Shown here: positions 1-64,000 of the stretch, one piece after another
How positions within the stretch are numbered: position 1 is the stretch's first letter
Layout of the letters: the number at the start of each line of letters is the position of its first letter
From: Candidatus Bathyarchaeota archaeon
GTDB lineage: Archaea > Thermoproteota > Bathyarchaeia > Bathyarchaeales > Bathycorpusculaceae
Length of the DNA stretch: 64,000 bases
Reading direction: 5' to 3'
Assembly (NCBI GenBank): GCA_963806535.1
Contig: CAWDYC010000003.1
Span: 224,001 to 288,000, forward strand
The notes under the pieces: model-generated
What the model was told of the DNA's origin: nothing
Database searches by the model: none
What the model saw: only the letters and a program-made list of their open reading frames with translations
Program-made: the position numbers and the translations under genes

Positions 1-170
1 CGCTGCTTGATTCTATTTGCTTTCCTTTGAGTTATTGAAATTATCCAACGTAAAGTAAATAGCACGCTATAGTTGTCATTTGATTGATTCAATCGCTTTA
101 TTTCATTTTACGATGTTTTGAATATGTTATACATGTCTCCTTGAGAAAATTAGAATTCAGGTGGTTTAAG

Positions 171-812
171 TTAGAACATAGAGGCTGTTCTCTTTGCTTG
201 TTCGCGTTTAGTATAAGCTATAAGTGATATTATAACTCCATCATTTAGGAGTAACACTCCTAATGTTAGAAATAGAGAATTTGCGCTTTTGGAGTAAACG
301 CTAATTGTTACTCTATATGTCCCCATTTCAGAAAGGTGCGCTAATTTTGAAGCTGTGCCATCGCTAACATTAAATGTTGAGATAGCGCCAAATCGGATGG
401 CGTAAGTATCAAAATTACTAAGACCTGTGTCTTGGCCTACAATCGCAGAATAAATTGGAAACTCCTCAGTATTATAAGTTAAGGAAGGAGGATCTTCTAA
501 GCTTCCATTTTGGTATACGAAATTCAAGTCATAATACTGAATAAAGACGGTGGGCCAATTTCCGCTGTTGTTACTTGTGAGCTCAGTGGTAATCACTATT
601 TTATCCAAAAATTGCGCATGTATAAATTCGGTGAGGGAGTTCATCACGTAGGTTTGATTTTTGTATGTCTGGAAGGGAAGAGCTAATGAAAATGTAAAAT
701 CAACCGGATATGTCTGTGAAGAAACAAGTCCATACGTTGTTTGATCCATAACTAAAAGTACGCTACCTGCTATTAGCAGGATTAAACCGATTGCCAGACT
801 GATGTGTTTCAT
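171..812 (-). CDS. Hypothetical membrane-anchored protein (N-terminal signal/TM, C-terminal TM)
   Basis: 213-aa ORF; hydrophobic N-terminus (ISLAIGLILLIAGSVLLV), S/T/N-rich middle, hydrophobic C-terminus. Confidence 0.7.
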   Translation of the reverse strand: MKHISLAIGLILLIAGSVLLVMDQTTYGLVSSQTYPVDFTFSLALPFQTYKNQTYVMNSLTEFIHAQFLDKIVITTELTSNNSGNWPTVFIQYYDLNFVYQNGSLEDPPSLTYNTEEFPIYSAIVGQDTGLSNFDTYAIRFGAISTFNVSDGTASKLAHLSEMGTYRVTISVYSKSANSLFLTLGVLLLNDGVIISLIAYTKREQAKRTASMF

Positions 813-1032
813 TGGTTGCCAATCCCTTTTCTTGAAGTGAAGCTTAGCATAAAATAAATTGATTACTTTCTAGGTTTAACCATATAAAGTCTGTCTACTT
901 AAACTATAAAGGCCAAAGGCAAGCCATCGGAAATGTTTTAAGCAGTTCGACAACATAACGTGAAGCGACTGTAAGGAAGCTTAAGTGTTAGACTTGATTA
1001 GACAGGGGAAGAGGGCACCAATTTTGCTAGTG

Positions 1033-1077
1033 ATTTTGGAAAACCCTAAATTGTAGGGGAGGGTAGCTAGTTTTTAG
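1033..1077 (+). repeat. Degenerate direct repeat copy 1 (ATTTTG-N15-TAGGGGAGGGTAGCTAGTTTTTAG)
   Basis: 1054-1077 matches 1444-1467 at 19/24 positions; ATTTTG starts 21 nt upstream in both copies. Confidence 0.5.
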
Positions 1078-1152
1078 CTAGTAAAAATATGTCAAAACAG
1101 TAGACGTGGAGAGGCTAAACGTAAATACAAATCAAGATTAAATAATGAAATC

Positions 1153-1446
1153 ATGAATAAGAGAACTTTGATTGCTGGGTTCATCGTCCTTTTGATCGGT
1201 ATAGTACTTAATTTAGGGGCTGAACAAATCATGTCTTCTTATCCGAACGGAAAATCACTCTCATCAAGTGCATCAGGGAGTTTTGCAATTGCGTCATTAA
1301 TAATCGGTTCTTTACTGGCAGTTTCAGGAATCATTCTGCTTATATATGGTGCAATCTCACCAGAACCACCAATTCACTACAACAATAATCTTAGAGTAAT
1401 TCACTTTACAAACTATGCATGCATTTTGAGGGTGGTTAGTTACTAG
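1153..1446 (+). CDS. Small two-TM hypothetical membrane protein
   Basis: 97-aa ORF with two hydrophobic helices; C-terminus runs into the repeat and may be spurious. Confidence 0.6.
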   Translation: MNKRTLIAGFIVLLIGIVLNLGAEQIMSSYPNGKSLSSSASGSFAIASLIIGSLLAVSGIILLIYGAISPEPPIHYNNNLRVIHFTNYACILRVVSY

Positions 1447-1467
1447 GGTAGGGGGTCTACTTTTTAG
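1423..1467 (+). repeat. Degenerate direct repeat copy 2 (ATTTTG-N15-TAGGGTAGGGGGTCTACTTTTTAG)
   Basis: Matches the copy at 1033-1077. Confidence 0.5.
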
Positions 1468-1506
1468 GGGTTGAATGTAAGTTAAAAAAACAAGAGCAGA
1501 ATAGCG

Positions 1507-1631
1507 TTATGGCTTTTTGCTTTTTTCATGAAAGCTTCCATTGCGTTGTAGGCTTCTTCCAGCTCATTTATTGGCGGTAGGAAGACTATTCTTGCGTGCC
1601 CTTTGCCGTAGACGGGGGTCAAATCCTAAGC
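1507..1631 (-). pseudogene. Detached, diverged copy of the 3' end of the aminotransferase gene at 3280-4491
   Basis: Translates (one indel) to GFDP/VYGKGHARIVFLPPINELEEAYNAMEAFMKK versus GFDPVYGKGHARAVFLPPIPELEEAFNGLEGFMKK in the intact gene; no 5' part present. Confidence 0.85.
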
Positions 1632-1779
1632 GCAATCAGGCTGCAAATTAACTCCACTTTTCCAACACGGGTCTTTAAAAAATATTTTTGAGAAATCCAC
1701 TGCTGACTAGTCAATTTAAGAGTTTCCTATAGATAAATACGTTAACATAAAACATCACTATCTAGAAAGAGAGATAAAG

Positions 1780-2047
1780 ATGAGCGCCAAGAATGAGAAG
1801 GAAAAGTCAATCGCTCTTTCTCCTCACGCTAAAGAAAAACTGAAGAGGTTATTCTAATGGAGTCACCGTAGACAAAGCCATTAAAACAATTAAACAACCT
1901 GAGAGTCTAATCTCAGGATATTTTGGCAGAAAAATTGCTCAATCTGCGCTAACTGATAAGCTTTTGCTTAGAGTTATCTACGAAGAAACGGATAATAACA
2001 TCTTGGTGGTAACGTTGTATCCAGCTAAGAGGCAGCGATATGAATAA
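1780..2047 (+). CDS. DUF4258-like putative toxin (RelE-like), frameshifted near 1855
   Basis: Joined frames give MSAKNEKEKSIALSPHAKEKLKRL/GVTVDKAIKTIKQPESLISGYFGRKIAQ...LRVIYEETDNNILVVTLYP; SPHA and RVIY...VVTLYP motifs; overlaps the next gene. Confidence 0.65.
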
Positions 2048-2264
2048 GATAACTTATGACGGAGTAGGCGATACACTAAGCATAGTCTTAAGCAAGAAAC
2101 AAATAGCGTATGCAGAGGAACATGGAGTAGTCATAGTTAACTTTGACGATAAGGGAAAACCAGCGGAAATTGAAATTCTAAATGCAAGCAAATTTATAGG
2201 TGACCTTGTATCGACAATAATCAAAGCGAAAACTGGCGAAAAACAGATAGAAATCAATGCTTAA
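2040..2264 (+). CDS. DUF2283 family protein (putative antitoxin partner)
   Basis: ITYD..DTLSI...VIVNFDDKGKPAEIEILNASK pattern. Confidence 0.75.
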   Translation: MNKITYDGVGDTLSIVLSKKQIAYAEEHGVVIVNFDDKGKPAEIEILNASKFIGDLVSTIIKAKTGEKQIEINA

Positions 2265-2269
2265 TTAAC

Positions 2270-2524
2270 TTCGGTCAAGTGCACTTTCTTGAAACATCGT
2301 GTTACCTTGTTGAGGCAATAAGACTGCTGAATAGTTGCTGATAGGTCAAGCAAAATTCTCGTCTGCATCTTGCTTATTGATTAACAATTCATGGAGCGGC
2401 AGTTCGTTTTGGTCTGCAGTGAAAACTTGCTCCTCTGCCTTGCTCAATAGAGGCAGAAAGATGCCCATCAACAAAATAAACAATATTGCAGATGCAAACG
2501 CGGCTTAGAGTTTCAAGGTTTCAT
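2270..2524 (-). pseudogene. Remnant of the 5' end of a secreted-protein gene
   Basis: Signal-peptide-like AAFASAILFILLMGIFLPLLSKAEEQ interrupted by stops. Confidence 0.3.
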
Positions 2525-2641
2525 CCTGCTGGATGGGCAGTATGACGGGATTTGTGTTATAACATTTGTCACCATAGAAACCGTAGGTGCGATAGAGCAA
2601 TAGAGCACACAAGCAGAAAGCGCCTGACTTCGTACTTTCAG

Positions 2642-3142
2642 TTAGGTAGAGTTAGCTCTGAGCGGTTGCCCTTTTGGTCTTTTAAGGTGAAAGTATTCTT
2701 TCACTCTTGCTATTTGAAAATAAATCAGACATACTGAACTGTAAATTATGGGAACAAGGCAAATCTTGATTAAATATTTAGGAGTGGGAGCCCCAATAAA
2801 AAAAGGGTCACCAGCAAAGATTACTGGAACATATGATAACAGAATGAAAAGCCAAAAACCAATTACACAATACCAATTTCCCTTTTTAGGTTGATTTAAG
2901 GCCACAAAGATAAGAAAGGAAAAGAAAGCAGTAACAAACAGAAGGAGCGAAAGATTTGTTGCTGCCACGGATACATGAAATTGTGAGTCTCCAGCACCGC
3001 CAGCACCCAAAAGGCCAAAAAAGAGTACTGAATAGAACCCAAATCCCAATGAAAATAGCAAAGTTGCATACCTAATTATCGTTACTCCGACTGGTTTTGA
3101 GTCATTAGCAGGCTTTCCAGGGGTCTCATTCAACTCGGGCAT
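2642..3142 (-). CDS. Hypothetical four-TM membrane protein
   Basis: 166-aa ORF with four hydrophobic segments. Confidence 0.7.
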   Translation of the reverse strand: MPELNETPGKPANDSKPVGVTIIRYATLLFSLGFGFYSVLFFGLLGAGGAGDSQFHVSVAATNLSLLLFVTAFFSFLIFVALNQPKKGNWYCVIGFWLFILLSYVPVIFAGDPFFIGAPTPKYLIKICLVPIIYSSVCLIYFQIARVKEYFHLKRPKGQPLRANST

Positions 3143-3279
3143 CTTGTTTGATCCTGTCTTTTTCGGTGGTATCTAGATACAGTATTTGTACTATCGGGGG
3201 TTTTCCAATATAAAATCAACCTGTGTAGATTACGCAAGCTTTAGGCTATCAAGAACTACAAGTTGCAAAAGATTTCAAT

Positions 3280-4491
3280 CTAATTTTTGCTTTTGCGTTT
3301 CTTCATGAATCCTTCTAAGCCGTTGAAAGCTTCTTCCAACTCTGGAATAGGTGGCAGGAATACTGCTCTGGCATGTCCTTTGCCGTAAACTGGGTCGAAA
3401 CCTGAGCCATTAACGATAAGCACGCCTGTTTCTTTAAGCAGATCAACTACGAATTCCATATCAGTTTTCCATATTTTGCCTACATCATGGATTTTTGGGA
3501 AGATATAAAATGCGCCTTCAGGTTTTGTTGTGCTTATGCCTTCAATCTCGTTGAGGCGTTTGCATGAGTAGTCTCTTCTTTGTCGTAGTTTTTCGACGAC
3601 ACCTTTGATGTGGTCTTGTGGTCCGTTGAGGGCTGCGGCGCCGGCTTTCTGCACGGGTGTGTTAGCGCATAGGCGGATGCGGCATTCTTTTTCGATTCCC
3701 TGCCTAAGGTCATCTAGTTCTCCTTTTTCGCTTTTGAAATATAAGTATCCTAATCGTAGCCCCGTCATTTGGTAAGCCTTTGAGAAGCCATTGAATCCTA
3801 GAACAGGTACGTCTTTTGCTATGCTAGCGGTGCTGACAAAATTGTCTGAATAAGTTATTTGATCATATATTTCATCCGACAAAACAAGCAGCTTATGTTC
3901 TGCTGCGACATCCAACATTTCCTTGATCATTTTTCTTCCATAAACGGCGCCGGTCGGATTATTTGGGTTAATGATTACGAGCGCTCGGGTTTTCTTGGAA
4001 ATTTTCTTCCTCAAATCGTCTACATTTGGTTGCCAGCATTCGGATTCTAAAGTTTCGTAGGCGACTGGGGTGCCATCAAAGAATTTTGTGTATGAAATAT
4101 AAGGGGGATATGTTGGTCCTGGGAAGAGGATTTCGTCGCCTTTCTCGACGATGGCGGCAAGTGACATCTGTATGCCTTCAGAGATGCCTTCGGTGATTAG
4201 GACGTCTTCGGCGGTTATGTTAACATTGTTAACTCGTTTTTCTTTTTTGGCAACGGCTTCTCGAAGTTCCAGAATTCCTTCTGAAGGGGAGTAGTAATTG
4301 TTGTCTTCTTGCAGAGCTTTACAAAGTGCTGCTTTGACATGTGGTGGTACCGTTAAGTCGAAAGCTGCGGGGTCGCCGATGTTTAGGTAATAGATTTTTT
4401 TGCCATCTTTGGTAAGTTGTTTGGTATGGACTATTACATCTCGTATTGCATATTCAATGTTCGAGGCTCTGCTGGTGACTTTGAAGACCAA
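3280..4491 (-). CDS. Class I/II PLP-dependent aminotransferase (alanine aminotransferase-like)
   Basis: LNIGDP, INPNNPTGA, SDEIY and NGFSKAYQMTGLRLGY motifs. Confidence 0.92.
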   Translation of the reverse strand: MVFKVTSRASNIEYAIRDVIVHTKQLTKDGKKIYYLNIGDPAAFDLTVPPHVKAALCKALQEDNNYYSPSEGILELREAVAKKEKRVNNVNITAEDVLITEGISEGIQMSLAAIVEKGDEILFPGPTYPPYISYTKFFDGTPVAYETLESECWQPNVDDLRKKISKKTRALVIINPNNPTGAVYGRKMIKEMLDVAAEHKLLVLSDEIYDQITYSDNFVSTASIAKDVPVLGFNGFSKAYQMTGLRLGYLYFKSEKGELDDLRQGIEKECRIRLCANTPVQKAGAAALNGPQDHIKGVVEKLRQRRDYSCKRLNEIEGISTTKPEGAFYIFPKIHDVGKIWKTDMEFVVDLLKETGVLIVNGSGFDPVYGKGHARAVFLPPIPELEEAFNGLEGFMKKRKSKN

Positions 4492-4645
4492 GTTTTGTTA
4501 CCTGTAACCCAAACACTTGCTAATGGAAAAAATAAATGTTCCTAAGATAAAAGAGCAGGAAATGACAGGGTTGTGCTTCTGGCTGAAAGAAAAAATTAGT
4601 CGCAACCACATTTTTATTTTTGATTCCCTTTGAATTGACTTAGTT

Positions 4646-6478
4646 TTGGTGAACAACGTGTTTGGCTGGACCGGCAATTTTCTTAGAATAAATTTAAGTA
4701 AAAATCAAGCTGTTGCAGAGGAATACAAGCAAGATTTGGCCTTAAAATTTCTTGGCGGCAGAGGCTTCGCAATCAAAATCCTCTGGGACACCCTAAAACA
4801 GGGAACTGACCCTCTTTCACCTGAAAATAAACTGATCTTTGCAACTGGACCTTTAACCGCGATCGGTTTACCTAACAGCGGAAAACTTGTTGTTGCATCT
4901 AAAAGCCCCTTAACCGGCGGCTACGGCGATGGAAACATTGGAACATTGGCAGCCGTGCAAATGCGCAAGGCCGGTTACGATGCGTTGATAGTGGAAGGAA
5001 AGGCTGAGAGACCAGTAATAGTCAATATTGAAGATAAATCGTGTGAATTTGTAGATGCGAAGGATTTTTGGGGTTTAAACGCTTTTGAATTAGAAAAGCA
5101 ACTTAGGAAACAATTTCCTAGGACCACGGGCATTCTTTCGATTGGCCCGGCGGGAGAGAACCAAGTCAAATTTGCAAATGTTGTCTCTCAAGAGGGACGT
5201 GCAGGCGGAAGACCTGGAATGGGCGCAGTCATGGGCTCAAAAAACTTGAAAGCCATAGTTATTGAAGCCACAGGGCAAATACCACTTGCAGACCCAGAAG
5301 AGATGCAAAAGCTCGCTGCTGAAGGTTACCGAGAAGTACTCACAAAACCTCTCTACCAATTTTGGAAACGACAGGGAACAATGTCAACAGTAGAGTGGTC
5401 TCAGGAAAACAGTGCATTACCCACCTTCAACTATAGACAAGCCGTTTTCGACAAAGCTGAAGGAATTGGAGGGTTTTCCATGGAAAAAATTAAGGTATCA
5501 AACCGCGGCTGTCCTCAATGCAACATGACCTGCGGCAACGTTGTTAAAGACAGTGAAGGAAAAGATTCAGAGCTAGATTACGAGAACGTTGTGATGCTTG
5601 GCTCAAACATTGGATTTGGAGACCTCGCCAAAGTAGCTACTTTGAACCGCATGGCCGATGAGTTTGGGTTTGACGCTATTTCACTTGGAAACGTACTTGG
5701 TTTCGCAATGGAAGCCTCCGAGAAAGGACTGATTGCAGAGAAGATTGGGTGGGGAAAGTTTGAAGAGACTAAAGCAATGATTAACGATATTGCTTATAGG
5801 CGTGGTTTTGGTGCAGTTTTAGCTGAAGGTGTACAGGCTGCATCAAAAATCATTGGGCAAGGCTCAAGCGATTGGGCAATGCACATTAAAGGTTTAGAGG
5901 TTTCAGCTTATGATTGTCATGCGGCTCCCTCTATGGCTTTAGCTTATGGCACCAGCTCGATTGGCGCTCATCACAAAGACGCTTGGGTTATAACGTGGGA
6001 AATTATGGCTGGCAGAGAAAGTTATGACCCGGCAAAGATTGACCACCTCATTGAAACACAGCTTATCCGAGGCGGACTCTTTGAAGCATTAGTTGTCTGC
6101 CGATTCCCTTACAACTCGCTCGGCTTCGAGCTTGAATGGTACCAAAAATATTTGAAAGCAGCAACTGGAGTAGATTTCTCATTGCATAAGCTGAACGAGA
6201 TTAGCGATAGAATACTCAATTTGATAAGGGCTTTTTGGGTGAGGGAGTACAAGGAAAAATGGAGCCGAGATTTGGACGTCCCGCCGTTGAGATGGTTTAA
6301 AGACCCCTTAACTCAAGGCACATTAAAGGGCGCTATGCTTGATATTGAGAAATACAATGAAATGCTGACTGCTTATTATCAAAAAAGGGGTTGGAACGTG
6401 CAGGGAGTGCCTATGCCTTCTACTTTGCAAGGGCTAGGTTTAGTTCAAGAGGCCAAGGAACTTGAGGCTTACTTGTAA
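4646..6478 (+). CDS. aor: Tungsten aldehyde:ferredoxin oxidoreductase family protein
   Basis: FLGGRG, KSPLTGG, GRAGGRPGMGAVMGSKNLKA, CPQCNMTC, YYQKRGW motifs. Confidence 0.92.
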   Translation: MVNNVFGWTGNFLRINLSKNQAVAEEYKQDLALKFLGGRGFAIKILWDTLKQGTDPLSPENKLIFATGPLTAIGLPNSGKLVVASKSPLTGGYGDGNIGTLAAVQMRKAGYDALIVEGKAERPVIVNIEDKSCEFVDAKDFWGLNAFELEKQLRKQFPRTTGILSIGPAGENQVKFANVVSQEGRAGGRPGMGAVMGSKNLKAIVIEATGQIPLADPEEMQKLAAEGYREVLTKPLYQFWKRQGTMSTVEWSQENSALPTFNYRQAVFDKAEGIGGFSMEKIKVSNRGCPQCNMTCGNVVKDSEGKDSELDYENVVMLGSNIGFGDLAKVATLNRMADEFGFDAISLGNVLGFAMEASEKGLIAEKIGWGKFEETKAMINDIAYRRGFGAVLAEGVQAASKIIGQGSSDWAMHIKGLEVSAYDCHAAPSMALAYGTSSIGAHHKDAWVITWEIMAGRESYDPAKIDHLIETQLIRGGLFEALVVCRFPYNSLGFELEWYQKYLKAATGVDFSLHKLNEISDRILNLIRAFWVREYKEKWSRDLDVPPLRWFKDPLTQGTLKGAMLDIEKYNEMLTAYYQKRGWNVQGVPMPSTLQGLGLVQEAKELEAYL

Positions 6479-6503
6479 TTAGAAAAAGAAAAGTAGCCTC
6501 TTG

Positions 6504-7947
6504 TCAATACGACCTTGCGAAATAAACCATTTCTTTAGCAGTTTTTCCGCAGTAAACGCAGTTGGTTGTTGGCTCTTCTTTCTCGAAAGGTCGAACTCTG
6601 ATGGTTGCGCCTGTTTCTTCTTTAATTTTTGCTTCATCGTCTGCGCTACCGCACCATGCTGCCTTGACGAAGCCGCCTTTGTCGCAGAGGACTGATTTGA
6701 ATTCCTCATAGTTTTGGACAATTGTGGTTTTTTCCTGCATCAGAGCTTTGGCTTTTGCGAAGAGGTTATCCTGAATTTCAACAAGAAGTTTCTCGAGTGT
6801 GGCGGGGATGTCTGCTTCTTTAACGGGAGTTTTTTGACCAATATCACGCCTTACCATAACTACTTGTCCTTGCTTTAGGTCTCTTGGGCCAAGTTCGATT
6901 CTGACTGGAATGCCTTTTAGTTCCCACTGGTGGAATTTCCAGCCTGGAGTATACTCTTCTCTGTCATCTAAAATTACGCTGTAGCCTTTTGCTTTGAGGC
7001 TTTCAGCGATTTCTTTAGTTTTAGCTGCTATTGCGGCTTGTTCTGCGCTTTTGAATTGAATTGGAACAATAACAACTTGGAAAGGCGCAACTTTAGGCGG
7101 CATGATTAAGCCTTTGTCGTCGCCGTGAACCATAATCATAGCGCCGATGAGCCTTGTTGTGATGCCCCAGCTGGTCTGCCAAACGTAATGGTCTATGTTT
7201 GTCTTCGCCGATGTATTTTATGTCAAAGACTTTTGCGAAATGCTGTCCTAAATTGTGGCTGGTTCCCATTTGCAAAGCTTTTCCATCAGGCATCATTGAT
7301 TCTAACGCAGTTGTATAGAGTGCACCCGCAAATTTTTCGCTCTCGCTTTTAGTGCCAGTGAGTACTGGGATTGCAAGGTAATTTTCAATTATGTCCTTAT
7401 ACTCGCCGAGCGCATACATGACTTCGGCTTCCGCTTGCTCACTTGTAGCGTGCGCGGTGTGGCCTTCTTGCCAAAGAAATTCTCTTGTTCGCAAAAACAG
7501 TTTTGTGGCTTTTGTTTCCCACCTTACTATGTTGCACCATTGGTTAATCTTAATGGGCAAGTCACGCCAGCTTCGAACCCACTTGTTAAACGTATCATAC
7601 ATTATGGTTTCGCTTGTTGGTCGAACGGCCAGTTTCTCTTCAAGCGGTGTGTCACCGCCCTGAGTTATCCATGCAACTTCAGGCGTGAAACCCGCAAAAT
7701 GTTCTGCTTCCTTTTTCAGGAAGGCTTCAGGAATAAACATTGGAAAATACACGTTTCGGTGTCCGGTGGCTTTGATTTTTTGGTTTAGGATTTCTTGGAT
7801 TTTCTCCCAAACTGCGTAAGCGTCTTCGCGAATAATCATGCAGCCTTTAACTGGCGCGTAATCTGCAAGTCCAGCTTTCAGAATAACTTCTACGTACCAT
7901 TCAGAGAAGTCTTCGTTTTTCTTAACAGTAACCCCAGTATCTGACAT
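6504..7947 (-). CDS. proS: Prolyl-tRNA synthetase (archaeal type), split by an indel near 7190
   Basis: FSEWY, RPTSET, FLRTREFLWQEGHT, GTSHNLGQ, HGDDKGL, C-terminal FARSY across two ORFs. Confidence 0.95.
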
Positions 7948-8054
7948 AGCGGATTCTCTTCTTTCCACAACTATACATGCAGAATATAAAACCGTAACGG
8001 GAACAACTGGCTAAAAAGTGTCGAATAAAGCGAGAAAAAAGAAAATGTTTCGCG

Positions 8055-8207
8055 TTATCGTCTGAAGAATTTCTTTTTCGGGAAGTCTTTGCATTCATAG
8101 ATTCTAAGTTGTCTTTGAGGTTCAATGCGGCATCTTTTGCGTGCGTTTTTTCGTCTTATCAGTGGAGCAAGTTGAAAGAAAGGGCATTTGGAACAGAGTG
8201 TGCTCAA
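8055..8207 (-). CDS. Small basic Cys-containing protein (50 aa), not in the ORF track
   Basis: TTG-start MSTLCSKCPFFQLAPLIRRKNARKRCRIEPQRQLRIYECKDFPKKKFFRR, 12 nt downstream of the permease stop. Confidence 0.35.
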   Translation of the reverse strand: MSTLCSKCPFFQLAPLIRRKNARKRCRIEPQRQLRIYECKDFPKKKFFRR

Positions 8208-8219
8208 GGTTTCTCGTTC

Positions 8220-9428
8220 CTACCTTGTCATCATTTTTCGGAATACCGGCAGTGCGATCGCGATCATGACTATGCCGAAGGCGATGAGGACGAGGAGGTC
8301 GGTGGATATTTGAGGTATCCCTGCGCCCAGCACCATGACTTTTCTTAGAGCATCTGAAGCGTATGTTAAGGGCAGTGCTTTGCTTATGTCCTGCATGTAC
8401 CAGGGCATCTGCTGTATGGGGAAGAACACTCCCGACAGGAACATCATTGGGAACATCAGCGTCATCATGAGCATCTGCGCGGTTTCCTGGTCTTTAGTGA
8501 ACGATGTTATTACTATGCCCAAGCCCACGAAGCTGAACACGCCGAGCAGCAGCAGCGCAAACACCAGCAGCAAGCTGCCCTGTACAGCGACTCCGAATAT
8601 TCCGATGGCTAACCCCAAGATTATAAGACCTTGGATTAAGCCTCGGGCCGTCTGCGCTCCAGTCTTACCCAGCAGGATGGAAAGTCTGTTTACTGGTGCA
8701 ACCATCATGCCGTCCATCGTTCCGATTTCCTTCTCCTGCGAGATAGCGACAGGTAAACCTGTCATGACACTCATCATAACGGTCATAGCCATTATGCCCG
8801 GCGCGATGAAGTCAAAGTAGCTCGGGTGACCTGAAATTACACCTTGAGTTTGTACATTAAAGGGCTGTATCACTGCAAGGGGGTTTGTAACTGTTGAATT
8901 CAGTGTTTGAACGTTGTGTATGGCTATCTGTTGACCCATTGCGTTGAATACACCGCTTAATGCGGCTTGAATTGTCGCAGATATCTGGGGGTTTGATTCA
9001 TCGGTGACTATTAAGAGGGTGCTTTGTTGCCCCGTTAGCATGCTTTGGGAGAAGTTGCTGGGTATTACGATGCCGCCTTCAAGGTCTCCACGCTGTACCA
9101 TATCCTTGAGGCTCGCTGTGCTTGACACGTTAGTTATTACGAGCATGTGTGTCTGATCGTTGATTGCTTCCAAGCTCTGGATGAACCCTCCATGAGTCGT
9201 GTTTGACATAAATGCCCCGCTGAAGCCTGAGTCCTCGTTAACTATTCCAACCTGCAAGTTGCTTATGGTACCGTTGGATGGGTAGATGAATCCAACCATA
9301 ACCATCATGAACAATGGCATGACGATTAAGAGCACTAATCCAAGTCGGTTGCGAAATAGTTCAGTTAAGTCTTTTTTAGCAATTCTTAAGCTATGCTGTA
9401 AAATAGTTTGTGCGGTCATGTCTATCAC
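8220..9428 (-). CDS. ABC-2 type exporter permease
   Basis: EKEIGT, FLSGVFFP, LPLTYA motifs; six TMs plus extracellular loop. Confidence 0.92.
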   Translation of the reverse strand: MIDMTAQTILQHSLRIAKKDLTELFRNRLGLVLLIVMPLFMMVMVGFIYPSNGTISNLQVGIVNEDSGFSGAFMSNTTHGGFIQSLEAINDQTHMLVITNVSSTASLKDMVQRGDLEGGIVIPSNFSQSMLTGQQSTLLIVTDESNPQISATIQAALSGVFNAMGQQIAIHNVQTLNSTVTNPLAVIQPFNVQTQGVISGHPSYFDFIAPGIMAMTVMMSVMTGLPVAISQEKEIGTMDGMMVAPVNRLSILLGKTGAQTARGLIQGLIILGLAIGIFGVAVQGSLLLVFALLLLGVFSFVGLGIVITSFTKDQETAQMLMMTLMFPMMFLSGVFFPIQQMPWYMQDISKALPLTYASDALRKVMVLGAGIPQISTDLLVLIAFGIVMIAIALPVFRKMMTR

Positions 9429-10444
9429 CTTACTCTACTTGGCGATGCACCAAACCTTGGTCCATGCTCTTGCTTGATTTTCTGGTCAGCGCTGTCTCTA
9501 ACTTCGTGACCAGTTATGTGCAAGAACACGTCTTCAAGGCTGGGTTGCAGGTTCGCCATCGATGTGATCTTTCCACTTGTCTTTCTGATAGAATCAATAA
9601 TAGAGTCGAAAGCTTCTTCGCCGTGAACTATAACATGCAGGGTTGTGGAGTTTTCCTGAGTTACCGCATCCGCGCAGTTGAGCGCTTTCACGGTGGCTAC
9701 CATGCTGGGTGTTAGGTTTGCTACTTCAAGTTTGATTATCATGGTGTCTCCGCCTGAAATTATCTTTTTAAGGTTAGTCGAAGTATCGAGCGCTATGATT
9801 TTTCCATGGTCAACAATTGCAATGCGATCGCAGAGCAAGTCAGCGTCAAGCATCATGTGTGTAGTTATGATTACAGTGGTTCCGTTTTCTTGGTTGAGTT
9901 TTCTTACGAACTCTCTGATTTCCACTGATGATTGTGGGTCTAAACCTAGCGTGGGCTCATCAAGAAATAGTACTTGAGGCATGTTAAGCAAGGCTCGAAC
10001 CACGTTCATTCTTTGGCGCATACCAGTGGAGAATGTGCCAACTTGAGCGTTTTTGAATTTGGTTAGTTGTACTAGTTCTAATAAGTCGTCGATTCTTTTG
10101 TTAAGCGTGTCTTTTGGGATGTTGAAGAGGCTTCCGAAGAACCAGAGGTTTTCTTTTGCGGTTAAACGATTGTAAATGATCATTTTTTCTGAGACGATGC
10201 CAATTAGTTTGCGTACTTCTGTGTCGTTCTTTACTGTATCGAATCCGCCGATGAGGGCTGTTCCTTTGGTTGGTCTTGAGAGGGTGGAGAGCATGCGTAA
10301 GGTTGTGCTTTTGCCTGCTCCGTTTGGACCTAGTAAACCGAAAATTTCGCCTTTTTTAACATCGAATGAGATGTCATCTACTGCTGTAAACTTGCCAAAC
10401 ATTTTAGTAAGGTTCTGTACTTTGATTATGTTGTCAGTATCCAT
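9425..10444 (-). CDS. ABC exporter ATP-binding protein (DrrA-like)
   Basis: GPNGAGKST, FSTGMRQR, LDEPT, PSLEDVF; likely start MDTDN. Confidence 0.93.
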   Translation of the reverse strand: MDTDNIIKVQNLTKMFGKFTAVDDISFDVKKGEIFGLLGPNGAGKSTTLRMLSTLSRPTKGTALIGGFDTVKNDTEVRKLIGIVSEKMIIYNRLTAKENLWFFGSLFNIPKDTLNKRIDDLLELVQLTKFKNAQVGTFSTGMRQRMNVVRALLNMPQVLFLDEPTLGLDPQSSVEIREFVRKLNQENGTTVIITTHMMLDADLLCDRIAIVDHGKIIALDTSTNLKKIISGGDTMIIKLEVANLTPSMVATVKALNCADAVTQENSTTLHVIVHGEEAFDSIIDSIRKTSGKITSMANLQPSLEDVFLHITGHEVRDSADQKIKQEHGPRFGASPSRVR

Positions 10445-10534
10445 TTGTAGATCGACCACTTGAATATTATTCAGTGCAATATATAGCGGTAAAATATAAG
10501 TATTACCCAAATATACTATAGATTCGAAACACAA

Positions 10535-11098
10535 ATGGCATCAGAAAAGGAAGAAAAGACTACAGCAAACTGGATGAAGGAAGCCCAGAAAGGATACATA
10601 CGAATGGGAGTCCTCATTCTTCTCAACAAGAAGCCATCCCACGGCTACGAAATCATGAAAGAAATCAACAACCGAACAAAAGGCTTCTGGCAACCCACAC
10701 CAGGCGGCGTATACCCAATCCTAAGTAGCTTAGAAAAATCAGGCTACATTAAAGGACATTGGGAAACACAAAACAACCGCAGGCTCAAAGTTTACAAAAT
10801 TACTAAATCCGGAGAGCTTATTCTTAGGCGAGCCATTTTGAAGCAATCGGAAATTTTCAACAACATCGGTAGTTTGTTCCGTGAATTTTCCAGAGATGTT
10901 CTTAACATTGAGCCGACAGATGCATCTATGCCACTTATGCCTTCGCCTTTTACGCCCTTCCTTGAAGAACAACCAAATACCCTCCAAAATCTTGAACTTC
11001 AGCGAAAGCACACATATGAAACGTTCAAAATGATGCAGGAAAAACTTAAACAGATTGATGGGCGAATTAGAGAACTTAAGAAAGCCAGCAACCCCTGA
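10535..11098 (+). CDS. PadR family transcriptional regulator
   Basis: HGYEIMKE, GGVYPILSSLE, YKITKSG; divergent from the ABC operon. Confidence 0.9.
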   Translation: MASEKEEKTTANWMKEAQKGYIRMGVLILLNKKPSHGYEIMKEINNRTKGFWQPTPGGVYPILSSLEKSGYIKGHWETQNNRRLKVYKITKSGELILRRAILKQSEIFNNIGSLFREFSRDVLNIEPTDASMPLMPSPFTPFLEEQPNTLQNLELQRKHTYETFKMMQEKLKQIDGRIRELKKASNP

Positions 11099-11178
11099 TT
11101 CTCAAAAACCATAACCCACTCAATCAGTCTAAAGAATTAAATGCCTGACATATATTTCTAAATAAGAAGTGAAGTCTA

Positions 11179-11503
11179 ATGTTCCGCGTTAGAGTAAGCA
11201 AAATTGAATCAAATCGTGATTTAGATGGCAATCTTGGAAAAAGAATTGAACTTATTGAAGAACGAGAGACTTAACCCCAATGTTCTAAGACCTCAATCGG
11301 ATGAAGCTAAAATGGCACAGGACATTATGCAAGCGCTCCAGCAGCAAATGCCTTTTCTGCCGCAGAGAACACAGCTTGCTACGCCAAAAATAATTCTCTT
11401 CTTGACTGAACAGGAATACGATAGTTTTGGCATTACTTTTGATGTAAACCAGGTTTACGAAGTTATGCTGGAAAATCAGGCTATCCGTTTTAGGAAAGTT
11501 TGA
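11179..11503 (+). CDS. Arcadin-1-like protein, frameshifted near 11265
   Basis: Joined frames: MFRVRVSKIESNRDLDGNLGKRIELIEER/PNVLRPQSDEAKMAQDIMQ...PKIILFLTEQEYDSFGITFDVNQVYEV; resembles Thermoproteales arcadin-1 (recalled motif PRITLWLTEEE). Confidence 0.7.
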
Positions 11504-11828
11504 GAATTTCTTTTCTCATTTGCCGTAGCGCTGAATGCTTAGGATGGAAAGACAAAACAAACATCATGCTTCTCAACGCTGAACTTATCCCTTCCAAATC
11601 TGAAATTTTTCCTTCATCACAATAGAGCGGAATAGGGTCATCTCCGTCATTTTCTTCATAATAAACATAGATTGGCGAACCAGCCCTATCCAATTTTACT
11701 ACTTCAAAATCTAAATTTAATCGTTTAGCCGTTTCCTTAGCGGCGGTCCTAACGGAATCCAACCGTTTCCTAAACGGAACACCTGTTGACGTATAAACCA
11801 TCAATTTTCCACAATTCCCTTTGAACAT
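11490..11828 (-). CDS. Hypothetical protein
   Basis: 112-aa ORF with GGTGA SD-like site upstream. Confidence 0.7.
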   Translation of the reverse strand: MFKGNCGKLMVYTSTGVPFRKRLDSVRTAAKETAKRLNLDFEVVKLDRAGSPIYVYYEENDGDDPIPLYCDEGKISDLEGISSALRSMMFVLSFHPKHSALRQMRKEILKLS

Positions 11829-12011
11829 GGCATATCACCAAACAACCATTGTTTAAAATCCCTTTTAATACAAATCATGAAACGACATCTTGAAGCAGTG
11901 GAGAGGTGACTGAAAGTGAAGGTTAGCACTAGCGGTTGTTGTTGTGTACGGGCAACCACAACGGCTTAAATTCAAAACAAAAGTCCTTTTTCTTTATGTG
12001 AGGTGAAAAAA

Positions 12012-12439
12012 ATGGTTATTGGCGAGAAACTATGGGAAGGCAAAGGCAAAAGTGGAGCAGGATTCATAAAATCAGTTGGATATGGAAGGCGTTACTCAAG
12101 TCTATACATGGACAGCTCAAATGAAAGGTGTCGGAAAAGCTAAAGGCGTAGATTGCAACCTAAACGTGACAGGAATGAGCATGACTCCTCCTAAAGGCAT
12201 TGCTTGGTCAAAAGACCAAGGAATGCTCATGACTATGACTGGTGATATGGGCATAGTGAAAGGAGTTAGCTTGATGAAGATGACGATGGGCAAAGAACCC
12301 AACAAGCGTAGGCTTATGGACGTTCATGACAATGTCAGAAAAACTTGGTTGGCTCAACGACACAATTGCAGTTGTCACTTTTGAAGCGACCGACCCAATG
12401 TGGACAGAACTTAACATAGCAATCTGGGAATGGAAGTAA
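12012..12439 (+). CDS. Hypothetical beta-rich protein, two frameshifts
   Basis: GAGGTGA SD; MVIGEKLWEGKGK...VYTWTAQMKGVGKAKG...KLGWLNDTIAV...IWEWK across frames. Confidence 0.6.
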
Positions 12440-12456
12440 ACTTTAGAGCTGGTTTT

Positions 12457-12918
12457 ATGCAAGAACAAGAACATCATTGGCAAGCGCCTGAATGGTGGTA
12501 CAAAAAACGCCCATCAACTGACGAAGCTTACTTTGAAAACATGTGCCGAGTAATTTTTCAAGCAGGCTTAAACTGGCATGTAATCGACAACAAATGGCCA
12601 TCAATCAAAAAGGCTTTTTCAAATTTTGATATCGGAAAAGTAGCATGCTTCACTGATTTCGACGTTGAAAGACTCATGAAAGACTCTGGAATCGTCAGGA
12701 ATAAGGGCAAAATTAAAGCCATTATCCAAAACGCTCAGAACTTCAAAGCTATAGAAAAACAGTATGGTTCATTCCAAAAATACCTCGATAGCCTCGATAA
12801 ATCAAACAACTATGAAAACGCAACTAAAGATTTAGTCAACAAGTTCAAGTGGCTAGGTCCGCCATCAGCAAGCCTTTTCTTGTACACTGTTGGAGAAAAA
12901 ATCAGTGTCTGGGACTAA
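12457..12918 (+). CDS. tag: DNA-3-methyladenine glycosylase I family protein
   Basis: FQAGLNW, GIVRNKGKIKAIIQNA, FKWLGP. Confidence 0.85.
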   Translation: MQEQEHHWQAPEWWYKKRPSTDEAYFENMCRVIFQAGLNWHVIDNKWPSIKKAFSNFDIGKVACFTDFDVERLMKDSGIVRNKGKIKAIIQNAQNFKAIEKQYGSFQKYLDSLDKSNNYENATKDLVNKFKWLGPPSASLFLYTVGEKISVWD

Positions 12919-12989
12919 CAAAATTTTTTCCTTTTTTTATTAAAACTATCTTTTTAAATTTGAACCCATTAATTTTAACTTGAAAATAA

Positions 12990-13265
12990 ATGGCTAAAGC
13001 TCGAGTTCACATATTTGTAAGTGGCAGAGTTCAAGGTGTTTTCTTTAGGCAAAAAACTAAACAGCAAGCTGAAAGATTGAGTGTGACGGGATGGGTTCGC
13101 AATTTACCTGATGGCAGGGTTGAAGCAGTCTTTGAAGGCGACGAAAAAGCCGTTAAAACACTCGAAGAGTGGTGTCATCATGGCCCTTCTTCTGCCATAG
13201 TAACAAATGTTGATCCTAAATGGGAACCTTATCGGGGAGAATTTATCGGCTTTGAGGCTTACTAG
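12990..13265 (+). CDS. acyP: Acylphosphatase
   Basis: SGRVQGVFFR, GWVRNLPDGRVE. Confidence 0.95.
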   Translation: MAKARVHIFVSGRVQGVFFRQKTKQQAERLSVTGWVRNLPDGRVEAVFEGDEKAVKTLEEWCHHGPSSAIVTNVDPKWEPYRGEFIGFEAY

Positions 13266-13660
13266 GCTTTTTTCTTTGGCACTCTAAAATGAGAATCTTT
13301 TCCAGCGCTAATGTATTCTCCGCCCATACCTCGCACGGCTGAGGCAATTTTTGCAAAGTTTTCTGATCCCAAAAACTGCTTCGGCTTGATTATTATGTAG
13401 TCGCCTTTCTCTTCAAAGCCTAACCGGGTTTCCAACTCTTCGGGAAAAGACATGCGAATATCATCTAGCGACCTCAGTTTTGAACCAGCCTCGGTAGGTG
13501 CTGGTGCTTGAGCAGGTGGCGGCTGAGTAATTTGACCTACTGCAAGGGATTTGAGTGATGCTGAAACGGACCGGAGTTCTTCCGAGGTTTTGCTTAAATC
13601 CGCAACAAGCTTGTCTACCTTTGTCATTAATTCATTGAGTTTTTGTTTGTCAGTGCTCAT
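13262..13660 (-). CDS. Hypothetical protein (N-terminal coiled coil, small C-terminal domain)
   Basis: 132-aa ORF with GGAG SD upstream. Confidence 0.7.
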   Translation of the reverse strand: MSTDKQKLNELMTKVDKLVADLSKTSEELRSVSASLKSLAVGQITQPPPAQAPAPTEAGSKLRSLDDIRMSFPEELETRLGFEEKGDYIIIKPKQFLGSENFAKIASAVRGMGGEYISAGKDSHFRVPKKKA

Positions 13661-13740
13661 CCAAACGCTCCCTCAAACTCCTAAATAAACCAAGACGCTT
13701 ATTAATTATTTGCATAGCTAAATGTGGAAGAAAAAAGGGC

Positions 13741-14779
13741 ATGATTGAAATTGACGGGAGCGAAAAAAGCGGAAGTGGCACAATTCTTCGCCTCTCCGTT
13801 GCCTTAGCTAGCCATCACAAAACAGCCGCTGCATATTTGTAATATCAGACAGAATCGACCGCAGCCGGGCCTAAAGCATCAGCATTTGGAAGCCGTGTTG
13901 ACTGCGGCTAAACTGTCCAAAGCTAAAGTTCAAGGAGCAACGTTAGGGTCAAGAGAGCTTTGGTTTGAACCCCGGCACATCAGTGGCGGCAATATTGAAG
14001 CTCTCATTGAAACCGCGGGAAGCATCCCAATGCTGCTATTGGCAACTTTGCCTATTTGCTTATTCGCCGATAATCCAGTTCGTTTACATGTAGCTAAAGG
14101 TGGAACAGACACGACTCATGCACCAACAATAAACTATATGCGGTATGTATTTTTGCCGGCTCTCAGGCAGATGGGAGTCGATGCTGAGATAACTGTTCAA
14201 AAATACGGTTATTACCCAAAAGGCATGGGCGAAGCAACAATGACTGTCAAACCTAACCGAAACTTAAGACCTATTCAGCTGTCGGATTTTGGTAAAGTCA
14301 AACGCATAAGTGGTGTTTCAGTCTGCACTTTCTTAGCTGACAAGCAGGTGGCAGAGAGGCAAGCAATAGCAGCACGGGAGTGCCTTTCTCAAAGCGGCTA
14401 TAACATTATTGTCGAGGTCATAAACGACCAGTCAAACACTTTCCAAAAAGGAAGCTCAATTGTTTTGTACGCTGAAACAGACACAGGTGTAATCATAGGT
14501 GCGGATGCAATAGGTGAACTTCGCAAAATGAGTGAAGCCGTCGGAAAAGAAGCCGCTCAAAAACTCTTAGCCGAATTATCCGTTAAACCCTCAGTTGACG
14601 TTTACTTGGCAGATATGCTTATTCCTTATATGGCTCTTGCACAGGGCAAATCAACATTTTTGGTTAGAACGATTTCTGAGCATATTGAATCTAACATTTG
14701 GCTTATGGAAAAAATGTTAAACATTAAATTTACCATTGAAAAAGTAAACAACATCTATAAAATAACGAGAAACAGCTGA
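13741..14779 (+). CDS. rtcA: RNA 3'-terminal phosphate cyclase, frameshift near 13812
   Basis: MIEIDGSEKSGSGTILR, RPQPGLKHQHL, GYYPKGMG, DMLIPYMALA. Confidence 0.9.
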
Positions 14780-14783
14780 TTAC

Positions 14784-15862
14784 ATGTCTAAAACAAGCAT
14801 ATGTATAAAAACACCAAAGAAACAGGGACAGAAAATCATTTCCTTAGCTAAGCAAACTTGAGCTTGTAGATAAATCATTGGAAATTGAGCGAGAGCAAGA
14901 CAATCTCTGCATTCCCATAGTTAGGGAACCGCAAGAAGACGAGCTATCAACTCTCAAAGGAGAAGTGCCGGAAATTCAGTTGTCAACAGCTGTTTTCATT
15001 GAAAAAGAGCTACCAAAAGAAAATCTCAAGCAAGTTCTCGAAAACAAACTGCCGCCAAATTTGCTTGCAATGTTACCTCAAGCATTAGACGTAATTGGGG
15101 ACATAGCCATAATTGATATCCCAACAGAACTAAAACCACATGAAAACATTCATCGGCGAAGCAATTCTGCAAACGCACAGAAACATCAAAACAGTGCTCG
15201 CCAAAGCAGGCGCAATAAGCGGAACCTACAGAGTCCGCGAATACGATTTTATTGCTGGAGAACAAAAAACCCAAACAATCCACAAGGAATTCGGCTGCCA
15301 ATACCATGTTGACTTGGCTAAAGCCTATTTTTCGCCAAGACTCTCTCATGAACATGAACGAGTGGCTTCTCTTGTTCAGACAAAGCGAAACTGTTGTAGA
15401 TTTATTTGCTGGAGTTGGACCATTTTCAATACTTATTGCTAAAAAAGAATCCAACTGCGAAAGTTTATGCTGTTGATCTTAATCCTGAAGCTGTTGAATT
15501 GCTCAAGGTTAACGTAAGAGTTAACAGAGTTGAAAACCGAGTCTTCACCGATTTTGGGAGATGCAAGACAAATTACTTCATCGAAATTGCAATGGAGTGG
15601 CTGATCGAGTCATAATGAATCTGCCTGAAACAGCCATCGAGTTTGTTGATGCCGCTTGCCAAGCAATTAAACCAGAAGGTGGAATAATTCATTTTTACGC
15701 TTTCGTTCGTTCGCCTGATTCAATTGAAAACCTGAAACTCCGTTTCAGCCAAGCCGTAGAGTCAGCGAGCAGGAAGAGTTGAAGCGTTTTCTTTATGCAA
15801 AAAGCATTCGCGAAACTGCGCCATTCGAGTCGCAGATTGCTTTAGACGCCAAAATTGTTTAA
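14784..15862 (+). CDS. trm5: Trm5/Met-10+ family tRNA methyltransferase, several frameshifts
   Basis: DVIGDIAII, YFSPRLSHEHER, VDLFAGVGPF, DLNPEA, ADRVIMNLP across fragments. Confidence 0.85.
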
Positions 15863-16295
15863 CTTTGAACGATCAAGGTGATGCTGATTTTTTGTTTTGG
15901 ATTTTTTAGTTTCTCGATTAACTCTCGTGATAAATCGTTTGATGATTTATCTGCGTCGATTGCCAATGTTCGGTCAGATATGTAGTTGCTTTTTCTAATT
16001 ACTATATCCGAGTTGGATGAGTTAAAATCAGCTTAGGCGAGCCTGAGGCGTTAATTTTTTCAATTAAGTCTCCAGCCTCGATAATTATGCGTTAGTTTAG
16101 CGTTTGGCTTTCTGAGAGTGTCTTTGAATGTTTGAGTTAAATCCGCTAATGCCTTATCTGCCGCTACCGCAACTATGCAATCGCCAGTGTTTGACAAGAT
16201 GCTTTTCTTTCGTAAACATTAAGGTTGTTGGGTGAATGGCTTGAATATTTTCATGCCCAAACGCCACGATGATTTCTTCTGCTTGTCTGACTCAA
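15859..16295 (-). CDS. DUF371 family protein, frameshifted
   Basis: FGHENIQAIHPTTLMFTKE, GDCIVAVAADK, RKSNYISDRTLAIDADKS. Confidence 0.75.
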
Positions 16296-17258
16296 TTACT
16301 CGTTAACCTCAATGGAATCCACTTTGCCATCCCCATCCAAATCAAATCCCTGAATAACAACTGCGAAAGTGTCATCTTCTTTGTATTTTTGAAGGGTTTT
16401 CTTCCAAAAATTAGTCAAAGCTAAAACACAAGCTTTTGTTCCCACGGCTTTGTTTCCAGCCAAAACCACGATACGCTTTGTTTTGTCCCATGGATTAACA
16501 ATTTTAGCAACTAACCCTGAAACATCAGAAGTGTAAACTTGCATAGTCTTTTTTGAGGATAAACCACCTAGCAAAAATCCTTGATCAGAAGATTGCATAA
16601 TGAATTTGATGGGCAAATACTCGTTTATTTCCTGCGTAAGAAGATTTGTGCCTGGTCCGCCGACAAGAATTAAATTGTTTTTTTCTTCTTTCTCAACTTT
16701 CACATCAACGTCAAGTTTCACGGCAAATTCGATTGGCATTTTAGCTAACTGCCCCAAAAAAAGTGCCAAATGTGCTGCATAGTGGCCGTCTCTGGCACTG
16801 GTTTTAAATGGACCATGCGGTTGAGGGCTGCCTACGACTATTTTTCCGTCAAAAACGCCATCTTTGATGAATTCTTTGAAGAAAGCTTGAAGTTGACTGT
16901 CTATGCTTAGTGTGCAGAGGTTTTGGATTGGTTTGTAGCCTGATGGGAATTCGATTCCGAAGGCTGGAGAGACTGTTTTGTAGTATTTTGCTGTTGCGCC
17001 TTTTTTCTTTTCTTCGCGAACAACTGTTATTGCTCCTGATTTGGCGAGTTTTCTTATGTGGTAGTAGATTTTTTGCTCATGCATGCCTAGTTGTCTTGCA
17101 ATTTCTAGTGGGTACATTTCTTTTTTGGATAGTAATGTAATGATTCTCCAGCTTAGGCCACCTAATATCATTTTTAGTTTTTGTGAATCATCCATTATGC
17201 TGATTTCTTTTACTTCTTGGATGTTGCCGTTGTCTTGGAGAAGCAGTTTTTTGTCCAT
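16296..17258 (-). CDS. ArsR-like wHTH protein fused to an S-layer-C-like domain
   Basis: MYPLEIARQLGMHEQKIYYHIRKL HTH; KIVVG...D and NLILVGGPGTN motifs. Confidence 0.75.
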   Translation of the reverse strand: MDKKLLLQDNGNIQEVKEISIMDDSQKLKMILGGLSWRIITLLSKKEMYPLEIARQLGMHEQKIYYHIRKLAKSGAITVVREEKKKGATAKYYKTVSPAFGIEFPSGYKPIQNLCTLSIDSQLQAFFKEFIKDGVFDGKIVVGSPQPHGPFKTSARDGHYAAHLALFLGQLAKMPIEFAVKLDVDVKVEKEEKNNLILVGGPGTNLLTQEINEYLPIKFIMQSSDQGFLLGGLSSKKTMQVYTSDVSGLVAKIVNPWDKTKRIVVLAGNKAVGTKACVLALTNFWKKTLQKYKEDDTFAVVIQGFDLDGDGKVDSIEVNE

Positions 17259-17477
17259 GACTATCGGATGAAACAATACTTGAATGTACTATAAAAAATT
17301 TATTTATAATGGTTCAAAACTTTTGAGGAAACCCAGCTAAAAATTTTGCATTTCCATATAAAGAATCGATAAACTGCTATAAGAAAATTTTTAGTAGTCA
17401 AAGGTTTATCCTAAAAATCCTTATTAGCAAATCGCTGGTTCCATAGGCTAAACAAAATAGAAAAGCGAGACTTCAAA

Positions 17478-19308
17478 ATGTGCGGAATATTCGGTTGTGT
17501 TTTGAAAGAAGGAAATGCTGCACCGTTAATACATTCATCACTGAAACGGCTTGAATACCGTGGCTATGATTCAGTGGGCATAGCAACAATCTCTGACGGA
17601 AAAATTTATCTAAAGAAAGATTCGGGAAAAATTGATGAGGTCCATAAAATTGTAAACCTCGACGACATGCCAGGCAGCATTGGTATTGGTCATACCCGTT
17701 GGGCAACTCATGGTGCACCTTTGAAAGTGAACTCTCACCCCCACTCCGACTGCTCAGGAGAAATAGTCGTTGTCCATAACGGAATCATCGAAAACTTCAT
17801 GGAACTCAAAAGTGAACTACAAAATCTTGATCACACATTTGTTTCCAAAACAGACACCGAAGTAATCCCACATCTTATCGAGCAAATACTCAAAGAGAAT
17901 CCCAAGTTCTCATTAGTCGAAGCAGTTGAAGCAGCCCTCAAACGTCTAGAAGGTTCATACGCCCTTGCTATAATCTCTACAAGAGAGCCAGACAAAATTA
18001 TCTGCGCAAGAAACGAGAGCCCACTGGTTTTAGGCATCAACGGTAAAGGCGTTTTTTGCGCGTCAGATATTCCAGCATTCTTGCCAGTTACAAACAAAGC
18101 TGTCATGATGAATAATGGTGAACTGGTTATTCTGACAGCCCAAGGCTATGATATTAGAAAAATACAAGATTTCAGCCACGTCGACACGAGAACCAATAAC
18201 TATTGAGTGGACAGCTGAAATGGCAGTTAAACAAGGGTATCCACACTTCATGATTAAAGAGATCCACGAGCAGCCTGAAACCCTTCGCAACACTCTTCGA
18301 ATGCAGGAACATTACTTGGAATTAATGTCAACATTTTTAGATCGAGCAAACGAGGTTTTTCTTGTCGCTTGTGGAACAAGCTACCATGCATGTTTAGCAG
18401 CTTCATACATGTTTTCCAAACTTGCATTTCTACCAACATACCCAGTTTATGCTTCCGAATTCATAGAACAACATGGCAAATCAGTAAGCATTGACAGCAC
18501 CATTTTAGCAGTTAGTCAATCAGGAGAAACAGCAGACACCATTGCAGCCGTTACCTGCGCCCAACAACGTGCAGCCACAATCTTAAGCTTAACTAACGTT
18601 ATTGGCTCCAGCTTGACCCGGATTTCCCGTGTCTATATTGGCACACAGGCTGGTCCAGAGATTGGAGTTGCAGCTACGAAAACTTTTACATCTCAGCTTT
18701 CCGTATTGGCGCAACTTGCTCTTCGATTGGCAAAGAAAAGAGGCAAAGTTTCGCAGGATGAAATAGACAGCTTGGAAGCAAATTTGGAAAAATTACCTGA
18801 AATAGCTGATACCATAGTTAAGACACAAGAAGAAAAAGTTAAGAAAATTGCCAAGAAATACAGGAATTCGAAGGTGTTCTTTTTCTTAGGCAGAGGAATC
18901 AGCACTGCCACTGCTTATGAAGGCAGACTCAAACTGATGGAAATTGCTTACATTCCATCGATAGCGTTCCCAGCTGGCGAAAGCAAACATGGACCAATCA
19001 GCCTTATTGAAAACGGTTTTCCAGTCGTTTTCGTCTGTCCAAAAGATGATTGTCACAAGACACTGGTTGGCAACATTATGGAAATGAAAGCCAGAGGCGC
19101 CAACATAATCGCTATCGTTGAAGAAGGAGATGAAGATATCAAATCGTTGGCTGATGAGTACGTTGAGGTCCCCAAAGGAATTCCGGGTGTGCTTTCACCA
19201 ATTCCTTTTGCAGTACCTCTGCAGCTTTTGGCATATTATGTTGCGCTAGAGAAAGGATACAATCCAGATATGCCAAGGAACTTGGCAAAGTGTGTTACTG
19301 TAAAGTGA
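17478..19308 (+). CDS. glmS: Glutamine--fructose-6-phosphate aminotransferase, split by an indel near 18180
   Basis: MCGI, LEYRGYDS, GHTRWATHG, SQSGETAD, PRNLAKCVTV. Confidence 0.95.
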
Positions 19309-19391
19309 CAATACTCAAAATATTGTTATCTTAATGGAAGGGATAGAAGAACCACATCTAAAAGAGCTATAGTAATTCAATCTTTGACGAG

Positions 19392-19625
19392 TCACTCTTT
19401 CTCTTCTTTGATTTGTCTTATTTCGATCTTACCATTATTATTGTAAACTACAAAGCATGGTTCACTAAATCCCAAATATTTCTTTGTCTTAACAATTATT
19501 GCTTCACCACAGTTAATTGTATTTGGGACAAATTCTAAAATTTCCCTACTTTTTTCCTACTTAATAGGAATTGGAATTTCAACAACAGGTAAAAGCAACT
19601 TTTCATTTTCTTTCTTTTTAGTCAT
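19392..19625 (-). pseudogene. Small hypothetical gene with internal stop
   Basis: MTKKKENEKLLLPVVEIPIPIK*EKSREILEFVPNTINCGEAIIVKTKKYLGFSEPCFVVYNNNGKIEIRQIKEEKE*. Confidence 0.4.
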
Positions 19626-19982
19626 GCTTTTACTTCTTTTCTTCGACTGCGATTACTCCGAAAATTTTAATCGTTTTTCCTTCTTTGCATACTGCAACTT
19701 TTTCTGTCCAGCACTGCCAGCATTGGTGGTTTCACCAACTATGCAAGAACCTAAAGTCATGTTGTTTAGTATATCTATGTCCAGCTTACGGTGCAACAAT
19801 TATGTGTGCAGGTTTATTTCATTCTTTTTTTACATAAAAAACATTACTCGGTGCCTCATCTTCTGGCATAATTATCAACAGAGTCTATTTGCTTCTTTCA
19901 GTGATAAATAATTTTCCACCTTAGCAATCGTTGTTTTTTGTTATTCTTACGTGATGTAGACGATGAGCCATCTTTAGCGTTC

Positions 19983-20466
19983 TCAGTACTTTAACCAACT
20001 CTCTTTCAATAATGTGTCAATCGCTGTCTTAGTTTCTTCCATTCTTGTTTTACGCGCTTTAGATAAAATATTCCAATTATTAGCAGCATCATTACTTCCA
20101 GTTTGGTTGTAACCCTCTTTTGCGTCTCTAACTCTTATTGCTTCATAATCAGTTCCTTTGACTTTGTGATAGACAATAGTTAGCTTATATAATTGTTCAG
20201 AATTCAAGAGTTTAAGTTGTCCACTCACAACAGCTGAATCCCAAATATCAGGATAAAGCCTGTAAACATCTCCAGCTAGTACTCTTTTTTAATTCATTTA
20301 ATTCACATGATAAATTCTTTAATAATTCTTTTTTTGCTTTTTTTTCTTTTCTCCAATCAATTGCTCTGTCAAGCATGAAAGCTAAAAAAACTCCTGAAAA
20401 TGTTACTATCAGCTCAAGGGCTAAAGTTACTTGATTGATACTTTCAGACATATTATTAGATTTCAC
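19983..20466 (-). CDS. Hypothetical protein with N-terminal TM, frameshifted
   Basis: Adjacent ORFs 20248-20466 and 19983-20228 join into a TM plus helical protein. Confidence 0.55.
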
Positions 20467-20593
20467 TTTAGCTCAATATTTTGATGCTATTTAGTTTTAA
20501 GTATTTTCACTAGTCAAAATAAGTTAAGAAAAAACAATTCGATGAGAAACGGTGAAAAGCCGCTTCTCTGGACTTACCAAAAATTCGTTAGAG

Positions 20594-21160
20594 CTACAAA
20601 CTAGGGATTATTATGGAATAGCCCCAAATTACAATCATTGTTAAGTATGCAATAGCAAAGACGATTCCATGCTCAAGAAAAGAACTAATTAGCAGTGCTT
20701 TAGTTGGTCGTCTCATTTGGAAAATATCATCTTTTCGGTATTGCCATACTGCGAAAAAAGTTAAAACGTATGCTGGAATAGCTCCAATATAGCCAAGTGC
20801 ATTTGGCACGGTTTTGTAGCTAATTGCAAAATAAAAAATAAATTCAAAAATGAAAAGACCGCCAAAAAGACACCAACAAAATTCTTTCAAATATCTTCTT
20901 TTGAGTGAGTATAACTTCAGCTCTATTAATCTTCGAGATGTAATGGTTATTTTTGGAACTATTAAGATAATAATCCAACTGACTACCAAGATAAATATAG
21001 GTACAGTGGTCGAACGGAATATCATGTTAACTATTATTTTATTGGAATCAATTTGTTGTGCGATTTGCTGCGCAGTAAGAGTTCCACTAGGGGAAGTGCA
21101 AAAAAATAGGCTGCATACGAGAGTTCTGAAGCCCCTACAACAGTAACCAGCAACAAACAT
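20594..21160 (-). CDS. Hypothetical multi-pass membrane protein
   Basis: Several hydrophobic segments; true start may be ATG at 21195 with an indel. Confidence 0.6.
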   Translation of the reverse strand: MFVAGYCCRGFRTLVCSLFFCTSPSGTLTAQQIAQQIDSNKIIVNMIFRSTTVPIFILVVSWIIILIVPKITITSRRLIELKLYSLKRRYLKEFCWCLFGGLFIFEFIFYFAISYKTVPNALGYIGAIPAYVLTFFAVWQYRKDDIFQMRRPTKALLISSFLEHGIVFAIAYLTMIVIWGYSIIIPSL

Positions 21161-21261
21161 AATTCAAAAATCTTGTCAACGTCTGTTCTAACCATATTTA
21201 GGCTATTTCTACGCTATACAGATTTAAGACTTATGAACAAGTCTAATTAGCTCTTCTTCTA

Positions 21262-22113
21262 CTACGACTTGACAGGACAGAGAGTTGCCTCTTTGTATGC
21301 TAAAAACCAATTTGTAAGAAAATTACTCCATTCGTCTTTAGCCTTTGCAGATTCTCTTAACATATCAGAAAAGTAAAATGATTTCTTAATTCTAACGGCT
21401 ATTTTGCTTGATTTAAACAGCAGTTCTATTGGGCTTCCTATAAGCAACACTCTTTGGACCTCATATGATGTTGCGAGATCAATAAGAAGGGCTTTAACAA
21501 AATCTTCAAGGTCTTTTTTATCGAGCTTATTCATTTTGGCTTCGATTTTTATAACTCTATCTTGAATCTCGGCTTTTTTAGTCATTATATGTGATATGCG
21601 TCTTTCCAAATCGAGTATGTCTTTAGTACTTTTCCATAGATTAAGTATGTTTTCTGTTGTTGGCTCAACAATTAGTTTTTCTTTCATGTTCCTTATTTCA
21701 AGATTCTTTTCAATCTCTTTTAGTAATAAAGAGTTCATTTCAATGCCAATTTTATTTAGATCCATAAACGTTTCCAAAAACATTTTCCGATTTGCATTTT
21801 GCGCTTTTGCTAATGTTTTTTCGAGTTTAATATTTGAATCAGCGAAGATTTCGCTATATTTTTTGTAAATGTTGCCTATTTTTTTCCGATTCATGATTAC
21901 AGTTAATGTGACAGGACCTTGCATTAGGAGACCTGCAAGTGCTTCTCCCTTATTTATTTTCCAAAGTCTCCCTAAAAGCGTCCTAGAATTTTGTTTTGGA
22001 AAGTCTATCTTTAGATAAGCTTTTAAAAAAAACATAGGATTTACAGTTTTTAGTTTCAACTCTATTTCATAATACGCCGTAATATTGCTTAGTGAGCTCT
22101 GATAACTTTCCAT
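21262..22113 (-). CDS. Hypothetical helical/coiled-coil protein
   Basis: 283-aa low-GC ORF, K/E/L-rich. Confidence 0.65.
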   Translation of the reverse strand: MESYQSSLSNITAYYEIELKLKTVNPMFFLKAYLKIDFPKQNSRTLLGRLWKINKGEALAGLLMQGPVTLTVIMNRKKIGNIYKKYSEIFADSNIKLEKTLAKAQNANRKMFLETFMDLNKIGIEMNSLLLKEIEKNLEIRNMKEKLIVEPTTENILNLWKSTKDILDLERRISHIMTKKAEIQDRVIKIEAKMNKLDKKDLEDFVKALLIDLATSYEVQRVLLIGSPIELLFKSSKIAVRIKKSFYFSDMLRESAKAKDEWSNFLTNWFLAYKEATLCPVKS

Positions 22114-22248
22114 AATTTCTCAATAAGCAGTATAAGGGTTCAGCTTTTAGTTATTGTGTTAACGCTCAAGATGCTGTGTGGAACGGTTATTCGCAAATCT
22201 ATTATACTAAACACCAGATACTCGTTACTAAATGAGTGCTTGATTGGG

Positions 22249-22581
22249 ATGCTCAAACCTGATTGGAAATATATCGAAACTGTTCAAAAGAAAATTAGGG
22301 TTATTAAAGTAAATATGAGAGAACGTGAGGTTGATGCAACCGATTTAGAAAACGGAATGATTTTTTGTCTCGATGCAAGCGAAAAAATCGATTTGGAAAA
22401 AATCAAAAAAGCAAAGATTTACCAAGTAACAGTTAAGGTGTTTAAAGCTGAGTTTACCTCTGAATTTGAAAGGCAATGGATTGAAACAGCTAAGGGCGAT
22501 ACAGAACTTCTTAAAGGATTAGAAATCATGAAGAGTACTGGGTCTAACCCAACCAAATACGAGCTAATTTCTTTTAGGTAG
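22249..22581 (+). CDS. Hypothetical protein
   Basis: Likely start MLKPDW within ORF 22156-22581. Confidence 0.6.
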   Translation: MLKPDWKYIETVQKKIRVIKVNMREREVDATDLENGMIFCLDASEKIDLEKIKKAKIYQVTVKVFKAEFTSEFERQWIETAKGDTELLKGLEIMKSTGSNPTKYELISFR

Positions 22582-22891
22582 CAAGTAACTATCTGCACGA
22601 AAGCAGAATCAGTATCCTATTCTTGCAGCTTAGTTACTCTTTGTAGCTGCCTGTCATATAATAGAAGGAAGAAATCGAGAGGACCCCCTCTTTTCGTATG
22701 ATTGTGATTTGTTAAAAGAAACTTTGGGTTCTTTCCAAGGTAAAGCTCTCAATGCTTTTCACGGTTTTTATTTTGATAAGCGCGTTCGAAACAGCATTTC
22801 TTCTTTAGAATCTTTTGAACTCATTTGAAAAACCTCTTTTTCTTCAACAAGATATCATTCTTTAAGACCAAATATGAAGTAAGTGGGTAGG

Positions 22892-23926
22892 TTATCCGAA
22901 CCATTTTTCCAAAGTCATTTTAGATTTCTGTTTCTTAGAACCTTCCATCATTCTGTCTAAAGATTTTCTTACTCTATCTTCAGAAAACTCTTTCTGTCGA
23001 AACATGAAGTCAATTACGCCCTCAACATTTGGCTCTCTCCACTCCAGCTTGTAGTTATCTGTAACTTCAGGATGCAAAAAGACCGCTCTGATACAGTTTG
23101 GCTCAACTGGAAAAGAAGCATTTTTAATGTTAGGAACTGCCGAATCTAATGATCCATATTGTTTGATTAGTTTAAGAGCGGTTTTTGGCCCGAGACCTTT
23201 TATGCCGTTTGGATTGAAGTCTGTGCCGATTAATATGGCGACATCGACTAATTGCTCGTAAGTTAAACCGGTTTCGGTTAATGCTTTGGATAACTCAATG
23301 ACTTCTGGCACGACATCTACATAGATTCCTTTGCTTGGAAGTTTTCGCCTGCCGGAAATAGTTACGTTTCTTAGAAGTTTAGGTGCTCCAAAAAGCAAGC
23401 TGTCATAGTCTTGGCTTGCACAGTAATCTGCATGGCCACATTTGGTCATGTAGGCTGCTTGAGCTTCTCCTTCGCTTGGCGCTTGAATCCAAGGCAAACC
23501 CATAAGATCCAAAAGTTTGTGGCTGTCTTCTTGCATGTAATCTTTCATGCTTGTTGTAGCTTGAGCGAACGTACGCATCTTTGCTGTGTCGCCTTTCGCC
23601 ACAGCCTTTTCATAGTGTACAGCTGCTTCCACTTTGACTTGTCTGCGCCGCTCAATCTCAGCCGCTTTCAAAGTTGGCGGAATCCCGTCAAAAACATAAA
23701 TTGGTTTTATTCCCATTTCGACAAGGTTGCTTGTGCGGTAGAATAAGCCACTTAGGTGACTTGTGATGTGTCCGGTGCTGTCTTTTAGCGGGGTACCGTC
23801 AGGTTGCCGGATAATCGAGAGAAATTGGTAGATCGCGTTGTAAGCGTCTATGGCAATGATTTTGCCGCTTAAATCCTCAAGTTTAACCGGAGTTTTCGGA
23901 ACCAGATCTTTGAAGTCTACGCCCAA
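22892..23926 (-). CDS. fen: Flap endonuclease 1
   Basis: IDAYNAIYQFL, EGEAQAA, SQDYDSLLFG, GTDFN, PIP box QKSKMTLEKWF. Confidence 0.97.
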   Translation of the reverse strand: MGVDFKDLVPKTPVKLEDLSGKIIAIDAYNAIYQFLSIIRQPDGTPLKDSTGHITSHLSGLFYRTSNLVEMGIKPIYVFDGIPPTLKAAEIERRRQVKVEAAVHYEKAVAKGDTAKMRTFAQATTSMKDYMQEDSHKLLDLMGLPWIQAPSEGEAQAAYMTKCGHADYCASQDYDSLLFGAPKLLRNVTISGRRKLPSKGIYVDVVPEVIELSKALTETGLTYEQLVDVAILIGTDFNPNGIKGLGPKTALKLIKQYGSLDSAVPNIKNASFPVEPNCIRAVFLHPEVTDNYKLEWREPNVEGVIDFMFRQKEFSEDRVRKSLDRMMEGSKKQKSKMTLEKWFG

Positions 23927-24067
23927 AATTTACCACGAATAAAATAGGCAAGAAACCTTCTTAATAAACTTGCGAAAAATGTCTTAAAACTTACAGCTTA
24001 TCAGGAAGTTATAAGCACAGCAGATATAAGGAACCCTTACAATTTAAAACCGCAAGAGATGTAGATT

Positions 24068-24247
24068 ATGACAGAAAAACTGTCCTTAGTTACCTGTACA
24101 AGCTGCGGCAAACCAATTCCGCCTGCCAGCGAATCCACAAAATTCCTCTGCCCCAACTGCGGAGAAATCCAGATTAAGAGAGACGGAAAATGTCGCAAAT
24201 TCGGACGCTTATACAAGTGCCCAAAATGCGGATTCACAGGACCATAA
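24068..24247 (+). CDS. Small double Zn-ribbon protein (DUF1610/HVO_2753-like), not in the ORF track
   Basis: MTEKLSLVTCTSCGKPIPPASESTKFLCPNCGEIQIKRDGKCRKFGRLYKCPKCGFTGP; known neighbour of EF-1beta. Confidence 0.88.
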   Translation: MTEKLSLVTCTSCGKPIPPASESTKFLCPNCGEIQIKRDGKCRKFGRLYKCPKCGFTGP

Positions 24248-24258
24248 GGCGAAAGAAC

Positions 24259-24537
24259 ATGGGAAGCGTTATTGTAACATACAAGGTTTTCCCAGAAGAC
24301 ATAATGAAAAGTTTTGACGGACTTAAACAAGAAATCAATAATATTAAGCCAGAGTTTGCTTCAATTGAGGGATACGGCGAAGAACCAGTTGCTTTTGGAT
24401 TGGTAGCGCTTCTTGTTCAACTTAAATTCCCAGAAGATAAAGGCGGAATTGTTGATGAATTTGAAGAAAAACTCGGTAAAATCCCAGGCGTCAGCCAAGC
24501 ACAATGCATACAGGTACGCCGAAGCAGTAGAGATTAA
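24259..24537 (+). CDS. ef1b: Translation elongation factor 1-beta
   Basis: YKVFPED, EEPVAFGLVAL. Confidence 0.92.
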   Translation: MGSVIVTYKVFPEDIMKSFDGLKQEINNIKPEFASIEGYGEEPVAFGLVALLVQLKFPEDKGGIVDEFEEKLGKIPGVSQAQCIQVRRSSRD

Positions 24538-24688
24538 TCAAATTTTCTTGTTTTTTAGACAATGAATCCATCAATCTTCTCGTTAACAAGCACCTGAAAG
24601 TATTGATTATAAAGCTCTAAAGTTTATATAGGAATGAAGGTTTTCTTTTCAAACATAACTTTGGTACCAGATTATTGGAAGATTCTGT

Positions 24689-26896
24689 ATGAGTGAAGTT
24701 CAATTACGCGTTGGAGACGCAAGGCAAAGAGATGTGGGTAGAGGAATCGCCCGGATAGATCAGCGAACAATGCAGAAATTAGGCATAAGCGCTGGAGACG
24801 TCATAGAAATAATTAATAAGCGTACAACTTCCGCAATTGCCTGGCCAGCTTACAGTGAAGACCAAAACCGCGACATCATACGCATTGACGGTTATACGCG
24901 AAAAAACACTGGTGTAGCCATAAACGAGTATGTTGTTGTACGTCCTGCAAAAGTCAAGACAGCTTTAAGCATAACTCTTGCACCAGTAGACATGCGTCTT
25001 AACGTAGACGAAGATTTTACTAATTTTGTTAAAAATCGCCTTATGGAACGGACTCTCGTGGAAGGCGACACAACACTAGTAATGATGCTAGGACACGCCA
25101 TACCATTCACAGTTTCAAAAACCCGACCACACGGAATAATTAAAGTAACAGCTGAAACACGCTTAACCATACTAAATGAACCAGCACCCGAAGGAAAAGG
25201 CTTGCCAAGAACCACATACGAAGACATCGGCGGCTTACATGAAGAAATCCAACGCGTCAGAGAAATGGTTGAACTGCCACTGCGGCACCCTGAGCTTTTC
25301 CAACGCTTAGGAATCGAACCGCCAAAAGGTGTGTTGCTTCATGGTCCACCAGGCTGCGGCAAAACACTACTAGCACGAGCGGTCGCTAACGAGTCAGAAG
25401 CCAACTTCTACTCCATTAACGGTCCAGAAATCATGAGCAAATTCTACGGTGAATCAGAAGCACGTTTACGGGAAATTTTCCAGCAAGCCCAACAAAATGC
25501 ACCAAGCATAATCTTCGTTGACGAATTAGATGCTATCGCACCTAAACGAGAAGAAGTTACAGGCGAAGTTGAAAGACGAGTTGTTGCACAACTCCTTGCG
25601 TTAATGGATGGATTAGGCGGAAGAGGAAACGTCATAGTTATTGGCGCAACTAACCGTCCAAGTGCATTAGACCCTGCATTGCGTAGACCTGGAAGATTTG
25701 ACAGAGAAATAGAAATTGGAGTGCCTGACAAGAAAGGACGCTACGAAGTTCTCCAGATCCACACACGAGGTATGCCTCTCCACGGTATTGAGAAAGCTCC
25801 ATCAGCAGAAAAATCTACAGAGGATGTTGATCTCAAGAAACTCGCCGACATGACTCATGGCTACACAGGTGCAGACTTATCAGCTCTCGGCAGAGAAACT
25901 GCCATGAAAGCCCTTCGCAGATACTTGCCACAAATTAACCTTGAAGAAGAACGCATTCCACCTGCAGTGCTGGAGAAGATGGAGGTTTTAATGAGCGATT
26001 TCCTCGGTGCCTACAAAGAAGTGACACCCACAGCCATGCGTGAAGTCTACATCGAAGTTTCCACTGTCCACTGGGATGACGTAGGCGGACTTAACGAAGT
26101 AAAAGAACACCTCAAAGAATCAGTAGAGTGGCCAATCAAGAATCCGGAAATGTTTACACGACTTGGAATTAGACCACCAAAGGGCATATTGCTATATGGT
26201 CCACCAGGCTGCGGCAAAACCCTACTAGCACGAGGGGTGGCAACGGAAAGCGAAGCTAACTTCATATCCATAAAAGGTCCTGAAGTGTTCTCTAAATGGG
26301 TTGGAGAATCAGAAAAAGCAATACGTGAAGTATTCCGAAAAGCCAGAATGGCAGCTCCTGCAGTAATATTCCTAGACGAAATAGATTCACTCACACCCCG
26401 ACGTGGAATGGGTATGTCTGACAGCGGCGTCTCAGAACGAGTCATAAGTCAACTGCTAACAGAAATGGACGGCATAACTACATTACAAGATATCGTGGTG
26501 ATCGCTGCAACAAACCGCCCTGACATGGTGGATTCTGCTGTGCTACGCCCCGGAAGATTTGACAGATTAATTTATGTGCCTGAACCAGACGAAAAAAGCC
26601 GCTTGCAAATACTAAAAATCTACACAAAAGGCATGCCAATCTGCAAAGACGTTGACTTAAACCAAATTACAACCATGACCAAATACTATTCAGGTGCTGA
26701 CATTGAATCTTTGTGCAGAGAAGCAGCAATGCATGCTTTAAGAAGAGACGTTAACTCTGGCGAAGTTGTCATGAAAGACTTCTCAGATGCCTTAAAAGAG
26801 ATGGGTCCATCAATCTCGCCTGACATGGAAAAGTGGTACAAGAGTTTCATGCAGCAAGTGCGACAAGTACAAAAGCCAGCAACCCCAGTTGCTTAA
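24689..26896 (+). CDS. cdc48: Cdc48/VCP family AAA+ ATPase
   Basis: N-domain [10 protein letters not shown]; two GPPGCGKT Walker A motifs; RPGRFDR twice. Confidence 0.97.
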
Positions 26897-27140
26897 AGAA
26901 GGAACGCTTATGCCGCAAATGAAAGTTTGGAAAACTCGGCCAGCTTACTTTTTTGCATTGGAAATTCTGCAGAAAAAAGGCGACTTGACAGACGATGAGC
27001 TACTTACTCAAATAAAAGGCGAGTACGAAGACTTAGGCTATAAAGACTTCAACGACTTACTGTTGAAACTGGAAGTAAGCGGTAAAATCCGAACTTCTTC
27101 AATGGCGCGTGGAAAACGTCGTATTGAATTAGTCCAGTAA
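26889..27140 (+). CDS. Small wHTH-like hypothetical protein
   Basis: [11 protein letters not shown] helix-wing pattern; coupled to cdc48. Confidence 0.65.
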
Positions 27141-27147
27141 CTTAACG

Positions 27148-28397
27148 ATGATTACGCAAACAAGGCAACCGGACAGAATCTACTTCGGACGTTGTAGTTA
27201 TTGGAGGCGGACCTGTCGGTTCTTTTGCAGCCTTAAATCTAGCTAAACTAGGCGTTAAAACAACAGTTTTTGAAGAACATCCTGAAATCGGGTTACCGTC
27301 CCATTGCGCTGGACACTGAGCATTCGGAGCCTACAGAGTATCGGTTTGTATCCGCTTCCAAAGGGCATTGTTGAAAACACTTTTGACACTGCAAACTTTT
27401 ATTCGCCGACGGGTACAAAATTTTCCCTTCATCTTTCGAAACCTGTGACGGCAGTTTTGAATAGGCTCTCTTTGACCAGCATCTGGCTGAGCAAGCAAAA
27501 GCTGCTGGAGCGAAATTCGTCTTAAATTCGCGTGTCCAATCACTGATTAAAGCTGATGGCTTCGTAAAAGGAATAAATATCCAACAAAACGATCAGAGAG
27601 AAGAACAAGTTTACTCCAAAATCACGTTGGATTCTGAAGGCATCTCCTCGAGACTTTTGAGGCAAGCGGGCTTAACCGCCCTTAAGCCAAAAGGACTTGT
27701 TTACGCGGTTGAAGCTGAAGTAGAAAGTGTAAAAGACATTGAAGTTAACTCCGTCGAAGTCTATTTTGGAAAATCATATGCACCTGGTTTTTATGGATGG
27801 CTAATCCCCAGACTTGATGGAACAGCAAAGGTAGGCTTGGCAACAAACCAAGGAAACCCCCATGAATTTCTCCGCGCACTCATGCTTAAGCATCCTGTTG
27901 CATCAAAACAACTTGGCAAATCCAAAATAACCAAGATTGGATATCACGCCATAACACTAGGAGGCCCAATCAGCAAGGCTTACGACAATGGATTTCTTGC
28001 CTGCGGCGACTGCGCGTCTCAGGTTAAGCCAACCACCGGTGGCGGAGTAATATTTGGATTAACATGCGCCAAAATAGCAGCGCAAACAGCGTCTGAAGCT
28101 TTGCAGCACGGTGATGTTTCCTCTGATTTTCTGCAAGCTTACCAAAAAAGATGCGCGGACTTGCTGCGTTTCGATTTCAGTGTAATGCTTAGGCTAAGGA
28201 GGTTTCTTGATTCTCTGTCTGACGAAAAAGTGGATGAAATGCTGCGGGTGTGCGCAAAACTGGGCGTTGATAAGGCATTGATTGATGTGGATGAAATCGA
28301 TTTTCAAGGAAAAATGATGCTTACCGTTTTAGGCAAACCCGCGATGCTGGCAGCGTTGGCTTACTTTGCGATGCTTTACCTCTCTGCAAATCCTTAA
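27148..28397 (+). CDS. Geranylgeranyl reductase family flavoprotein, frameshifted
   Basis: DVVVIGGGPVG, PSHCAG, YGWLIP, GDCASQVKPTTGGG. Confidence 0.85.
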
Positions 28398-28435
28398 AAT
28401 GTTCGAATGCCAATTTAGAGGCGGGATAAAAGAGA

Positions 28436-28798
28436 ATGGGCGAATTTGAATACAAACAAGTCCTAGTGTTCCGAACCGATTTGCAAATGAGTAAAGGCAA
28501 AATTGCTGCGCAAGCGGGGCACGCAGCGGTTTCAGCTGCTCAAGCCGCCTTTAATCAACATAAGAAGTGGTGGGAAGCATGGATGTATGAGGGTCAACGC
28601 AAGATTGCAGTGAAGGTTGCCGATGAGAAAGAACTTGGCGAGTTGGAAGAGGCGGCTGACCAATTAGGTTTGCCTCATGCATTGATTGTAGATAGAGGGT
28701 TAACTCAGGTTCCTGAAGGTACAGTAACATGTTTGGGGATTGGTCCTGCTCCAGCAGAAAAGATTGACCGTTTAACGGGCAAATTAAAATTGTTGTAG
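28436..28798 (+). CDS. pth2: Peptidyl-tRNA hydrolase Pth2
   Basis: MSKGKIAAQAGHA, DRGLTQ, GIGP. Confidence 0.95.
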   Translation: MGEFEYKQVLVFRTDLQMSKGKIAAQAGHAAVSAAQAAFNQHKKWWEAWMYEGQRKIAVKVADEKELGELEEAADQLGLPHALIVDRGLTQVPEGTVTCLGIGPAPAEKIDRLTGKLKLL

Positions 28799-28807
28799 GG
28801 CGATTGT

Positions 28808-30181
28808 GTGCCTGTTTCACCGCTTGACAAGCAGCTTGGCATCGAAGTTTACGCCACCAAAAGTTTAGGAGTTGGCGGTGCGATTCGTGAAGCGGTTGAT
28901 GATTTTGTTGTTGAAGAAATGCTTGTTGACGGTTCAAAGGCAAGCGTTAGTGGAGTGGTTCCAGGTAAAGTCTTAGGTTCTTCAATCCAGAGACAGAGGT
29001 TTCTTCTGTGTGTTTTGGTTAAGCGTAACTGGGACACTTTCATAGCAGTTAAGAACATTGCGAAACAGCTTGGAATAGATCAAAGGCGCATTCAGATTGC
29101 AGGCATAAAAGATGCCAAAGCTGTTACGGCACAACATTTGACAATTGAAGATAGCTTGGCAGGTGATGCTTCAAAAGTGAACGTAAAAGACATACAACTT
29201 TACCCCGTTGGCTATGTCCGTGAGGCACTCTCGCTATTTTACCTGCTAGGCAATTATTTCACAATAAATATAAAATCAATAATGCTTGAACAAGATGTTG
29301 TTGAAACAAGGATAATTCAGACCTACGAAGAACTTCAAGCTTTAGGCGGTATTCCGAACTTTTTTGGTCACCAACGCTTCGGCACCACCCGCCCAATAAC
29401 CCATTTAGTTGGCAAAGCCCTAGTTCGAGGCGATTTCAAAGAGGCGACAATGCTTTTTTTAGCTAAGCCAAGCATTCATGAGCACCCGTCATCAAGGCAA
29501 GCACGCCAACAGTTACAAGAATCGGGAGATTTCAGGCAGGCGCTTGACAATTTTCCAAAACAGCTTCGTTTTGAAAAGATAATGCTCTGTCACTTAGCTG
29601 ATTACCCCGAGGATTTTGTTGGTGCATTTCAACAGTTGCCGGTAAAGCTTCAGGAGCTTTTTGTGCAAGCGCATCAATCCTATCTTTTTAACCGTTTCTT
29701 AAGTGAGCGGATAAAGCGGGGTTACTTTTTGAATAAACCAGAGGTTGGAGATTTCGTCGTCGGTGTTGAACGTTCAGGTTTACCTGTTACTAAGATGGCA
29801 AAAATGGTAACTGCGGAAACGTTAGCTGAAATTAATGAGCGTGTGAAGTCCGGAAAAATGCGGATAGCCCTGCCTATTGTAGGGGAAAAACAGAAGCTTT
29901 CACAAGGCATTATGGGAGAAATAGAAAAACAGGTTCTTGAAGAAGAAGAAATCGACTTAGAAAGCGAACAAGTTAATGAATTATCAAAGGTAGGCGGCAG
30001 AGGTGGATTGAGAACAGCGATCACTTTAATTAGAGATTTTAAGGTCAAAAAAGTTTCAACAAATGAAGAAGGCAGAGACAGCCAAGCCGCGTTAAGTTTT
30101 ATGCTGCTTAGAGGTTCATATGCAACGGTGCTTTTACGAGAAATAATGAAGCCTTCCGATCCAATAGATTCTGGCTTCTAA
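28808..30181 (+). CDS. truD: tRNA pseudouridine(13) synthase
   Basis: DFVVEE, AGIKDAKAVTAQ, PNFFGHQRFG, GSYATVLLRE. Confidence 0.95.
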   Translation: MPVSPLDKQLGIEVYATKSLGVGGAIREAVDDFVVEEMLVDGSKASVSGVVPGKVLGSSIQRQRFLLCVLVKRNWDTFIAVKNIAKQLGIDQRRIQIAGIKDAKAVTAQHLTIEDSLAGDASKVNVKDIQLYPVGYVREALSLFYLLGNYFTINIKSIMLEQDVVETRIIQTYEELQALGGIPNFFGHQRFGTTRPITHLVGKALVRGDFKEATMLFLAKPSIHEHPSSRQARQQLQESGDFRQALDNFPKQLRFEKIMLCHLADYPEDFVGAFQQLPVKLQELFVQAHQSYLFNRFLSERIKRGYFLNKPEVGDFVVGVERSGLPVTKMAKMVTAETLAEINERVKSGKMRIALPIVGEKQKLSQGIMGEIEKQVLEEEEIDLESEQVNELSKVGGRGGLRTAITLIRDFKVKKVSTNEEGRDSQAALSFMLLRGSYATVLLREIMKPSDPIDSGF

Positions 30182-30195
30182 ATCTCATCAAAGTC

Positions 30196-30681
30196 CTATT
30201 TCGCTGTTTCAGGCATATTTTTCTTAAGGTTTAAAGCAAATTCTTCTGCCTGCTTAAGGTCGTCCTCATTGGGTCTTCCTTTGTTTAGACCACCGCTAAT
30301 TTTCAAGAGCCCGTAAGTGTCAAATCCAGCAACGTTTAATTCGCTGACGATTTCAAAACCTTTAGCCACAAGGTTTTCCTTAAGCTGCTTATGAAATTTA
30401 ACCATGTTTCCAGTTCGACCGCTTGTAGAAAAGATGAACGCTTTCTTGTGGGTTACTTGAGGAATTTTATCTGCGAACTCAAGGACTGCTTTGTGAAGTT
30501 TTCCAAAGTAAACTCCTGAACCAAAACCTACAAGGTCATAATTTGTAACGCCATTAGGGTCAACTTCACTCGGACTTTTTATTTCTGCACCTATAGCTTT
30601 AGATATTACTTGGGCTACTTTTTCCGTGTTTTTGTGATGATATGAAAATAGAATAATTAGAGCGTTCATTTTTGAAACCAC
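30196..30681 (-). CDS. Flavodoxin family protein
   Basis: SYHHKNTEKVA, GFGSGVY, FSTSG, GRPNEDDL. Confidence 0.88.
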   Translation of the reverse strand: MVSKMNALIILFSYHHKNTEKVAQVISKAIGAEIKSPSEVDPNGVTNYDLVGFGSGVYFGKLHKAVLEFADKIPQVTHKKAFIFSTSGRTGNMVKFHKQLKENLVAKGFEIVSELNVAGFDTYGLLKISGGLNKGRPNEDDLKQAEEFALNLKKNMPETAK

Positions 30682-30781
30682 TTTATCTTAAGTTAAAAAG
30701 GACCTGTATTTAGGTTCTATGGTTGGTAACAAGGTTGATAAGCAAGTGATAAATTAATTTTCTAGCAGGAAGCCTTTTTTT

Positions 30782-31336
30782 ATGGAAAACGAACGGCAAT
30801 GCGTCATACCACTTCATAGACCAAGTTACAAGGAATTAGCCTTCTTTTTTATATCAGGGATTCTAATCAGCTTTCCTTTTGCATTTGTTTTTGAACAGTT
30901 GTCTTCTGTTGTTTCTTTGGCTTTAACAATCGTCGTTTTGGGACCGTTCATCGAGGAGTTAGCTAAGGTGTTCCCATTATTCTATAGGCATGGTGAAACT
31001 GAAAGGTCAATTGTTACTTTGGGCATTTTAATCGGGTTAGCTTTTGGTATAACAGAATTAGTTCTGTATGTTTTTCTTGCTGGTCAACCTCTAATTGTCA
31101 GAATTCCAGGTCTTATTTTTCACTCTTCATGGGCAGCTATAACTGCTTATGGAATTGCTAAGAAAAATCCATTACCATACTACTTGATAGCCGTGACGTT
31201 TCACATAACAATTAACTTTTTTGCGCTAGAAGCACTTCCGTTTGGTTTGGTCGTTGAAATAATAGTTTTAGTCACGTCTTATCTTTTAGCTTGGCGATTC
31301 TATCATCAGGCTTCAAAGGAAAAAATAGTCGTTTAA
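30782..31336 (+). CDS. PrsW-like glutamic-type intramembrane protease
   Basis: PFIEELAK, GLAFGITE, two His motifs in TMs. Confidence 0.8.
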   Translation: MENERQCVIPLHRPSYKELAFFFISGILISFPFAFVFEQLSSVVSLALTIVVLGPFIEELAKVFPLFYRHGETERSIVTLGILIGLAFGITELVLYVFLAGQPLIVRIPGLIFHSSWAAITAYGIAKKNPLPYYLIAVTFHITINFFALEALPFGLVVEIIVLVTSYLLAWRFYHQASKEKIVV

Positions 31337-31860
31337 CAGACTTTGTCTGTTTTAGCTAAATCTCTTAGCCTGTTAACGCCATCTATTTCCTGAATAAAGT
31401 CAGCGACGCTTTTTGGAACAAGCTTCATCCAACTTTCATCTTGAAGCATTTTTTCCCTAACGATAGTTGACATATACAATTGCCTGTCGAAGAAAGGAAT
31501 GTTTTTGACAGGGTAGCCTTTTTCCATGAAAAGTCTCTGTGTCAAGGGTTCGTTGGAAAAAACAATATTAAACTTTGGCGTGTAACCTTCAAGAGCACTA
31601 ACCCACAGCATATGCAAATGAACATCTGGAACAGGAACCACCCAAAGTTTCGAATAATCCACTTTAGCTTCTTGTAAGGCATTGCGAATCATGACTAGTC
31701 TCTCACCTGCTGTGAATGGATTATTTCCGTTATGGCTGTATTGGGCACTGCCGATAACTATGACAAGTTCATCAATTTCTTTTAGAACCGCCTTGATAGC
31801 GCCGAGGTGACCTAAATGAAAAGGTTGAAACCTGCCAACATAAAGACCTCTATTGACCAA
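31333..31860 (-). CDS. nadM: Nicotinamide-nucleotide adenylyltransferase
   Basis: GRFQPFHLGH, NPFTAGER. Confidence 0.95.
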   Translation of the reverse strand: MVNRGLYVGRFQPFHLGHLGAIKAVLKEIDELVIVIGSAQYSHNGNNPFTAGERLVMIRNALQEAKVDYSKLWVVPVPDVHLHMLWVSALEGYTPKFNIVFSNEPLTQRLFMEKGYPVKNIPFFDRQLYMSTIVREKMLQDESWMKLVPKSVADFIQEIDGVNRLRDLAKTDKVC

Positions 31861-31928
31861 CGGTGTTTCCTCTCCTTTGACGTTAAGCTCGCATGCTTTT
31901 ATGATTTGCGTTAACCAAAAAATTTTGT

Positions 31929-32522
31929 TTAAGCAAAGTTTCCAAGTGTGAATTCAACTGGAAAAACCTGAAGTGTCCTTCCATTAAATTCCACTTCTTT
32001 TGGAGCGGAAAAGCCTTTCTTCTCTCGAGTTAAGAACTCAAGTTTAACTTTTAACCCTCCGCCATAGCCACCCAATGTAAAATCTGATTTTACAACCCTA
32101 TGGCAAGGAATGATGGGCGCAAAAGGGTTTGATGCCATTACATTTCCAACAGCCCTCGGACCACCCCCTACCGCTTTAGCGATTGAGCCATAAGAGGCTA
32201 CATAGCCAAGTGGAATCTTGGCAGTTGCCTTAAGTGTTTTTTGAGTGTAAGCAGGTAAACGACTCAAAGCCAAAGGAAAGCTTGCGTTAACATCTTCACC
32301 CTCGTAAATGTTTTTGAGAAAGGCAAATATGTCTTTAGCAAACGCAGATGGCTCATGGAAAACTTCGAAAGATATGTTGAATGGGATACTTTTTAAAATG
32401 TTACTTAATGTTTCTTGTTGATTTGCATTAAATGAGGAGGCAACAATTTGCTGTTTTGCGCATGCGATGCTAAACCAGATGCCGTCAATGTCCTGAGAAT
32501 AAATTTCGATCATCAGCTTCAA
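31929..32522 (-). CDS. ogt: Methylated-DNA--protein-cysteine methyltransferase
   Basis: RAVGN, IPCHRVV, GGYGGG. Confidence 0.93.
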   Translation of the reverse strand: MKLMIEIYSQDIDGIWFSIACAKQQIVASSFNANQQETLSNILKSIPFNISFEVFHEPSAFAKDIFAFLKNIYEGEDVNASFPLALSRLPAYTQKTLKATAKIPLGYVASYGSIAKAVGGGPRAVGNVMASNPFAPIIPCHRVVKSDFTLGGYGGGLKVKLEFLTREKKGFSAPKEVEFNGRTLQVFPVEFTLGNFA

Positions 32523-32561
32523 CCAATACGGCTATTGCCTCTGTAATAACAAAAGGGCATG

Positions 32562-32732
32562 TTAAAAGTTTCTGCGGTACAAACTTGTTTTGCCCGAGCA
32601 TTCGGGGCATGTTGCAGTAAGTTTGACATTATCTAACGCTTGTGTGGAGACCAAGAAATTTTTAGCAGAAACAGTTACATACCCAACTGGTTTTCCGCAT
32701 TTTTGACACGTCAACTGTTTAGAATCATTCAT
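32562..32732 (-). CDS. Small Zn-ribbon protein (56 aa), not in the ORF track
   Basis: MNDSKQLTCQKCGKPVGY...ATCPECSGK with GGGGTGA SD upstream. Confidence 0.7.
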   Translation of the reverse strand: MNDSKQLTCQKCGKPVGYVTVSAKNFLVSTQALDNVKLTATCPECSGKTSLYRRNF

Positions 32733-32818
32733 AGACGACTCACCCCGTCTACCATATAATGGTTATAAGCAACCTTAATAATTTGTTTTGTGTATAACAA
32801 CGGGAAAAGGCGAAAATT

Positions 32819-33511
32819 ATGGAAAATTACGGTCCACAACTACCTCAAATTCCCCAAATCCCACAAATGCCAATGCCACAAGGCCAAGGTCAACAAGAAC
32901 AAGCTCAACAAGGTGGCTACGCGTGGATGCCAGGCGCCACTACGGTTGGCATCGTTTTTTCAGACGGAGTAATCTTAGCGGCTGAAAAAAGAGTAACTTA
33001 TGGATATTTCATCATGAGCAAAGGCGGCAAAAAAGTTTTCAAAATAACAGACAGAATCGGCGTTGCCTGCGCAGGACTCGTTGGAGACATGCAAATTCTC
33101 GCCAAAGAAATGGAAGCACAAGCTAATCTTTACAGCATGGACACGGGCAGAAAAATTAGCGTGCGTTCAGCATCTAAACTCACGGCAACTATGCTTTTTA
33201 ACCGCCGATATGCTCCACTTATCACTCAGACAATTGTCGGTGGCTTAGACGAAGACGGCCCATCGCTTTTTGTGCTTGATGTTCTGGGTTCGCTTATACC
33301 TGACAAATACGCAGTTGTTGGTACAGGGACAGAATTAGCGATTGGAGTCATAGAAGAGGGCTACAAAGAAAACATGAATGCACAAGAAGCTAAAGAGCTT
33401 GTTACACGGTCTATAAAATCAGCTGTAAGCAGAGATTCAATGAGCGGTGACGGCATAGACTTTCTAATTATCACTAAAGAAGGCATCACTGAAGACTCCA
33501 TAAAGTTCTAA
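32819..33511 (+). CDS. psmB: Proteasome beta subunit (probably non-catalytic: GATTVG)
   Basis: TTVGIVFSDGVILAAEKR, GLVGDMQ, RDSMSGDG. Confidence 0.92.
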   Translation: MENYGPQLPQIPQIPQMPMPQGQGQQEQAQQGGYAWMPGATTVGIVFSDGVILAAEKRVTYGYFIMSKGGKKVFKITDRIGVACAGLVGDMQILAKEMEAQANLYSMDTGRKISVRSASKLTATMLFNRRYAPLITQTIVGGLDEDGPSLFVLDVLGSLIPDKYAVVGTGTELAIGVIEEGYKENMNAQEAKELVTRSIKSAVSRDSMSGDGIDFLIITKEGITEDSIKF

Positions 33512-33589
33512 ACCATTTTCCCTAAATTTCTCTTTAATAAAAAATGATCCAGCAGTGCATATGAGCATTGCCAGAGACGGGGATATGCG

Positions 33590-34213
33590 ATGTCGTTTGA
33601 ACTAACACAAGAAGAAGGAAAATTCTTAATCCAACTTGCCAGAACTACAGTGAAAGAATACTTGGCAAAAGGAAAAAAAATTCTGCCTCCAAAAGAGACA
33701 GCGAAAAAGTTCTTTGAGCACTGCGGAGTTTTCGTTACTATTAACAGTATTAGAAATGGGGAAAAGGAGTTACGCGGCTGCATCGGATACCCTTACCCGA
33801 CAAGTCCACTTGTGGAGGCAGTGATTGATTCCGCCATTAACGCTGCAACAGAGGACCCACGGTTTGAACCCTTATCTGCGGATGAGTTGGACAAAGTTGT
33901 TTTTGAGGTAAGCGTGCTAACGCCTCCAGAGCCTGTACAAGTTGCGAATCCAAAAGAGTACCTAAGTAAAATCAAGGTTGGCGAAGATGGCTTAATTGTT
34001 GAAAGAGGCTACTACAAAGGTTTGCTTCTGCCACAAGTACCTGTTGAATGGGGATGGTGTGAAGAAGAATTTCTTTGCCAATGCTGCGTTAAAGCTGGAA
34101 TTCCACCGGACAGCTGGTTAACAAAAGGCGTTAAAATATACAAGTTTAAAGCGATAGTTTTTGAAGAAGAAACGCCAATGGGTGAAGTAAAACGGGTCCA
34201 ACTCAGCAAATAG
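33590..34213 (+). CDS. AMMECR1 domain protein (TIGR00296-like)
   Basis: GVFVT, LRGCIG, DPRF, GLLLPQV. Confidence 0.92.
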   Translation: MSFELTQEEGKFLIQLARTTVKEYLAKGKKILPPKETAKKFFEHCGVFVTINSIRNGEKELRGCIGYPYPTSPLVEAVIDSAINAATEDPRFEPLSADELDKVVFEVSVLTPPEPVQVANPKEYLSKIKVGEDGLIVERGYYKGLLLPQVPVEWGWCEEEFLCQCCVKAGIPPDSWLTKGVKIYKFKAIVFEEETPMGEVKRVQLSK

Positions 34214-34221
34214 AAAATCAG

Positions 34222-35361
34222 TCAATCTAGCAAAGTTTCAACGATTGTAACTGCCCTGTCTAAACCTTTAAACTTGTTAGAGAACTCGTTTAGGGCAGAC
34301 ACGTTACGGTCATATGATTCTTGATCCTTTTCTAATTTGGCAACTGCCTTTTGCAATTGACTTTTGTTTTTTGCAGTTATTGAGCATTTTAAGTCTTGAA
34401 GTTTAGCAGCGTTGCCCAACTGTTCAGGCTGAGTTGGAATGCAAATGCTCGGTTTTGAATATTTGATTGTTTCAAAACATGTTGCATGTCCACCGCTAAA
34501 AATTACGAATTTAGCGTTTCTCATAGCTTCCTGCCGTTCTTCAGCAGATAGCCATGTGTGAAGTTCGCAGTTTCCAATTTTGGCGCTGACTTTTTTGCCT
34601 GGCGTTCCAAGGCTAATTATGCATTTGGTTTTGAGTTTTTCAAGAACTGGAATAAGCGTTTTTATTAGTTTTCCTCTTGTGCCAGGTGGTCCACTTATGG
34701 GGGCAAAAATGTGGTCATGTGAACCTTTAACAGGTGTTGTATCAACAAAGCCGCCTATGTACTCAACTTTTCCGTTTAATCCCATCTTATCCAAGTTTCC
34801 AATGCTGTACTCAGAGATAGTGTAGGGAGGCGGATTATCGGGAATTATTATTTTTGAACACTGCTTTACATATCGCTCAACAACACGTTCGCCTGGACTT
34901 AAGAAAGCACTAAAACCGTAGCTTGGCCTAATCATGTTAGCTATGTAAACAGAGGGAATTTTCCATCTTTGAGCAAGCCGAAGCGCATTTATGTCGCCGT
35001 CGGCGATAAGAAGGTCAGGCGCTATATCATGAATATTTTCTCTAAGGTCATAGTAACGATGAATAGTTTCCCATGCATTGGAATTTTTTATTTCAAGCCT
35101 ATTTTTCTCCATGTTAAATAATGGAAGAGGAAAAAAAAGGTTAATCAGCGAAGCAGAAGTAATGATGCCATGAGCATTTTCATACCAAGAAATTGGTGTG
35201 CACTTGTAAACATTTCTAAACTCCTTTTGAAGCATTTCATGAGCTTTGCCGCCTGAGAAAAAGAATATTTCATGACCATGCGCCTCGAGCCGTTTACCTA
35301 ATGGTATAATACGGGAAACATGGCCTAAGCCAAGCTCTGAGCAGCTGCATAGGAGTCGCAT
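34222..35361 (-). CDS. GT-B glycosyltransferase (MJ1255/GT28-like)
   Basis: LGLGHVSR, SGGHAT..E, EQLGNA. Confidence 0.82.
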   Translation of the reverse strand: MRLLCSCSELGLGHVSRIIPLGKRLEAHGHEIFFFSGGKAHEMLQKEFRNVYKCTPISWYENAHGIITSASLINLFFPLPLFNMEKNRLEIKNSNAWETIHRYYDLRENIHDIAPDLLIADGDINALRLAQRWKIPSVYIANMIRPSYGFSAFLSPGERVVERYVKQCSKIIIPDNPPPYTISEYSIGNLDKMGLNGKVEYIGGFVDTTPVKGSHDHIFAPISGPPGTRGKLIKTLIPVLEKLKTKCIISLGTPGKKVSAKIGNCELHTWLSAEERQEAMRNAKFVIFSGGHATCFETIKYSKPSICIPTQPEQLGNAAKLQDLKCSITAKNKSQLQKAVAKLEKDQESYDRNVSALNEFSNKFKGLDRAVTIVETLLD

Positions 35362-35454
35362 ATACATACAGATAGTCGGGAATTTATTATAATTATCCCA
35401 TATTACCGCCAAAAAAAGCAAGTAATTTAAGGCTTAAAGGCAACAGTAGAGAGT

Positions 35455-36309
35455 ATGTTTGTTCCACGCAAAATTCTGGAAGAAAAACTCAGACAAATAC
35501 TTGCTGAAGACCTGGGGCAAGGCGACGTAACTGCAGCAGCAATTATTCCAGCAAACTTAACTGTTAAGGCAGTTGTTGTTGCTAAAGAGGAAGGTGTAGT
35601 GGCTGGAATAGAAGAAACAACTGTCCTTGCTGAATATTTAGGATTAAAAGTTAAAGCTAAAGTCGTTGACGGAGACAAAATCAAGAACAAACAGGTTCTA
35701 ATGGAAATTTCTGGTGATGCACAAACAATTCTCGCAGCCGAGAGAACATTGCTTAATCTTCTTTCACGAATGAGCGGAATCGCAACTAAAACGCGAAGCT
35801 TAACTGACAAACTTGAAAAAGCTGGCGTAAAGACGAGAATTGCTGCAACTCGAAAATCAGCTCCAGGCTTGCTTTATTTTGATAAGAAAGCGGTAATAGT
35901 CGGAAGTGGAGATCCGCATAGGTTGCATTTGGATGATATGATTTTGATTAAAGACAATCATTTAGCTATTGTTGGAAGCGTTGAAGAGGCTGTTAAAAAA
36001 GCCAAAGCGAACGCTTCTTTTACCAAAAAAATTGAAGTTGAAGTAACAAAAGCTGAGGATGCAATGAAAGCTGCAAAAGCAGGCGCTGACATAGTTATGC
36101 TGGATAATTTTTCGCCCAAACAGGCTAAAGAAGCAAGTGAAATGTTAAAGAAAGCTGGGTTTGGCGATTTAATTTTGGAAGTGAGCGGTGGAATTACAGG
36201 CGAAACACTGCTGGAGTATGCAGCGGCGCAGGTTGATATCATAAGTATGGGTGAGCTTACTCACAGCGTTAAAGCATTGGACATTAGCTTGGAAATTGTG
36301 AAAAATTAA
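35455..36309 (+). CDS. nadC: Nicotinate-nucleotide diphosphorylase (carboxylating)
   Basis: EDLGQGDVT, TRKSAPG, LIKDNH, MLDNF, SGGI. Confidence 0.95.
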   Translation: MFVPRKILEEKLRQILAEDLGQGDVTAAAIIPANLTVKAVVVAKEEGVVAGIEETTVLAEYLGLKVKAKVVDGDKIKNKQVLMEISGDAQTILAAERTLLNLLSRMSGIATKTRSLTDKLEKAGVKTRIAATRKSAPGLLYFDKKAVIVGSGDPHRLHLDDMILIKDNHLAIVGSVEEAVKKAKANASFTKKIEVEVTKAEDAMKAAKAGADIVMLDNFSPKQAKEASEMLKKAGFGDLILEVSGGITGETLLEYAAAQVDIISMGELTHSVKALDISLEIVKN

Positions 36310-36324
36310 GAAGAGTTATTTGCT

Positions 36325-36877
36325 TTAAATTCCGAGGTTTATTAGCCACACTTCCACTATTGCGCCTACAATAAGTATTCCTGCGCAAATTGCAATTAAG
36401 ATTGCAGTGTTTTTTACTTCAAGCCATCTGTGCTGTAATAACCTTCGGGTCAACCAAATACTCTCCGCGATTGCAATTGAATATGCTGTGAATTCTAGCC
36501 AGAACACAGGAGTTATTACCAAGCTTAGCAAACCTATGGCAACTGGATAACCTTGTACGTGAAGCTATTGCGCCAAGAGCAATGCCAGTGTTGAATAGAA
36601 TCGCAAGCCCTAGTACAGCACCAATTATTGGAATGAACATTAGCAGACAAATTTCGAAGTTGTTTAAGAAAATGTATTCTGTTAAGCTGTTGTTGGCTTT
36701 ATGCTGTGTTGAGAGTTGAGTTTAAAGTGTCACTTATTGTCTGTGCATCTTGTGGCTAAGCGGAATATAACTTCCAATAACTGTAAGAATAAACGCGAGT
36801 ACGAAAATAAAAATTATTGAATAGATTCTTTTTCGTTTTGACGAAGCGTTGCGCCAAAACGATAAATCAAGTTTCAT
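36325..36877 (-). CDS. SpoIIM-like membrane protein, frameshifted
   Basis: IFLNNF.ICLLMFIP.IG, P.FWLEF.AY, GAIVEV. Confidence 0.7.
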
Positions 36878-36890
36878 TTAACAGACCTTT

Positions 36891-37595
36891 CTAACTTGTT
36901 GGCTTAATCTTTAAGACACGAAATCCTCGGGCAATGGGATTTAAGCTTTCTGATAATTTAACCTTCGTTAATATATCTTCTGTGTCAATTGCAAAACTAC
37001 GCATATCATGCTCAGCTGCCATTAGTGAGCAAAGATATATTCGGTTCTGCAGTACCGTGGGTTGACACATGTGAGGTAAACCCAGTAAAATGGCTTCTTT
37101 TTCGTCGACCGCTTTCTTGCACACAAACAGAATCGCTTCTGCACCAGCCGTTAACTCTGCAATCCTTACAGCAACACTCTCTTTGCCAATAGCCAACATA
37201 TCCACGTCATGAACCCGTTTGATTTCTCCAGCAATTTTTCTTAATTTTGGCAAAATCTTGAGAATATGTGCTCGCCCAGTTCTTGACGCTCGCGAGTTTA
37301 TGAGCTCAACTGGCGACAACTCTTCAATTGAAATACCGCCAAGCGACATATCCAGATGCACGACATCAGCTTTCATTTTATCAAGCAAACTTCTACAAAG
37401 CTCCGCCTCATGCACAATCACATCAAAACCGTCATTAACTTCCCTAAAAATTGGTTCAGCCAACCGAAAAGAAGGTTCTCTATAAGGAGGATTAACCAGC
37501 ACTGAAACAGAGGCAACGAGGAAAAGCGGCTTAAACTGTTGATCAAGGATTGCAGCTGCAGAATCCGCCGATATAATTCTCAAGAAACTCACCAA
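36891..37595 (-). CDS. Conserved archaeal protein (DUF4152-like, RNase H-like start)
   Basis: RIISADSAAAIL, VHLDMSLGG, GKESVAVRIAEL. Confidence 0.65.
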   Translation of the reverse strand: MVSFLRIISADSAAAILDQQFKPLFLVASVSVLVNPPYREPSFRLAEPIFREVNDGFDVIVHEAELCRSLLDKMKADVVHLDMSLGGISIEELSPVELINSRASRTGRAHILKILPKLRKIAGEIKRVHDVDMLAIGKESVAVRIAELTAGAEAILFVCKKAVDEKEAILLGLPHMCQPTVLQNRIYLCSLMAAEHDMRSFAIDTEDILTKVKLSESLNPIARGFRVLKIKPTS

Positions 37596-37621
37596 TCAAA
37601 TAATTTAGCTAAAAGAAGAAA

Positions 37622-38263
37622 TTAGGTTTCCTCTTCACATTTACACTTAGATTTCAAACCTAAAGCTAAAAGATACATTTCTGAACTTTTTTGTCGGCTG
37701 GCCAGTGGTTTCACAATCTTGACTGTTTCAAAAAGTTCTTTTGCTGTAAGAATAAATTCGTTGAACATTTCGCCTTCAAAGAGTTTTACAAAAAAGTTTC
37801 CTTGTGGTCGTAGTACACATTGGGCTATTTCTAAGGCTCTGGTTGCTAAGTCAATTTGTTTTGCTTGATCAACTTCCCAAACGCCAGTTATGTTTGGTGC
37901 CGCATCAGAAACCACCACGTCAGCTTCGCGAGGCAGAAAAGAACGAATTTGATCTATAATATCTGGTTCAGTAAAGTCTGCAATAATTGTTCTTACATAT
38001 TCTTGAGTGAAGGGCTCAATTGGTTTAAGATCAATACCTAAAACGTAACCGTTTTTTCCAGTCATTTTTCTTGCAGCTTGAATCCAGCCACCTGGCGCGG
38101 CTCCTAAATCAACTACAACGTCATTTCTTTTTATAAAACCATATTTCTCGTTGGCTTGTGCTAGCTTGTATGTGGCTCTAGAACGGTAGTTTTCTTCCTT
38201 GGCTTTTTTGTAGTAGTATTCGCGTTTTCTATCTCGGATCCAAGCTTTCGGCAACGGAATCAT
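37622..38263 (-). CDS. rlmE: 23S rRNA 2'-O-methyltransferase RlmE/FtsJ
   Basis: YRSRATYKL, DLGAAPGGW, SDAAPN, SRQKSSEMY. Confidence 0.95.
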   Translation of the reverse strand: MIPLPKAWIRDRKREYYYKKAKEENYRSRATYKLAQANEKYGFIKRNDVVVDLGAAPGGWIQAARKMTGKNGYVLGIDLKPIEPFTQEYVRTIIADFTEPDIIDQIRSFLPREADVVVSDAAPNITGVWEVDQAKQIDLATRALEIAQCVLRPQGNFFVKLFEGEMFNEFILTAKELFETVKIVKPLASRQKSSEMYLLALGLKSKCKCEEET

Positions 38264-38690
38264 CCTCTTCTGAGCTTGGCTCGCTTGGTGCCTGTGGTTC
38301 GTTGGGTCCTTCAGGGGCAACAGGAGCAGTAGCAATGGCTTCTTTTCCTAAGCCAAGTATCCAATCGGTAAGTTTCGGGCAGCTTTTTGGAGAAAGCGCG
38401 GTTGTTGGATCACATCTTGCATTGTCCGGACAAAGTAGACAAGGGCAATCAATTATGGTCTCTATTGAAGCAGGAAGCCTTTTTGGATAAAGTCGGTAGG
38501 TCCATCTACCTTCTTGTAATTCTTTTTCTCGACGGATTAACCCTTTTTCTTCTAATTTAATTGAGACACGTGAGCCTTCTCGGCTGCTTGCCCCGAGTTC
38601 ACGCCATAAATCTGATTGGAGCACGCCTTGATAACCCGTATTTACCACATAATGGAGTGCTTTCTGTTCAAGGTCATTACGTTTAGGCAT
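38229..38690 (-). CDS. RPC34-like / transcription factor E beta (wHTH plus Fe-S Cys cluster)
   Basis: GVLQSDLWREL wHTH; PCLLCPDNARC...SPKSCPKLTDW matches the RPC34-type Cys motif. Confidence 0.8.
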   Translation of the reverse strand: MPKRNDLEQKALHYVVNTGYQGVLQSDLWRELGASSREGSRVSIKLEEKGLIRREKELQEGRWTYRLYPKRLPASIETIIDCPCLLCPDNARCDPTTALSPKSCPKLTDWILGLGKEAIATAPVAPEGPNEPQAPSEPSSEEDDSVAESLDPR

Positions 38691-38749
38691 CTAATATCAA
38701 TTCCAGATAATACAATTAGAATATAAGCGTTGAATTCAAATAAAAATAT

Positions 38750-38774
38750 GTTTCCTTAGCTGTAGCTGTAGATA
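38750..38774 (+). repeat. Left terminal inverted repeat / attL arm GTTTCCTTAGCTGTAGCTGTAGATA
   Basis: Its reverse complement matches 44920-44944 at 18/25, including a perfect TATCTACAG. Confidence 0.75.
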
Positions 38775-38841
38775 TATCATCAATTGACCCAGAATTCACA
38801 AAGCCTTTAAGTTTTGAGGGGGGAACTAACTTTTGAGCGAT

Positions 38842-40142
38842 TTGACAGTAAAGACCGAAAAAGACTTGCTGGAATTCGAAAGCGGTAGAAACTGGAAACC
38901 ACATTTACACAGCGAACACACTAAGCGGATTTTCTTTAGGCATTTAGAAAAATATTCGCAATGGGCAAAATGAATCCTGACGAATTGATAAATTTTAAGA
39001 TTGAAGGTTTGAAAGCTGTAGCTACAGAAAAAGAGTTTCAAGCTGAACGGCTATTAGAAAAATATCTGAGAGAATCAGGTATGACTCAATCTGTACAGTT
39101 TGAAGCTAAGAACGCCATAATCAGCTTTTACAAGCATAATTGGCGAAACCTTAACCCTGAATGCGCTAAAGACGTTGAACCACAAGAAGCAAAGATAAGA
39201 ACCCCAAAAATAGAAGATATTCAACTGCTTGAAAGCAACTGCACAACTGCAAGAGATAGAGCATTGACTTGGTTTTTCCCATCAACCAGTTTTAGAGTAG
39301 GAACATTAACCAAGTTGCTGAGAAGTGACCTAAAGCCAACAGGTGACAGCGAAGTTCCTTATTATTTGGAGATTGAAGCTAAGCGGCTTAAAGGTTCTGG
39401 AATCGGCAAATACAAAGGTTTGAAACAAATTACTTTCGTTAACAGCTTTGTTTGGGCTAAAATGATTGATTACTTCGCTGAAGCTGAAAGAAGAGGTTTC
39501 CATCTGATTGAGGATTCACCGCTTTTCATAGGGTACAAAGGTCACTTTACTAAAGAAGAAAGAAAACTTGCAGTTAAACCCAAAAAGGTTAAGGCAATCA
39601 CTGAAGGCGCAATCAATAACACTTATGACAATGCATCGCTTGCAGCATGGAAAGATTTAGAGGAAAAACGCTTTTCTCCACATGACAACCGTGATGTACT
39701 ACAGAATGCTTTAGAAAATGCCAATGTCAACGCTAACATGATAGCTCCAATGCTAGGGCACAAACCTAAAAACGCTGTAGACTTCCATTATTCAAGTCAC
39801 TTATGGCAAGAATTGCTTTTAAAGTATAAACAAGCCTTGCCTTATTTACTGCCTATAACAGTTGAAAAAGTTAAAGCTGAATTAAACGACACAGAAACCG
39901 AATTACATCAAACCAAAAAAGAATTAACCGAAACAAAAGAAGAAGGCAAAAATCAGCAAAATAAAATTAATGCTTTAGAGTCAATTATACTTATGACTAT
40001 GCCCAGAGAACAATTAGAACAATTAGTTAAGGCAAAACTTGAAGCAATGCCAAAATCGGATATATGCATGGCTGTTGAAGAAGGCAAACCACTAAGCGAA
40101 TTAACAAGAGAAGAATTAATTGAAATATACCATAAACTATAA
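38842..40142 (+). CDS. Tyrosine recombinase/integrase with C-terminal coiled coil (indel near 38970)
   Basis: Catalytic set FRVGTL (R), PHDNR (HxxR), LGH, FHY; an upstream frame from TTG 38842 supplies the N-terminus. Confidence 0.9.
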
Positions 40143-40390
40143 ACTCTTTTTCTTTAGTTTTTTTATCAATTTATTATTATCTTTTTTGCCTAAGTTATCT
40201 TACTCAAACTCCAACATTAACAATAAATGCTGTACTAAGCTAACACATATGAGGGGTTTGTCTTATCCGTTTATTGTAGGTAGTAGAATAATTTTGTTTT
40301 ATATGTTGGTATTTATATACAGAATTTACTATAGATAATTAACAATATCCGCTTTACCATGATATTTTAATGTGCGCACAAGGCATAAGC

Positions 40391-40486
40391 ATGGACAAAA
40401 TAATCAAGATTCTTGACTATAACGCTGTTATTCCACAAACTCCCGTGCCTGACCTGTACAACAAAAGCCCATACCAGCCACCTTAG
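40391..40486 (+). CDS. Possible 31-aa peptide
   Basis: MDKIIKILDYNAVIPQTPVPDLYNKSPYQPP after a TATA-like ATATTTTAA. Confidence 0.25.
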   Translation: MDKIIKILDYNAVIPQTPVPDLYNKSPYQPP

Positions 40487-40563
40487 CCATAAAACTTGGT
40501 GAAAATAAAATTATGCTTCTTAACAAAAATTGTAAACTTAGTTATTATCAGGTAACTTTGGCA

Positions 40564-41136
40564 CTATTGATTAACTATTACTCTATTGTGTTTTCTGGGA
40601 TTTTTGAGCCATGACCTACCGCATGACCGACAATTCCACATTATACCTTTTGAAGCTACGTTACTACTATTGCATTCTATACAGTTTGGGTTAGTTGTTT
40701 GTGGTTTAATTGCCTCTGTAAACCCTCTCTTTTGCTGTTCAAATTCGTTAAATGCTGTTGGGTAACGCTCTCTCCATAGTTCCTTTAAGAAGTGATAGTT
40801 CGTTAAAATTGCCGTGTATTCTGGGCTACCGTTCAAATCTGCTCTTTCAAATTGAGCGCCTATTTTACATAAAAGCGATAAGTACCGTTCATAATCGCAA
40901 CTGTCAATTAAAAATATTTTAGCAAATTCACGAATAGACGCTTTTTGTTCATCATTTAGGGTTATGTATCGCTCAGGTATTGTTAAATTCGTAAAATCAA
41001 AATCCCTCAGTACCTTTGCGTATTTTGACTCAAATAATTTGAAATATTGTTCACTATCACGGATTTTACTGCTATCAATATCAACGTAACTTTTTAATTC
41101 TGTTTTAAGCCAAACAATCAAATTTTTATCATACAT
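40564..41136 (-). CDS. Hypothetical protein with C-terminal Zn ribbon
   Basis: CIECNS...WNCRSCGRSW. Confidence 0.75.
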   Translation of the reverse strand: MYDKNLIVWLKTELKSYVDIDSSKIRDSEQYFKLFESKYAKVLRDFDFTNLTIPERYITLNDEQKASIREFAKIFLIDSCDYERYLSLLCKIGAQFERADLNGSPEYTAILTNYHFLKELWRERYPTAFNEFEQQKRGFTEAIKPQTTNPNCIECNSSNVASKGIMWNCRSCGRSWLKNPRKHNRVIVNQ

Positions 41137-41139
41137 GGT

Positions 41140-41284
41140 TAATCATCCCATTTTTTCTGCAATCTTCGCAAATTGTTAATTGAACATAATCGTATTGTTC
41201 GCCTTGTCTCCAACTTTTACCGCAAGTAATACAAACCCATAATGTTTTTTGGCTAAGTTGTTTTGTGCAAAGTGAACTAACCAT
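41140..41284 (-). CDS. Small Zn-finger protein, frameshifted; 3' end approximate
   Basis: WVCITCGKSW...TICEDCRK. Confidence 0.5.
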
Positions 41285-41437
41285 TTAGGCATCATCCCAG
41301 TTTTTAGTGTTTAAACAGCATAAGCCTGAGCATGAGCAACAAACAAGCGCACCGCAATTTTCGCATTTTAACACAGCTTGATTTTTATTGCATACGCTAC
41401 ATGAGGTAACTGCTTTAACTTCGCATTCGTTAATCAT
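41285..41437 (-). CDS. Small Cys-rich protein, frameshifted
   Basis: MINECEVKAVTSCSVCNKNQAV/KCENCGALVCCSCSGLCC; overlaps the stop of the upstream gene. Confidence 0.55.
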   Translation of the reverse strand: MINECEVKAVTSCSVCNKNQAVLKCENCGALVCCSCSGLCCLNTKNWDDA

Positions 41438-41838
41438 GCTTTAACCTCAATAGCAATCATATCGCCTTTGCGAACATCAAGCCCAGAATAACTTTTAGCA
41501 AAACGATTATTACAACAAAAACATCTGTAAATTTCTTTATAACCAATTTTCTTTTCTAATTCTGTGTGGTCATGGTTGCAAATTGGGCATTTAATAGGTT
41601 TAATAAAATACGCTGGGTTAACTTCAATATTTGATTTAGTAGTTTGTTCTATTGCCCGTTTGTATTTCAGTTTATTTTTAAAAAGGTAATTAGCGTTACA
41701 TTGTGGTGAGCAAAAATAACTGTTTTTTCGTTTTGCTTCAAACGGTTTATTGCAATTTTTGCATGGCTTCATTTCAACCATAATAGTTTTAGGCAACCAA
41801 ACTTTTTGGTGATTAGTGCATTTTTCGTATTTACTCAT
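41434..41838 (-). CDS. Double Zn-finger protein
   Basis: CKNCNKPF...FCSPQC and CPIC...CFCC. Confidence 0.75.
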   Translation of the reverse strand: MSKYEKCTNHQKVWLPKTIMVEMKPCKNCNKPFEAKRKNSYFCSPQCNANYLFKNKLKYKRAIEQTTKSNIEVNPAYFIKPIKCPICNHDHTELEKKIGYKEIYRCFCCNNRFAKSYSGLDVRKGDMIAIEVKA

Positions 41839-41865
41839 TAATCAAAACCCCGTATGTGTCGAATG

Positions 41866-42123
41866 CTGTTTGAAGGCTGGGCAAACTCGTAAGGTCATGG
41901 TGTAACCTAAAATTAGCCCAGCCAAAACAGACCGTTTCCCAGCATTGAGTTGATACCCTAAACAAAGCTGGGTAACTATGAAGTAGGCTTGCACCAAAAG
42001 CCGAAACTTTGAAGGTGTAAGCCATCATCCCCGTGTGAGATGACTTGGAAATTCGCCCAGCTACAGAATATGCAAAGAAAAGATGAGTAAACCTTGCATT
42101 GGTGAATTTTTCTATAGCTGGGC
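41866..42123. other. Five contiguous stem-loops (candidate structured RNA or ssDNA signal), overlapping ORF 41831-42133
   Basis: Stems at 41866-41930, 41934-41976, 41986-42023, 42025-42043, 42055-42123; three use CCCAGC/GCTGGG. Confidence 0.65.
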
Positions 42124-42251
42124 ATATGGGCATTTTTGTTAGCTCCCTAAAGATTTTGGCTGTAAGCTATTTGACCGTAACTAAAGCCTTCTGACTCGCT
42201 GTAAGACGCTTTTCCGCAATAAATCAAATAATTGCCTTTAGCTTCAAGGTC

Positions 42252-42584
42252 TTTAATATATATTTGTGAATTAATATATTTTTATTTTTATAAAAAAAAA
42301 TAAAAAAAATATAAAATAATAAATATAAATTATAGAAAAATTAAAAAAATATTATAATTATATAAAATAAAATAATTAATTTTTAAAATAATATTAAATG
42401 TAAAAGAATTAAAAAGATTAGATATAAAATAGAATTAATAATAAAAAAATAAATTTAATTTTTTTTATTAAATTAATTTATTAATGTTAATAATTGTTAA
42501 TATATAATTATATAATAAAAAAAAATAAATAAAATGAATTAAAATAATAGATAATAAATAGTAAAAAAGAAAATTGAAATTAAA
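42252..42584. other. Almost pure A/T tract with no C on the + strand (possible consensus artefact)
   Basis: No C between 42251 and 42585; it overwrites the 5' end of the next gene. Confidence 0.7.
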
Positions 42585-42937
42585 CAATATCAGAAAACAG
42601 GGGCAAACACCTGTGTAGAGATTGCGTAAAAACATGTTCAAGTTGCGGTAAAAACCTTCCAATGGCGCATTGGTTTGGTCAGTCATACACTTCTAACGCT
42701 TTTGCTCAGAGTTTAGAAAAACAAGGAAAGCCTTGGGTAGGCTCAGGGGTTTGCTTAGAATGTTATAATAGTAAAATAGCTCAAGAGGAAAAAGAACAAA
42801 GGCTAATTAGAGACGCACAGTTAGCACATGCAAAAGAAATACTTGAGACACCAACAATCTGGGAATGCGGGTATTGCAAGACAATAAACAAAGGAAAGTT
42901 TTGTTCAAACTGCGGTAGCTCAAGAAAAAAAGCATAA
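42560..42937 (+). CDS. Multi Zn-ribbon protein; 5' end lost in the A/T tract
   Basis: HLCRDCVKTCSSCGK upstream of the called ORF; CLEC, WECGYC, FCSNCG. Confidence 0.7.
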
Positions 42938-42938
42938 T

Positions 42939-43298
42939 TTGGGGAAAAAACCGTTGAATAACAATGAATTAAGCGATGGAGAAGTTCAACTTTCTATCTT
43001 AACTTTGCTTTTTAACATCAGAAGGAAACAACCAAAAGACCCAGAAGTAAGAAGAGAGAAAATCATTGAAGTCTTAGGTCTCCCAGAAGATAGAATTGAA
43101 TTCAATACAGATTACCTTAAAGAGAAAAGGCTCATAGAAATCTTAGGAACTTATTGTGGTGGATGGGTTTTTGCAAAAATAACTGCTTTGGGTATTGACG
43201 CAATTAATAACAAAGAAGAGAGGAAAAAGACTTATAATTTCTCAGGGCTAAAGATTCCAATACACATAGAAAACAAGATTGCTCTTATCAATTTCTAA
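42939..43298 (+). CDS. Winged-helix hypothetical protein
   Basis: DYLKEKRLIE...AKITALGID wing motif. Confidence 0.7.
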   Translation: MGKKPLNNNELSDGEVQLSILTLLFNIRRKQPKDPEVRREKIIEVLGLPEDRIEFNTDYLKEKRLIEILGTYCGGWVFAKITALGIDAINNKEERKKTYNFSGLKIPIHIENKIALINF

Positions 43299-43729
43299 CA
43301 TCCACACAAATTTTTAGCATTCAAAAACACTCCGAGGGGGGTCTGGCATAATTTTGAGCCTTTTTTAAGCCAAAAATTTCAGAGGTTAACCAAACTTATT
43401 TAAAAACTGCTTTTACCCCACTTTTGAAAAGTTTCAATAATGGCTTAAAAAAATCAAATAATAGCCAATAATCAACAAAAATCAAAATCAATTCTGAAAC
43501 CAATAAAAATGGATTAATGAATTCCATAAAATAATTTGTCAGAAATTAATCGTAGAAAAAACCCCTATGTATGCCTTAAAAAATGACGAAAAATAACCTC
43601 AATTTAGCCTTATTTTTACCATTAAACTGTTGAACAGATATGCGTTTGTTAATTGCGCTTCTCAAAAAGGTTTAAAAAACCAAAAAACGATGCTTTACCC
43701 ACTATATTACGAAATTAAGGTGAAAAAAA

Positions 43730-44845
43730 TTGGAAACAACCAAAAAAGAAACGGGAAATTCAGATTCAGGGTTTAGACCTGACTCTGACAAATTAGATTA
43801 CAAAACGTTGGTAAAAAAAATTCAAGAAAACGGCGACCTTGTTATTTTAGGTCAAAAAGGTACGTGTAAAACTACGTTACTGCAACATCTAAGCAGAGAA
43901 CTTAGAACCGAAAACAACAATCACGTTATAATATTTGAAACCTTTCCGAAATGGATTCATGAATTCGATTCTATACCCTACATGATAATAAAAGACAGCG
44001 ACGTACAATCAACGGAAAACACGCCTTATCTGGAAGAAGACAAAAGCATTATTCAATGGTCAAAGGATTTCAAAGTTTTAAACGCAGAAATTGTTAAAGA
44101 TTTCTTGAAGCAAAACAAAGATTGCATATTCTTAATCGAAGTCGAAGACATGGAGCGAATAAGCGCATTCATGACGTTTGTTATTTATACAATCTACCGT
44201 AAACAATACCTCAGAGCTAAAGCTGGAAACTTGGAGACAGTTAACCAAAATTATTGGTTTCTCTGTGAAGAAGCCCATAACTTAATGGATTCAACGGTTT
44301 TAGCCAAAAAAACCTTTAACAAATTGCGAAAGATACAAAATGAATTCCGAAACCTGAAAATGCATTTAATTTGCGTAGCTTTGAGACTCCAAGATTTAAG
44401 CCCAAAAATAAGGAGCAAAATGTCTATCGTGTTAAGCAGAGTTAGCCTTGACGACTATCAATTAAAAGTTAGAAGCCTACTGAGAAATTCAAAGTTTAGA
44501 GACATAATTACAGAACTGCCAAAAGGTCAATTTATTTACCCTGAACTTGACCTTAAACTGACTACAGAACCGTTTAAGCAAATTGGCACACCAACCGAAT
44601 TTAAGCCAAAACCTACAGAGAAACCAAAAGAGCAATTCGTGGATGCATGGAAACCACAAATAAGGAAATTTAACCCAATCCAGAAAATTTTAAGGAAAAT
44701 ATTTTTCTGGCTACCAGATAGCAATAGTAATTATACAACAAATGACGGTGAAACTACAACAGAAGATAACAGCAAAGAAGATAGCCAAGGTGACGGATTA
44801 ATGACCTTAGATAATGGAGAAGAATTGTTTCCAGAAGAACCCTAA
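43730..44845 (+). CDS. P-loop ATPase of FtsK/HerA-like type
   Basis: Walker A GQKGTCKT, Walker B WFLCEEAH, NEFRNLKM...LRLQDLSPKIRS; acidic tail; AGGTGA SD. Confidence 0.75.
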   Translation: METTKKETGNSDSGFRPDSDKLDYKTLVKKIQENGDLVILGQKGTCKTTLLQHLSRELRTENNNHVIIFETFPKWIHEFDSIPYMIIKDSDVQSTENTPYLEEDKSIIQWSKDFKVLNAEIVKDFLKQNKDCIFLIEVEDMERISAFMTFVIYTIYRKQYLRAKAGNLETVNQNYWFLCEEAHNLMDSTVLAKKTFNKLRKIQNEFRNLKMHLICVALRLQDLSPKIRSKMSIVLSRVSLDDYQLKVRSLLRNSKFRDIITELPKGQFIYPELDLKLTTEPFKQIGTPTEFKPKPTEKPKEQFVDAWKPQIRKFNPIQKILRKIFFWLPDSNSNYTTNDGETTTEDNSKEDSQGDGLMTLDNGEELFPEEP

Positions 44846-44919
44846 AGTTTTTTAAAATAAATTATTAAAAATTGGAGAATAGAAAATATGAGCAACCAAG
44901 AAATAGCCGAAAAGCGATT

Positions 44920-44944
44920 TATCTACAGTTGTAGAGATGGATAC
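44920..44944 (+). repeat. Right terminal inverted repeat / attR arm TATCTACAGTTGTAGAGATGGATAC
   Basis: Inverted partner of 38750-38774, followed by AAATAT. Confidence 0.75.
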
Positions 44945-44975
44945 AAATATGTATCCCCCAGAAAAATTGGAATCC

Positions 44976-46010
44976 ATGAAAAACATGCCGAAAAGAAGCA
45001 AAGAAGATGGCAGTTACTGTTTAGGGATAGAATCTTCAGCAGACGATTTCGGTGTCGGTATAGCTACTTTCAATGGAGAAATTCTTGCCAACAAATACGA
45101 CAGCTACATACCAGTTGAAGGCGGAATTCACCCAAGAGAAGCAGCAAGACACCACTCGGAAGTTGCGGACAAAGTGCTAAAAGAAGCTCTGAGTTTTGCA
45201 GGTGTAAAACCAAACGACCTATCGGTTATAGCGTTTTCGCAAGGTCCAGGCTTAGGGCCTTCTTTACGTACGGGAGCCACTGTTGCCCGAGCTTTAGCTT
45301 CTTACCTAAACATCCCGCTTGTAGGAGTAAATCATTCTGTAGCGCATATTGAGATTGGAAAACTAAAAACTGGCGTTGTTGACCCTGTAACCCTTTATGT
45401 TTCAGGAGGCAACACCATGGTTACAGCTTTTGAAGCTGGACGATACAGAGTTTTCGGAGAAACCTTAGACATCGCCCTTGGAAATTGTCTTGACGTTTTC
45501 GCTCGCGAAGCAGGTTTAAAGCATCAAAAAGGTGTACCACTTGGGGCTGCCGTTGAGAGGTTAGCGGCTAAAGGAAAAAATCTGGTTTCTTTGCCTTATG
45601 TTGTTAAAGGTATGGATTTGTCTCTTAGCGGCTTGTTAACATCGGCGACAGCTCAATTGAAAAGTGGAAATTGCTGCTTAGAAGATTTGTGTTACAGTCT
45701 TCAGGAGCATGCTTTCTCAATGGTTACTGAAGTTACTGAGCGAGCGTTAGCACATACAGAAAAGAGAGAGGTTTTGCTAACAGGCGGCGTAGCAGCCAAC
45801 AAGAGATTACAAAATATGCTTCAAATAATCGCCGAAGAACATGATGCCCGTTTCAATGTGGTTCCACTTGAGTTTGCCACCGACAACGGCGCCATGATTG
45901 CCTGGACAGGCGTTTTAGCTTACAAACATGGTTTGGTTACACCGTTGGATACGAGTTATGTGAAGCTTCGGTGGCGAGTTGACAAGGTGGATGTGCCATG
46001 GATAAATTAG
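44976..46010 (+). CDS. kae1: KEOPS subunit Kae1 (t6A synthase)
   Basis: LGIESSAD, GGIHPREAARHH, NHSVAHIE, VSGGNT, DNGAMIA; start ATG at 44976 or 44985. Confidence 0.96.
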   Translation: MKNMPKRSKEDGSYCLGIESSADDFGVGIATFNGEILANKYDSYIPVEGGIHPREAARHHSEVADKVLKEALSFAGVKPNDLSVIAFSQGPGLGPSLRTGATVARALASYLNIPLVGVNHSVAHIEIGKLKTGVVDPVTLYVSGGNTMVTAFEAGRYRVFGETLDIALGNCLDVFAREAGLKHQKGVPLGAAVERLAAKGKNLVSLPYVVKGMDLSLSGLLTSATAQLKSGNCCLEDLCYSLQEHAFSMVTEVTERALAHTEKREVLLTGGVAANKRLQNMLQIIAEEHDARFNVVPLEFATDNGAMIAWTGVLAYKHGLVTPLDTSYVKLRWRVDKVDVPWIN

Positions 46011-46658
46011 CTGAACAAACGCTGTTCAAGAAGGGCGCCGAAGCCAGCCTATACCTTACAGATTGGCATGAAAGAAAAGTCATCGTAAAAGTGCGAATCC
46101 CAAAAAGATACCGTCCTGAGGCATTGGATAAGCAGATAAGAAGTTTCCGAACGGTACACGAACCGCAGTTAATGCATGAAGCTAAAGCCGCTGGGGTACC
46201 AACACCGCTGATATTCATGGTAAATGTTCCTCAAGCTTCAATCACCATGGAATATGTGGAAGGGCAGCAGATCAAGCAATTGCTAAACAAAGTTCCCAAA
46301 GATCAACGTCAGAAATTATGCCTAATAATCGGTGAGTTAATTGGCTAAACTTCACAGCCATGGCTTAATTCACGGCGACTTAACAACTTCAAACATGATT
46401 CTTAGCCCTGAAGGCAAAATTTTCTTTGTTGACTTTGGCTTAGGAGAAAGAAACATTGAAGTGGAGGCACAAGGAGTGGATTTACATTTGATGAAACGAG
46501 CGCTACAAAGTACACATTACCAGTTCTGGGAAGAATGCTTCAAGAACATCCTGTGTGGTTACTCATCGATTTTGGGACCTGAAGCAGCCGAAAATGTTTA
46601 CGAGAAAATAAAAGAGATAGAGAGGCGTGGCAGATACATTGAAGAAAGAAAACAATAA
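45998..46658 (+). CDS. bud32: KEOPS kinase/ATPase Bud32, indel near 46343
   Basis: KGAEA, HGDLTTSN, DFGL, ERRGRY. Confidence 0.93.
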
Positions 46659-47305
46659 CCAAAACTGCAGTTTTAATGGCAAAGTTGTCTTTTTTGCGAC
46701 AGGCAACATCAACAAATTCAACGAAGCCCGCAGTATCCTAAGCCCGTACGGAATTTCAGTCGGAATGCTACGCATGAAAGGAGATGAGATACAAAGTGAC
46801 AGCCTTAAAGAAATTGCAGAAACCAGCGCCAGAAACGCGCATAAACGTACCAAATTGCCTATTTTTGTTGAAGACGCAGGTTTATTCATCGATGCTTTAG
46901 GCGGCTTTCCTGGTCCATACGCTGCTTACGTTTACAAAACAATTCACAATAGTGGCATACTCAAACTCATGGAAAATGTAGCCGACAGGCATGCAAAGTT
47001 CAAGTCAGTTATAGCTTACATGTGACCAGACTCTTTGTGAACCAAAGTGTTTTTGGGGAGAATCGAAAGGAGAAATAACCCAGACCGAACGCAAACCTCA
47101 GGGAAAAACCCCTTTTGGCTTTGACCCAATTTTCCAGCCGATCGGAAGCAATAAGTCATTTGCAGAAATGACTATTCTTGAAAAGAATGGTTTTTCCCAT
47201 AGAGCAATGGCTATACGGAAATTTGCTGAATGGTACCAAACAGCAAATGCTAAAACCTTTAATCAAGCAGTAAACAAAATGTTATATTATCCTTCTTTGC
47301 ATTAA
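46627..47305 (+). CDS. rdgB: XTP/dITP diphosphatase (Ham1), frameshifted near 47020
   Basis: ATGNINK, EDAGL, GFPGPY, FGFDPIF, SHRA. Confidence 0.9.
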
Positions 47306-47327
47306 AGAAAATGAAGCGAGGCATAAA

Positions 47328-47875
47328 ATGAGCAGAAACGCCACAAGATCAAAGTTCTCTAAGTGAGCCCTTAATTACTGTCTTCGCCGTGGCTGGCGTC
47401 TTTTATAATCTTAGGCTTCGTAATTGCACTCACACCAGACATCTCACAGAAAACAAACGCGTTTTTCAACGACTTAACAACAGTAACCTATAATTTAGGA
47501 AGCTCAGGTACGCTAAACCTGCTAGCTCCCGCTAATCCCGCACAGCACATCGCATTCTTTAGAGCTATAATGGAATTCCTCTTAGCCGTTGGCATTACTG
47601 CAGATCGTACTCTTAGCACTCAGATTATTGATTCGGTCACCAATCAGACGGATAACTGAGACCCTCGGCAACTTGGTATTTTGGTTGGTGGCGCTGTAGT
47701 TGCAAATATTTATCTATTGGCCGGAACGCGTAACGGTTGGTTCCAGTTCTGGGCAGGGTTACTTTTGGTTTTAGGAATATCACTGATTGCCCGTTTCACC
47801 GTTTACCTTCCTAGCTGTTTACTCCAAGAAGGTATCTTAAAAAAAATAAATATGAAATTCGATTTTTCATGTTAG
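47328..47875 (+). CDS. Hypothetical membrane protein, several frameshifts
   Basis: Hydrophobic fragments; NLVFWVG, GWFQFWAGLL. Confidence 0.5.
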
Positions 47876-47932
47876 GGGCATTACTTTTAAATATTCGTTG
47901 ACTATGGTTTAGGTGCAGTTTAAGGTGTAACA

Positions 47933-48373
47933 ATGCCAAAGCAAGAAAAAGGAAAATCGCATTCGATGCGTCCAGTCAGCAGGCGTCCTCCAAGCTGGTG
48001 CAAATATCAGCCTGAAGAAGTAGAATCATTCATAATAAAATTGGCCAAAGAAGGCCATTCAATGAGCAGCATAGGCACCATCCTTAGGGATCAATACGCG
48101 ATTCCACTCGTGAAGCCTATAGTTGGTAAAAGCATAAGCGACGTTTTGAAAGAAGCAAACTTAGCATCAACCATGCCAGAAGACCTTTCAAACCTTATGA
48201 AGAAAGCACAAAGCCTCGCCGTTCACATGGACAAAAACAAAAAAGACCTACACAACAAACGCAACATGCAAATCATCGAAGCAAGAATCCACAAGCTCTC
48301 ACGGTACTATAAACGTGAAGGCGTCTTAGCTAAGAACTGGAAATACGAAGCAAAAATCGCTTCCGTAACCTAA
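47933..48373 (+). CDS. rps15: 30S ribosomal protein uS15 (archaeal S15/S13e)
   Basis: GKSHS.RP, IGTILRDQY, PEDL, IHKLSRYYK. Confidence 0.96.
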   Translation: MPKQEKGKSHSMRPVSRRPPSWCKYQPEEVESFIIKLAKEGHSMSSIGTILRDQYAIPLVKPIVGKSISDVLKEANLASTMPEDLSNLMKKAQSLAVHMDKNKKDLHNKRNMQIIEARIHKLSRYYKREGVLAKNWKYEAKIASVT

Positions 48374-48403
48374 ACATTCTTTCTTTTCGTTTTAAGCTTT
48401 ATT

Positions 48404-49936
48404 TTGTTAGTTAATGCACCAGCTTTAAATCCAATTAGGCACCTTTTTAGCAAAAGAGTGAATTATGCATGGCTGCAGCAACAAGCATCTATTGAACGCT
48501 TCTTAACTTCAGCAGCAGAGGCATCGAAAGTTATTCTTGAAACAGTACAAAAAGATGGTTTTATTCATTGTTTTTCACATTTGGATGCTGATGGGGTTGC
48601 AGCTGCAGGCGTAATTGGAAAAGCACTCTTTCGACTTGATGCAAGGTTTAGAATTAGGATTACTCAGCAGCTTGACGAAAAAATCATCGACCAAATCGCC
48701 GTTGACAAACCGCAACTTTTGATTTTAACTGATTTTGGAAGCGGCTACCTCGACATTTTGAATGAAAAGATTCCGAATTTCAAAGTTTTAATTCTTGACC
48801 ACCACCAAATAAATGGCACCTCAAATAATCCAAATTTTGTTCAGGTAAACCCTCATATGTTCGGAATTGACGGAGCCAGTGATGTAAGCGGTTCAGGTGT
48901 CGCTTACTTTGTAGCTAAAGCCGTAAACAGAGCAAATGTTGATTTGGCTCCTGTTGCGTTGGTCGGCGCTTTAGGTGACATGCAGGATAAGTATGAACAG
49001 AGAAGCCTATGCTGCTTAAACGAAATCATCGTTAACGATGCTGTTGCTGCCGGCTTGATTAAAGTTGAAAAAGACCTGACTTTTTTCGGCAGAGAAACCA
49101 GACCAATTCATAGGACATTGTCAACTACGACTAACCCGTTTATTCCAGGCTTAAGTGGTGAAGAAGACAAAGCCTTAGCTTTCCTTGCAAGCCTTGACAT
49201 ACCCATCAAACAGGGTGAAAAGTGGCGGGCGCTCCGGGACTTAAACGAAGACGAAAAAAAGCGGCTTTGCTCTGCTTTGGCTGATCACTTGTTGTCTAAA
49301 GGACTGCACATGGAAGTTGAGAATCTTATTGGATACATTTACGTTTTAACCAAAGAAGAACCAAACACGGCACTTCGTGATGCAAGAGAATTTGCGGTTG
49401 TATTGAACTCAACGGGACGTATGGATAGGCCAAGCTTAGGCATTGCTATTTGCATGGGTGACCGCAAAGTTGCCCTTGACGAAGCAAACAAAATATTGGA
49501 AGATTACCGCAAAAACATAAACAAATATCTAAGCTGGGTAAACGAAAAACCCGAACGAATGCGAGAACTCCAAAACATCTATGTCATCTATGGAGAGAGC
49601 TTCATTAACGAAAAAATCGTTGGAACAGTCTCCTCAATAATCGTCTCAACCCTAGTTAACAATGAAAAACCACTCATAGCTTTCGCGAATGTTGAAAAAG
49701 AAAACGCGGCCAAATTCTCATCAAGAACAACAGAAGCAGCAATCCGCAAAGGAGTTAACCTAGGCGAAGTTATGCGATATGCTTCAGAAGCACACGGAGG
49801 CAAAGGCGGAGGACACAACATTGCAGCAGGTGCGCAGGTTCCCTTGGAAAAGATTGAAGAATTCGTTAAAACCGTAGATGAACTTGTCGGCAAACAGTTA
49901 AGAGGCGAGAAGGTTGGAAGCGAAAATAACGCTTGA
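48404..49936 (+). CDS. RecJ-like DHH/DHHA1 nuclease (true start probably near 48469)
   Basis: HLDADG, TDFG, LDHH, GDMQD, GGGHNIAAG. Confidence 0.9.
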   Translation: MLVNAPALNPIRHLFSKRVNYAWLQQQASIERFLTSAAEASKVILETVQKDGFIHCFSHLDADGVAAAGVIGKALFRLDARFRIRITQQLDEKIIDQIAVDKPQLLILTDFGSGYLDILNEKIPNFKVLILDHHQINGTSNNPNFVQVNPHMFGIDGASDVSGSGVAYFVAKAVNRANVDLAPVALVGALGDMQDKYEQRSLCCLNEIIVNDAVAAGLIKVEKDLTFFGRETRPIHRTLSTTTNPFIPGLSGEEDKALAFLASLDIPIKQGEKWRALRDLNEDEKKRLCSALADHLLSKGLHMEVENLIGYIYVLTKEEPNTALRDAREFAVVLNSTGRMDRPSLGIAICMGDRKVALDEANKILEDYRKNINKYLSWVNEKPERMRELQNIYVIYGESFINEKIVGTVSSIIVSTLVNNEKPLIAFANVEKENAAKFSSRTTEAAIRKGVNLGEVMRYASEAHGGKGGGHNIAAGAQVPLEKIEEFVKTVDELVGKQLRGEKVGSENNA

Positions 49937-50162
49937 ATACAGCGACCAAAAAATGGCTAAAGCAGTTGCAAACGCGATTTCTCCAGATAACTTCAAAACG
50001 CCACCTGGACTTGAAGTTAAAACCGCAAAAGAAGATAAAAAAGTCGTGACTCAAATCCATTGTGAAGGCAAACTTGCTACGTTCACCGCCACTATAGATG
50101 ATTTACTTTTTAGCGCTTCAACGGCGGAAAAGACTCTTAACACAATAAGCAAAATGAAATAG
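49914..50162 (+). CDS. pcc1: KEOPS subunit Pcc1
   Basis: AISPDN, ATIDDLL; position after rps15-recJ. Confidence 0.85.
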   Translation: MEAKITLEYSDQKMAKAVANAISPDNFKTPPGLEVKTAKEDKKVVTQIHCEGKLATFTATIDDLLFSASTAEKTLNTISKMK

Positions 50163-50170
50163 CTAAACTG

Positions 50171-50318
50171 GAAAAGAAGAAGAAGTGTGCCCCCACAGCT
50201 TTTCTTCTTCTTTCTGAAGCAGAGAAGAAGTAGAACGCGGTGCTACTGCCAACTGTCCTTCTTCTTCTATCAAAGAAGAACAACACCCGATGCAACCACC
50301 AACCGTTGGCGTTCTTCC
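50171..50318 (-). ncRNA. Candidate three-hairpin small RNA with GAAGAA/UUCUUC stems
   Basis: Three ~50-nt units; TATA-like AGGTTTATC about 29 nt upstream on the minus strand; pyrimidine-rich 3' end. Confidence 0.4.
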
Positions 50319-50521
50319 AGATAGCATCTATTCAGGTCCTGATAAACCTCGGAACTAAGTTATGGGAAAAAAGAACTCAACAGTAACAAACCAAAGCTTA
50401 ATTACTACCAAAAAAAACACAAACTCTTATCGAACATTTGCTTTTAATCTTAAGCCCTAAATACATCGTTGATTACTGTAAAGTAAATAAATAAGGGATC
50501 ACAACATAAAAGAAACTTGAC

Positions 50522-52344
50522 TTGGTGAATTCAGTGAAACGAGTGCATGCAGTCTTCATGATAACAGTTTTCTTTTTACTAGTTTTCTTACCGATTGTTC
50601 TACCTTTTGGAACGGTTTCTGCCCAAAGCACCGGTTACAGCATTGACAAGGTTGACCACTCGATTGAGGTAATGTATTCTGGACAGGTTGCTGTTCAAGA
50701 TACAATTCACGTTTCTGGGCATGTTACAGACGGCTTTATGATTGGAGTACCAGCCCTGTATAGTACTGATGTCCTCAAAGTTGTAGCGTACGACTCAAAC
50801 AATTTGTACTCGGTAAATGTCGGAGTTCCATTGGGAGATCAGAGCGGATTTTACGGTGCCCAAGTAAACTTCAACGGTAACTCTCCTAGCGTTTTTACAG
50901 TCGCGTTTGTGCTTTCCAACAGTGTTATTACGGATTTAACTGGTGGCAATTATTCGCTTAATTTTCCTGCTTATCCAAGTCTCACCCAAAATGTCGCAAG
51001 CACAAATGTAACTTTAACTTTTCCAGCCACCCCTTACGAACATAACAATTACCAAAAATGATGGAGTAGTAAATGAAACAAACTATGTTACACAAAACTT
51101 AGCCGCATACACCTATTCCGCGGCCTCTGCAACCTTTCAGGTTTCTCCAGGAAGCCTACATTTAACGACCATAGACCAGTTAACTCGTCAAATAAATGTT
51201 GACCCAGCGGGTAAAGTTTCAGCTGTTGACAGTTACCATATGACAAACAATGGGGTGTTAGCAATTACTTCTTTTGTTTTCGGTTTACCAAGCAAGGCTA
51301 CAAGCATAGTTGTCAAGGATGAATTTGGAAGAGCATTAGCAACCAGTACCAGCAGCAGATACGAACCCCGATATTTTTTTAGCCAACACCACGCTGATAT
51401 CAATTTTATCAAGCTGGTCAATCTACATCTTTCACAATAAACTACAATTTACCAAGTGCAACCATTCAAGGTTCACAATTTATCCTTAAATAACTTCAAA
51501 CTTTTCCCATATTTCTCCTACTATGTTGAACAAGCAACTATCACATTCACTCCACCTGAAGGAGCAACCATAGTAACTCCTCAGCTTTCATCTCTTGACT
51601 CATCTTCAACAATAACAAGGAGCACCTTCCAAGATAGTCTCACAATAACTAGAGATGGCGTAAGCTACGTGGACTATAGCAGTCCCAGAAAGCAATACAG
51701 TTCAATTTTCCTACAATTATAATCCAGTTTGGGTTTCTTTCAGACCTACCTTTTGGGGTGCACTATTAGGAGCAATTGGATGCGTAGCTGCCGTTTTCTA
51801 TACAAGAAGAAAACCAGGCGAAAAAGAACCCGTAATGACTAAGACAGAAAGGTATGCTCCAAAACAGAGACCAAGCACACCCACACAACAGATGGAAGAA
51901 GTTCAGCCTGTAACAGGTCAAGCTATCACATCTGAAAGCCTCAGAGAATTCACCGATGCTTACGAAGAAAAGAAACAATTGAATGCTGAATTGAAGGCGA
52001 TGGATGCAAGAGCACAAAAAGGAAAGATTCCAAGACGACAATACAAGGTTCAACGCAGAGCCATTGAGATTCGATTAGAAACATTAGCCCGAAATATAAA
52101 CAAAATAAAAGATGCATTACGAAGCTCAAGCAATTACGCAGATTTGGTTAAACAGCTTGATTCTGCTGAAGAAGACCTATCAGACGCCGAAGAAAACATC
52201 AGAAAACTTGAAACAGGCCAAAGCACAGGCGAAATATCTATTGAAACTTACAAGAAAAACATCGGAGACTACCAGAAACGCAGAGACAAAGCCGAATCGA
52301 CAATAAACGGAATTCTACTTAGATTACGTGAAAAAACCCGTTAG
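50522..52344 (+). CDS. Type I membrane protein, ribophorin-I-like architecture, several frameshifts
   Basis: Signal peptide, two beta-rich repeats (IDKVDHSIEVMYSGQVAVQD; IDQLTRQINVDPAGKVSAVD), one TM, cytoplasmic helical tail. Confidence 0.6.
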
Positions 52345-52404
52345 AAAACCTAAACCCTTTTATTTTACTCAATAGCTTTTCAATAAAAATCAGAGGTAAA
52401 CAAA

Positions 52405-52584
52405 ATGGTAAAAATAGTTGTTGACCCCAAATGCACCGGATGCGAAACATGCGTAAACACTTGCCCTGTAGGCGTCTACGAAATCAAAGACGGCAAATCT
52501 ACACCAAGCAAAGTTAGCGAATGTTTGGTCTGCAGAGCATGTGAAGCTCAATGTCCTGAGGGTGCAATTCAGGTAATCGAGTAA
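52405..52584 (+). CDS. 2x[4Fe-4S] ferredoxin (59 aa), not in the ORF track
   Basis: CTGCETCVNTCP and CLVCRACEAQCP; GAGGT SD. Confidence 0.93.
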   Translation: MVKIVVDPKCTGCETCVNTCPVGVYEIKDGKSTPSKVSECLVCRACEAQCPEGAIQVIE

Positions 52585-53083
52585 ATCAAGCTTATATTGA
52601 ATTGCGCAAGCATTTCTCTCAATCGAAGTGAGAGATTAACCCCTTCTTTATTAAGTCAAAAATTCTTAGTCGCTATTTGCTATTTTTAAAAATTAGGGAA
52701 GTTAATCTTCTATATTTCTTAAGAACTGCATAATTTTTGCGATTTGCTGAATTGTATAACGATCAGTTTTTTGTTCTTCTTCTATGTTTTTGAGCGGAAT
52801 AATGTTAGGCATATGCAAAGTATTGGCTGCTTTTGTTATAACAATTATGTTGACAGCCTACTTCGAACTTCGAAGTGACGATAAAATCATCGCGAGACAA
52901 TTTAACACTTTCATGTAATTTTTGAGTGGCTTACACTAGCAGAATTCGATGATTCAATTCTACTTTTTCATCAAAACTATCGAAATATTTCGTTAAATTC
53001 AGCGCCGAAGACTTTTTAACGCAATTTCTGCGCGTAATCGTAAGTAAAAGATATATCCCCAATGATGATGCTTAATTGCGTTT

Positions 53084-53360
53084 ATGGCAGATAAAATTCA
53101 TTGTGCACACATACTAGTCAAAACAGAGACAGAAGCAAAAAACATTAAAACTCGACTTGATAAAGGCGAAAAATTCGGCTCAATAGCCAAAAACTGTTTC
53201 ACTTTGCCCATCTTCAAAGAACAGCGGGGACCTCGGCACTTTTACGAGGGGCAAGATGGTTAAAGAGTTTGAGAAAGCTGCCTTTGCGCTTGAGAAAGGA
53301 CAAACTTCTGAACCTGTTAAGACACAGTTTGGGTACCACATAATCAAACGGCTAGAGTAA
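53084..53360 (+). CDS. Parvulin-type peptidyl-prolyl isomerase, frameshifted
   Basis: [31 protein letters not shown]. Confidence 0.88.
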
Positions 53361-53450
53361 CCATCTGACATAAGCCAAACGTACCCGCTCACTAAGAATT
53401 GTCAGTAAACATTATTCGTAATAATGTCTTTAAAGAGTTAGTTGGATAAA

Positions 53451-54187
53451 ATGGGTAAACCAAGTTTTTCGCGTAATGAACAGTTGTTAACGCTCATTTG
53501 CGTTGGATTTCTTGTTGCTTTTTTATTTGTCACTTTTTTCAGAGGGAGCTTTCACCTATTTGACGTGGAAGTTAACGATTGGATTTCTTCAAGTCAATCG
53601 AGCCCATTGACAATAATAAATGAGGGATTTGCAGTTGTTTTTGATACTACATCGCTAGTTGTATTATCCTTGATAATTGCCGGTTATTTCTTCTTGAAGA
53701 ATTGCAGAGCACAGAGCTTGTTTCTTCTTAGGTGTTATGGGCGGAGATGCCTTAATTATTTCAATTGTTAAGAATTTGGTTGAGTCGCCTAGACCATCTA
53801 ATGGATTGGTTTTCTCTTCAGGGTTTTCTTTTCCAAGTGGTCATACAGCCGGCAGCATCGTTTTTTGTGGGGCCTTGGCTTTTTTTGCATGGCAACATTG
53901 GAAGAATGTTAGAGCGCGAGCTTCGATTGGAATAGGAGCTGTTGCAGTTTCATCTGCAGTTGGTTTCAGTCGGATTTATTTGAACGTTCACTGGTTCAGT
54001 GATGTAATTGGGGCGGGCATGCTTGGGGTTTTCTGGCTATTTGGCGCGGTTTTAGTGTTCAATCTCCTGCAGGATAGGGGTGAAGTTTGAATCTGAAGGT
54101 TTCCGCAGGATTTCTTTGCCTCTTTTTGTTCTGGCGATTGTGGTTAGTGTATTTATTGTTGCGGGGACTTTGATTTTTGGCTTGTAA
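53451..54187 (+). CDS. PAP2 family phosphatase, frameshifted
   Basis: K..V.SPRP, SFPSGH, SRIYLNVHWFSDV. Confidence 0.88.
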
Positions 54188-54274
54188 TTGATTAAAAGAT
54201 ATATCTTATTCAGACACATTTATATCCATAAAACCCCAGATAATCATTATAAACTAGAAAAAGAGAGAAAGTTT

Positions 54275-56388
54275 ATGGTAACAGTAAGAGACCCCGTATG
54301 CGGAATGGATGTAGACACAGAAACAGCGTTAAGCGCCAAAATAGGCGACCGAACCTACTACTTCTGCAGCCAACAATGCCTCGACGTCTACACCGCACCA
54401 GAACGTGAACTTAAAGCGATGCAACGAAGAGTTAGCTTCACTTTAGCAGGCGCAGTAGCAGCACTTGCCTTGAAAGTACTAACTCTGTTTGGACTAATCA
54501 CCGCAATAATGTATCTTGACGTTGTCGGGGGACTAAGAATTTACGACATAGCCATATTTATTGTGTCAACGCCTATTGTCTGGATAGCTGGCTACAGAAT
54601 ATACAAAGGAGCCTACCAGTCGCTCAGAAACCGCAATATCAACATGGATGTTCTCGTAACTGTCGGAGTTCTTGCAGGCTGGATATACGGAGTCATAAGC
54701 GTCTTTCTTCTGCCAACCACCGCTTCAACCAGGCACAGGTTACATGGAAGTAGCCATCGGCATCTTAGCCTTTGTCCTGCTCGGAAGATACATCGAAGAA
54801 TTAATTCGACGCCGATCAGCCGCTTCAATACGAAAACTGCTCGAACTTCAACCAACAATGGCTAGAGTCGTCAAAGATGGAAAAGAAACCGACATATCCA
54901 TAGATCAAGTCCAGGTAGGCGACATAGTTATTGTTAAAGCCAGGCGAAAAAATCCCCATCGACGGCACTGTAACTGCAGGTTACTCGTCGGTTGATGAGA
55001 AACTGCTCACAGGTGAAAGCATTCCTGTCGAGAAAACTGTCGGAAGCGAAGTAATCGGCGCCACAATCAACAAAACAGGGCTCTTAACTATCAAAGCCAC
55101 AAAAGTCAGCAGCGAAACTGCTCTGTCACAAATAGTTCATCTTGTTGAAGAAGCTCAAGCTTCGAGTGCTCCAGTCCAAAGATTTGCTGACCGAATTGTC
55201 AAGTGGTTTGTTCCAATTATTTTGTCGGTTGCAACGATTTCGTTTGTTTACTGGTTTGTGGCAAGTGGCAACTTTGCAACAGCATTTTTAGCGTTGCTGG
55301 CTGTGGTCTTAATTTCTTGCCCATGCGCTTTAGGCATAGCTACTCCGACAGCCATTCTTGCGGGTGTAGGAAAAGGTGCAGAATACGGCGTACTCCTTCG
55401 AAGTGGAGAATATGTTGAAAAAGCAAGAAAACTAACAACCGTCATATTCGACAAAACAGGCACTTTGACAAAGGGAGAACCAAGCGTAACCGACATCAAA
55501 ACCTACAGCAACTACACAGCACAAAGCGTATTGCAGTATGCAGGTGCAGCTGAGAAGGGCTCGGAGCATCCTTTGGCAGCAGCGATAGTTGCCAAAGCTG
55601 AAGCTGAAAAAGTTCCTATCCTTGAATCCGACAGTTTTGAGGCTTTACCCGGCAGAGGCGTCCAATGTACTGTCGAAGGAAAAGCTGTGCTGCTGGGAAA
55701 CCGCAAGTTGATGCAGGAAAAAAACGTCTCCATCAGCGAGTTAGAAGCTGACCTTACAGCGCTTGAAACACAAGGAAAAACCGTCATGATACTAGCCGTC
55801 GGTGGCCAAAGTGTCGGATTGATTGCAGCCATGGACACCGTAAAAGAGAGCGCCGCCGAAGCTGTTCAGCAATTGAAGGACATGAATTTGGAAGTTGCAA
55901 TGCTCACTGGGGACAACGAACGAACCGCCAACGCAATCGCCAACCAATTAGGCATTACAAAGGTTATTGCGAATGTTCTGCCATGGCAAAAATCAGAAGT
56001 CATCAAGCAACTGCAGAGTGAAGGAAAAATCGTTGCGATGGTTGGTGACGGAATAAACGATGCACCAGCGTTGGCTCAAGCCGACATTGGCATTGCAATT
56101 GGAAGCGGAACCGACATTGCCAAAGAAACAGGCGGTATAGTGCTCATAAAAGATGATTTGCGAGATGTGGCTTTAGGCGTTGAATTAAGCAAGAAGACAA
56201 TGCGTAAAATCGACACCAATCTGTTTTGGGCTTTTGCTTACAATGTGGTCATGATTCCAATCGCCGCCGCAGGCTTGCTAAATCCTATGTATGCGGCTGG
56301 AGCAATGGCAATAAGCAGCCTAACCGTGGTCAGCAATTCGGCGCTGCTGAAGTTGGCTAAGTTTAAATCAAACAAAGTAAATCAGTAA
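54275..56388 (+). CDS. copA: Cu(I)-type P1B ATPase with N-terminal YHS domain, frameshifted
   Basis: DPVCGM...YYFCS, TGES, CPC, DKTGT, SEHPL, GDGIND, YN, MAISS. Confidence 0.9.
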
Positions 56389-56403
56389 AATGTCTAATGT
56401 GAG

Positions 56404-56604
56404 GTGAAAATGAATATGGCTAAAGATCCAATTTGCGGAATGATGGTTGATGAGAAAAAAGCAAAATTCAAATCCGATTACAACGGCAAAACCTTCTACT
56501 TCTGCGCCGCCTCATGCAAAGCAACATTCGACAAAAATCCAGCAAAGTACGCTGGAACATCAGGAACACCAGGCGTTCATAGCTGCGGTTGCGGAGGACA
56601 CTAA
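56404..56604 (+). CDS. YHS-domain small metal-binding protein
   Basis: DPICGM...FYFCAASC, C-terminal HSCGCGGH. Confidence 0.88.
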   Translation: MKMNMAKDPICGMMVDEKKAKFKSDYNGKTFYFCAASCKATFDKNPAKYAGTSGTPGVHSCGCGGH

Positions 56605-56694
56605 ACCTTTAGTGTTGCTCTAACCGCCCATTTTCCTTTTTGATTCTCGCATGTTTTTCTATTGTTGCAAACTAACTTGTTAACGCCAAATTTT

Positions 56695-57339
56695 CTAAAA
56701 TGCACCCAACAGCACATGTTCAGCAAACAGGTCTTCATTGAAGGCTCCGACGAACTCAACTTTTTCGTTAATCACTATTTTTGGTACTCCAATAACATTA
56801 TATTTCATGGCTAAATCTGGAAACTCGCTGGTTTCTATAACGTCTGCTTTCACCAGGTCGCTTTCGATGGCTAATTTATGAGCTACTGCCGCGGCTGCAG
56901 GGCAATGTGGGCAGGTTAATGTCACGAAGACTTTGATGTGAACTGGAGATTTTACTTCTTTTAGAATGGATTTTGTTTTGTCTGAAAGGTCGGTTTGTCC
57001 TTTGGATACGTTGATGATTGCTTCAATTAAAGTTTGAAGTTCATACCCGTATGGTATGCCGTAAATTCTTACGCCATAATCCTTTTTGCCAATTATGGCT
57101 ATTGCAGGAATCTTGTCGATGCCGTATTCCTTGGCTTTTGCCGCATCAGCAACAAAATCATGAATCTCCGCAGTTATCTTGCTGTTAAGAGTTGCTAAGT
57201 CTTGGACTAGCTGCCGTGTGTCTGAGCAGAATCGGCATTCAATTTCTTGAGTAAACATTACAATTTTAACTGGGTCAACCAGTTTCGCATTAAAATCGTT
57301 TTTTAATAGTTCTTTTTTGTCATCAGGAATTAAACCCAT
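56695..57339 (-). CDS. Protein disulfide oxidoreductase (two thioredoxin folds)
   Basis: CRFC and CPHC, GIPYGYE, GVPK. Confidence 0.92.
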   Translation of the reverse strand: MGLIPDDKKELLKNDFNAKLVDPVKIVMFTQEIECRFCSDTRQLVQDLATLNSKITAEIHDFVADAAKAKEYGIDKIPAIAIIGKKDYGVRIYGIPYGYELQTLIEAIINVSKGQTDLSDKTKSILKEVKSPVHIKVFVTLTCPHCPAAAAVAHKLAIESDLVKADVIETSEFPDLAMKYNVIGVPKIVINEKVEFVGAFNEDLFAEHVLLGAF

Positions 57340-57509
57340 AAAACTCAGCTTCCTCGCCATTTTAACTTTGGCAAATCAACTAAATAAACAGATAATTCAG
57401 GCATATATTGATTTTTCATTTTTCAAAAATAGCTATAACGCTTTATTTCGCTTATCGAATAACGCAAATTTTAGATAGAACTTTGTGCTTCACTTAGTTT
57501 GCTTCTATT

Positions 57510-57619
57510 GACTTCAGAGTTTGACTTGTTTGCAGGTTGCGACTAGATTTGACTATTTTTGACTCTTTATGACTCAGACTTGCACTGAAATTTGACTGTA
57601 TTTCAGACTAGTTTTGACT
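57510..57619. repeat. Phased (T)GACT array
   Basis: GACT at 57510, 57523, 57541, 57551, 57561, 57571, 57577, 57594, 57606, 57616. Confidence 0.65.
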
Positions 57620-57873
57620 CATAATCACAAAGATATCAGAAAACTTCTGCAAACAACCGTCACTATACTCGCCTTAATTGAAAAGGTCACCTTCATACAT
57701 AAGCTTGCAGGATTTGAAAAAATGCAAATTTCAAAACTGCTTGCTGGAAACATGAAATTACGTCTAATTCGGATAAACAAGTTTTCATAAAATACCTCAA
57801 AATCACAATCAATATAAACTCTTGTAAACATTAAAAATGTGATTTTTGGCAATCTAAAATTGGAGCGAAAAAC

Positions 57874-58294
57874 TTGACAACCAAAATTTATGCAAACGCC
57901 AAGTTAATTGAAGGTTTTCAAATTCTCCTCGACGATAATGAGTCCCATAGCTACGTGGTTGATCTTGCGCCTGACCTTGGAACAGGGCTTGGATCTTCCT
58001 CTCTTGAACTTTGCGTAATGAGCCACGCAGGCTGTTATGCTACAATCTTTCTTTTAACAGCCAAGAAAATGCGTTTAGATAATTAAAGGGTTGAAAGTGA
58101 AACTGGAAGCCATAAAATCGGATGAAACAGGAACGATAAGCGAGGAAACCTTTGATATCAGCATTAAGACGGATGCACCACAGGACAGAATTGAACGTGC
58201 CCATAAATTAACGCTTGAAACTTGCCCTGTAGGAATACTTTTTGAGAAGGCAGGCGTTAAAGCAACCTATAAAGTAACTACAAGTAAGGAGTAA
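57874..58294 (+). CDS. OsmC/Ohr family protein, frameshifted near 58080
   Basis: SSLELCVMSHAGC...ETCPV. Confidence 0.8.
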
Positions 58295-58301
58295 ACAAGT
58301 T

Positions 58302-59489
58302 ATGGTTAATGTTGTTTTGAAAGAAGGAGTAAACTGGGTTGGAGCAGTCGACTGGAACATACGTGATTTCCATGGCTACAACACAAACAGAGGAAGCACA
58401 TACAATGCATACTTGATAAGAGACGAAAAAACAGCGCTCATAGACACCGTTAAGAACCAATTCTGTGATGACCTAATAGCGCATATTACTGAATTAACAA
58501 GCTTTGACAAAATCGATTACATAATAGTTAACCACGTCGAAATGGACCATTCAAGCAGCTTACCCACAATTGCCAAACTTGCAAAAAACGCCAAGATACT
58601 TGCTTCGGTCAGAGGCAAAGACGAGTTAATCAAACATTACGGTCACGACTTTGATGTGGTTGAAACTGTGAAAACTGGAGATGAGCTAAAGCTTGGAAAG
58701 AAGACTTTGCGGTTTTTGGAGGCACCTATGCTTCATTGGCCTGACAGCATGTTCACTTACGATGTTGAAGATAAAATTTTGTTGCCGAACGATGCGTTTG
58801 GTCAGCATCTTGCCAGTTCAGGGCGGTTTGATGATGAAGTAGACGAATGTGCCTTGATGGAAGAAGCCTCAATGTACTACGCCAACATCCTCATGCCATT
58901 TGCGCCACTCATCACACGCAAAATCCAAGAAGTTGTTGACATGAAAATCCCAATAGACATGATTGCCCCAAGTCACGGAATCATTTGGCGACGGGACCCA
59001 ATGAAAATCGTCAATGCCTACCTCAAGTGGAGTGCCGGTGAGAGCAAAAACAAGGTTGTCATAGTTTTTGATACTATGTGGCATAGCACAGACACGATGG
59101 CAAGAGCCATAGCTGACGGCATAATCAGCCAAGGCGTAGAAGCTAAACTCTACAAGCTACGCGCCTACAGCATTTCAGAAGCGATGACCGAAATCCTTGA
59201 TGCAAAAGCAGTTCTAGTTGGTTCTCCAACACTTAACAATGGAATGTTCCCAACGCTTGGTCAATTCCTAACTTACGCAACAGGATTGAAACCTAAAGGC
59301 AAGCTTTGGGGTTTCTTTGGTTCTTATGGTTGGGGAGGCGGAGCAGTGAAAGGAATGATTGAAATGGCGAAAAAGGCTGGGTTTGAAGTTTATGAACCAG
59401 GCGTCGAAGTGAAATTTGTTCCTGACCAAGAGGATTTGAAAAAATGTTTTGATTTTGGGCAGCAAATAGCCCAAAAAATCAAAGCCTAA
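58302..59489 (+). CDS. fprA: Flavodiiron protein (type A flavoprotein)
   Basis: HVEMDH, HWPD, NDAFGQH, PSHG, GSYGWGG. Confidence 0.95.
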   Translation: MVNVVLKEGVNWVGAVDWNIRDFHGYNTNRGSTYNAYLIRDEKTALIDTVKNQFCDDLIAHITELTSFDKIDYIIVNHVEMDHSSSLPTIAKLAKNAKILASVRGKDELIKHYGHDFDVVETVKTGDELKLGKKTLRFLEAPMLHWPDSMFTYDVEDKILLPNDAFGQHLASSGRFDDEVDECALMEEASMYYANILMPFAPLITRKIQEVVDMKIPIDMIAPSHGIIWRRDPMKIVNAYLKWSAGESKNKVVIVFDTMWHSTDTMARAIADGIISQGVEAKLYKLRAYSISEAMTEILDAKAVLVGSPTLNNGMFPTLGQFLTYATGLKPKGKLWGFFGSYGWGGGAVKGMIEMAKKAGFEVYEPGVEVKFVPDQEDLKKCFDFGQQIAQKIKA

Positions 59490-59494
59490 TTTTT

Positions 59495-60001
59495 TTATTG
59501 TATTTTCATGAATTTTTCTTTTGCGTGTAGCACAGATTGGGCATATATCAGGTGTTGAGCCTTCAAATGTGTTTCCGCAGACAGGGCAAACGTAATAGTC
59601 GGCTTTTGCAGGTTGCAGTTTTGTTTTTCAATGCATCAAGGGCTTTCTGGTAGAGGGCTGCATGGATTTGCTCAACCTTGTTTGCATAGTCAAAGCTGAT
59701 TTCAGCTTTTTTGTTTCCATCTTTTTTGGCTTCCTCGATAAATTCTGGGTACATTTTTTTGAACTCGTATGTTTCGCCAGATACTGGCTGTGCCCAAATT
59801 ATCAGTGGTTGATTTTACCTGCCCCATGACTTTCAGATGGTTTAGGGCATGGACGGTTTCTGCTTGAGCCGCTGCTTTAAACAACATAGCAATTTGGGGG
59901 AAGCCTTCTTCCTCTGCCTTCTTAGCGAAAGCCAAATACATCCTGTTTGCTTGGGATTCGCCTGCGAAAGCTGCTTTTAAGTTGTCATCAGTTTTAGTCA
60001 T
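59495..60001 (-). CDS. rbr: Rubrerythrin, frameshifted
   Basis: AFAGESQA, ETVHA, EQIH, C-terminal CPVCG...CPIC. Confidence 0.9.
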
Positions 60002-60067
60002 AAAATTCACTGGAAAATAGTAAACAAAAAGCAGGTAATAAGCTATACTAACTCGATATTGATTAGA

Positions 60068-61366
60068 TTATAAGTGCTTTTGATCTTCTTCGTTTCGGGT
60101 TAGGTTATTTTGTTTTTCTTTATTTTCTGTTTTACCTTTTTGAAAAAGCTCGTCAGAATTTGTTATCAAAAAGCCACAAAGTGCCGACAGTATTAATGAC
60201 ACAAGCATTATGAGCCAAGGAGTCGATAACTGATACATATCCAATGAAGATTTAACGACAACAATGTTGATGAACATTGGAACACTGATTGCAAAAACGG
60301 CTAAGGCTTGGTTCTTTTTTCTTACTGACATTATGCTGCCTGCAACTCCGAAAGCAAAAGATAATATCCCCAATAGTGCAAGCGGAAGCCAAGTAAACGT
60401 ATGCAAAGTGCCTTCTAACCCAATCAACCCCCAGTACAAGCTTATGACCGATGTGACTGCCAACAAGATACCTCCAAAAAATGGAAAGTTCCGATGCTTC
60501 AATAGTGAGGAATTATTCGCTTTCTTAGATCTGAAGGAATAGAATATCATGGCTGCAAAGGTTAACGCTGCGCCTACTGCAACTGCGTATATCCAGATGG
60601 GTTGGTTTGCGTTGTGGGAAAAACTAAAACCTGTTGATGTTGTGGTCCAGTAATCTTGTGAAACCTGAACATCAACGTAGGCCGTGGGGAACCAGGTTGA
60701 ACTGGTTGCTGAATAAATGCCAGGTGTTTGTGATTCTTCTGCTTTCACGCCATTGATGGTTACGTTTGCATTATGCACTATTTTCGGTACGTTAACAGGT
60801 CCTACTACTAGGCCGTTCTCAGGAAGCAACAGTTTAGTAACGTTTACCGATACTGCTACATTTCCTAAGCTGTCTGTGTCACGACTTATCAGAGAAACGT
60901 GGAAAGTGTCCCACCAAACCTGTACCCAGTTATTTGTAAAACCGTAAGCATTATTTGCTGAATCAACAAGACTTGAGTTCCATTCTCGTCCATCTGAAGT
61001 AATCAACTTAGTCGGCGTAAAAGCCAAAATATCAGCACTTGTTGAGGAATAATTAAAAGAGAAAAGACCAGACGTAGTATTAACCGATAAGGTGTCTATT
61101 ACCTTATCATTGCGATTGCTTACTTGAATTTTTGCGGTAGCATTTTGGATGTTTTGACCGCTATCGGAACCATAAGTCCACATTGCCTGAAAAGAAAGCG
61201 TTGCATTTCTACCGACGCTTGTATAGATCAATGAATTAGAAATTATGTCTGGCTTGACGGTTACGTAGTAGTTAGATTGGGTTTGAGCAGACACATCGTG
61301 AATAAAAATAGGCAGAACCAAGATAATTGCTATTAAAACTATCCAAGAAAGTGTCTTGTATTTCAA
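60068..61366 (-). CDS. Cell-surface protein with S/T-rich extracellular domain and C-terminal TMs
   Basis: Signal peptide, many N-x-S/T sequons, about five TMs. Confidence 0.75.
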   Translation of the reverse strand: MKYKTLSWIVLIAIILVLPIFIHDVSAQTQSNYYVTVKPDIISNSLIYTSVGRNATLSFQAMWTYGSDSGQNIQNATAKIQVSNRNDKVIDTLSVNTTSGLFSFNYSSTSADILAFTPTKLITSDGREWNSSLVDSANNAYGFTNNWVQVWWDTFHVSLISRDTDSLGNVAVSVNVTKLLLPENGLVVGPVNVPKIVHNANVTINGVKAEESQTPGIYSATSSTWFPTAYVDVQVSQDYWTTTSTGFSFSHNANQPIWIYAVAVGAALTFAAMIFYSFRSKKANNSSLLKHRNFPFFGGILLAVTSVISLYWGLIGLEGTLHTFTWLPLALLGILSFAFGVAGSIMSVRKKNQALAVFAISVPMFINIVVVKSSLDMYQLSTPWLIMLVSLILSALCGFLITNSDELFQKGKTENKEKQNNLTRNEEDQKHL

Positions 61367-61517
61367 ACCGATTTTTTCCCCTAATGTTTAGTTTTATGGA
61401 ACAAACTTCTCAATATACTTTTACTCATTATTTCAAGCAACCGAAGGATGCTTTTGATTTTAAGTAAAGTATATTAGTCGTTTTCTGCTTTGGTTTGTTT
61501 GATTTTTGGTGAATTTT

Positions 61518-62171
61518 ATGGAAAAAGTAAAATCATTTACTCTACCCAAACTACCATACGACTACAATGCTTTGGCACCCTACATTTCTGAGCAACAACT
61601 AAAACTCCACCATGACAAACACCACCAAGCCTACGTGAATGGTGCAAATGCAGCTTTTGAAAAAATAGATAAAGCACGAAGCGAAAACGCCGATGTCGAC
61701 ATGAAAGCCATGCTGAAAGAATTATCTTTCAATGTTGGCGGACACATTTTGCACAGTGCTTTCTGGGAAAACATGGCGCCAGCTGGCAAAGGCGGCGGAG
61801 GACAACCTGGCGGAGCTGTTGCCGACATGATTAACATGGGTTTTGGAAGTTTTGAGCGCTTCAAAAAGGAATTCACGATGGCTGCATCAAGCGTTGAAGG
61901 TTCAGGTTGGGCTGCATTAGCAGTTCAACCATGCATTGCAAGACCATTGATAATGCAAATTGAGAAGCACAATGTGAACGTTTTTCCAACATTTAATATT
62001 TTGATGGTTTTGGATGTTTGGGAACACGCCTACTACCTTGACTACAAGAATGAGCGACCAAAATTCATTGAAGCTTTCTGGAATGTTGTCAACTGGGAAA
62101 GAGTAAACAAAAATCTTAGGCCTCGTAAAATAAACACTAAAACTATCCAACTTTTTTGGCTTGGTTTTTAG
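61518..62171 (+). CDS. sod: Fe/Mn superoxide dismutase (C-terminus possibly frameshifted)
   Basis: [24 protein letters not shown]. Confidence 0.96.
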
Positions 62172-62187
62172 TGCTTCCGACTCTTTT

Positions 62188-62852
62188 TTAGAGTTTACCT
62201 GTCTCTAGTTTTTTGAGCAAGTCACTTTGTCTTTTAATGTATCTTGTTGAAATGCCTTTCTGAAGGTAGATGGATACGGCAGCTATGCTTTTTGTTGGGT
62301 CATTTCTCATCAAAATAGAGTATAGATGGATCAGTTTTATTCCAACAGGATCTTTGGAAATCTGACCATTGGTTAATTTTAATGCAAGTGACAACAGCAT
62401 CATTAATCGAGCCGCCAGCAGCAACTATTCTAACTTCATCAAATTTTGCAAGACGCAAAAGGCTTATTGTGAGAAGCCGTTCCATGGTGGTTCCCCTGCT
62501 AACACTAATTGTTTGCTCAGCAATATCGGTCATTTCTTTTTCTTCTTGTTCAGCAAATTTAGAATAATCCCAAATCTGCTTTTGAGCGAGATACGCTGAA
62601 ATAGCAGTATGTTTTACCAAGAACTGGGATCTCGAGGTTTGCGATGCATATGTCATTAACGTATACTTTAGCGATTTCTGTTGCCATATTAATGGCTGAG
62701 CAAGTCAAAAACATGGAATCGTTTATTCCTATTACAGTTATTTCGCCGGTTTCTAGTATGCCTGATATTATTTTTTCAACTATGTCAGTTATTTTTAGCG
62801 AAACATCTGACGGTTGAATCACTATTACTTTGCCGTTTGGCTCTTGACTCAT
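62188..62852 (-). CDS. Tandem Alba-like protein, frameshifted
   Basis: Two repeats with GEITVIGINDSMFLTC and DEVRIVAAGGSINDAV, echoing the Alba EVxIxARGxAIxxAV motif. Confidence 0.5.
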
Positions 62853-62926
62853 AAGCGGTGCCTTAGCAGTTATTTGGAGCGTCTGCTAATATAATACTTG
62901 CCAGTTAAAATCAAAAAGTGCACCGA

Positions 62927-63256
62927 TTAAGGTGCTGGAGTTATTTTTATGGCTGCAGCTGGACACTGCATTTCGCAGGCAAGACATTGTATGCAGTCTT
63001 TTTCGCGGGCAGGGTCAGATTTGCGCTCTGAAAGCGGGTGCCCAGGAGAGTCAGCCCAATCGTATAATGAAACAGGGCAAACATCTATGCATACTCCGTC
63101 TCCAACACACGAATCCCAGTCAACAGCGCTGGTTGTTCCATGAATTCCGAGTTTTTGTGGGGCTTCAACAGGTCCCCAAACTTTGTGTCCGTTATGTTCG
63201 CCAACAACTTGGCGTTTGGTTTGAAAATCAGGGTCAATTGGCAAAAAATTCACCAC
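62927..63256 (-). CDS. zfx: Zinc-containing 7Fe ferredoxin
   Basis: IDPDF...GEHNGHKVWGPV...LGIHG extension; CVGDGVC and CIQCLAC..CP. Confidence 0.88.
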   Translation of the reverse strand: MVNFLPIDPDFQTKRQVVGEHNGHKVWGPVEAPQKLGIHGTTSAVDWDSCVGDGVCIDVCPVSLYDWADSPGHPLSERKSDPAREKDCIQCLACEMQCPAAAIKITPAP

Positions 63257-63367
63257 TAAAAATCAACAAAATCGATAATATTAGGGTTTCTGCAATTAAG
63301 TTTTTGTCCGCAAGACATTTTGGGATAACTATCTTATTCTATAATGGTTTGAATGGTTCAATACAAC

Positions 63368-64000
63368 TTGCCAGTTGGCATGCGATACGCAACTCTTGAG
63401 GAAAGAAAACAATTCTACACTTCTGAATTTAACTTAGAAAAGGTTGCCCAATGGTTCAAAGGGGAGCTTGGCAAAACCAAATTTGCAGTAATAATCGGCA
63501 GACATACAAAAATTTATCCAGAAAAATACAAAGAAGACGCTGCAACCACAATAATAATCGACGAATACAAAAATTTAGAAGACCTGAGGCAACAAATACT
63601 TGAGTTTTTACCTGAAGCCGTGTACTATGACAGAAGCGTATATGACGAAAATGACCGTAAAATAGGGCAAGAACTTGCTTTTGATCTTGACCCAGAAAAC
63701 ATAACCTGCCCAATCCACGGCACCTTAGCTGATAAAATGAAGCGCAATGCAGGGTTTAAGCTTCTGTGAATTAGAATTGGAAATGGTTAAACAGGAAGCA
63801 GTCGGGCTCTTATGAGTTTCTTGCAAATCGTTTTTCTGAGGTTAAGGCTGTTTATTCGGGCAGAGGTTTCCACCTACACGTTTTAGACCCGCAAGCCTAC
63901 CAGATGAGCACACAAAAAAGGGAGGAACTCGCTCAGCAAGTAAAAAGCGCCGGGTTCCACATTGACGAATGGGTAACCTCAGGCGAAATGCGTTTGATAC
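63368..64000 (+). CDS. PriS-like (AEP) primase, frameshifted and truncated by the window end
   Basis: QELAFDLD, VYSGRGFHLHV, later DEWVT. Confidence 0.75.

Follow-up and report, generated by a model that had tools for sequence, protein, structure and literature searches.

Small integrated elements, related integrases and a putative provirus are already described in archaea, and each shares some features with the locus presented here. According to the account of Krupovic et al. 2019 (PMC6563490), the cryptic integrated elements (CIE) of Thaumarchaeota are small and are recognised by an integrase and by the short repeats that flank them, while hallmark genes of viruses or conjugation are lacking; 15 of the 68 are situated in intergenic regions, and elements of other archaea have longer repeats. 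Type II (pNOB8-type, lambda-like) archaeal integrases, as outlined in PMC8371274, have a gene which stays whole upon integration and an attP outside that gene with inverted core arms. The same outline reports that most described archaeal integrases target tRNA genes, while prophage PsiM100 uses an AT-rich intergenic site. Makarova et al. 2014 (PMC4158269) report ArcVen-P3, a 9.5-kb element integrated in Archaeoglobus veneficus, as a putative provirus; besides an integrase and an FtsK-like ATPase it encodes small DNA-binding proteins and others that bind Zn. In the description of the haloarchaeal pleolipovirus SNJ2, the integrase gene overlaps small ORFs that are transcribed together with it, and these ORFs are required for integration and dispensable for excision (Wang et al. 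2018, PMC5861418).

The window, that is the whole 64-kb stretch of DNA which was analyzed, contains a 6.2-kb, low-GC insert (GC 0.20-0.37 inside, ~0.39-0.45 in the flanks) with AAATAT at both borders (38744-38749 and 44945-44950). The host is a soil archaeon (Bathyarchaeota). The insert is very likely a site-specific integrative element whose family occurs in Bathyarchaeota, and there is good reason to hold that this family has a fixed plan, with a tyrosine integrase first, a HerA/FtsK-fold ATPase last and, in between, 3-8 kb of small genes that change fast. It was classed as an archaeal cryptic integrated element. The host lineage differs from that of the CIE, which also possess no signature gene according to PMC6563490, whereas the family described here has a constant terminal ATPase; targeting of a putative promoter box is likewise not mentioned for CIE in that account. 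The layout of the integrase gene and attP corresponds to the type II integrases of PMC8371274, but the integrase sequence is very divergent and below the Pfam cut-off. The gene content resembles that of ArcVen-P3, while the SSV-type integrase split on integration, the tRNA-Ser target with 55-nt repeats and the jelly-roll capsid protein candidate given for it in PMC4158269 were not seen here.

Directly inside the borders lie two 25-nt arms on the plus strand, GTTTCCTTAGCTGTAGCTGTAGATA on the left (38750-38774; outer CTGTAGATA, inner GTTTCC, GCTGTA tandem) and TATCTACAGTTGTAGAGATGGATAC on the right (44920-44944; outer TATCTACAG, inner GGATAC). They are complementary at 18 of 25 positions in exact register with the flanking AAATAT, and a repeat search of the window also retrieved the pair as an inverted repeat of 39 nt at 72%. 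None of 400,000 random 25-mer pairs drawn from the window reached 18/25; among pairs drawn inside the AT-rich element the fraction was 4.5e-5, and a binomial estimate gave 4.8e-6. The pattern AAATATGT.TCC occurs in the window just at the two element ends, and six times in the 2.95-Mb genome. The coordinates and chance levels thus agree with the borders and inverted ends given in the preliminary description. Its 6-bp spacer holds for the AAATAT flanks and not for the junction identity, which is 8 nt long (AAATATGT, the actual attB/attP identity). attL (38740..38755, plus strand) is composed of host ATAA, the core (38744-38751) and element TTCC, and attR (44941..44956, plus strand) of element ATAC, the core (44945-44952) and host ATCC. 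The wider junction pattern ATA[A/C]AAATATGT[A/T]TCC matches at 16/18 positions, and in the related element L028 the junction repeat is longer (12/12).

To the right of the element lies kae1/TsaD (44976..46010, plus strand, conserved start 44976; Pfam TsaD E 1.1e-81). On the left, a wHTH/Cys-cluster gene (38229..38690, minus strand) reads away from the element and also adjoins the site in relatives; it was named TFE-beta-like in the preliminary description and matches Pfam B-block_TFIIIC with 24.2 bits (cut-off 22). Among 19 kae1 loci of relatives, 13 could be aligned up to the junction from both sides; the alignments of L020, L022, L024, L026 and L027 stop before the junction and were left out of the empty-site count, and the L011 locus is itself occupied. 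All 13 readable same-genus relatives possess one unbroken copy of C-A-x-ATAAAAATATGTATCC, as had been predicted for the empty site, and L009 (the nearest relative) matches the predicted 29-mer at 27/29 positions. The empty target had been said to contain one good half-site (GTATCC); most relatives add a second, weaker one, AGATAA (4/6). A reading of the flanking repeat as a target duplication was rejected on the attB/attP identity and the single copy pre-existing in the empty site.

The element had been reported to target neither a tRNA nor a gene end, which holds. The target can nonetheless be identified as a conserved TATA-like box situated 25 nt 5' of the conserved kae1 start codon. The box is conserved in the 13 relatives though it is non-coding in 10 of them, where the ATG within it has no open frame with kae1. 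Over 1,822 crude ORF calls of the host genome, the hexamers most enriched 50-21 nt upstream were TAAATA (4.5x), TTAAAT (3.9x) and CTTAAA (3.4x). AAATAT was absent from the 25 most enriched, so the proposed promoter role of the kae1 box draws on position and conservation only. The element would then sit exactly within the promoter box of an essential gene.

In the circular form, attP would carry the core AAATATGT within two nested inverted repeats, CTGTAGATA on the outside and GGATAC with GTTTCC on the inside, and within this core the integrase is predicted to swap strands with a near-identical chromosomal sequence, the 3' half of the box. As attP copies the box at 16/18 positions, attR would rebuild a near-intact copy before kae1 after integration, while the host copy of the box would end up ~85 nt ahead of the integrase gene. 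The two mismatches are host-type on the left and element-type on the right, which would place the crossover inside AAATATGT.

An integrase homologue is present in 27 of 81 genus genomes. Other integrases with at least 72% identity were found at five loci (G004, G031, G073, G090, G059), all of which adjoin TFE-beta-like and methyltransferase genes and were therefore placed at the same kae1 site. The ends of these five elements align with those of the window element, and the terminal arms are conserved and co-varying among the six; in L029 the outer motif is altered on both arms. The preliminary description had proposed to test whether integrase homologues share the ends but sit at different loci. 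The conserved ends were found, but integrases at this level of identity share one site. Related elements thus fill the kae1 site in 6 of the 81 genomes, with sizes of 2685, 5058, 5130, 6201 and 10140 nt and differing cargo. Mapped on the kae1 tree, occupancy needs 4 changes, at least 3 of them forced by well-supported branches, and a single change is allowed by 0% of 200 bootstrap trees; the site is empty in the nearest relative G013. The element was gained or lost repeatedly at this site, in at least 3 events. Repeats, empty sites and integrase homologues agree on an integrative element that has exact borders and carries a tyrosine recombinase.

The integrase, a divergent tyrosine recombinase, has a main ORF of 393 aa (38961..40142, plus strand), and its N-terminal 46 codons (38833..38973, plus strand) are out of frame with the remainder in the assembly. 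Compared with L028 and L029, in which the ORF is unbroken (412 and 456 aa), one base is missing near 38966. This deletion may be an assembly error; if real, the window copy may be inactive. The protein scores 26.8 bits against Pfam Phage_integrase, 0.3 bits short of the cut-off (27.1). Its R155, K187, H284, R287, H310 and Y320 (R-K-HxxR-H-Y) are invariant across 13 homologues and the integrase profile matches archaeal XerA structures (E ~0.006), which supports the assignment made earlier, while a single-sequence search of PDB gave no match. A further ORF would be intact solely across the circle junction, with its 5' part at 44888..44950 (plus strand, ATG 44888) and its 3' part at 38750..38836 (plus strand). 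Its stop TGA (38834-38836) overlaps the integrase TTG (38833-38835). It is open for 48-52 codons in 5/5 kae1-site elements and for 61 codons in a second element of the same genome, and it is only putatively coding since it has no codon-position bias. Compared by description, the SNJ2 module is in keeping with a possible coupling between a small ORF and the integrase gene, though SNJ2 targets tRNA-Met with 14-bp repeats and its accessory genes are unsplit by integration, as described in PMC5861418.

The region between integrase and ATPase encodes five small Cys-rich proteins, in line with the about five Zn-finger proteins noted before, two of them with sub-cut-off Pfam zinc-ribbon matches. On the minus strand these are a 190-aa protein with a C-terminal zinc ribbon (40564..41136; Zn_Ribbon_YjdM 22.3 bits), which has a 53%-identical homologue in element L034 and no usable match in Atlas, a 51-aa CxxC...CxxC protein (41129..41284; weak zinc-ribbon matches, E>0.02), a 50-aa protein (41285..41437; no Pfam family) and a 134-aa protein with two zinc ribbons (41434..41838; Zn_ribbon_PaaD 20.8 bits, weak PHROG matches to HNH-type zinc fingers). 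The fifth, of 91 aa (42662..42937, plus strand), has no family above threshold. A 119-aa protein (42939..43298, plus strand) had been labelled wHTH, and this label was dropped, as the protein matches no family in Pfam (even at E<=5), PHROGs, NCBIfam or PADLOC. The reported hairpin cluster (41840..42250, minus strand) is real, with a minus-strand fold z of -5.1 (0/100 shuffles as good; plus strand z -1.8). Of the five GCCCAGC sites in the window, four fall within it; it has no Rfam match and is not conserved in L028 or L029. This structured non-coding region probably serves as a leader for the leftward operon or as an origin element. Next to it, the AT-rich divergent intergenic region with palindromes (42250..42600, GC ~0.20) may contain promoters and/or an origin. 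As noted before, no Rep or capsid gene was recognised in the window copy by Pfam, PHROGs and NCBIfam, and its movement must therefore rely on a plasmid-like circular form or on another element as helper.

The hallmark gene encodes a P-loop ATPase of 371 aa (43730..44845, plus strand), always last before attR. It has a HerA/FtsK-like fold, as had been proposed; its AF2 model (pLDDT 80.8) retrieved HerA (Foldseek E 3.8e-8), the STIV2 B204 packaging ATPase (TMt 0.64-0.68) and the PH1 virus ATPase (TMt 0.67). Across 32 sequences, Walker A K47/T48 and E180/E181 do not vary. HerA, STIV2 B204, A32-like proteins and MADS mad8 match it in fold and Walker motifs, but it passes no curated family cut-off and belongs to a compact unnamed family; the distant member P0297 passes Pfam DUF87 (HerA central domain) with 25.0 vs 23.2 bits. 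At E<=1e-3, 207 clusters of the family were counted in a set of 1.84 billion representatives; its members are all unnamed or bear unrelated automatic names, and it was not found in IMG/VR, phage or plasmid records. The integrase-left, ATPase-right layout is present in the window element and in L007, L029, L030, L034, L052, L060, L066, L072, G001, G063, G084 and G092. The ATPase would pump DNA when the element is packaged or transferred. No published description of the element family was found in literature searches, consistent with the earlier suggestion of an undescribed family; the small elements appear to form a family that is widespread, has no name so far and is recognised by an ATPase resembling a DNA pump.

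One possible, though doubtful, reading of the element is a helper-reliant remnant or satellite of a small virus, in which the ATPase is a capsid-packaging motor and capsid genes were lost or never present. The best-coverage fold matches are small viral packaging ATPases (STIV2 B204, PH1, Corticoviridae NTPase, A32-like), some homologues possess LAGLIDADG inteins, and ArcVen-P3 as described in PMC4158269 is a precedent. Moreover, two distant members, L052 and L072, whose ATPases are 47% and 39% identical, encode an HK97-fold capsid protein (PHROG major head protein, E 5e-11 to 6e-8; AF2 pLDDT 72; Foldseek E 3e-14). However, a capsid gene is present at just 2 of 78 ATPase-bearing loci, Pfam and PHROGs revealed no capsid-like gene in the window element, L028, L029 or L007, IMG/VR and phage records hold no match, and the usual partners of HK97 capsids are terminases, not HerA/FtsK ATPases.

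Actinomycete integrative conjugative elements use the FtsK-like TraB for transfer of double-stranded DNA. An integrative plasmid passing between cells in this form through an FtsK-like translocase is an unlikely reading here, since no Rep was recognised, the ATPase has no evident membrane segment as judged by eye, plasmid records hold no match and no circular contig was found. The HerA/FtsK fold, a weak Pfam TrwB_AAD_bind match (15.5 bits, cut-off 20.5), the AT-rich, palindrome-rich region as a possible origin, and the integrase and translocase-like ATPase as the sole conserved gene pair agree with it. Terminal overlaps were found in 0 of 32 metagenome loci of at least 4 kb, so that no free circular form is documented.

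It is more improbable still that the ATPase is defence cargo, a HerA-like effector partner outside the machinery of the element. It stays terminal in elements whose remaining cargo differs completely, no effector partner is kept upstream of it in the window element, L029 or L007, and with 371 aa it is without the N-terminal barrel region of the 500-600-aa HerA proteins, on which Foldseek target coverage was mostly only 0.29-0.39. Its top PDB fold matches are nonetheless the HerA subunits of the SIR2-HerA and DUF4297-HerA defence complexes, in L066 the gene directly 5' of the ATPase is a SIR2_2 gene, and PADLOC mad8 matches the ATPases of the window (E 2.9e-8), L066 (3e-7) and L029 (7.7e-6); MAD7-MAD8 is presented in PMC13662399 as an ATPase-nuclease module. 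The preliminary description had also raised a transposon-like element. A transposon bounded by terminal inverted repeats, with AAATAT as a 6-bp target duplication, would suit the inverted ends and short flanking repeat but is scarcely credible, as the element is single-copy with end motifs GGATACAAATAT and CTGTAGCTGTAG found once each in the genome, five other genomes carry close integrases at the same site with the same ends, the repeat is identical in every case and pre-exists as one copy in the empty site, junction similarity reaches beyond it and the enzyme is a tyrosine recombinase.

Other members of the site-specific integrative family were found at other sites. The second element of the same genome, which is decayed, lies in a TTAAATATAAA box upstream of ilvD and is flanked by TTAAATATAAA. 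Its integrase is 38% identical and its ATPase 72% identical in DNA, and both are split; the empty site is seen in 6 relatives ~36 nt 5' of the ilvD ATG. In another genome, the repeats of L139 also contain TTAAATATAAA, while the repeat of the related element L137 is not TATA-like. G092 carries an 8.5-kb element between copies of a 20-nt repeat containing TTTAAATATAAA.

The 6.2-kb insert between the TFE-beta-like gene and kae1 is bounded by AAATAT at 38744-38749 and 44945-44950. The 25-nt arms inside these repeats (38750-38774 and 44920-44944) are complementary at 18 of 25 positions, in exact register with AAATAT. None of 400,000 random 25-mer pairs drawn from the window reached this match and the binomial estimate is 4.8e-6. 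The AAATAT-flanked insert with inverted-repeat ends was present as the preliminary description had it, and the similarity of its arms is beyond chance. The pattern AAATATGT.TCC was found only twice in the window, both times at the element ends. GC content ranges from about 0.39 to 0.45 in the flanks and from 0.20 to 0.37 within the element. The left junction, attL (ATAAAAATATGTTTCC), and the right junction, attR (ATACAAATATGTATCC), have 16 of 18 positions in common, and the empty site carries A at both positions that vary between them. At these mismatches the outer side is of host type and the inner side of element type, which would place the crossover within the 8-nt identity AAATATGT. Eight nucleotides is the usual overlap size for tyrosine recombinases. 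In L028, a public record of a related element at the same site, the junction repeat is identical at 12 of 12 positions.

The genome carrying the window comprises 2.95 Mb in 12 contigs. The kae1 loci were taken from 30 related genomes and 19 were compared with both flanks. In five of these the alignment stopped before the junction, so that the site was left unread, and one (L011) was occupied. All 13 readable relatives, i.e. those aligned to the junction on both sides, possess a single uninterrupted site, ...ATAAAAATATGTATCC.... The empty site had been predicted beforehand as a 29-mer; the single core copy in 13 of 13 relatives bore this out, and the locus of the nearest relative (L009, Kae1 92% identical) matches 27 of its 29 positions.

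The window element is single-copy and its end motifs are unique in the genome, where contig C4 carries the sole other related DNA, a second and different element. A scan with a full-length integrase gave matches in 27 of the 81 genomes of the genus. Six of the 81, the window genome included, are occupied at one site by elements whose integrases are 72-100% identical. The five other loci of this group (G004, G031, G073, G090 and G059), two of which are the public records L028 and L029, all adjoin the same TFE-beta-like and methyltransferase genes. Among the loci inspected, no integrase with an identity of 60% or below had these two genes as neighbours. Integrase homologues had been expected to share the ends at different loci. 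The location did not hold for the homologues at least 72% identical, which occupy the same kae1 site in five other genomes; the conservation of the ends did, as they align with arm scores of 15-19/25. The outer motif CTGTAGATA is altered on both arms of L029, as would be expected of protein-binding sites evolving with an integrase of 74% identity. Element lengths at the kae1 site are 2685, 5058, 5130, 6201 and 10140 nt. Besides the ends, these elements have the integrase in common and two of them the ATPase, but almost no other genes. L145 (G059:C11, element at about 1403-4088) is a 2.7-kb remnant with both ends kept and the integrase reduced to its C-terminal part; the kae1 match at this locus is in two pieces, hinting at a possible frameshift.

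To follow the occupied state, a kae1 tree of 24 rows was used, in which two of the six occupied rows belong to the same genome. The state needs four changes on this tree, of which well-supported branches impose at least three, and one change sufficed in none of 200 bootstrap trees. In the sister of the window genome the site is empty. The forced changes and the empty sister together indicate that the site was filled or emptied several times.

Use of one attB by related integrases and the single core in 13 empty sites agree with the integrative-element reading proposed earlier, and these sequence comparisons support the window insert as a site-specific integrative element. A DNA transposon with terminal inverted repeats and target site duplications is refuted by the single copy, the unique end motifs and a flanking repeat that is identical in sequence across all elements; the transposon-like alternative of the preliminary description is dropped on the same points. 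The tRNA scan of the window gave no genes, so the target is not a tRNA, in agreement with the preliminary description. Terminal overlaps that mark circular contigs were found in none of 32 metagenome loci of at least 4 kb. L051, a 2.6-kb contig examined for a free attP, carries the ATPase followed 1.2 kb later by an integrase.

The start of kae1 conserved in the relatives is the ATG at 44976. From the ATG within the core, a frame open into kae1 exists in just 3 of the 13 relatives, so the box ATAAAAATAT, which is conserved across the genus and ends 25 nt before the kae1 start, is non-coding. The TATA box of a leaderless or short-leader archaeal gene is expected at such a distance before the start codon, and by its position the kae1 box is a putative TATA box. 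The half of the site that comes from the element is itself a copy of the box, so that attR provides a near-copy at kae1, GATACAAATAT, in place of the former GATAAAAATAT (AATAAAAATAT in this genome). The original host box faces the integrase gene after integration.

The second element of the genome, about 7.9 kb long (G000:C4:60949-68851, or 5949-13851 of the locus L007), lies between a leuA-like gene and ilvD. Its integrase is split and 38% identical to the window integrase, its ATPase is also split, with 72% DNA identity to the window ATPase, and it contains a tRNA-Ser(GCT) gene. The element is flanked by TTAAATATAAA, and the empty site in six relatives has a single copy of TTAAATATAAA, which precedes the ilvD ATG by about 36 nt. 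Another element, of 8.5 kb in genome G092, has a 20-nt flanking repeat containing TTTAAATATAAA. For 1,822 ORFs called crudely in the window genome, the hexamers with the highest enrichment in the upstream region from 50 to 21 nt were TAAATA, TTAAAT and CTTAAA. Targeting of a promoter box is well supported at ilvD-type sites and plausible at kae1. AAATAT is not among the top 25 enriched hexamers of the same ORFs and the flanking repeat of L137, a related element, is not TATA-like, so promoter-box targeting is no rule for the whole integrase family.

The 393-aa integrase ORF matched Pfam Phage_integrase with 26.8 bits (E 5.2e-6), below the 27.1 cut-off, and NCBIfam XerA with 19 bits, far below the cut-off of 220. 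The single sequence had no PDB sequence match at E<=0.1. A profile of 13 integrase sequences reached the archaeal XerA structures 5hxy and 4a8e with an E of about 0.006, the alignment covering the Arg-I and HxxR..H..Y regions. Across an alignment of 13 homologues that includes the window protein, the residues R155, K187, H284, R287, H310 and Y320 (numbered as in L028) do not vary, and this ordered catalytic set identifies the protein as a predicted tyrosine recombinase. The integrase starts 81 nt from the core end and attP lies outside its ORF. L028, L029 and L143 possess uninterrupted integrase ORFs of 411-456 aa while integrated. An integrase gene that stays whole in the integrated state points to the type II (non-partitioning) class. 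A type I (SSV-type) integrase was rejected, as no integrase fragment occurs at the right end and the whole gene is at the left end.

The integrases of L028 and L029 start 128 nt further upstream and are continuous over 412 and 456 aa. Compared with them the window integrase is short of one base, which leaves the first 46 codons (38833-38973) out of frame. A similar break was observed downstream of kae1, where the bud32-like KEOPS kinase gene (45998-46658) is called as two overlapping ORFs with a break near 46340-46348. Here the window has one nucleotide more than four relatives, a T in front of AAAC beside an A run. The same kind of indel in an essential gene indicates consensus assembly errors; these are likely behind the frameshifts in the window genome, and the frameshift would be no proof of integrase decay.

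The 371-aa ATPase at the other end of the element passes no curated family cut-off, and neither DUF87 nor FtsK_SpoIIIE was found for it in Pfam at E<=0.01. An AlphaFold model built from a 32-sequence alignment had a pLDDT of 80.8. Structure comparison at E<=0.001 gave 163 matches in the PDB, with HerA (9x1m at E 3.8e-8, also 4d2i) and STIV2 B204 at the top, and 41 in BFVD. Target coverage was better for small ATPases that package the DNA of membrane-containing viruses, namely STIV2 B204 (TMt 0.68), the PH1 virus ATPase (0.67), a Corticoviridae NTPase and A32-like enzymes. K47/T48 and E180/E181, corresponding to Walker A and an acidic Walker B, are invariant. The modelled ASCE P-loop fold assigns the protein to the HerA/FtsK superfamily. 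The PADLOC mad8 model also matches it at E 2.9e-8; the MAD7-MAD8 pair is outlined as an ATPase-nuclease module in PMC13662399.

Sequence searches show a compact family around this ATPase, with 157 proteins at E<=1e-3 in 90% clusters, which are unnamed or carry unrelated automatic names, and 207 among 1.84 billion 50% representatives. It is present in 12 of the 81 genus genomes and in 1 of 301 genomes of a phylum-wide sample, that one being the window's own. IMG/VR contained no relative, either with the single sequence or with the alignment. By tBLASTn the ATPase and integrase had no match in phage records, nor the ATPase in plasmid records. Across 74 metagenome loci and the genus genomes a layout with the integrase first and the ATPase last, 6-10 kb apart, recurs, and two unrelated integrase clusters share it.

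The sequence-model scans of the window element ORFs of at least 50 aa returned only integrase, P-loop ATPase and zinc-ribbon signals. No Rep or capsid protein was recognised in them by Pfam, PHROGs, NCBIfam or PADLOC, in agreement with the earlier statement that neither is recognisable. The rest of the element holds five Cys-rich small proteins and a 119-aa protein without family. For a 190-aa protein the best ESM Atlas score was 0.86, under the 0.9 level and therefore not informative. A 350-nt palindrome-bearing stretch of 20% GC is also present. The hairpin cluster of 400 nt (41840-42250, minus strand) has GCCCAGC/GCTGGGC stems, and its folding is strand-specific (z of -5.1 on the minus strand vs -1.8 on the plus strand). 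It showed no conservation in sister elements, Rfam gave no match at E<=1 over 38600-45100, and the 100-aa ORF called in this region is probably not a gene. The motif CTGTAGCTG, found at the left end and once in the hairpin region, was discarded as two matches also occurred in 3 of 100 shuffles.

By Pfam and PHROGs no major capsid protein gene was detected in the window element, L028, L029 or L007. Two distant family members among the metagenome elements, L052 (3619-4569, minus strand) and L072 (5920-6987, minus strand), encode an HK97-fold capsid or encapsulin-like protein within the same integrase-to-ATPase layout. This shell protein has PHROG major head protein matches, 44 homologues mostly of PF25209, and a Foldseek E of 3e-14. 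Over roughly 9 kb, neither a portal nor a terminase was recognised.

Joining the element ends in silico gives an ORF of 48-52 codons that crosses the core in all five kae1-site elements; in the window element it covers 44888-44950 plus 38750-38836, and only the simulated circle makes it complete. The C4 element gave a 61-codon ORF, and the ORF is open in all six elements tested. Their integrases start with TTG or GTG. At the kae1 site the ORF stop overlaps the integrase start as TTGA, and in the C4 element a TAA closely follows the GTG. The arrangement looks like a leader coupled to the integrase gene that would be present only in the excised form. Substitutions in the ORF are mostly non-synonymous, with no third-position excess, and as the differences are even over codon positions, a conserved protein from it is not supported. 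If the ORF matters, it is its translation and not its product that matters.

In kind, the window element belongs to the cryptic integrated elements of archaea, and its integrase is of type II, lambda-like; it may also be a satellite, one of the earlier readings. It has an integrase and att repeats, and no capsid, terminase, conjugation or replication hallmark was recognised in it, the criterion given for the cryptic integrated elements of Thaumarchaeota in PMC6563490, and its integrase falls in the type II, lambda-like class as outlined in PMC8371274. The nearest described gene set is that of ArcVen-P3, which, as presented in PMC4158269, has another type of integrase, another target and a different situation as to the capsid gene. 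The Bathyarchaeia virus survey (PMC10848311) covers only large tailed, filamentous and spindle viruses. Neither a description of this family nor one of promoter-box attachment sites was found in full-text literature searches or in that survey, supplementary tables aside. A broader reading would see in these elements very small archaeal viruses or virus satellites of a lineage so far undescribed, with host promoter TATA boxes as att sites and the promoter rebuilt from their own copy of the box, direction control by an ORF cut on integration and, in some members, an HK97 shell with a HerA/FtsK pump replacing terminase in genomes of about 9 kb; this combination appears rather unlikely.

Bathyarchaeia are among the most abundant archaea of soils and sediments and their mobile elements are almost unknown. 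The family described here is compact and defined by sequence; its bounds are known to the base, one site occurs naturally in empty and occupied form in six species, and the window genome offers a second site. First recombination assays in Bathyarchaeia could therefore start from it directly, and it is a candidate integration tool for organisms without genetics. A promoter box serving as landing pad in place of a tRNA gene, with the promoter of an essential gene rebuilt, would be, if true, a new safe-harbour solution. Small elements that form capsids in a new way may be indicated by the ATPase family together with the HK97 protein that sometimes accompanies it.

Other members of the ATPase family showed additional features. 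P0297, a distant relative, is the sole one passing the DUF87 cut-off; this long homologue is split but has no LAGLIDADG match. P0276 and P0295 (about 600-630 aa) are likewise split, with a LAGLIDADG-type domain between two matched ATPase halves, which suggests inteins in these homologues. The cargo includes a methylase with an Mrr domain in locus L060 and a C39 peptidase in L030. In the locus L066 (8719-10972) a SIR2_2 gene lies directly upstream of the family ATPase, a pair that resembles SIR2-HerA defence pairs.

Follow-up and report, generated by a model that had tools for sequence, protein, structure and literature searches.

A five-hairpin block upstream of a zinc-ribbon operon in an integrated Bathyarchaeial element, most likely a new structured leader RNA

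Introduction

Why do five stem-loops stand side by side in front of an operon in a small integrated archaeal element, and do they act as RNA, as DNA or as part of a gene? The question arises from a locus in a Candidatus Bathyarchaeota genome, which we analyzed within a single stretch of 64,000 nt (hereafter the window; coordinates refer to it unless another locus is named). A first-pass annotation, made from the sequence alone, had described the stem-loops and proposed that they form an element-encoded non-coding RNA or leader switch, or else a single-stranded DNA origin, transfer or packaging signal. The Bathyarchaeia are abundant, uncultured sediment archaea, and gene control in their mobile elements is almost unstudied.

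The integrated element and its zinc-ribbon operon

The window contains the host genes for Kae1, Bud32, S15 with the archaeal/eukaryotic N-domain and FtsJ, and an integrated element at about 38.9-44.9 kb (approximately 6 kb). The element comprises, in order, an integrase, a zinc-ribbon operon on the minus strand, the hairpin block, an A/T-only tract, a short plus-strand operon and an ATPase. The integrase (38961-40142, plus strand) is of the tyrosine type and matched PF00589 with an E-value of 5.2e-6, which is just under the Pfam cut-off. The ATPase (43730-44845, plus strand, 371 aa) is a P-loop enzyme of the FtsK/HerA type and abuts Kae1. Its profile matched HerA in the PDB (E = 7.3e-9), its structural model (pLDDT 72.7) matched HerA chains in Foldseek (E = 5e-7), and in a viral library it matched the Corticoviridae NTPase and the PH1 ATPase, both of the viral packaging type. 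Direct repeats of an att site at the borders of the element are unsupported, the best match being 10 nt long.

The zinc-ribbon operon (40564-41838, minus strand) consists of four genes. From 5' to 3', they encode zinc-ribbon proteins of 134 aa (41434-41838), 50 aa (41285-41437) and 51 aa (41129-41284), followed by a 190-aa protein with a C-terminal zinc ribbon (40564-41136). Relatives of the 190-aa protein show 46-57% identity. NCBIfam added nothing on this protein, and its predicted structure, with a mean pLDDT of 53.8, was too poor for a fold search.

Upstream of the block lies a further part of the presumed leader (42134-42256, minus strand), which contains one more, imperfect hairpin at about 42173-42252, and beyond it the A/T-only tract (42257-42585). 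This tract of about 330 bp has a GC content of 4.9%, with a single C on the plus strand, and is the sole stretch of the genome below 12% GC in 200-nt windows. It lies between the leader and the divergent plus-strand operon, and we presume that it is the promoter region. A transcript starting from the edge of the tract would bring a leader of about 390 nt into the operon. On the minus strand, no run of five or more T occurs from 42260 to 41800 (the longest has four), and thus a transcript would read through from the tract to the start of the 134-aa gene. It should be added that a contig assembled from a public DNA run diverges from the window exactly at 42256, the edge of the tract; because the tract is unique in the genome and the contig leaves at this edge, the authenticity of the tract is doubtful.

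The block folds into five adjacent hairpins

All five stem-loops of the first-pass annotation are present. In the minimum-energy fold, the block (41866-42123) forms five adjacent hairpins on the minus strand, which are called H5, H4, H3, H2 and H1 in the order in which that strand is read and are separated by linkers of 10, 0, 9 and 3 nt. H5 (42055-42123, 69 nt) has a basal stem of 14 bp, starting with a GCCCAG/CUGGGC clamp, and an upper stem of 8 bp. Its internal loop of 10 nt (AAAUUCACCA) is on the 5' side, and its apical loop (UUUACUCAUCUUUU) has 14 nt; the folding energy of H5 is -28.8 kcal/mol on the minus strand (z = -7.95) and -21.3 on the plus strand. H4 (42024-42044) is a short hairpin of 8 bp, two of them G-U, with -8.2 kcal/mol on the minus strand (z = -3.4) versus -3.0 on the plus strand (z = -1.0). 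H3 (41986-42023, 14 bp) is the sole hairpin that folds better on the plus strand (-17.4 versus -14.1 kcal/mol), with a single A-C mismatch at 42018/41991. H2 (41934-41976) uses the CCCAGC/GCUGGG stem again and has a mean pair probability of 0.85. H1 (41866-41930) is long, with 25 bp including three G-U pairs, and its energy is -29.7 kcal/mol on the minus strand (z = -6.85) versus -22.6 on the plus strand; its stem is GGCUGGGC/GCCCAGCC, in flipped order.

We compared the whole block with 200 dinucleotide shuffles per strand. As RNA, the minus strand reached -99.4 kcal/mol, versus -62.5 ± 4.3 for the shuffles (z = -8.59), and the plus strand reached -81.2 kcal/mol, versus a mean of -60.8 (z = -4.47); on neither strand was any of the 200 shuffles as good. 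Taken singly on the minus strand, the energies of H5, H4 and H1 were reached by none of 300 shuffles each, those of H3 by two and those of H2 by five. In a scan of 550 windows of 260 nt across 30-52 kb of the stretch, windows on the block were the top three minus-strand outliers after correction for GC content (-3.8, -3.7 and -3.2 SD). Mean pair probabilities range from 0.85 to 0.98 across the five local hairpins, the centroid is close to the minimum-energy fold, and at 60 °C the modeled block is still folded (-51.0 kcal/mol). The hairpin block is thus a real and statistically exceptional structure.

Two compositional features noted in the first-pass annotation were also confirmed. The block is richer in GC than the remainder of the element (44.2% versus 34.2%), and it contains six copies of the hexamer CCCAGC/GCTGGG. 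These six copies within 260 bp form the densest cluster in the 2.95-Mb genome, where the runner-up has three and the mean is 0.33 per kb. The hexamers alternate in orientation and are irregularly spaced (40, 22, 29, 88 and 62 bp). It had been supposed that such copies would allow alternative pairings, but the arms do not compete: opening a single hexamer arm carries a cost of 8.1, 17.6 or 22.1 kcal/mol. In addition, arms and their flanks recur in the window as direct repeats of 12-13 nt (D6, 92% identical; D7, 83% identical), which suggests local duplication of the clamp.

Among public sequencing runs, none of RNA is listed for the stretch, and contigs from the one DNA run match the window at 41786-41946 (one difference) and 42139-42256 (no difference). 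These two segments are all that the run covers here, with the middle of the block outside them, and, given the match of the flanks, the region is no artefact of assembly, at least at its ends.

Which strand is functional

The five-hairpin fold includes eight pairs that are G-U on the minus strand and A-C on the plus strand, against a single mismatch, in H3, for which the situation is reversed. Because the minus strand accommodates eight wobbles and the plus strand one, the functional strand is taken to be that which is sense for the downstream zinc-ribbon operon. The first-pass annotation had correctly observed that H3 favors the plus strand and H5 the minus strand, but its view of the strand as unresolved gives way to an overall preference for the minus strand. 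This preference is moderate: of the eight G-U pairs, two are terminal or loop-closing, and without them the count becomes 6 to 1, which is not significant. With DNA folding parameters, the gap between the strands is smaller (-46.2 for the minus strand versus -41.8 for the plus strand). Moreover, the only homologue of H5, described below, is entirely Watson-Crick and folds alike on both strands (-25.3 versus -24.7), so that the strand argument comes from the window and not from the second sequence.

Searches for relatives of the block

We searched for relatives of the block at several levels. As the first-pass annotation had proposed, the 64-kb window was compared with Rfam, and none of the 4227 models matched at its gathering score; the best sub-threshold matches scored 19.3 bits (threshold 52) and 12.8 bits (threshold 37), and the region 41400-42700 gave only two chance-level matches (E = 3.5 and 3.6). 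At the DNA level, the block region (41840-42260) is single-copy in its own genome, where it matched only itself, and it had no match in 40 relatives or, for the block, in the phage and plasmid collections. Ten of 400 other genomes of the class gave matches, of only 20-35 nt; since the two best of these sit in a conserved protein-coding gene, they are due to chance or are captured scraps.

Covariance models gave a similar picture. A model of H2 and H1 (R1) found, among 120 genus genomes, only the block and one match at E = 0.75. A model of H5 alone (R2) gave nine weak matches in the genus (E = 0.017-0.96), all of which were rejected, five being one conserved sequence with many non-standard pairs; under the strict filters of that run, R2 missed the homologue described in the next section. 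A two-sequence model (R3) matched G000 and G019 only, among the 120 genus genomes and 15 chosen genomes. The H5 core pattern had no match in viral contigs, and none was found there with the 134-aa protein, the ATPase, the 190-aa alignment or the ATPase alignment. With the 190-aa alignment, one locus each was found in metagenome and genome collections. A remnant of a zinc-ribbon gene inside the block was also considered and rejected, since tblastn of 12 small proteins gave a best E-value of 0.02 in a 471-nt database. Finally, no description of such an element was found in the literature searched in full text or in passages of PMC10848311.

The block thus matches no described RNA family, and most likely represents a new structured leader RNA.

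H5 is conserved in a second zinc-ribbon element

A homologue of H5 was found in an element of another genome (G019). Besides a HerA-like ATPase, this element of about 10 kb encodes an integrase of archaeal type and a ribbon-helix-helix protein. The last genes of its long minus-strand operon are those for a 73-aa zinc-ribbon protein, a 107-aa zinc-ribbon protein and a homologue of the 190-aa protein (E = 2e-66; 46% identical to that of the window), which lies in mid-contig. The hairpin (L062, 5099-5159; 61 nt) is on the same strand as the genes. It stands 31 nt before the 73-aa zinc-ribbon gene, in a gap of 140 nt that is the only sizeable one of the operon; in the window, the distance from H5 to the next start codon is 216 nt.

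The single-sequence model of H5 scores the second hairpin at 33.3 bits (E = 7.2e-6), the two align locally at about 80% identity over 50 nt, and the second hairpin has an H5-like architecture with a z-score of -4.82. Common to both are the CCCAG/CUGGG clamp and the 5'-side internal loop UCACCAAU, which together with UUUACUCAU makes up the loop motifs of H5. The apical loop is kept at 12 of 14 bases (UUUACYCAUSUUUU). Overall, the loops are about 85-100% identical, compared with 46% for the 190-aa proteins encoded nearby, and these unpaired parts are better conserved than the arms. The stems differ in several respects: the closing pair is G-C in one hairpin but A-U in its counterpart, one pair is G-U versus G-C, the upper stem differs by one extra G-C pair, and the basal stem has 14 bp in H5 and 9 bp in its homologue, both arms being shorter together. 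In the model alignment, all 39 of 39 cells pair. This model-fitted alignment moves the upper stem by one base, and therefore the eight both-side pair changes that it reports are overstated; by our count, four independent events that preserve pairing appear to support the structure in this comparison of two sequences.

The same alignment bears on coding. Its indels are 2, 1, 1, 1 and 1 nt, not multiples of three, and no peptide is conserved across the stretch in any frame. Comparison with homologues, which the first-pass annotation had proposed as a check, divides the block: the stems of H5 are kept and the reading frame is lost in the second element (n = 2), but H4 to H1, three quarters of the block, have no counterpart there.

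The H5 hairpin was present in both of the two elements with a zinc-ribbon/190-aa module for which upstream DNA is visible; two other contigs with the module break off within the zinc-ribbon genes, some 300-340 nt upstream of the 190-aa gene, and a third relative of the 190-aa protein lies on an 8.5-kb contig of other source. Thus, the two sequences give direct evidence for H5 as an apparently conserved non-coding hairpin tied to the zinc-ribbon module. For H5, and only for H5, the structure appears to be conserved by compensating change while its position is kept relative to the genes. The reach of this observation is limited, in that the motif occurs in two elements only.

Elements with related ATPases

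ATPases that are 64-78% identical to that of the window occur in three other genus genomes and in a second, degraded copy in the same genome. One of these elements (G091) occupies the same Kae1 site, and its integrase shows 83% DNA identity. The elements related by their ATPases share only the integrase and the ATPase with the window, and 40.35-43.4 kb is without any alignment. No hexamer cluster was found in the four loci with these ATPases, which hold 0-6 scattered copies per 8-12 kb. The DNA between divergent modules is rich in hairpins in two related elements (L020, 5385-5940, z = -4.46; L022, 6085-6285, z = -5.0). We also observed that the H5 core matches 27 of 33 nt within an ORF for a 60-aa zinc-ribbon protein in the other element of the window's own genome (L022, 6462-6515; 13 bits, E = 1.4).

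A structured leader RNA as the best explanation

What, then, is the block? We favor the view that it provides the structured portion of a long 5' leader RNA, read from the minus strand, which acts in cis and travels with the zinc-ribbon module; in our judgment this has about an even chance of being correct. The first-pass idea of a non-coding structured element encoded by the integrated element is thereby upheld, best as a leader RNA of the zinc-ribbon operon. Its function we infer from two sequences only. Two features of H5 guide this view. Variable stems combined with invariant, asymmetric loops look like a protein-recognition hairpin. This look, together with the fact that the hairpin accompanies the zinc-ribbon genes and not the ATPase or the AT-rich region, favors a cis-acting RNA of the module.

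We propose the following scheme. The leader would be transcribed together with the zinc-ribbon operon of the integrated element, and H5 would be a conserved cis-acting motif that moves with the zinc-ribbon/190-aa gene module. Its conserved unpaired loops may form a recognition surface for a protein; the most economical candidate, a pure conjecture, would be one of the zinc-ribbon proteins of the module itself. Binding of such a protein would set the translation or the stability of the downstream cistrons, and so provide feedback control. H4 to H1 would be specific to the element in the window, derived partly from copies of the clamp arms, and they may provide additional binding stems or a 5' domain of great stability. 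If this speculation is correct, the locus offers a candidate RNA-protein pair, consisting of a 61-69-nt RNA and the four small, otherwise uncharacterized zinc-ribbon proteins of the module.

One observation counts against the leader. A TATA-like box is located 10 nt upstream of the hairpin in the second element, and if it is used, transcription would start inside the 5' arm. The suggestion of a leader switch finds no support: with pair probabilities of 0.85-0.98 for the five hairpins, there is no alternative fold within 8 kcal/mol. A riboswitch is unsupported likewise, because the block is without two exclusive folds of similar energy. A conserved ligand-binding core would be sought among homologues, of which there is one, covering H5 alone.

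A possible contact within the leader was noted. Nine bases in the apical loop of H5 (42083-42091) are exactly complementary to the start of the 134-aa gene (41830-41838, AUGAGUAAA), with a duplex energy of -9.2 kcal/mol. A complement at least as long is found in 6% of shuffled leaders, and the match is lost in the second element. Pairing of the loop with the start may therefore be considered a weak lead.

A broader version of this proposal is improbable in our estimation, and we mention it as speculation. The H5-type hairpin and the zinc-ribbon/190-aa genes could constitute an RNA-protein module that moves between Bathyarchaeial elements, and in the window its address would have been multiplied into a five-hairpin RNA that acts beyond its own operon. 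The conserved loops would then serve as the address for a zinc-ribbon protein encoded by the module, and the five-hairpin RNA could be a scaffold, a decoy or a partner of the FtsK/HerA ATPase that resembles a packaging RNA.

Alternative explanations

The block could instead act as DNA, namely as a replication origin, or as a locus that serves the FtsK/HerA-type ATPase in recognition, packaging or transfer. It would then work through extruded or single-stranded hairpins, or through six GCCCAGC sites beside an unwinding tract. Several points favor this: the six-hexamer cluster is unique in the genome and lies about 130 bp from an equally unique 330-bp A/T-only tract between divergent operons, the ATPase has a DNA-translocase fold, and two related elements are likewise hairpin-rich between their divergent modules. 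Compensating changes would keep a DNA palindrome as well as an RNA stem, and because single-stranded DNA tolerates G-T, the strand bias is compatible with single-stranded DNA. However, the loci with 64-78% identical ATPases have neither the hexamer cluster nor any DNA similarity to the block, and in the second element the hairpin is part of a one-directional operon and stands 2.7 kb away from the AT-rich divergent region. A Pfam and PHROGs scan of 18 ORFs in 36.9-49.9 kb, which small unannotated ORFs may escape, recognized no HUH Rep, relaxase or primase. Furthermore, the orientation and spacing of the hexamers are unlike those of iterons or translocase guide repeats, the best-conserved part of H5 is its unpaired loops and not its arms, and the A/T-only tract may not be authentic. 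Thus, the single-stranded DNA signal of the first-pass annotation is weakened, and we regard a DNA-level role as unlikely.

It also seems rather unlikely that the block is a stand-alone, stable non-coding RNA, made separately or cut from the leader, that acts in trans as a decoy or scaffold for a protein of the host or the element or, like a packaging RNA, as a partner of the ATPase. Such an RNA would draw on the same structural evidence as the leader, including the fold at 60 °C, the conserved loops and a block of 44% GC within an element of 34% GC. However, no oligo-T terminator follows the block and no T run within it exceeds four, so that no defined 3' end is predicted, and H5 is placed directly 5' of zinc-ribbon cistrons in both elements, which a role in cis fits better.

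A further alternative is that only H5 is functional and that H4 to H1 are a neutral palindromic accretion, generated by local duplication of clamp arms. Consistent with this, H4 to H1 have no homologue in 119 genus genomes searched by covariance model or in the 400 class genomes searched at the DNA level, and arms with their flanks recur as the direct repeats of 12-13 nt. However, all four hairpins beat their own shuffles, G-U pairs fall again on the minus strand in H4 and H1, and chance duplication is unlikely to yield clean local stems that do not compete with one another. Neutral accretion therefore appears improbable to us.

Finally, a 100-aa ORF (41831-42133, minus strand) overlies the block. 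As the first-pass annotation had stated, the hairpins lie directly 5' of the zinc-ribbon operon and within this ORF. The end of the block is 27 nt from the ATG of the 134-aa gene, and the frame of the ORF stays open from 9 nt upstream of H5 to 35 nt beyond H1. The ORF might be a real gene, possibly a leader peptide coupled to the next gene, with the hairpins as a secondary matter; in its favor, the frame spans all hairpins, GGGAG is found 9 nt before its ATG, and its stop overlaps the start of the next gene by 8 nt (ATGAGTAA). Against this, only the ORF itself was matched among 5.8 billion proteins, and there was no match in Pfam or PHROG. Its codon log-odds is -0.061; of 791 true coding segments (mean 0.119), 98.9% score higher, and the value falls within the range of 547 spurious ORFs of comparable length (mean -0.094); small Cys-rich neighboring genes also score low, so that the codon test alone is not decisive. 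Its composition is atypical in the share of K, E, N, I and D (15% versus 25-46% in adjoining genes) and in GC3 (0.42 versus 0.25-0.36), and 7% of dinucleotide shuffles hold a frame at least as open (95 or more codons). The corresponding stretch of the second element is intercistronic and does not keep the frame. The ORF is therefore probably spurious rather than coding, and a real gene here is very improbable; this corrects the annotation, given that gene finders would call it a hypothetical protein.

Comparison with known systems

We compared the leader RNA proposed here with described hairpins. Operator hairpins are known from the coat-protein operators of MS2 and PP7, the T4 gp43 and RegA sites, archaeal L1 autoregulation and ribosomal-protein mRNAs. 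H5 resembles them as a 5' or intercistronic mRNA hairpin with conserved loop bases and stems that are free to vary, placed beside the genes to be controlled. However, it is 31 nt (second element) or 216 nt (window) from the start codon and does not lie over it. It is also larger (61-69 nt, with two stems), four more hairpins follow it in the window, and its binding protein is only putative.

Stabilizing stem-loops of operon mRNAs, which are also 5' or intercistronic, need no conserved loop sequence. The block is like them in having very stable local hairpins without a terminator tract, at the 5' end of an operon or between cistrons, but in H5 the loops are the best-conserved part. In the filamentous phages f1 and M13, an intergenic hairpin cluster contains the origin and the packaging signal, and phi29 has a packaging RNA. 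The likeness to these consists of adjacent hairpins in a small mobile genome with a DNA-handling ATPase. Here, however, the ATPase has the fold of an FtsK/HerA double-stranded DNA translocase and an ssDNA replication protein was not found; H5 goes with the zinc-ribbon genes and not with the ATPase, and elements with close ATPases are without the block.

Several other known classes were considered and rejected. Archaeal terminators and attenuators that depend on oligo-U have a run of at least five U after or within the structure, and there is no such run here. Guide repeats of FtsK/TraB-type translocases, such as KOPS and clt-like repeats, are short motifs in a consistent orientation, whereas the hexamers alternate and have no cluster in the four loci with 64-78% identical ATPases. 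H5 is not tRNA-like, since no tRNA was found. Mimicry of a CRISPR repeat, as in an RNA anti-CRISPR, was rejected after a 20-mer spacing scan revealed no array in 12 contigs; the genome is 92% complete and arrays may be unassembled. The ends of IS200/IS605 or a TnpB guide-RNA scaffold do not fit the single genomic copy and a neighborhood with no tnpA or tnpB. By inspection, an anti-Shine-Dalgarno role for the UCACC of the internal loop would suit AGGUGA of the second element and not GGGG of the window. In the case of an integron attC array, the hairpins stand 0-10 nt from one another without cassettes between them, and the integrase is at the border of an integrated element; GCCCAGC/GCTGGGC nevertheless agrees with what we take to be the attC core at six of seven positions, which we note as a lead only.

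Related elements in the same genome and in relatives

Between the window element and its related elements, the only conserved non-coding DNA was a stretch upstream of the ATPase gene (43400-43487), where 90 nt aligned at 72% identity with the corresponding position of the element in another genome, G093 (L019 7270-7358). In the element that occupies the same Kae1 site in G091, a genome of the genus (L020, G091:C9:178500-190500), a run of hairpins lies between the divergent modules at 5385-5940, and its folding energy gave a z-value of -4.46. Two of these hairpins share an identical 7-nt loop, ACUAACA, on stems that differ from each other (CCCG/CGGG vs GGUUCG/CGAACC).

The genome that holds the window carries one more member of this element family (L022, G000:C4:59500-71500; features at 6085-6285 and 8148-9187), whose ATPase is split between two ORFs. 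The element contains a strongly structured stretch (z of -5.0 on the plus strand and -4.6 on the minus strand), in which a 16-bp perfect hairpin stands directly before a small zinc-ribbon ORF. On the minus strand, L022 6462-6515 was identical at 27 of 33 bases to the core of H5, the hairpin at 42055-42123 of the window (13 bits, E 1.4); this H5-like stretch does not preserve the stem and falls inside a zinc-ribbon ORF of 60 aa. The likeness is either due to chance or a hint at the origin of H5.

Sequence matches and composition at the hairpin block

Two genomes from another genus of the same family have a conserved protein-coding gene (peptide ...CCLKAGL...) that gives a near-exact match of 21-27 nt with positions 41855-41882, at the end of the hairpin block away from H5. 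This match probably arose by chance.

About 130 bp from the block lies a 329-bp tract (42257-42585) with a GC content of 4.9% and one C on the plus strand, and it is alone in the 2.95-Mb genome in falling below 12% GC in 200-nt windows. A contig from a public DNA run matched positions 42139-42256 exactly and then continued with 78 unrelated letters, which are absent from both the window and the rest of the genome. The tract may reflect misassembly, an insertion or a variant element.

Other features of the window

Downstream of the element, Bud32 is present as two overlapping ORFs of 116 and 105 aa (45998-46658) and the Ham1-type gene is short (46627-47025; 132 aa); in G091, Bud32 is an intact gene of 231 aa and the Ham1-type gene an intact one of 224 aa. 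The split and the shortening look like frameshifts, and these may be sequencing errors. If so, frameshifts of this kind would affect other ORF calls in the assembly.

The scan of 260-nt windows over 30-52 kb also gave a secondary outlier on the minus strand at 49940-50520, in the non-coding DNA from a DHH-family gene to the next ORF. Folded over its whole 581 nt, it reached a z of only -2.16. The stretch bears GAAGAAGAAG/CUUCUUCUUC stems.
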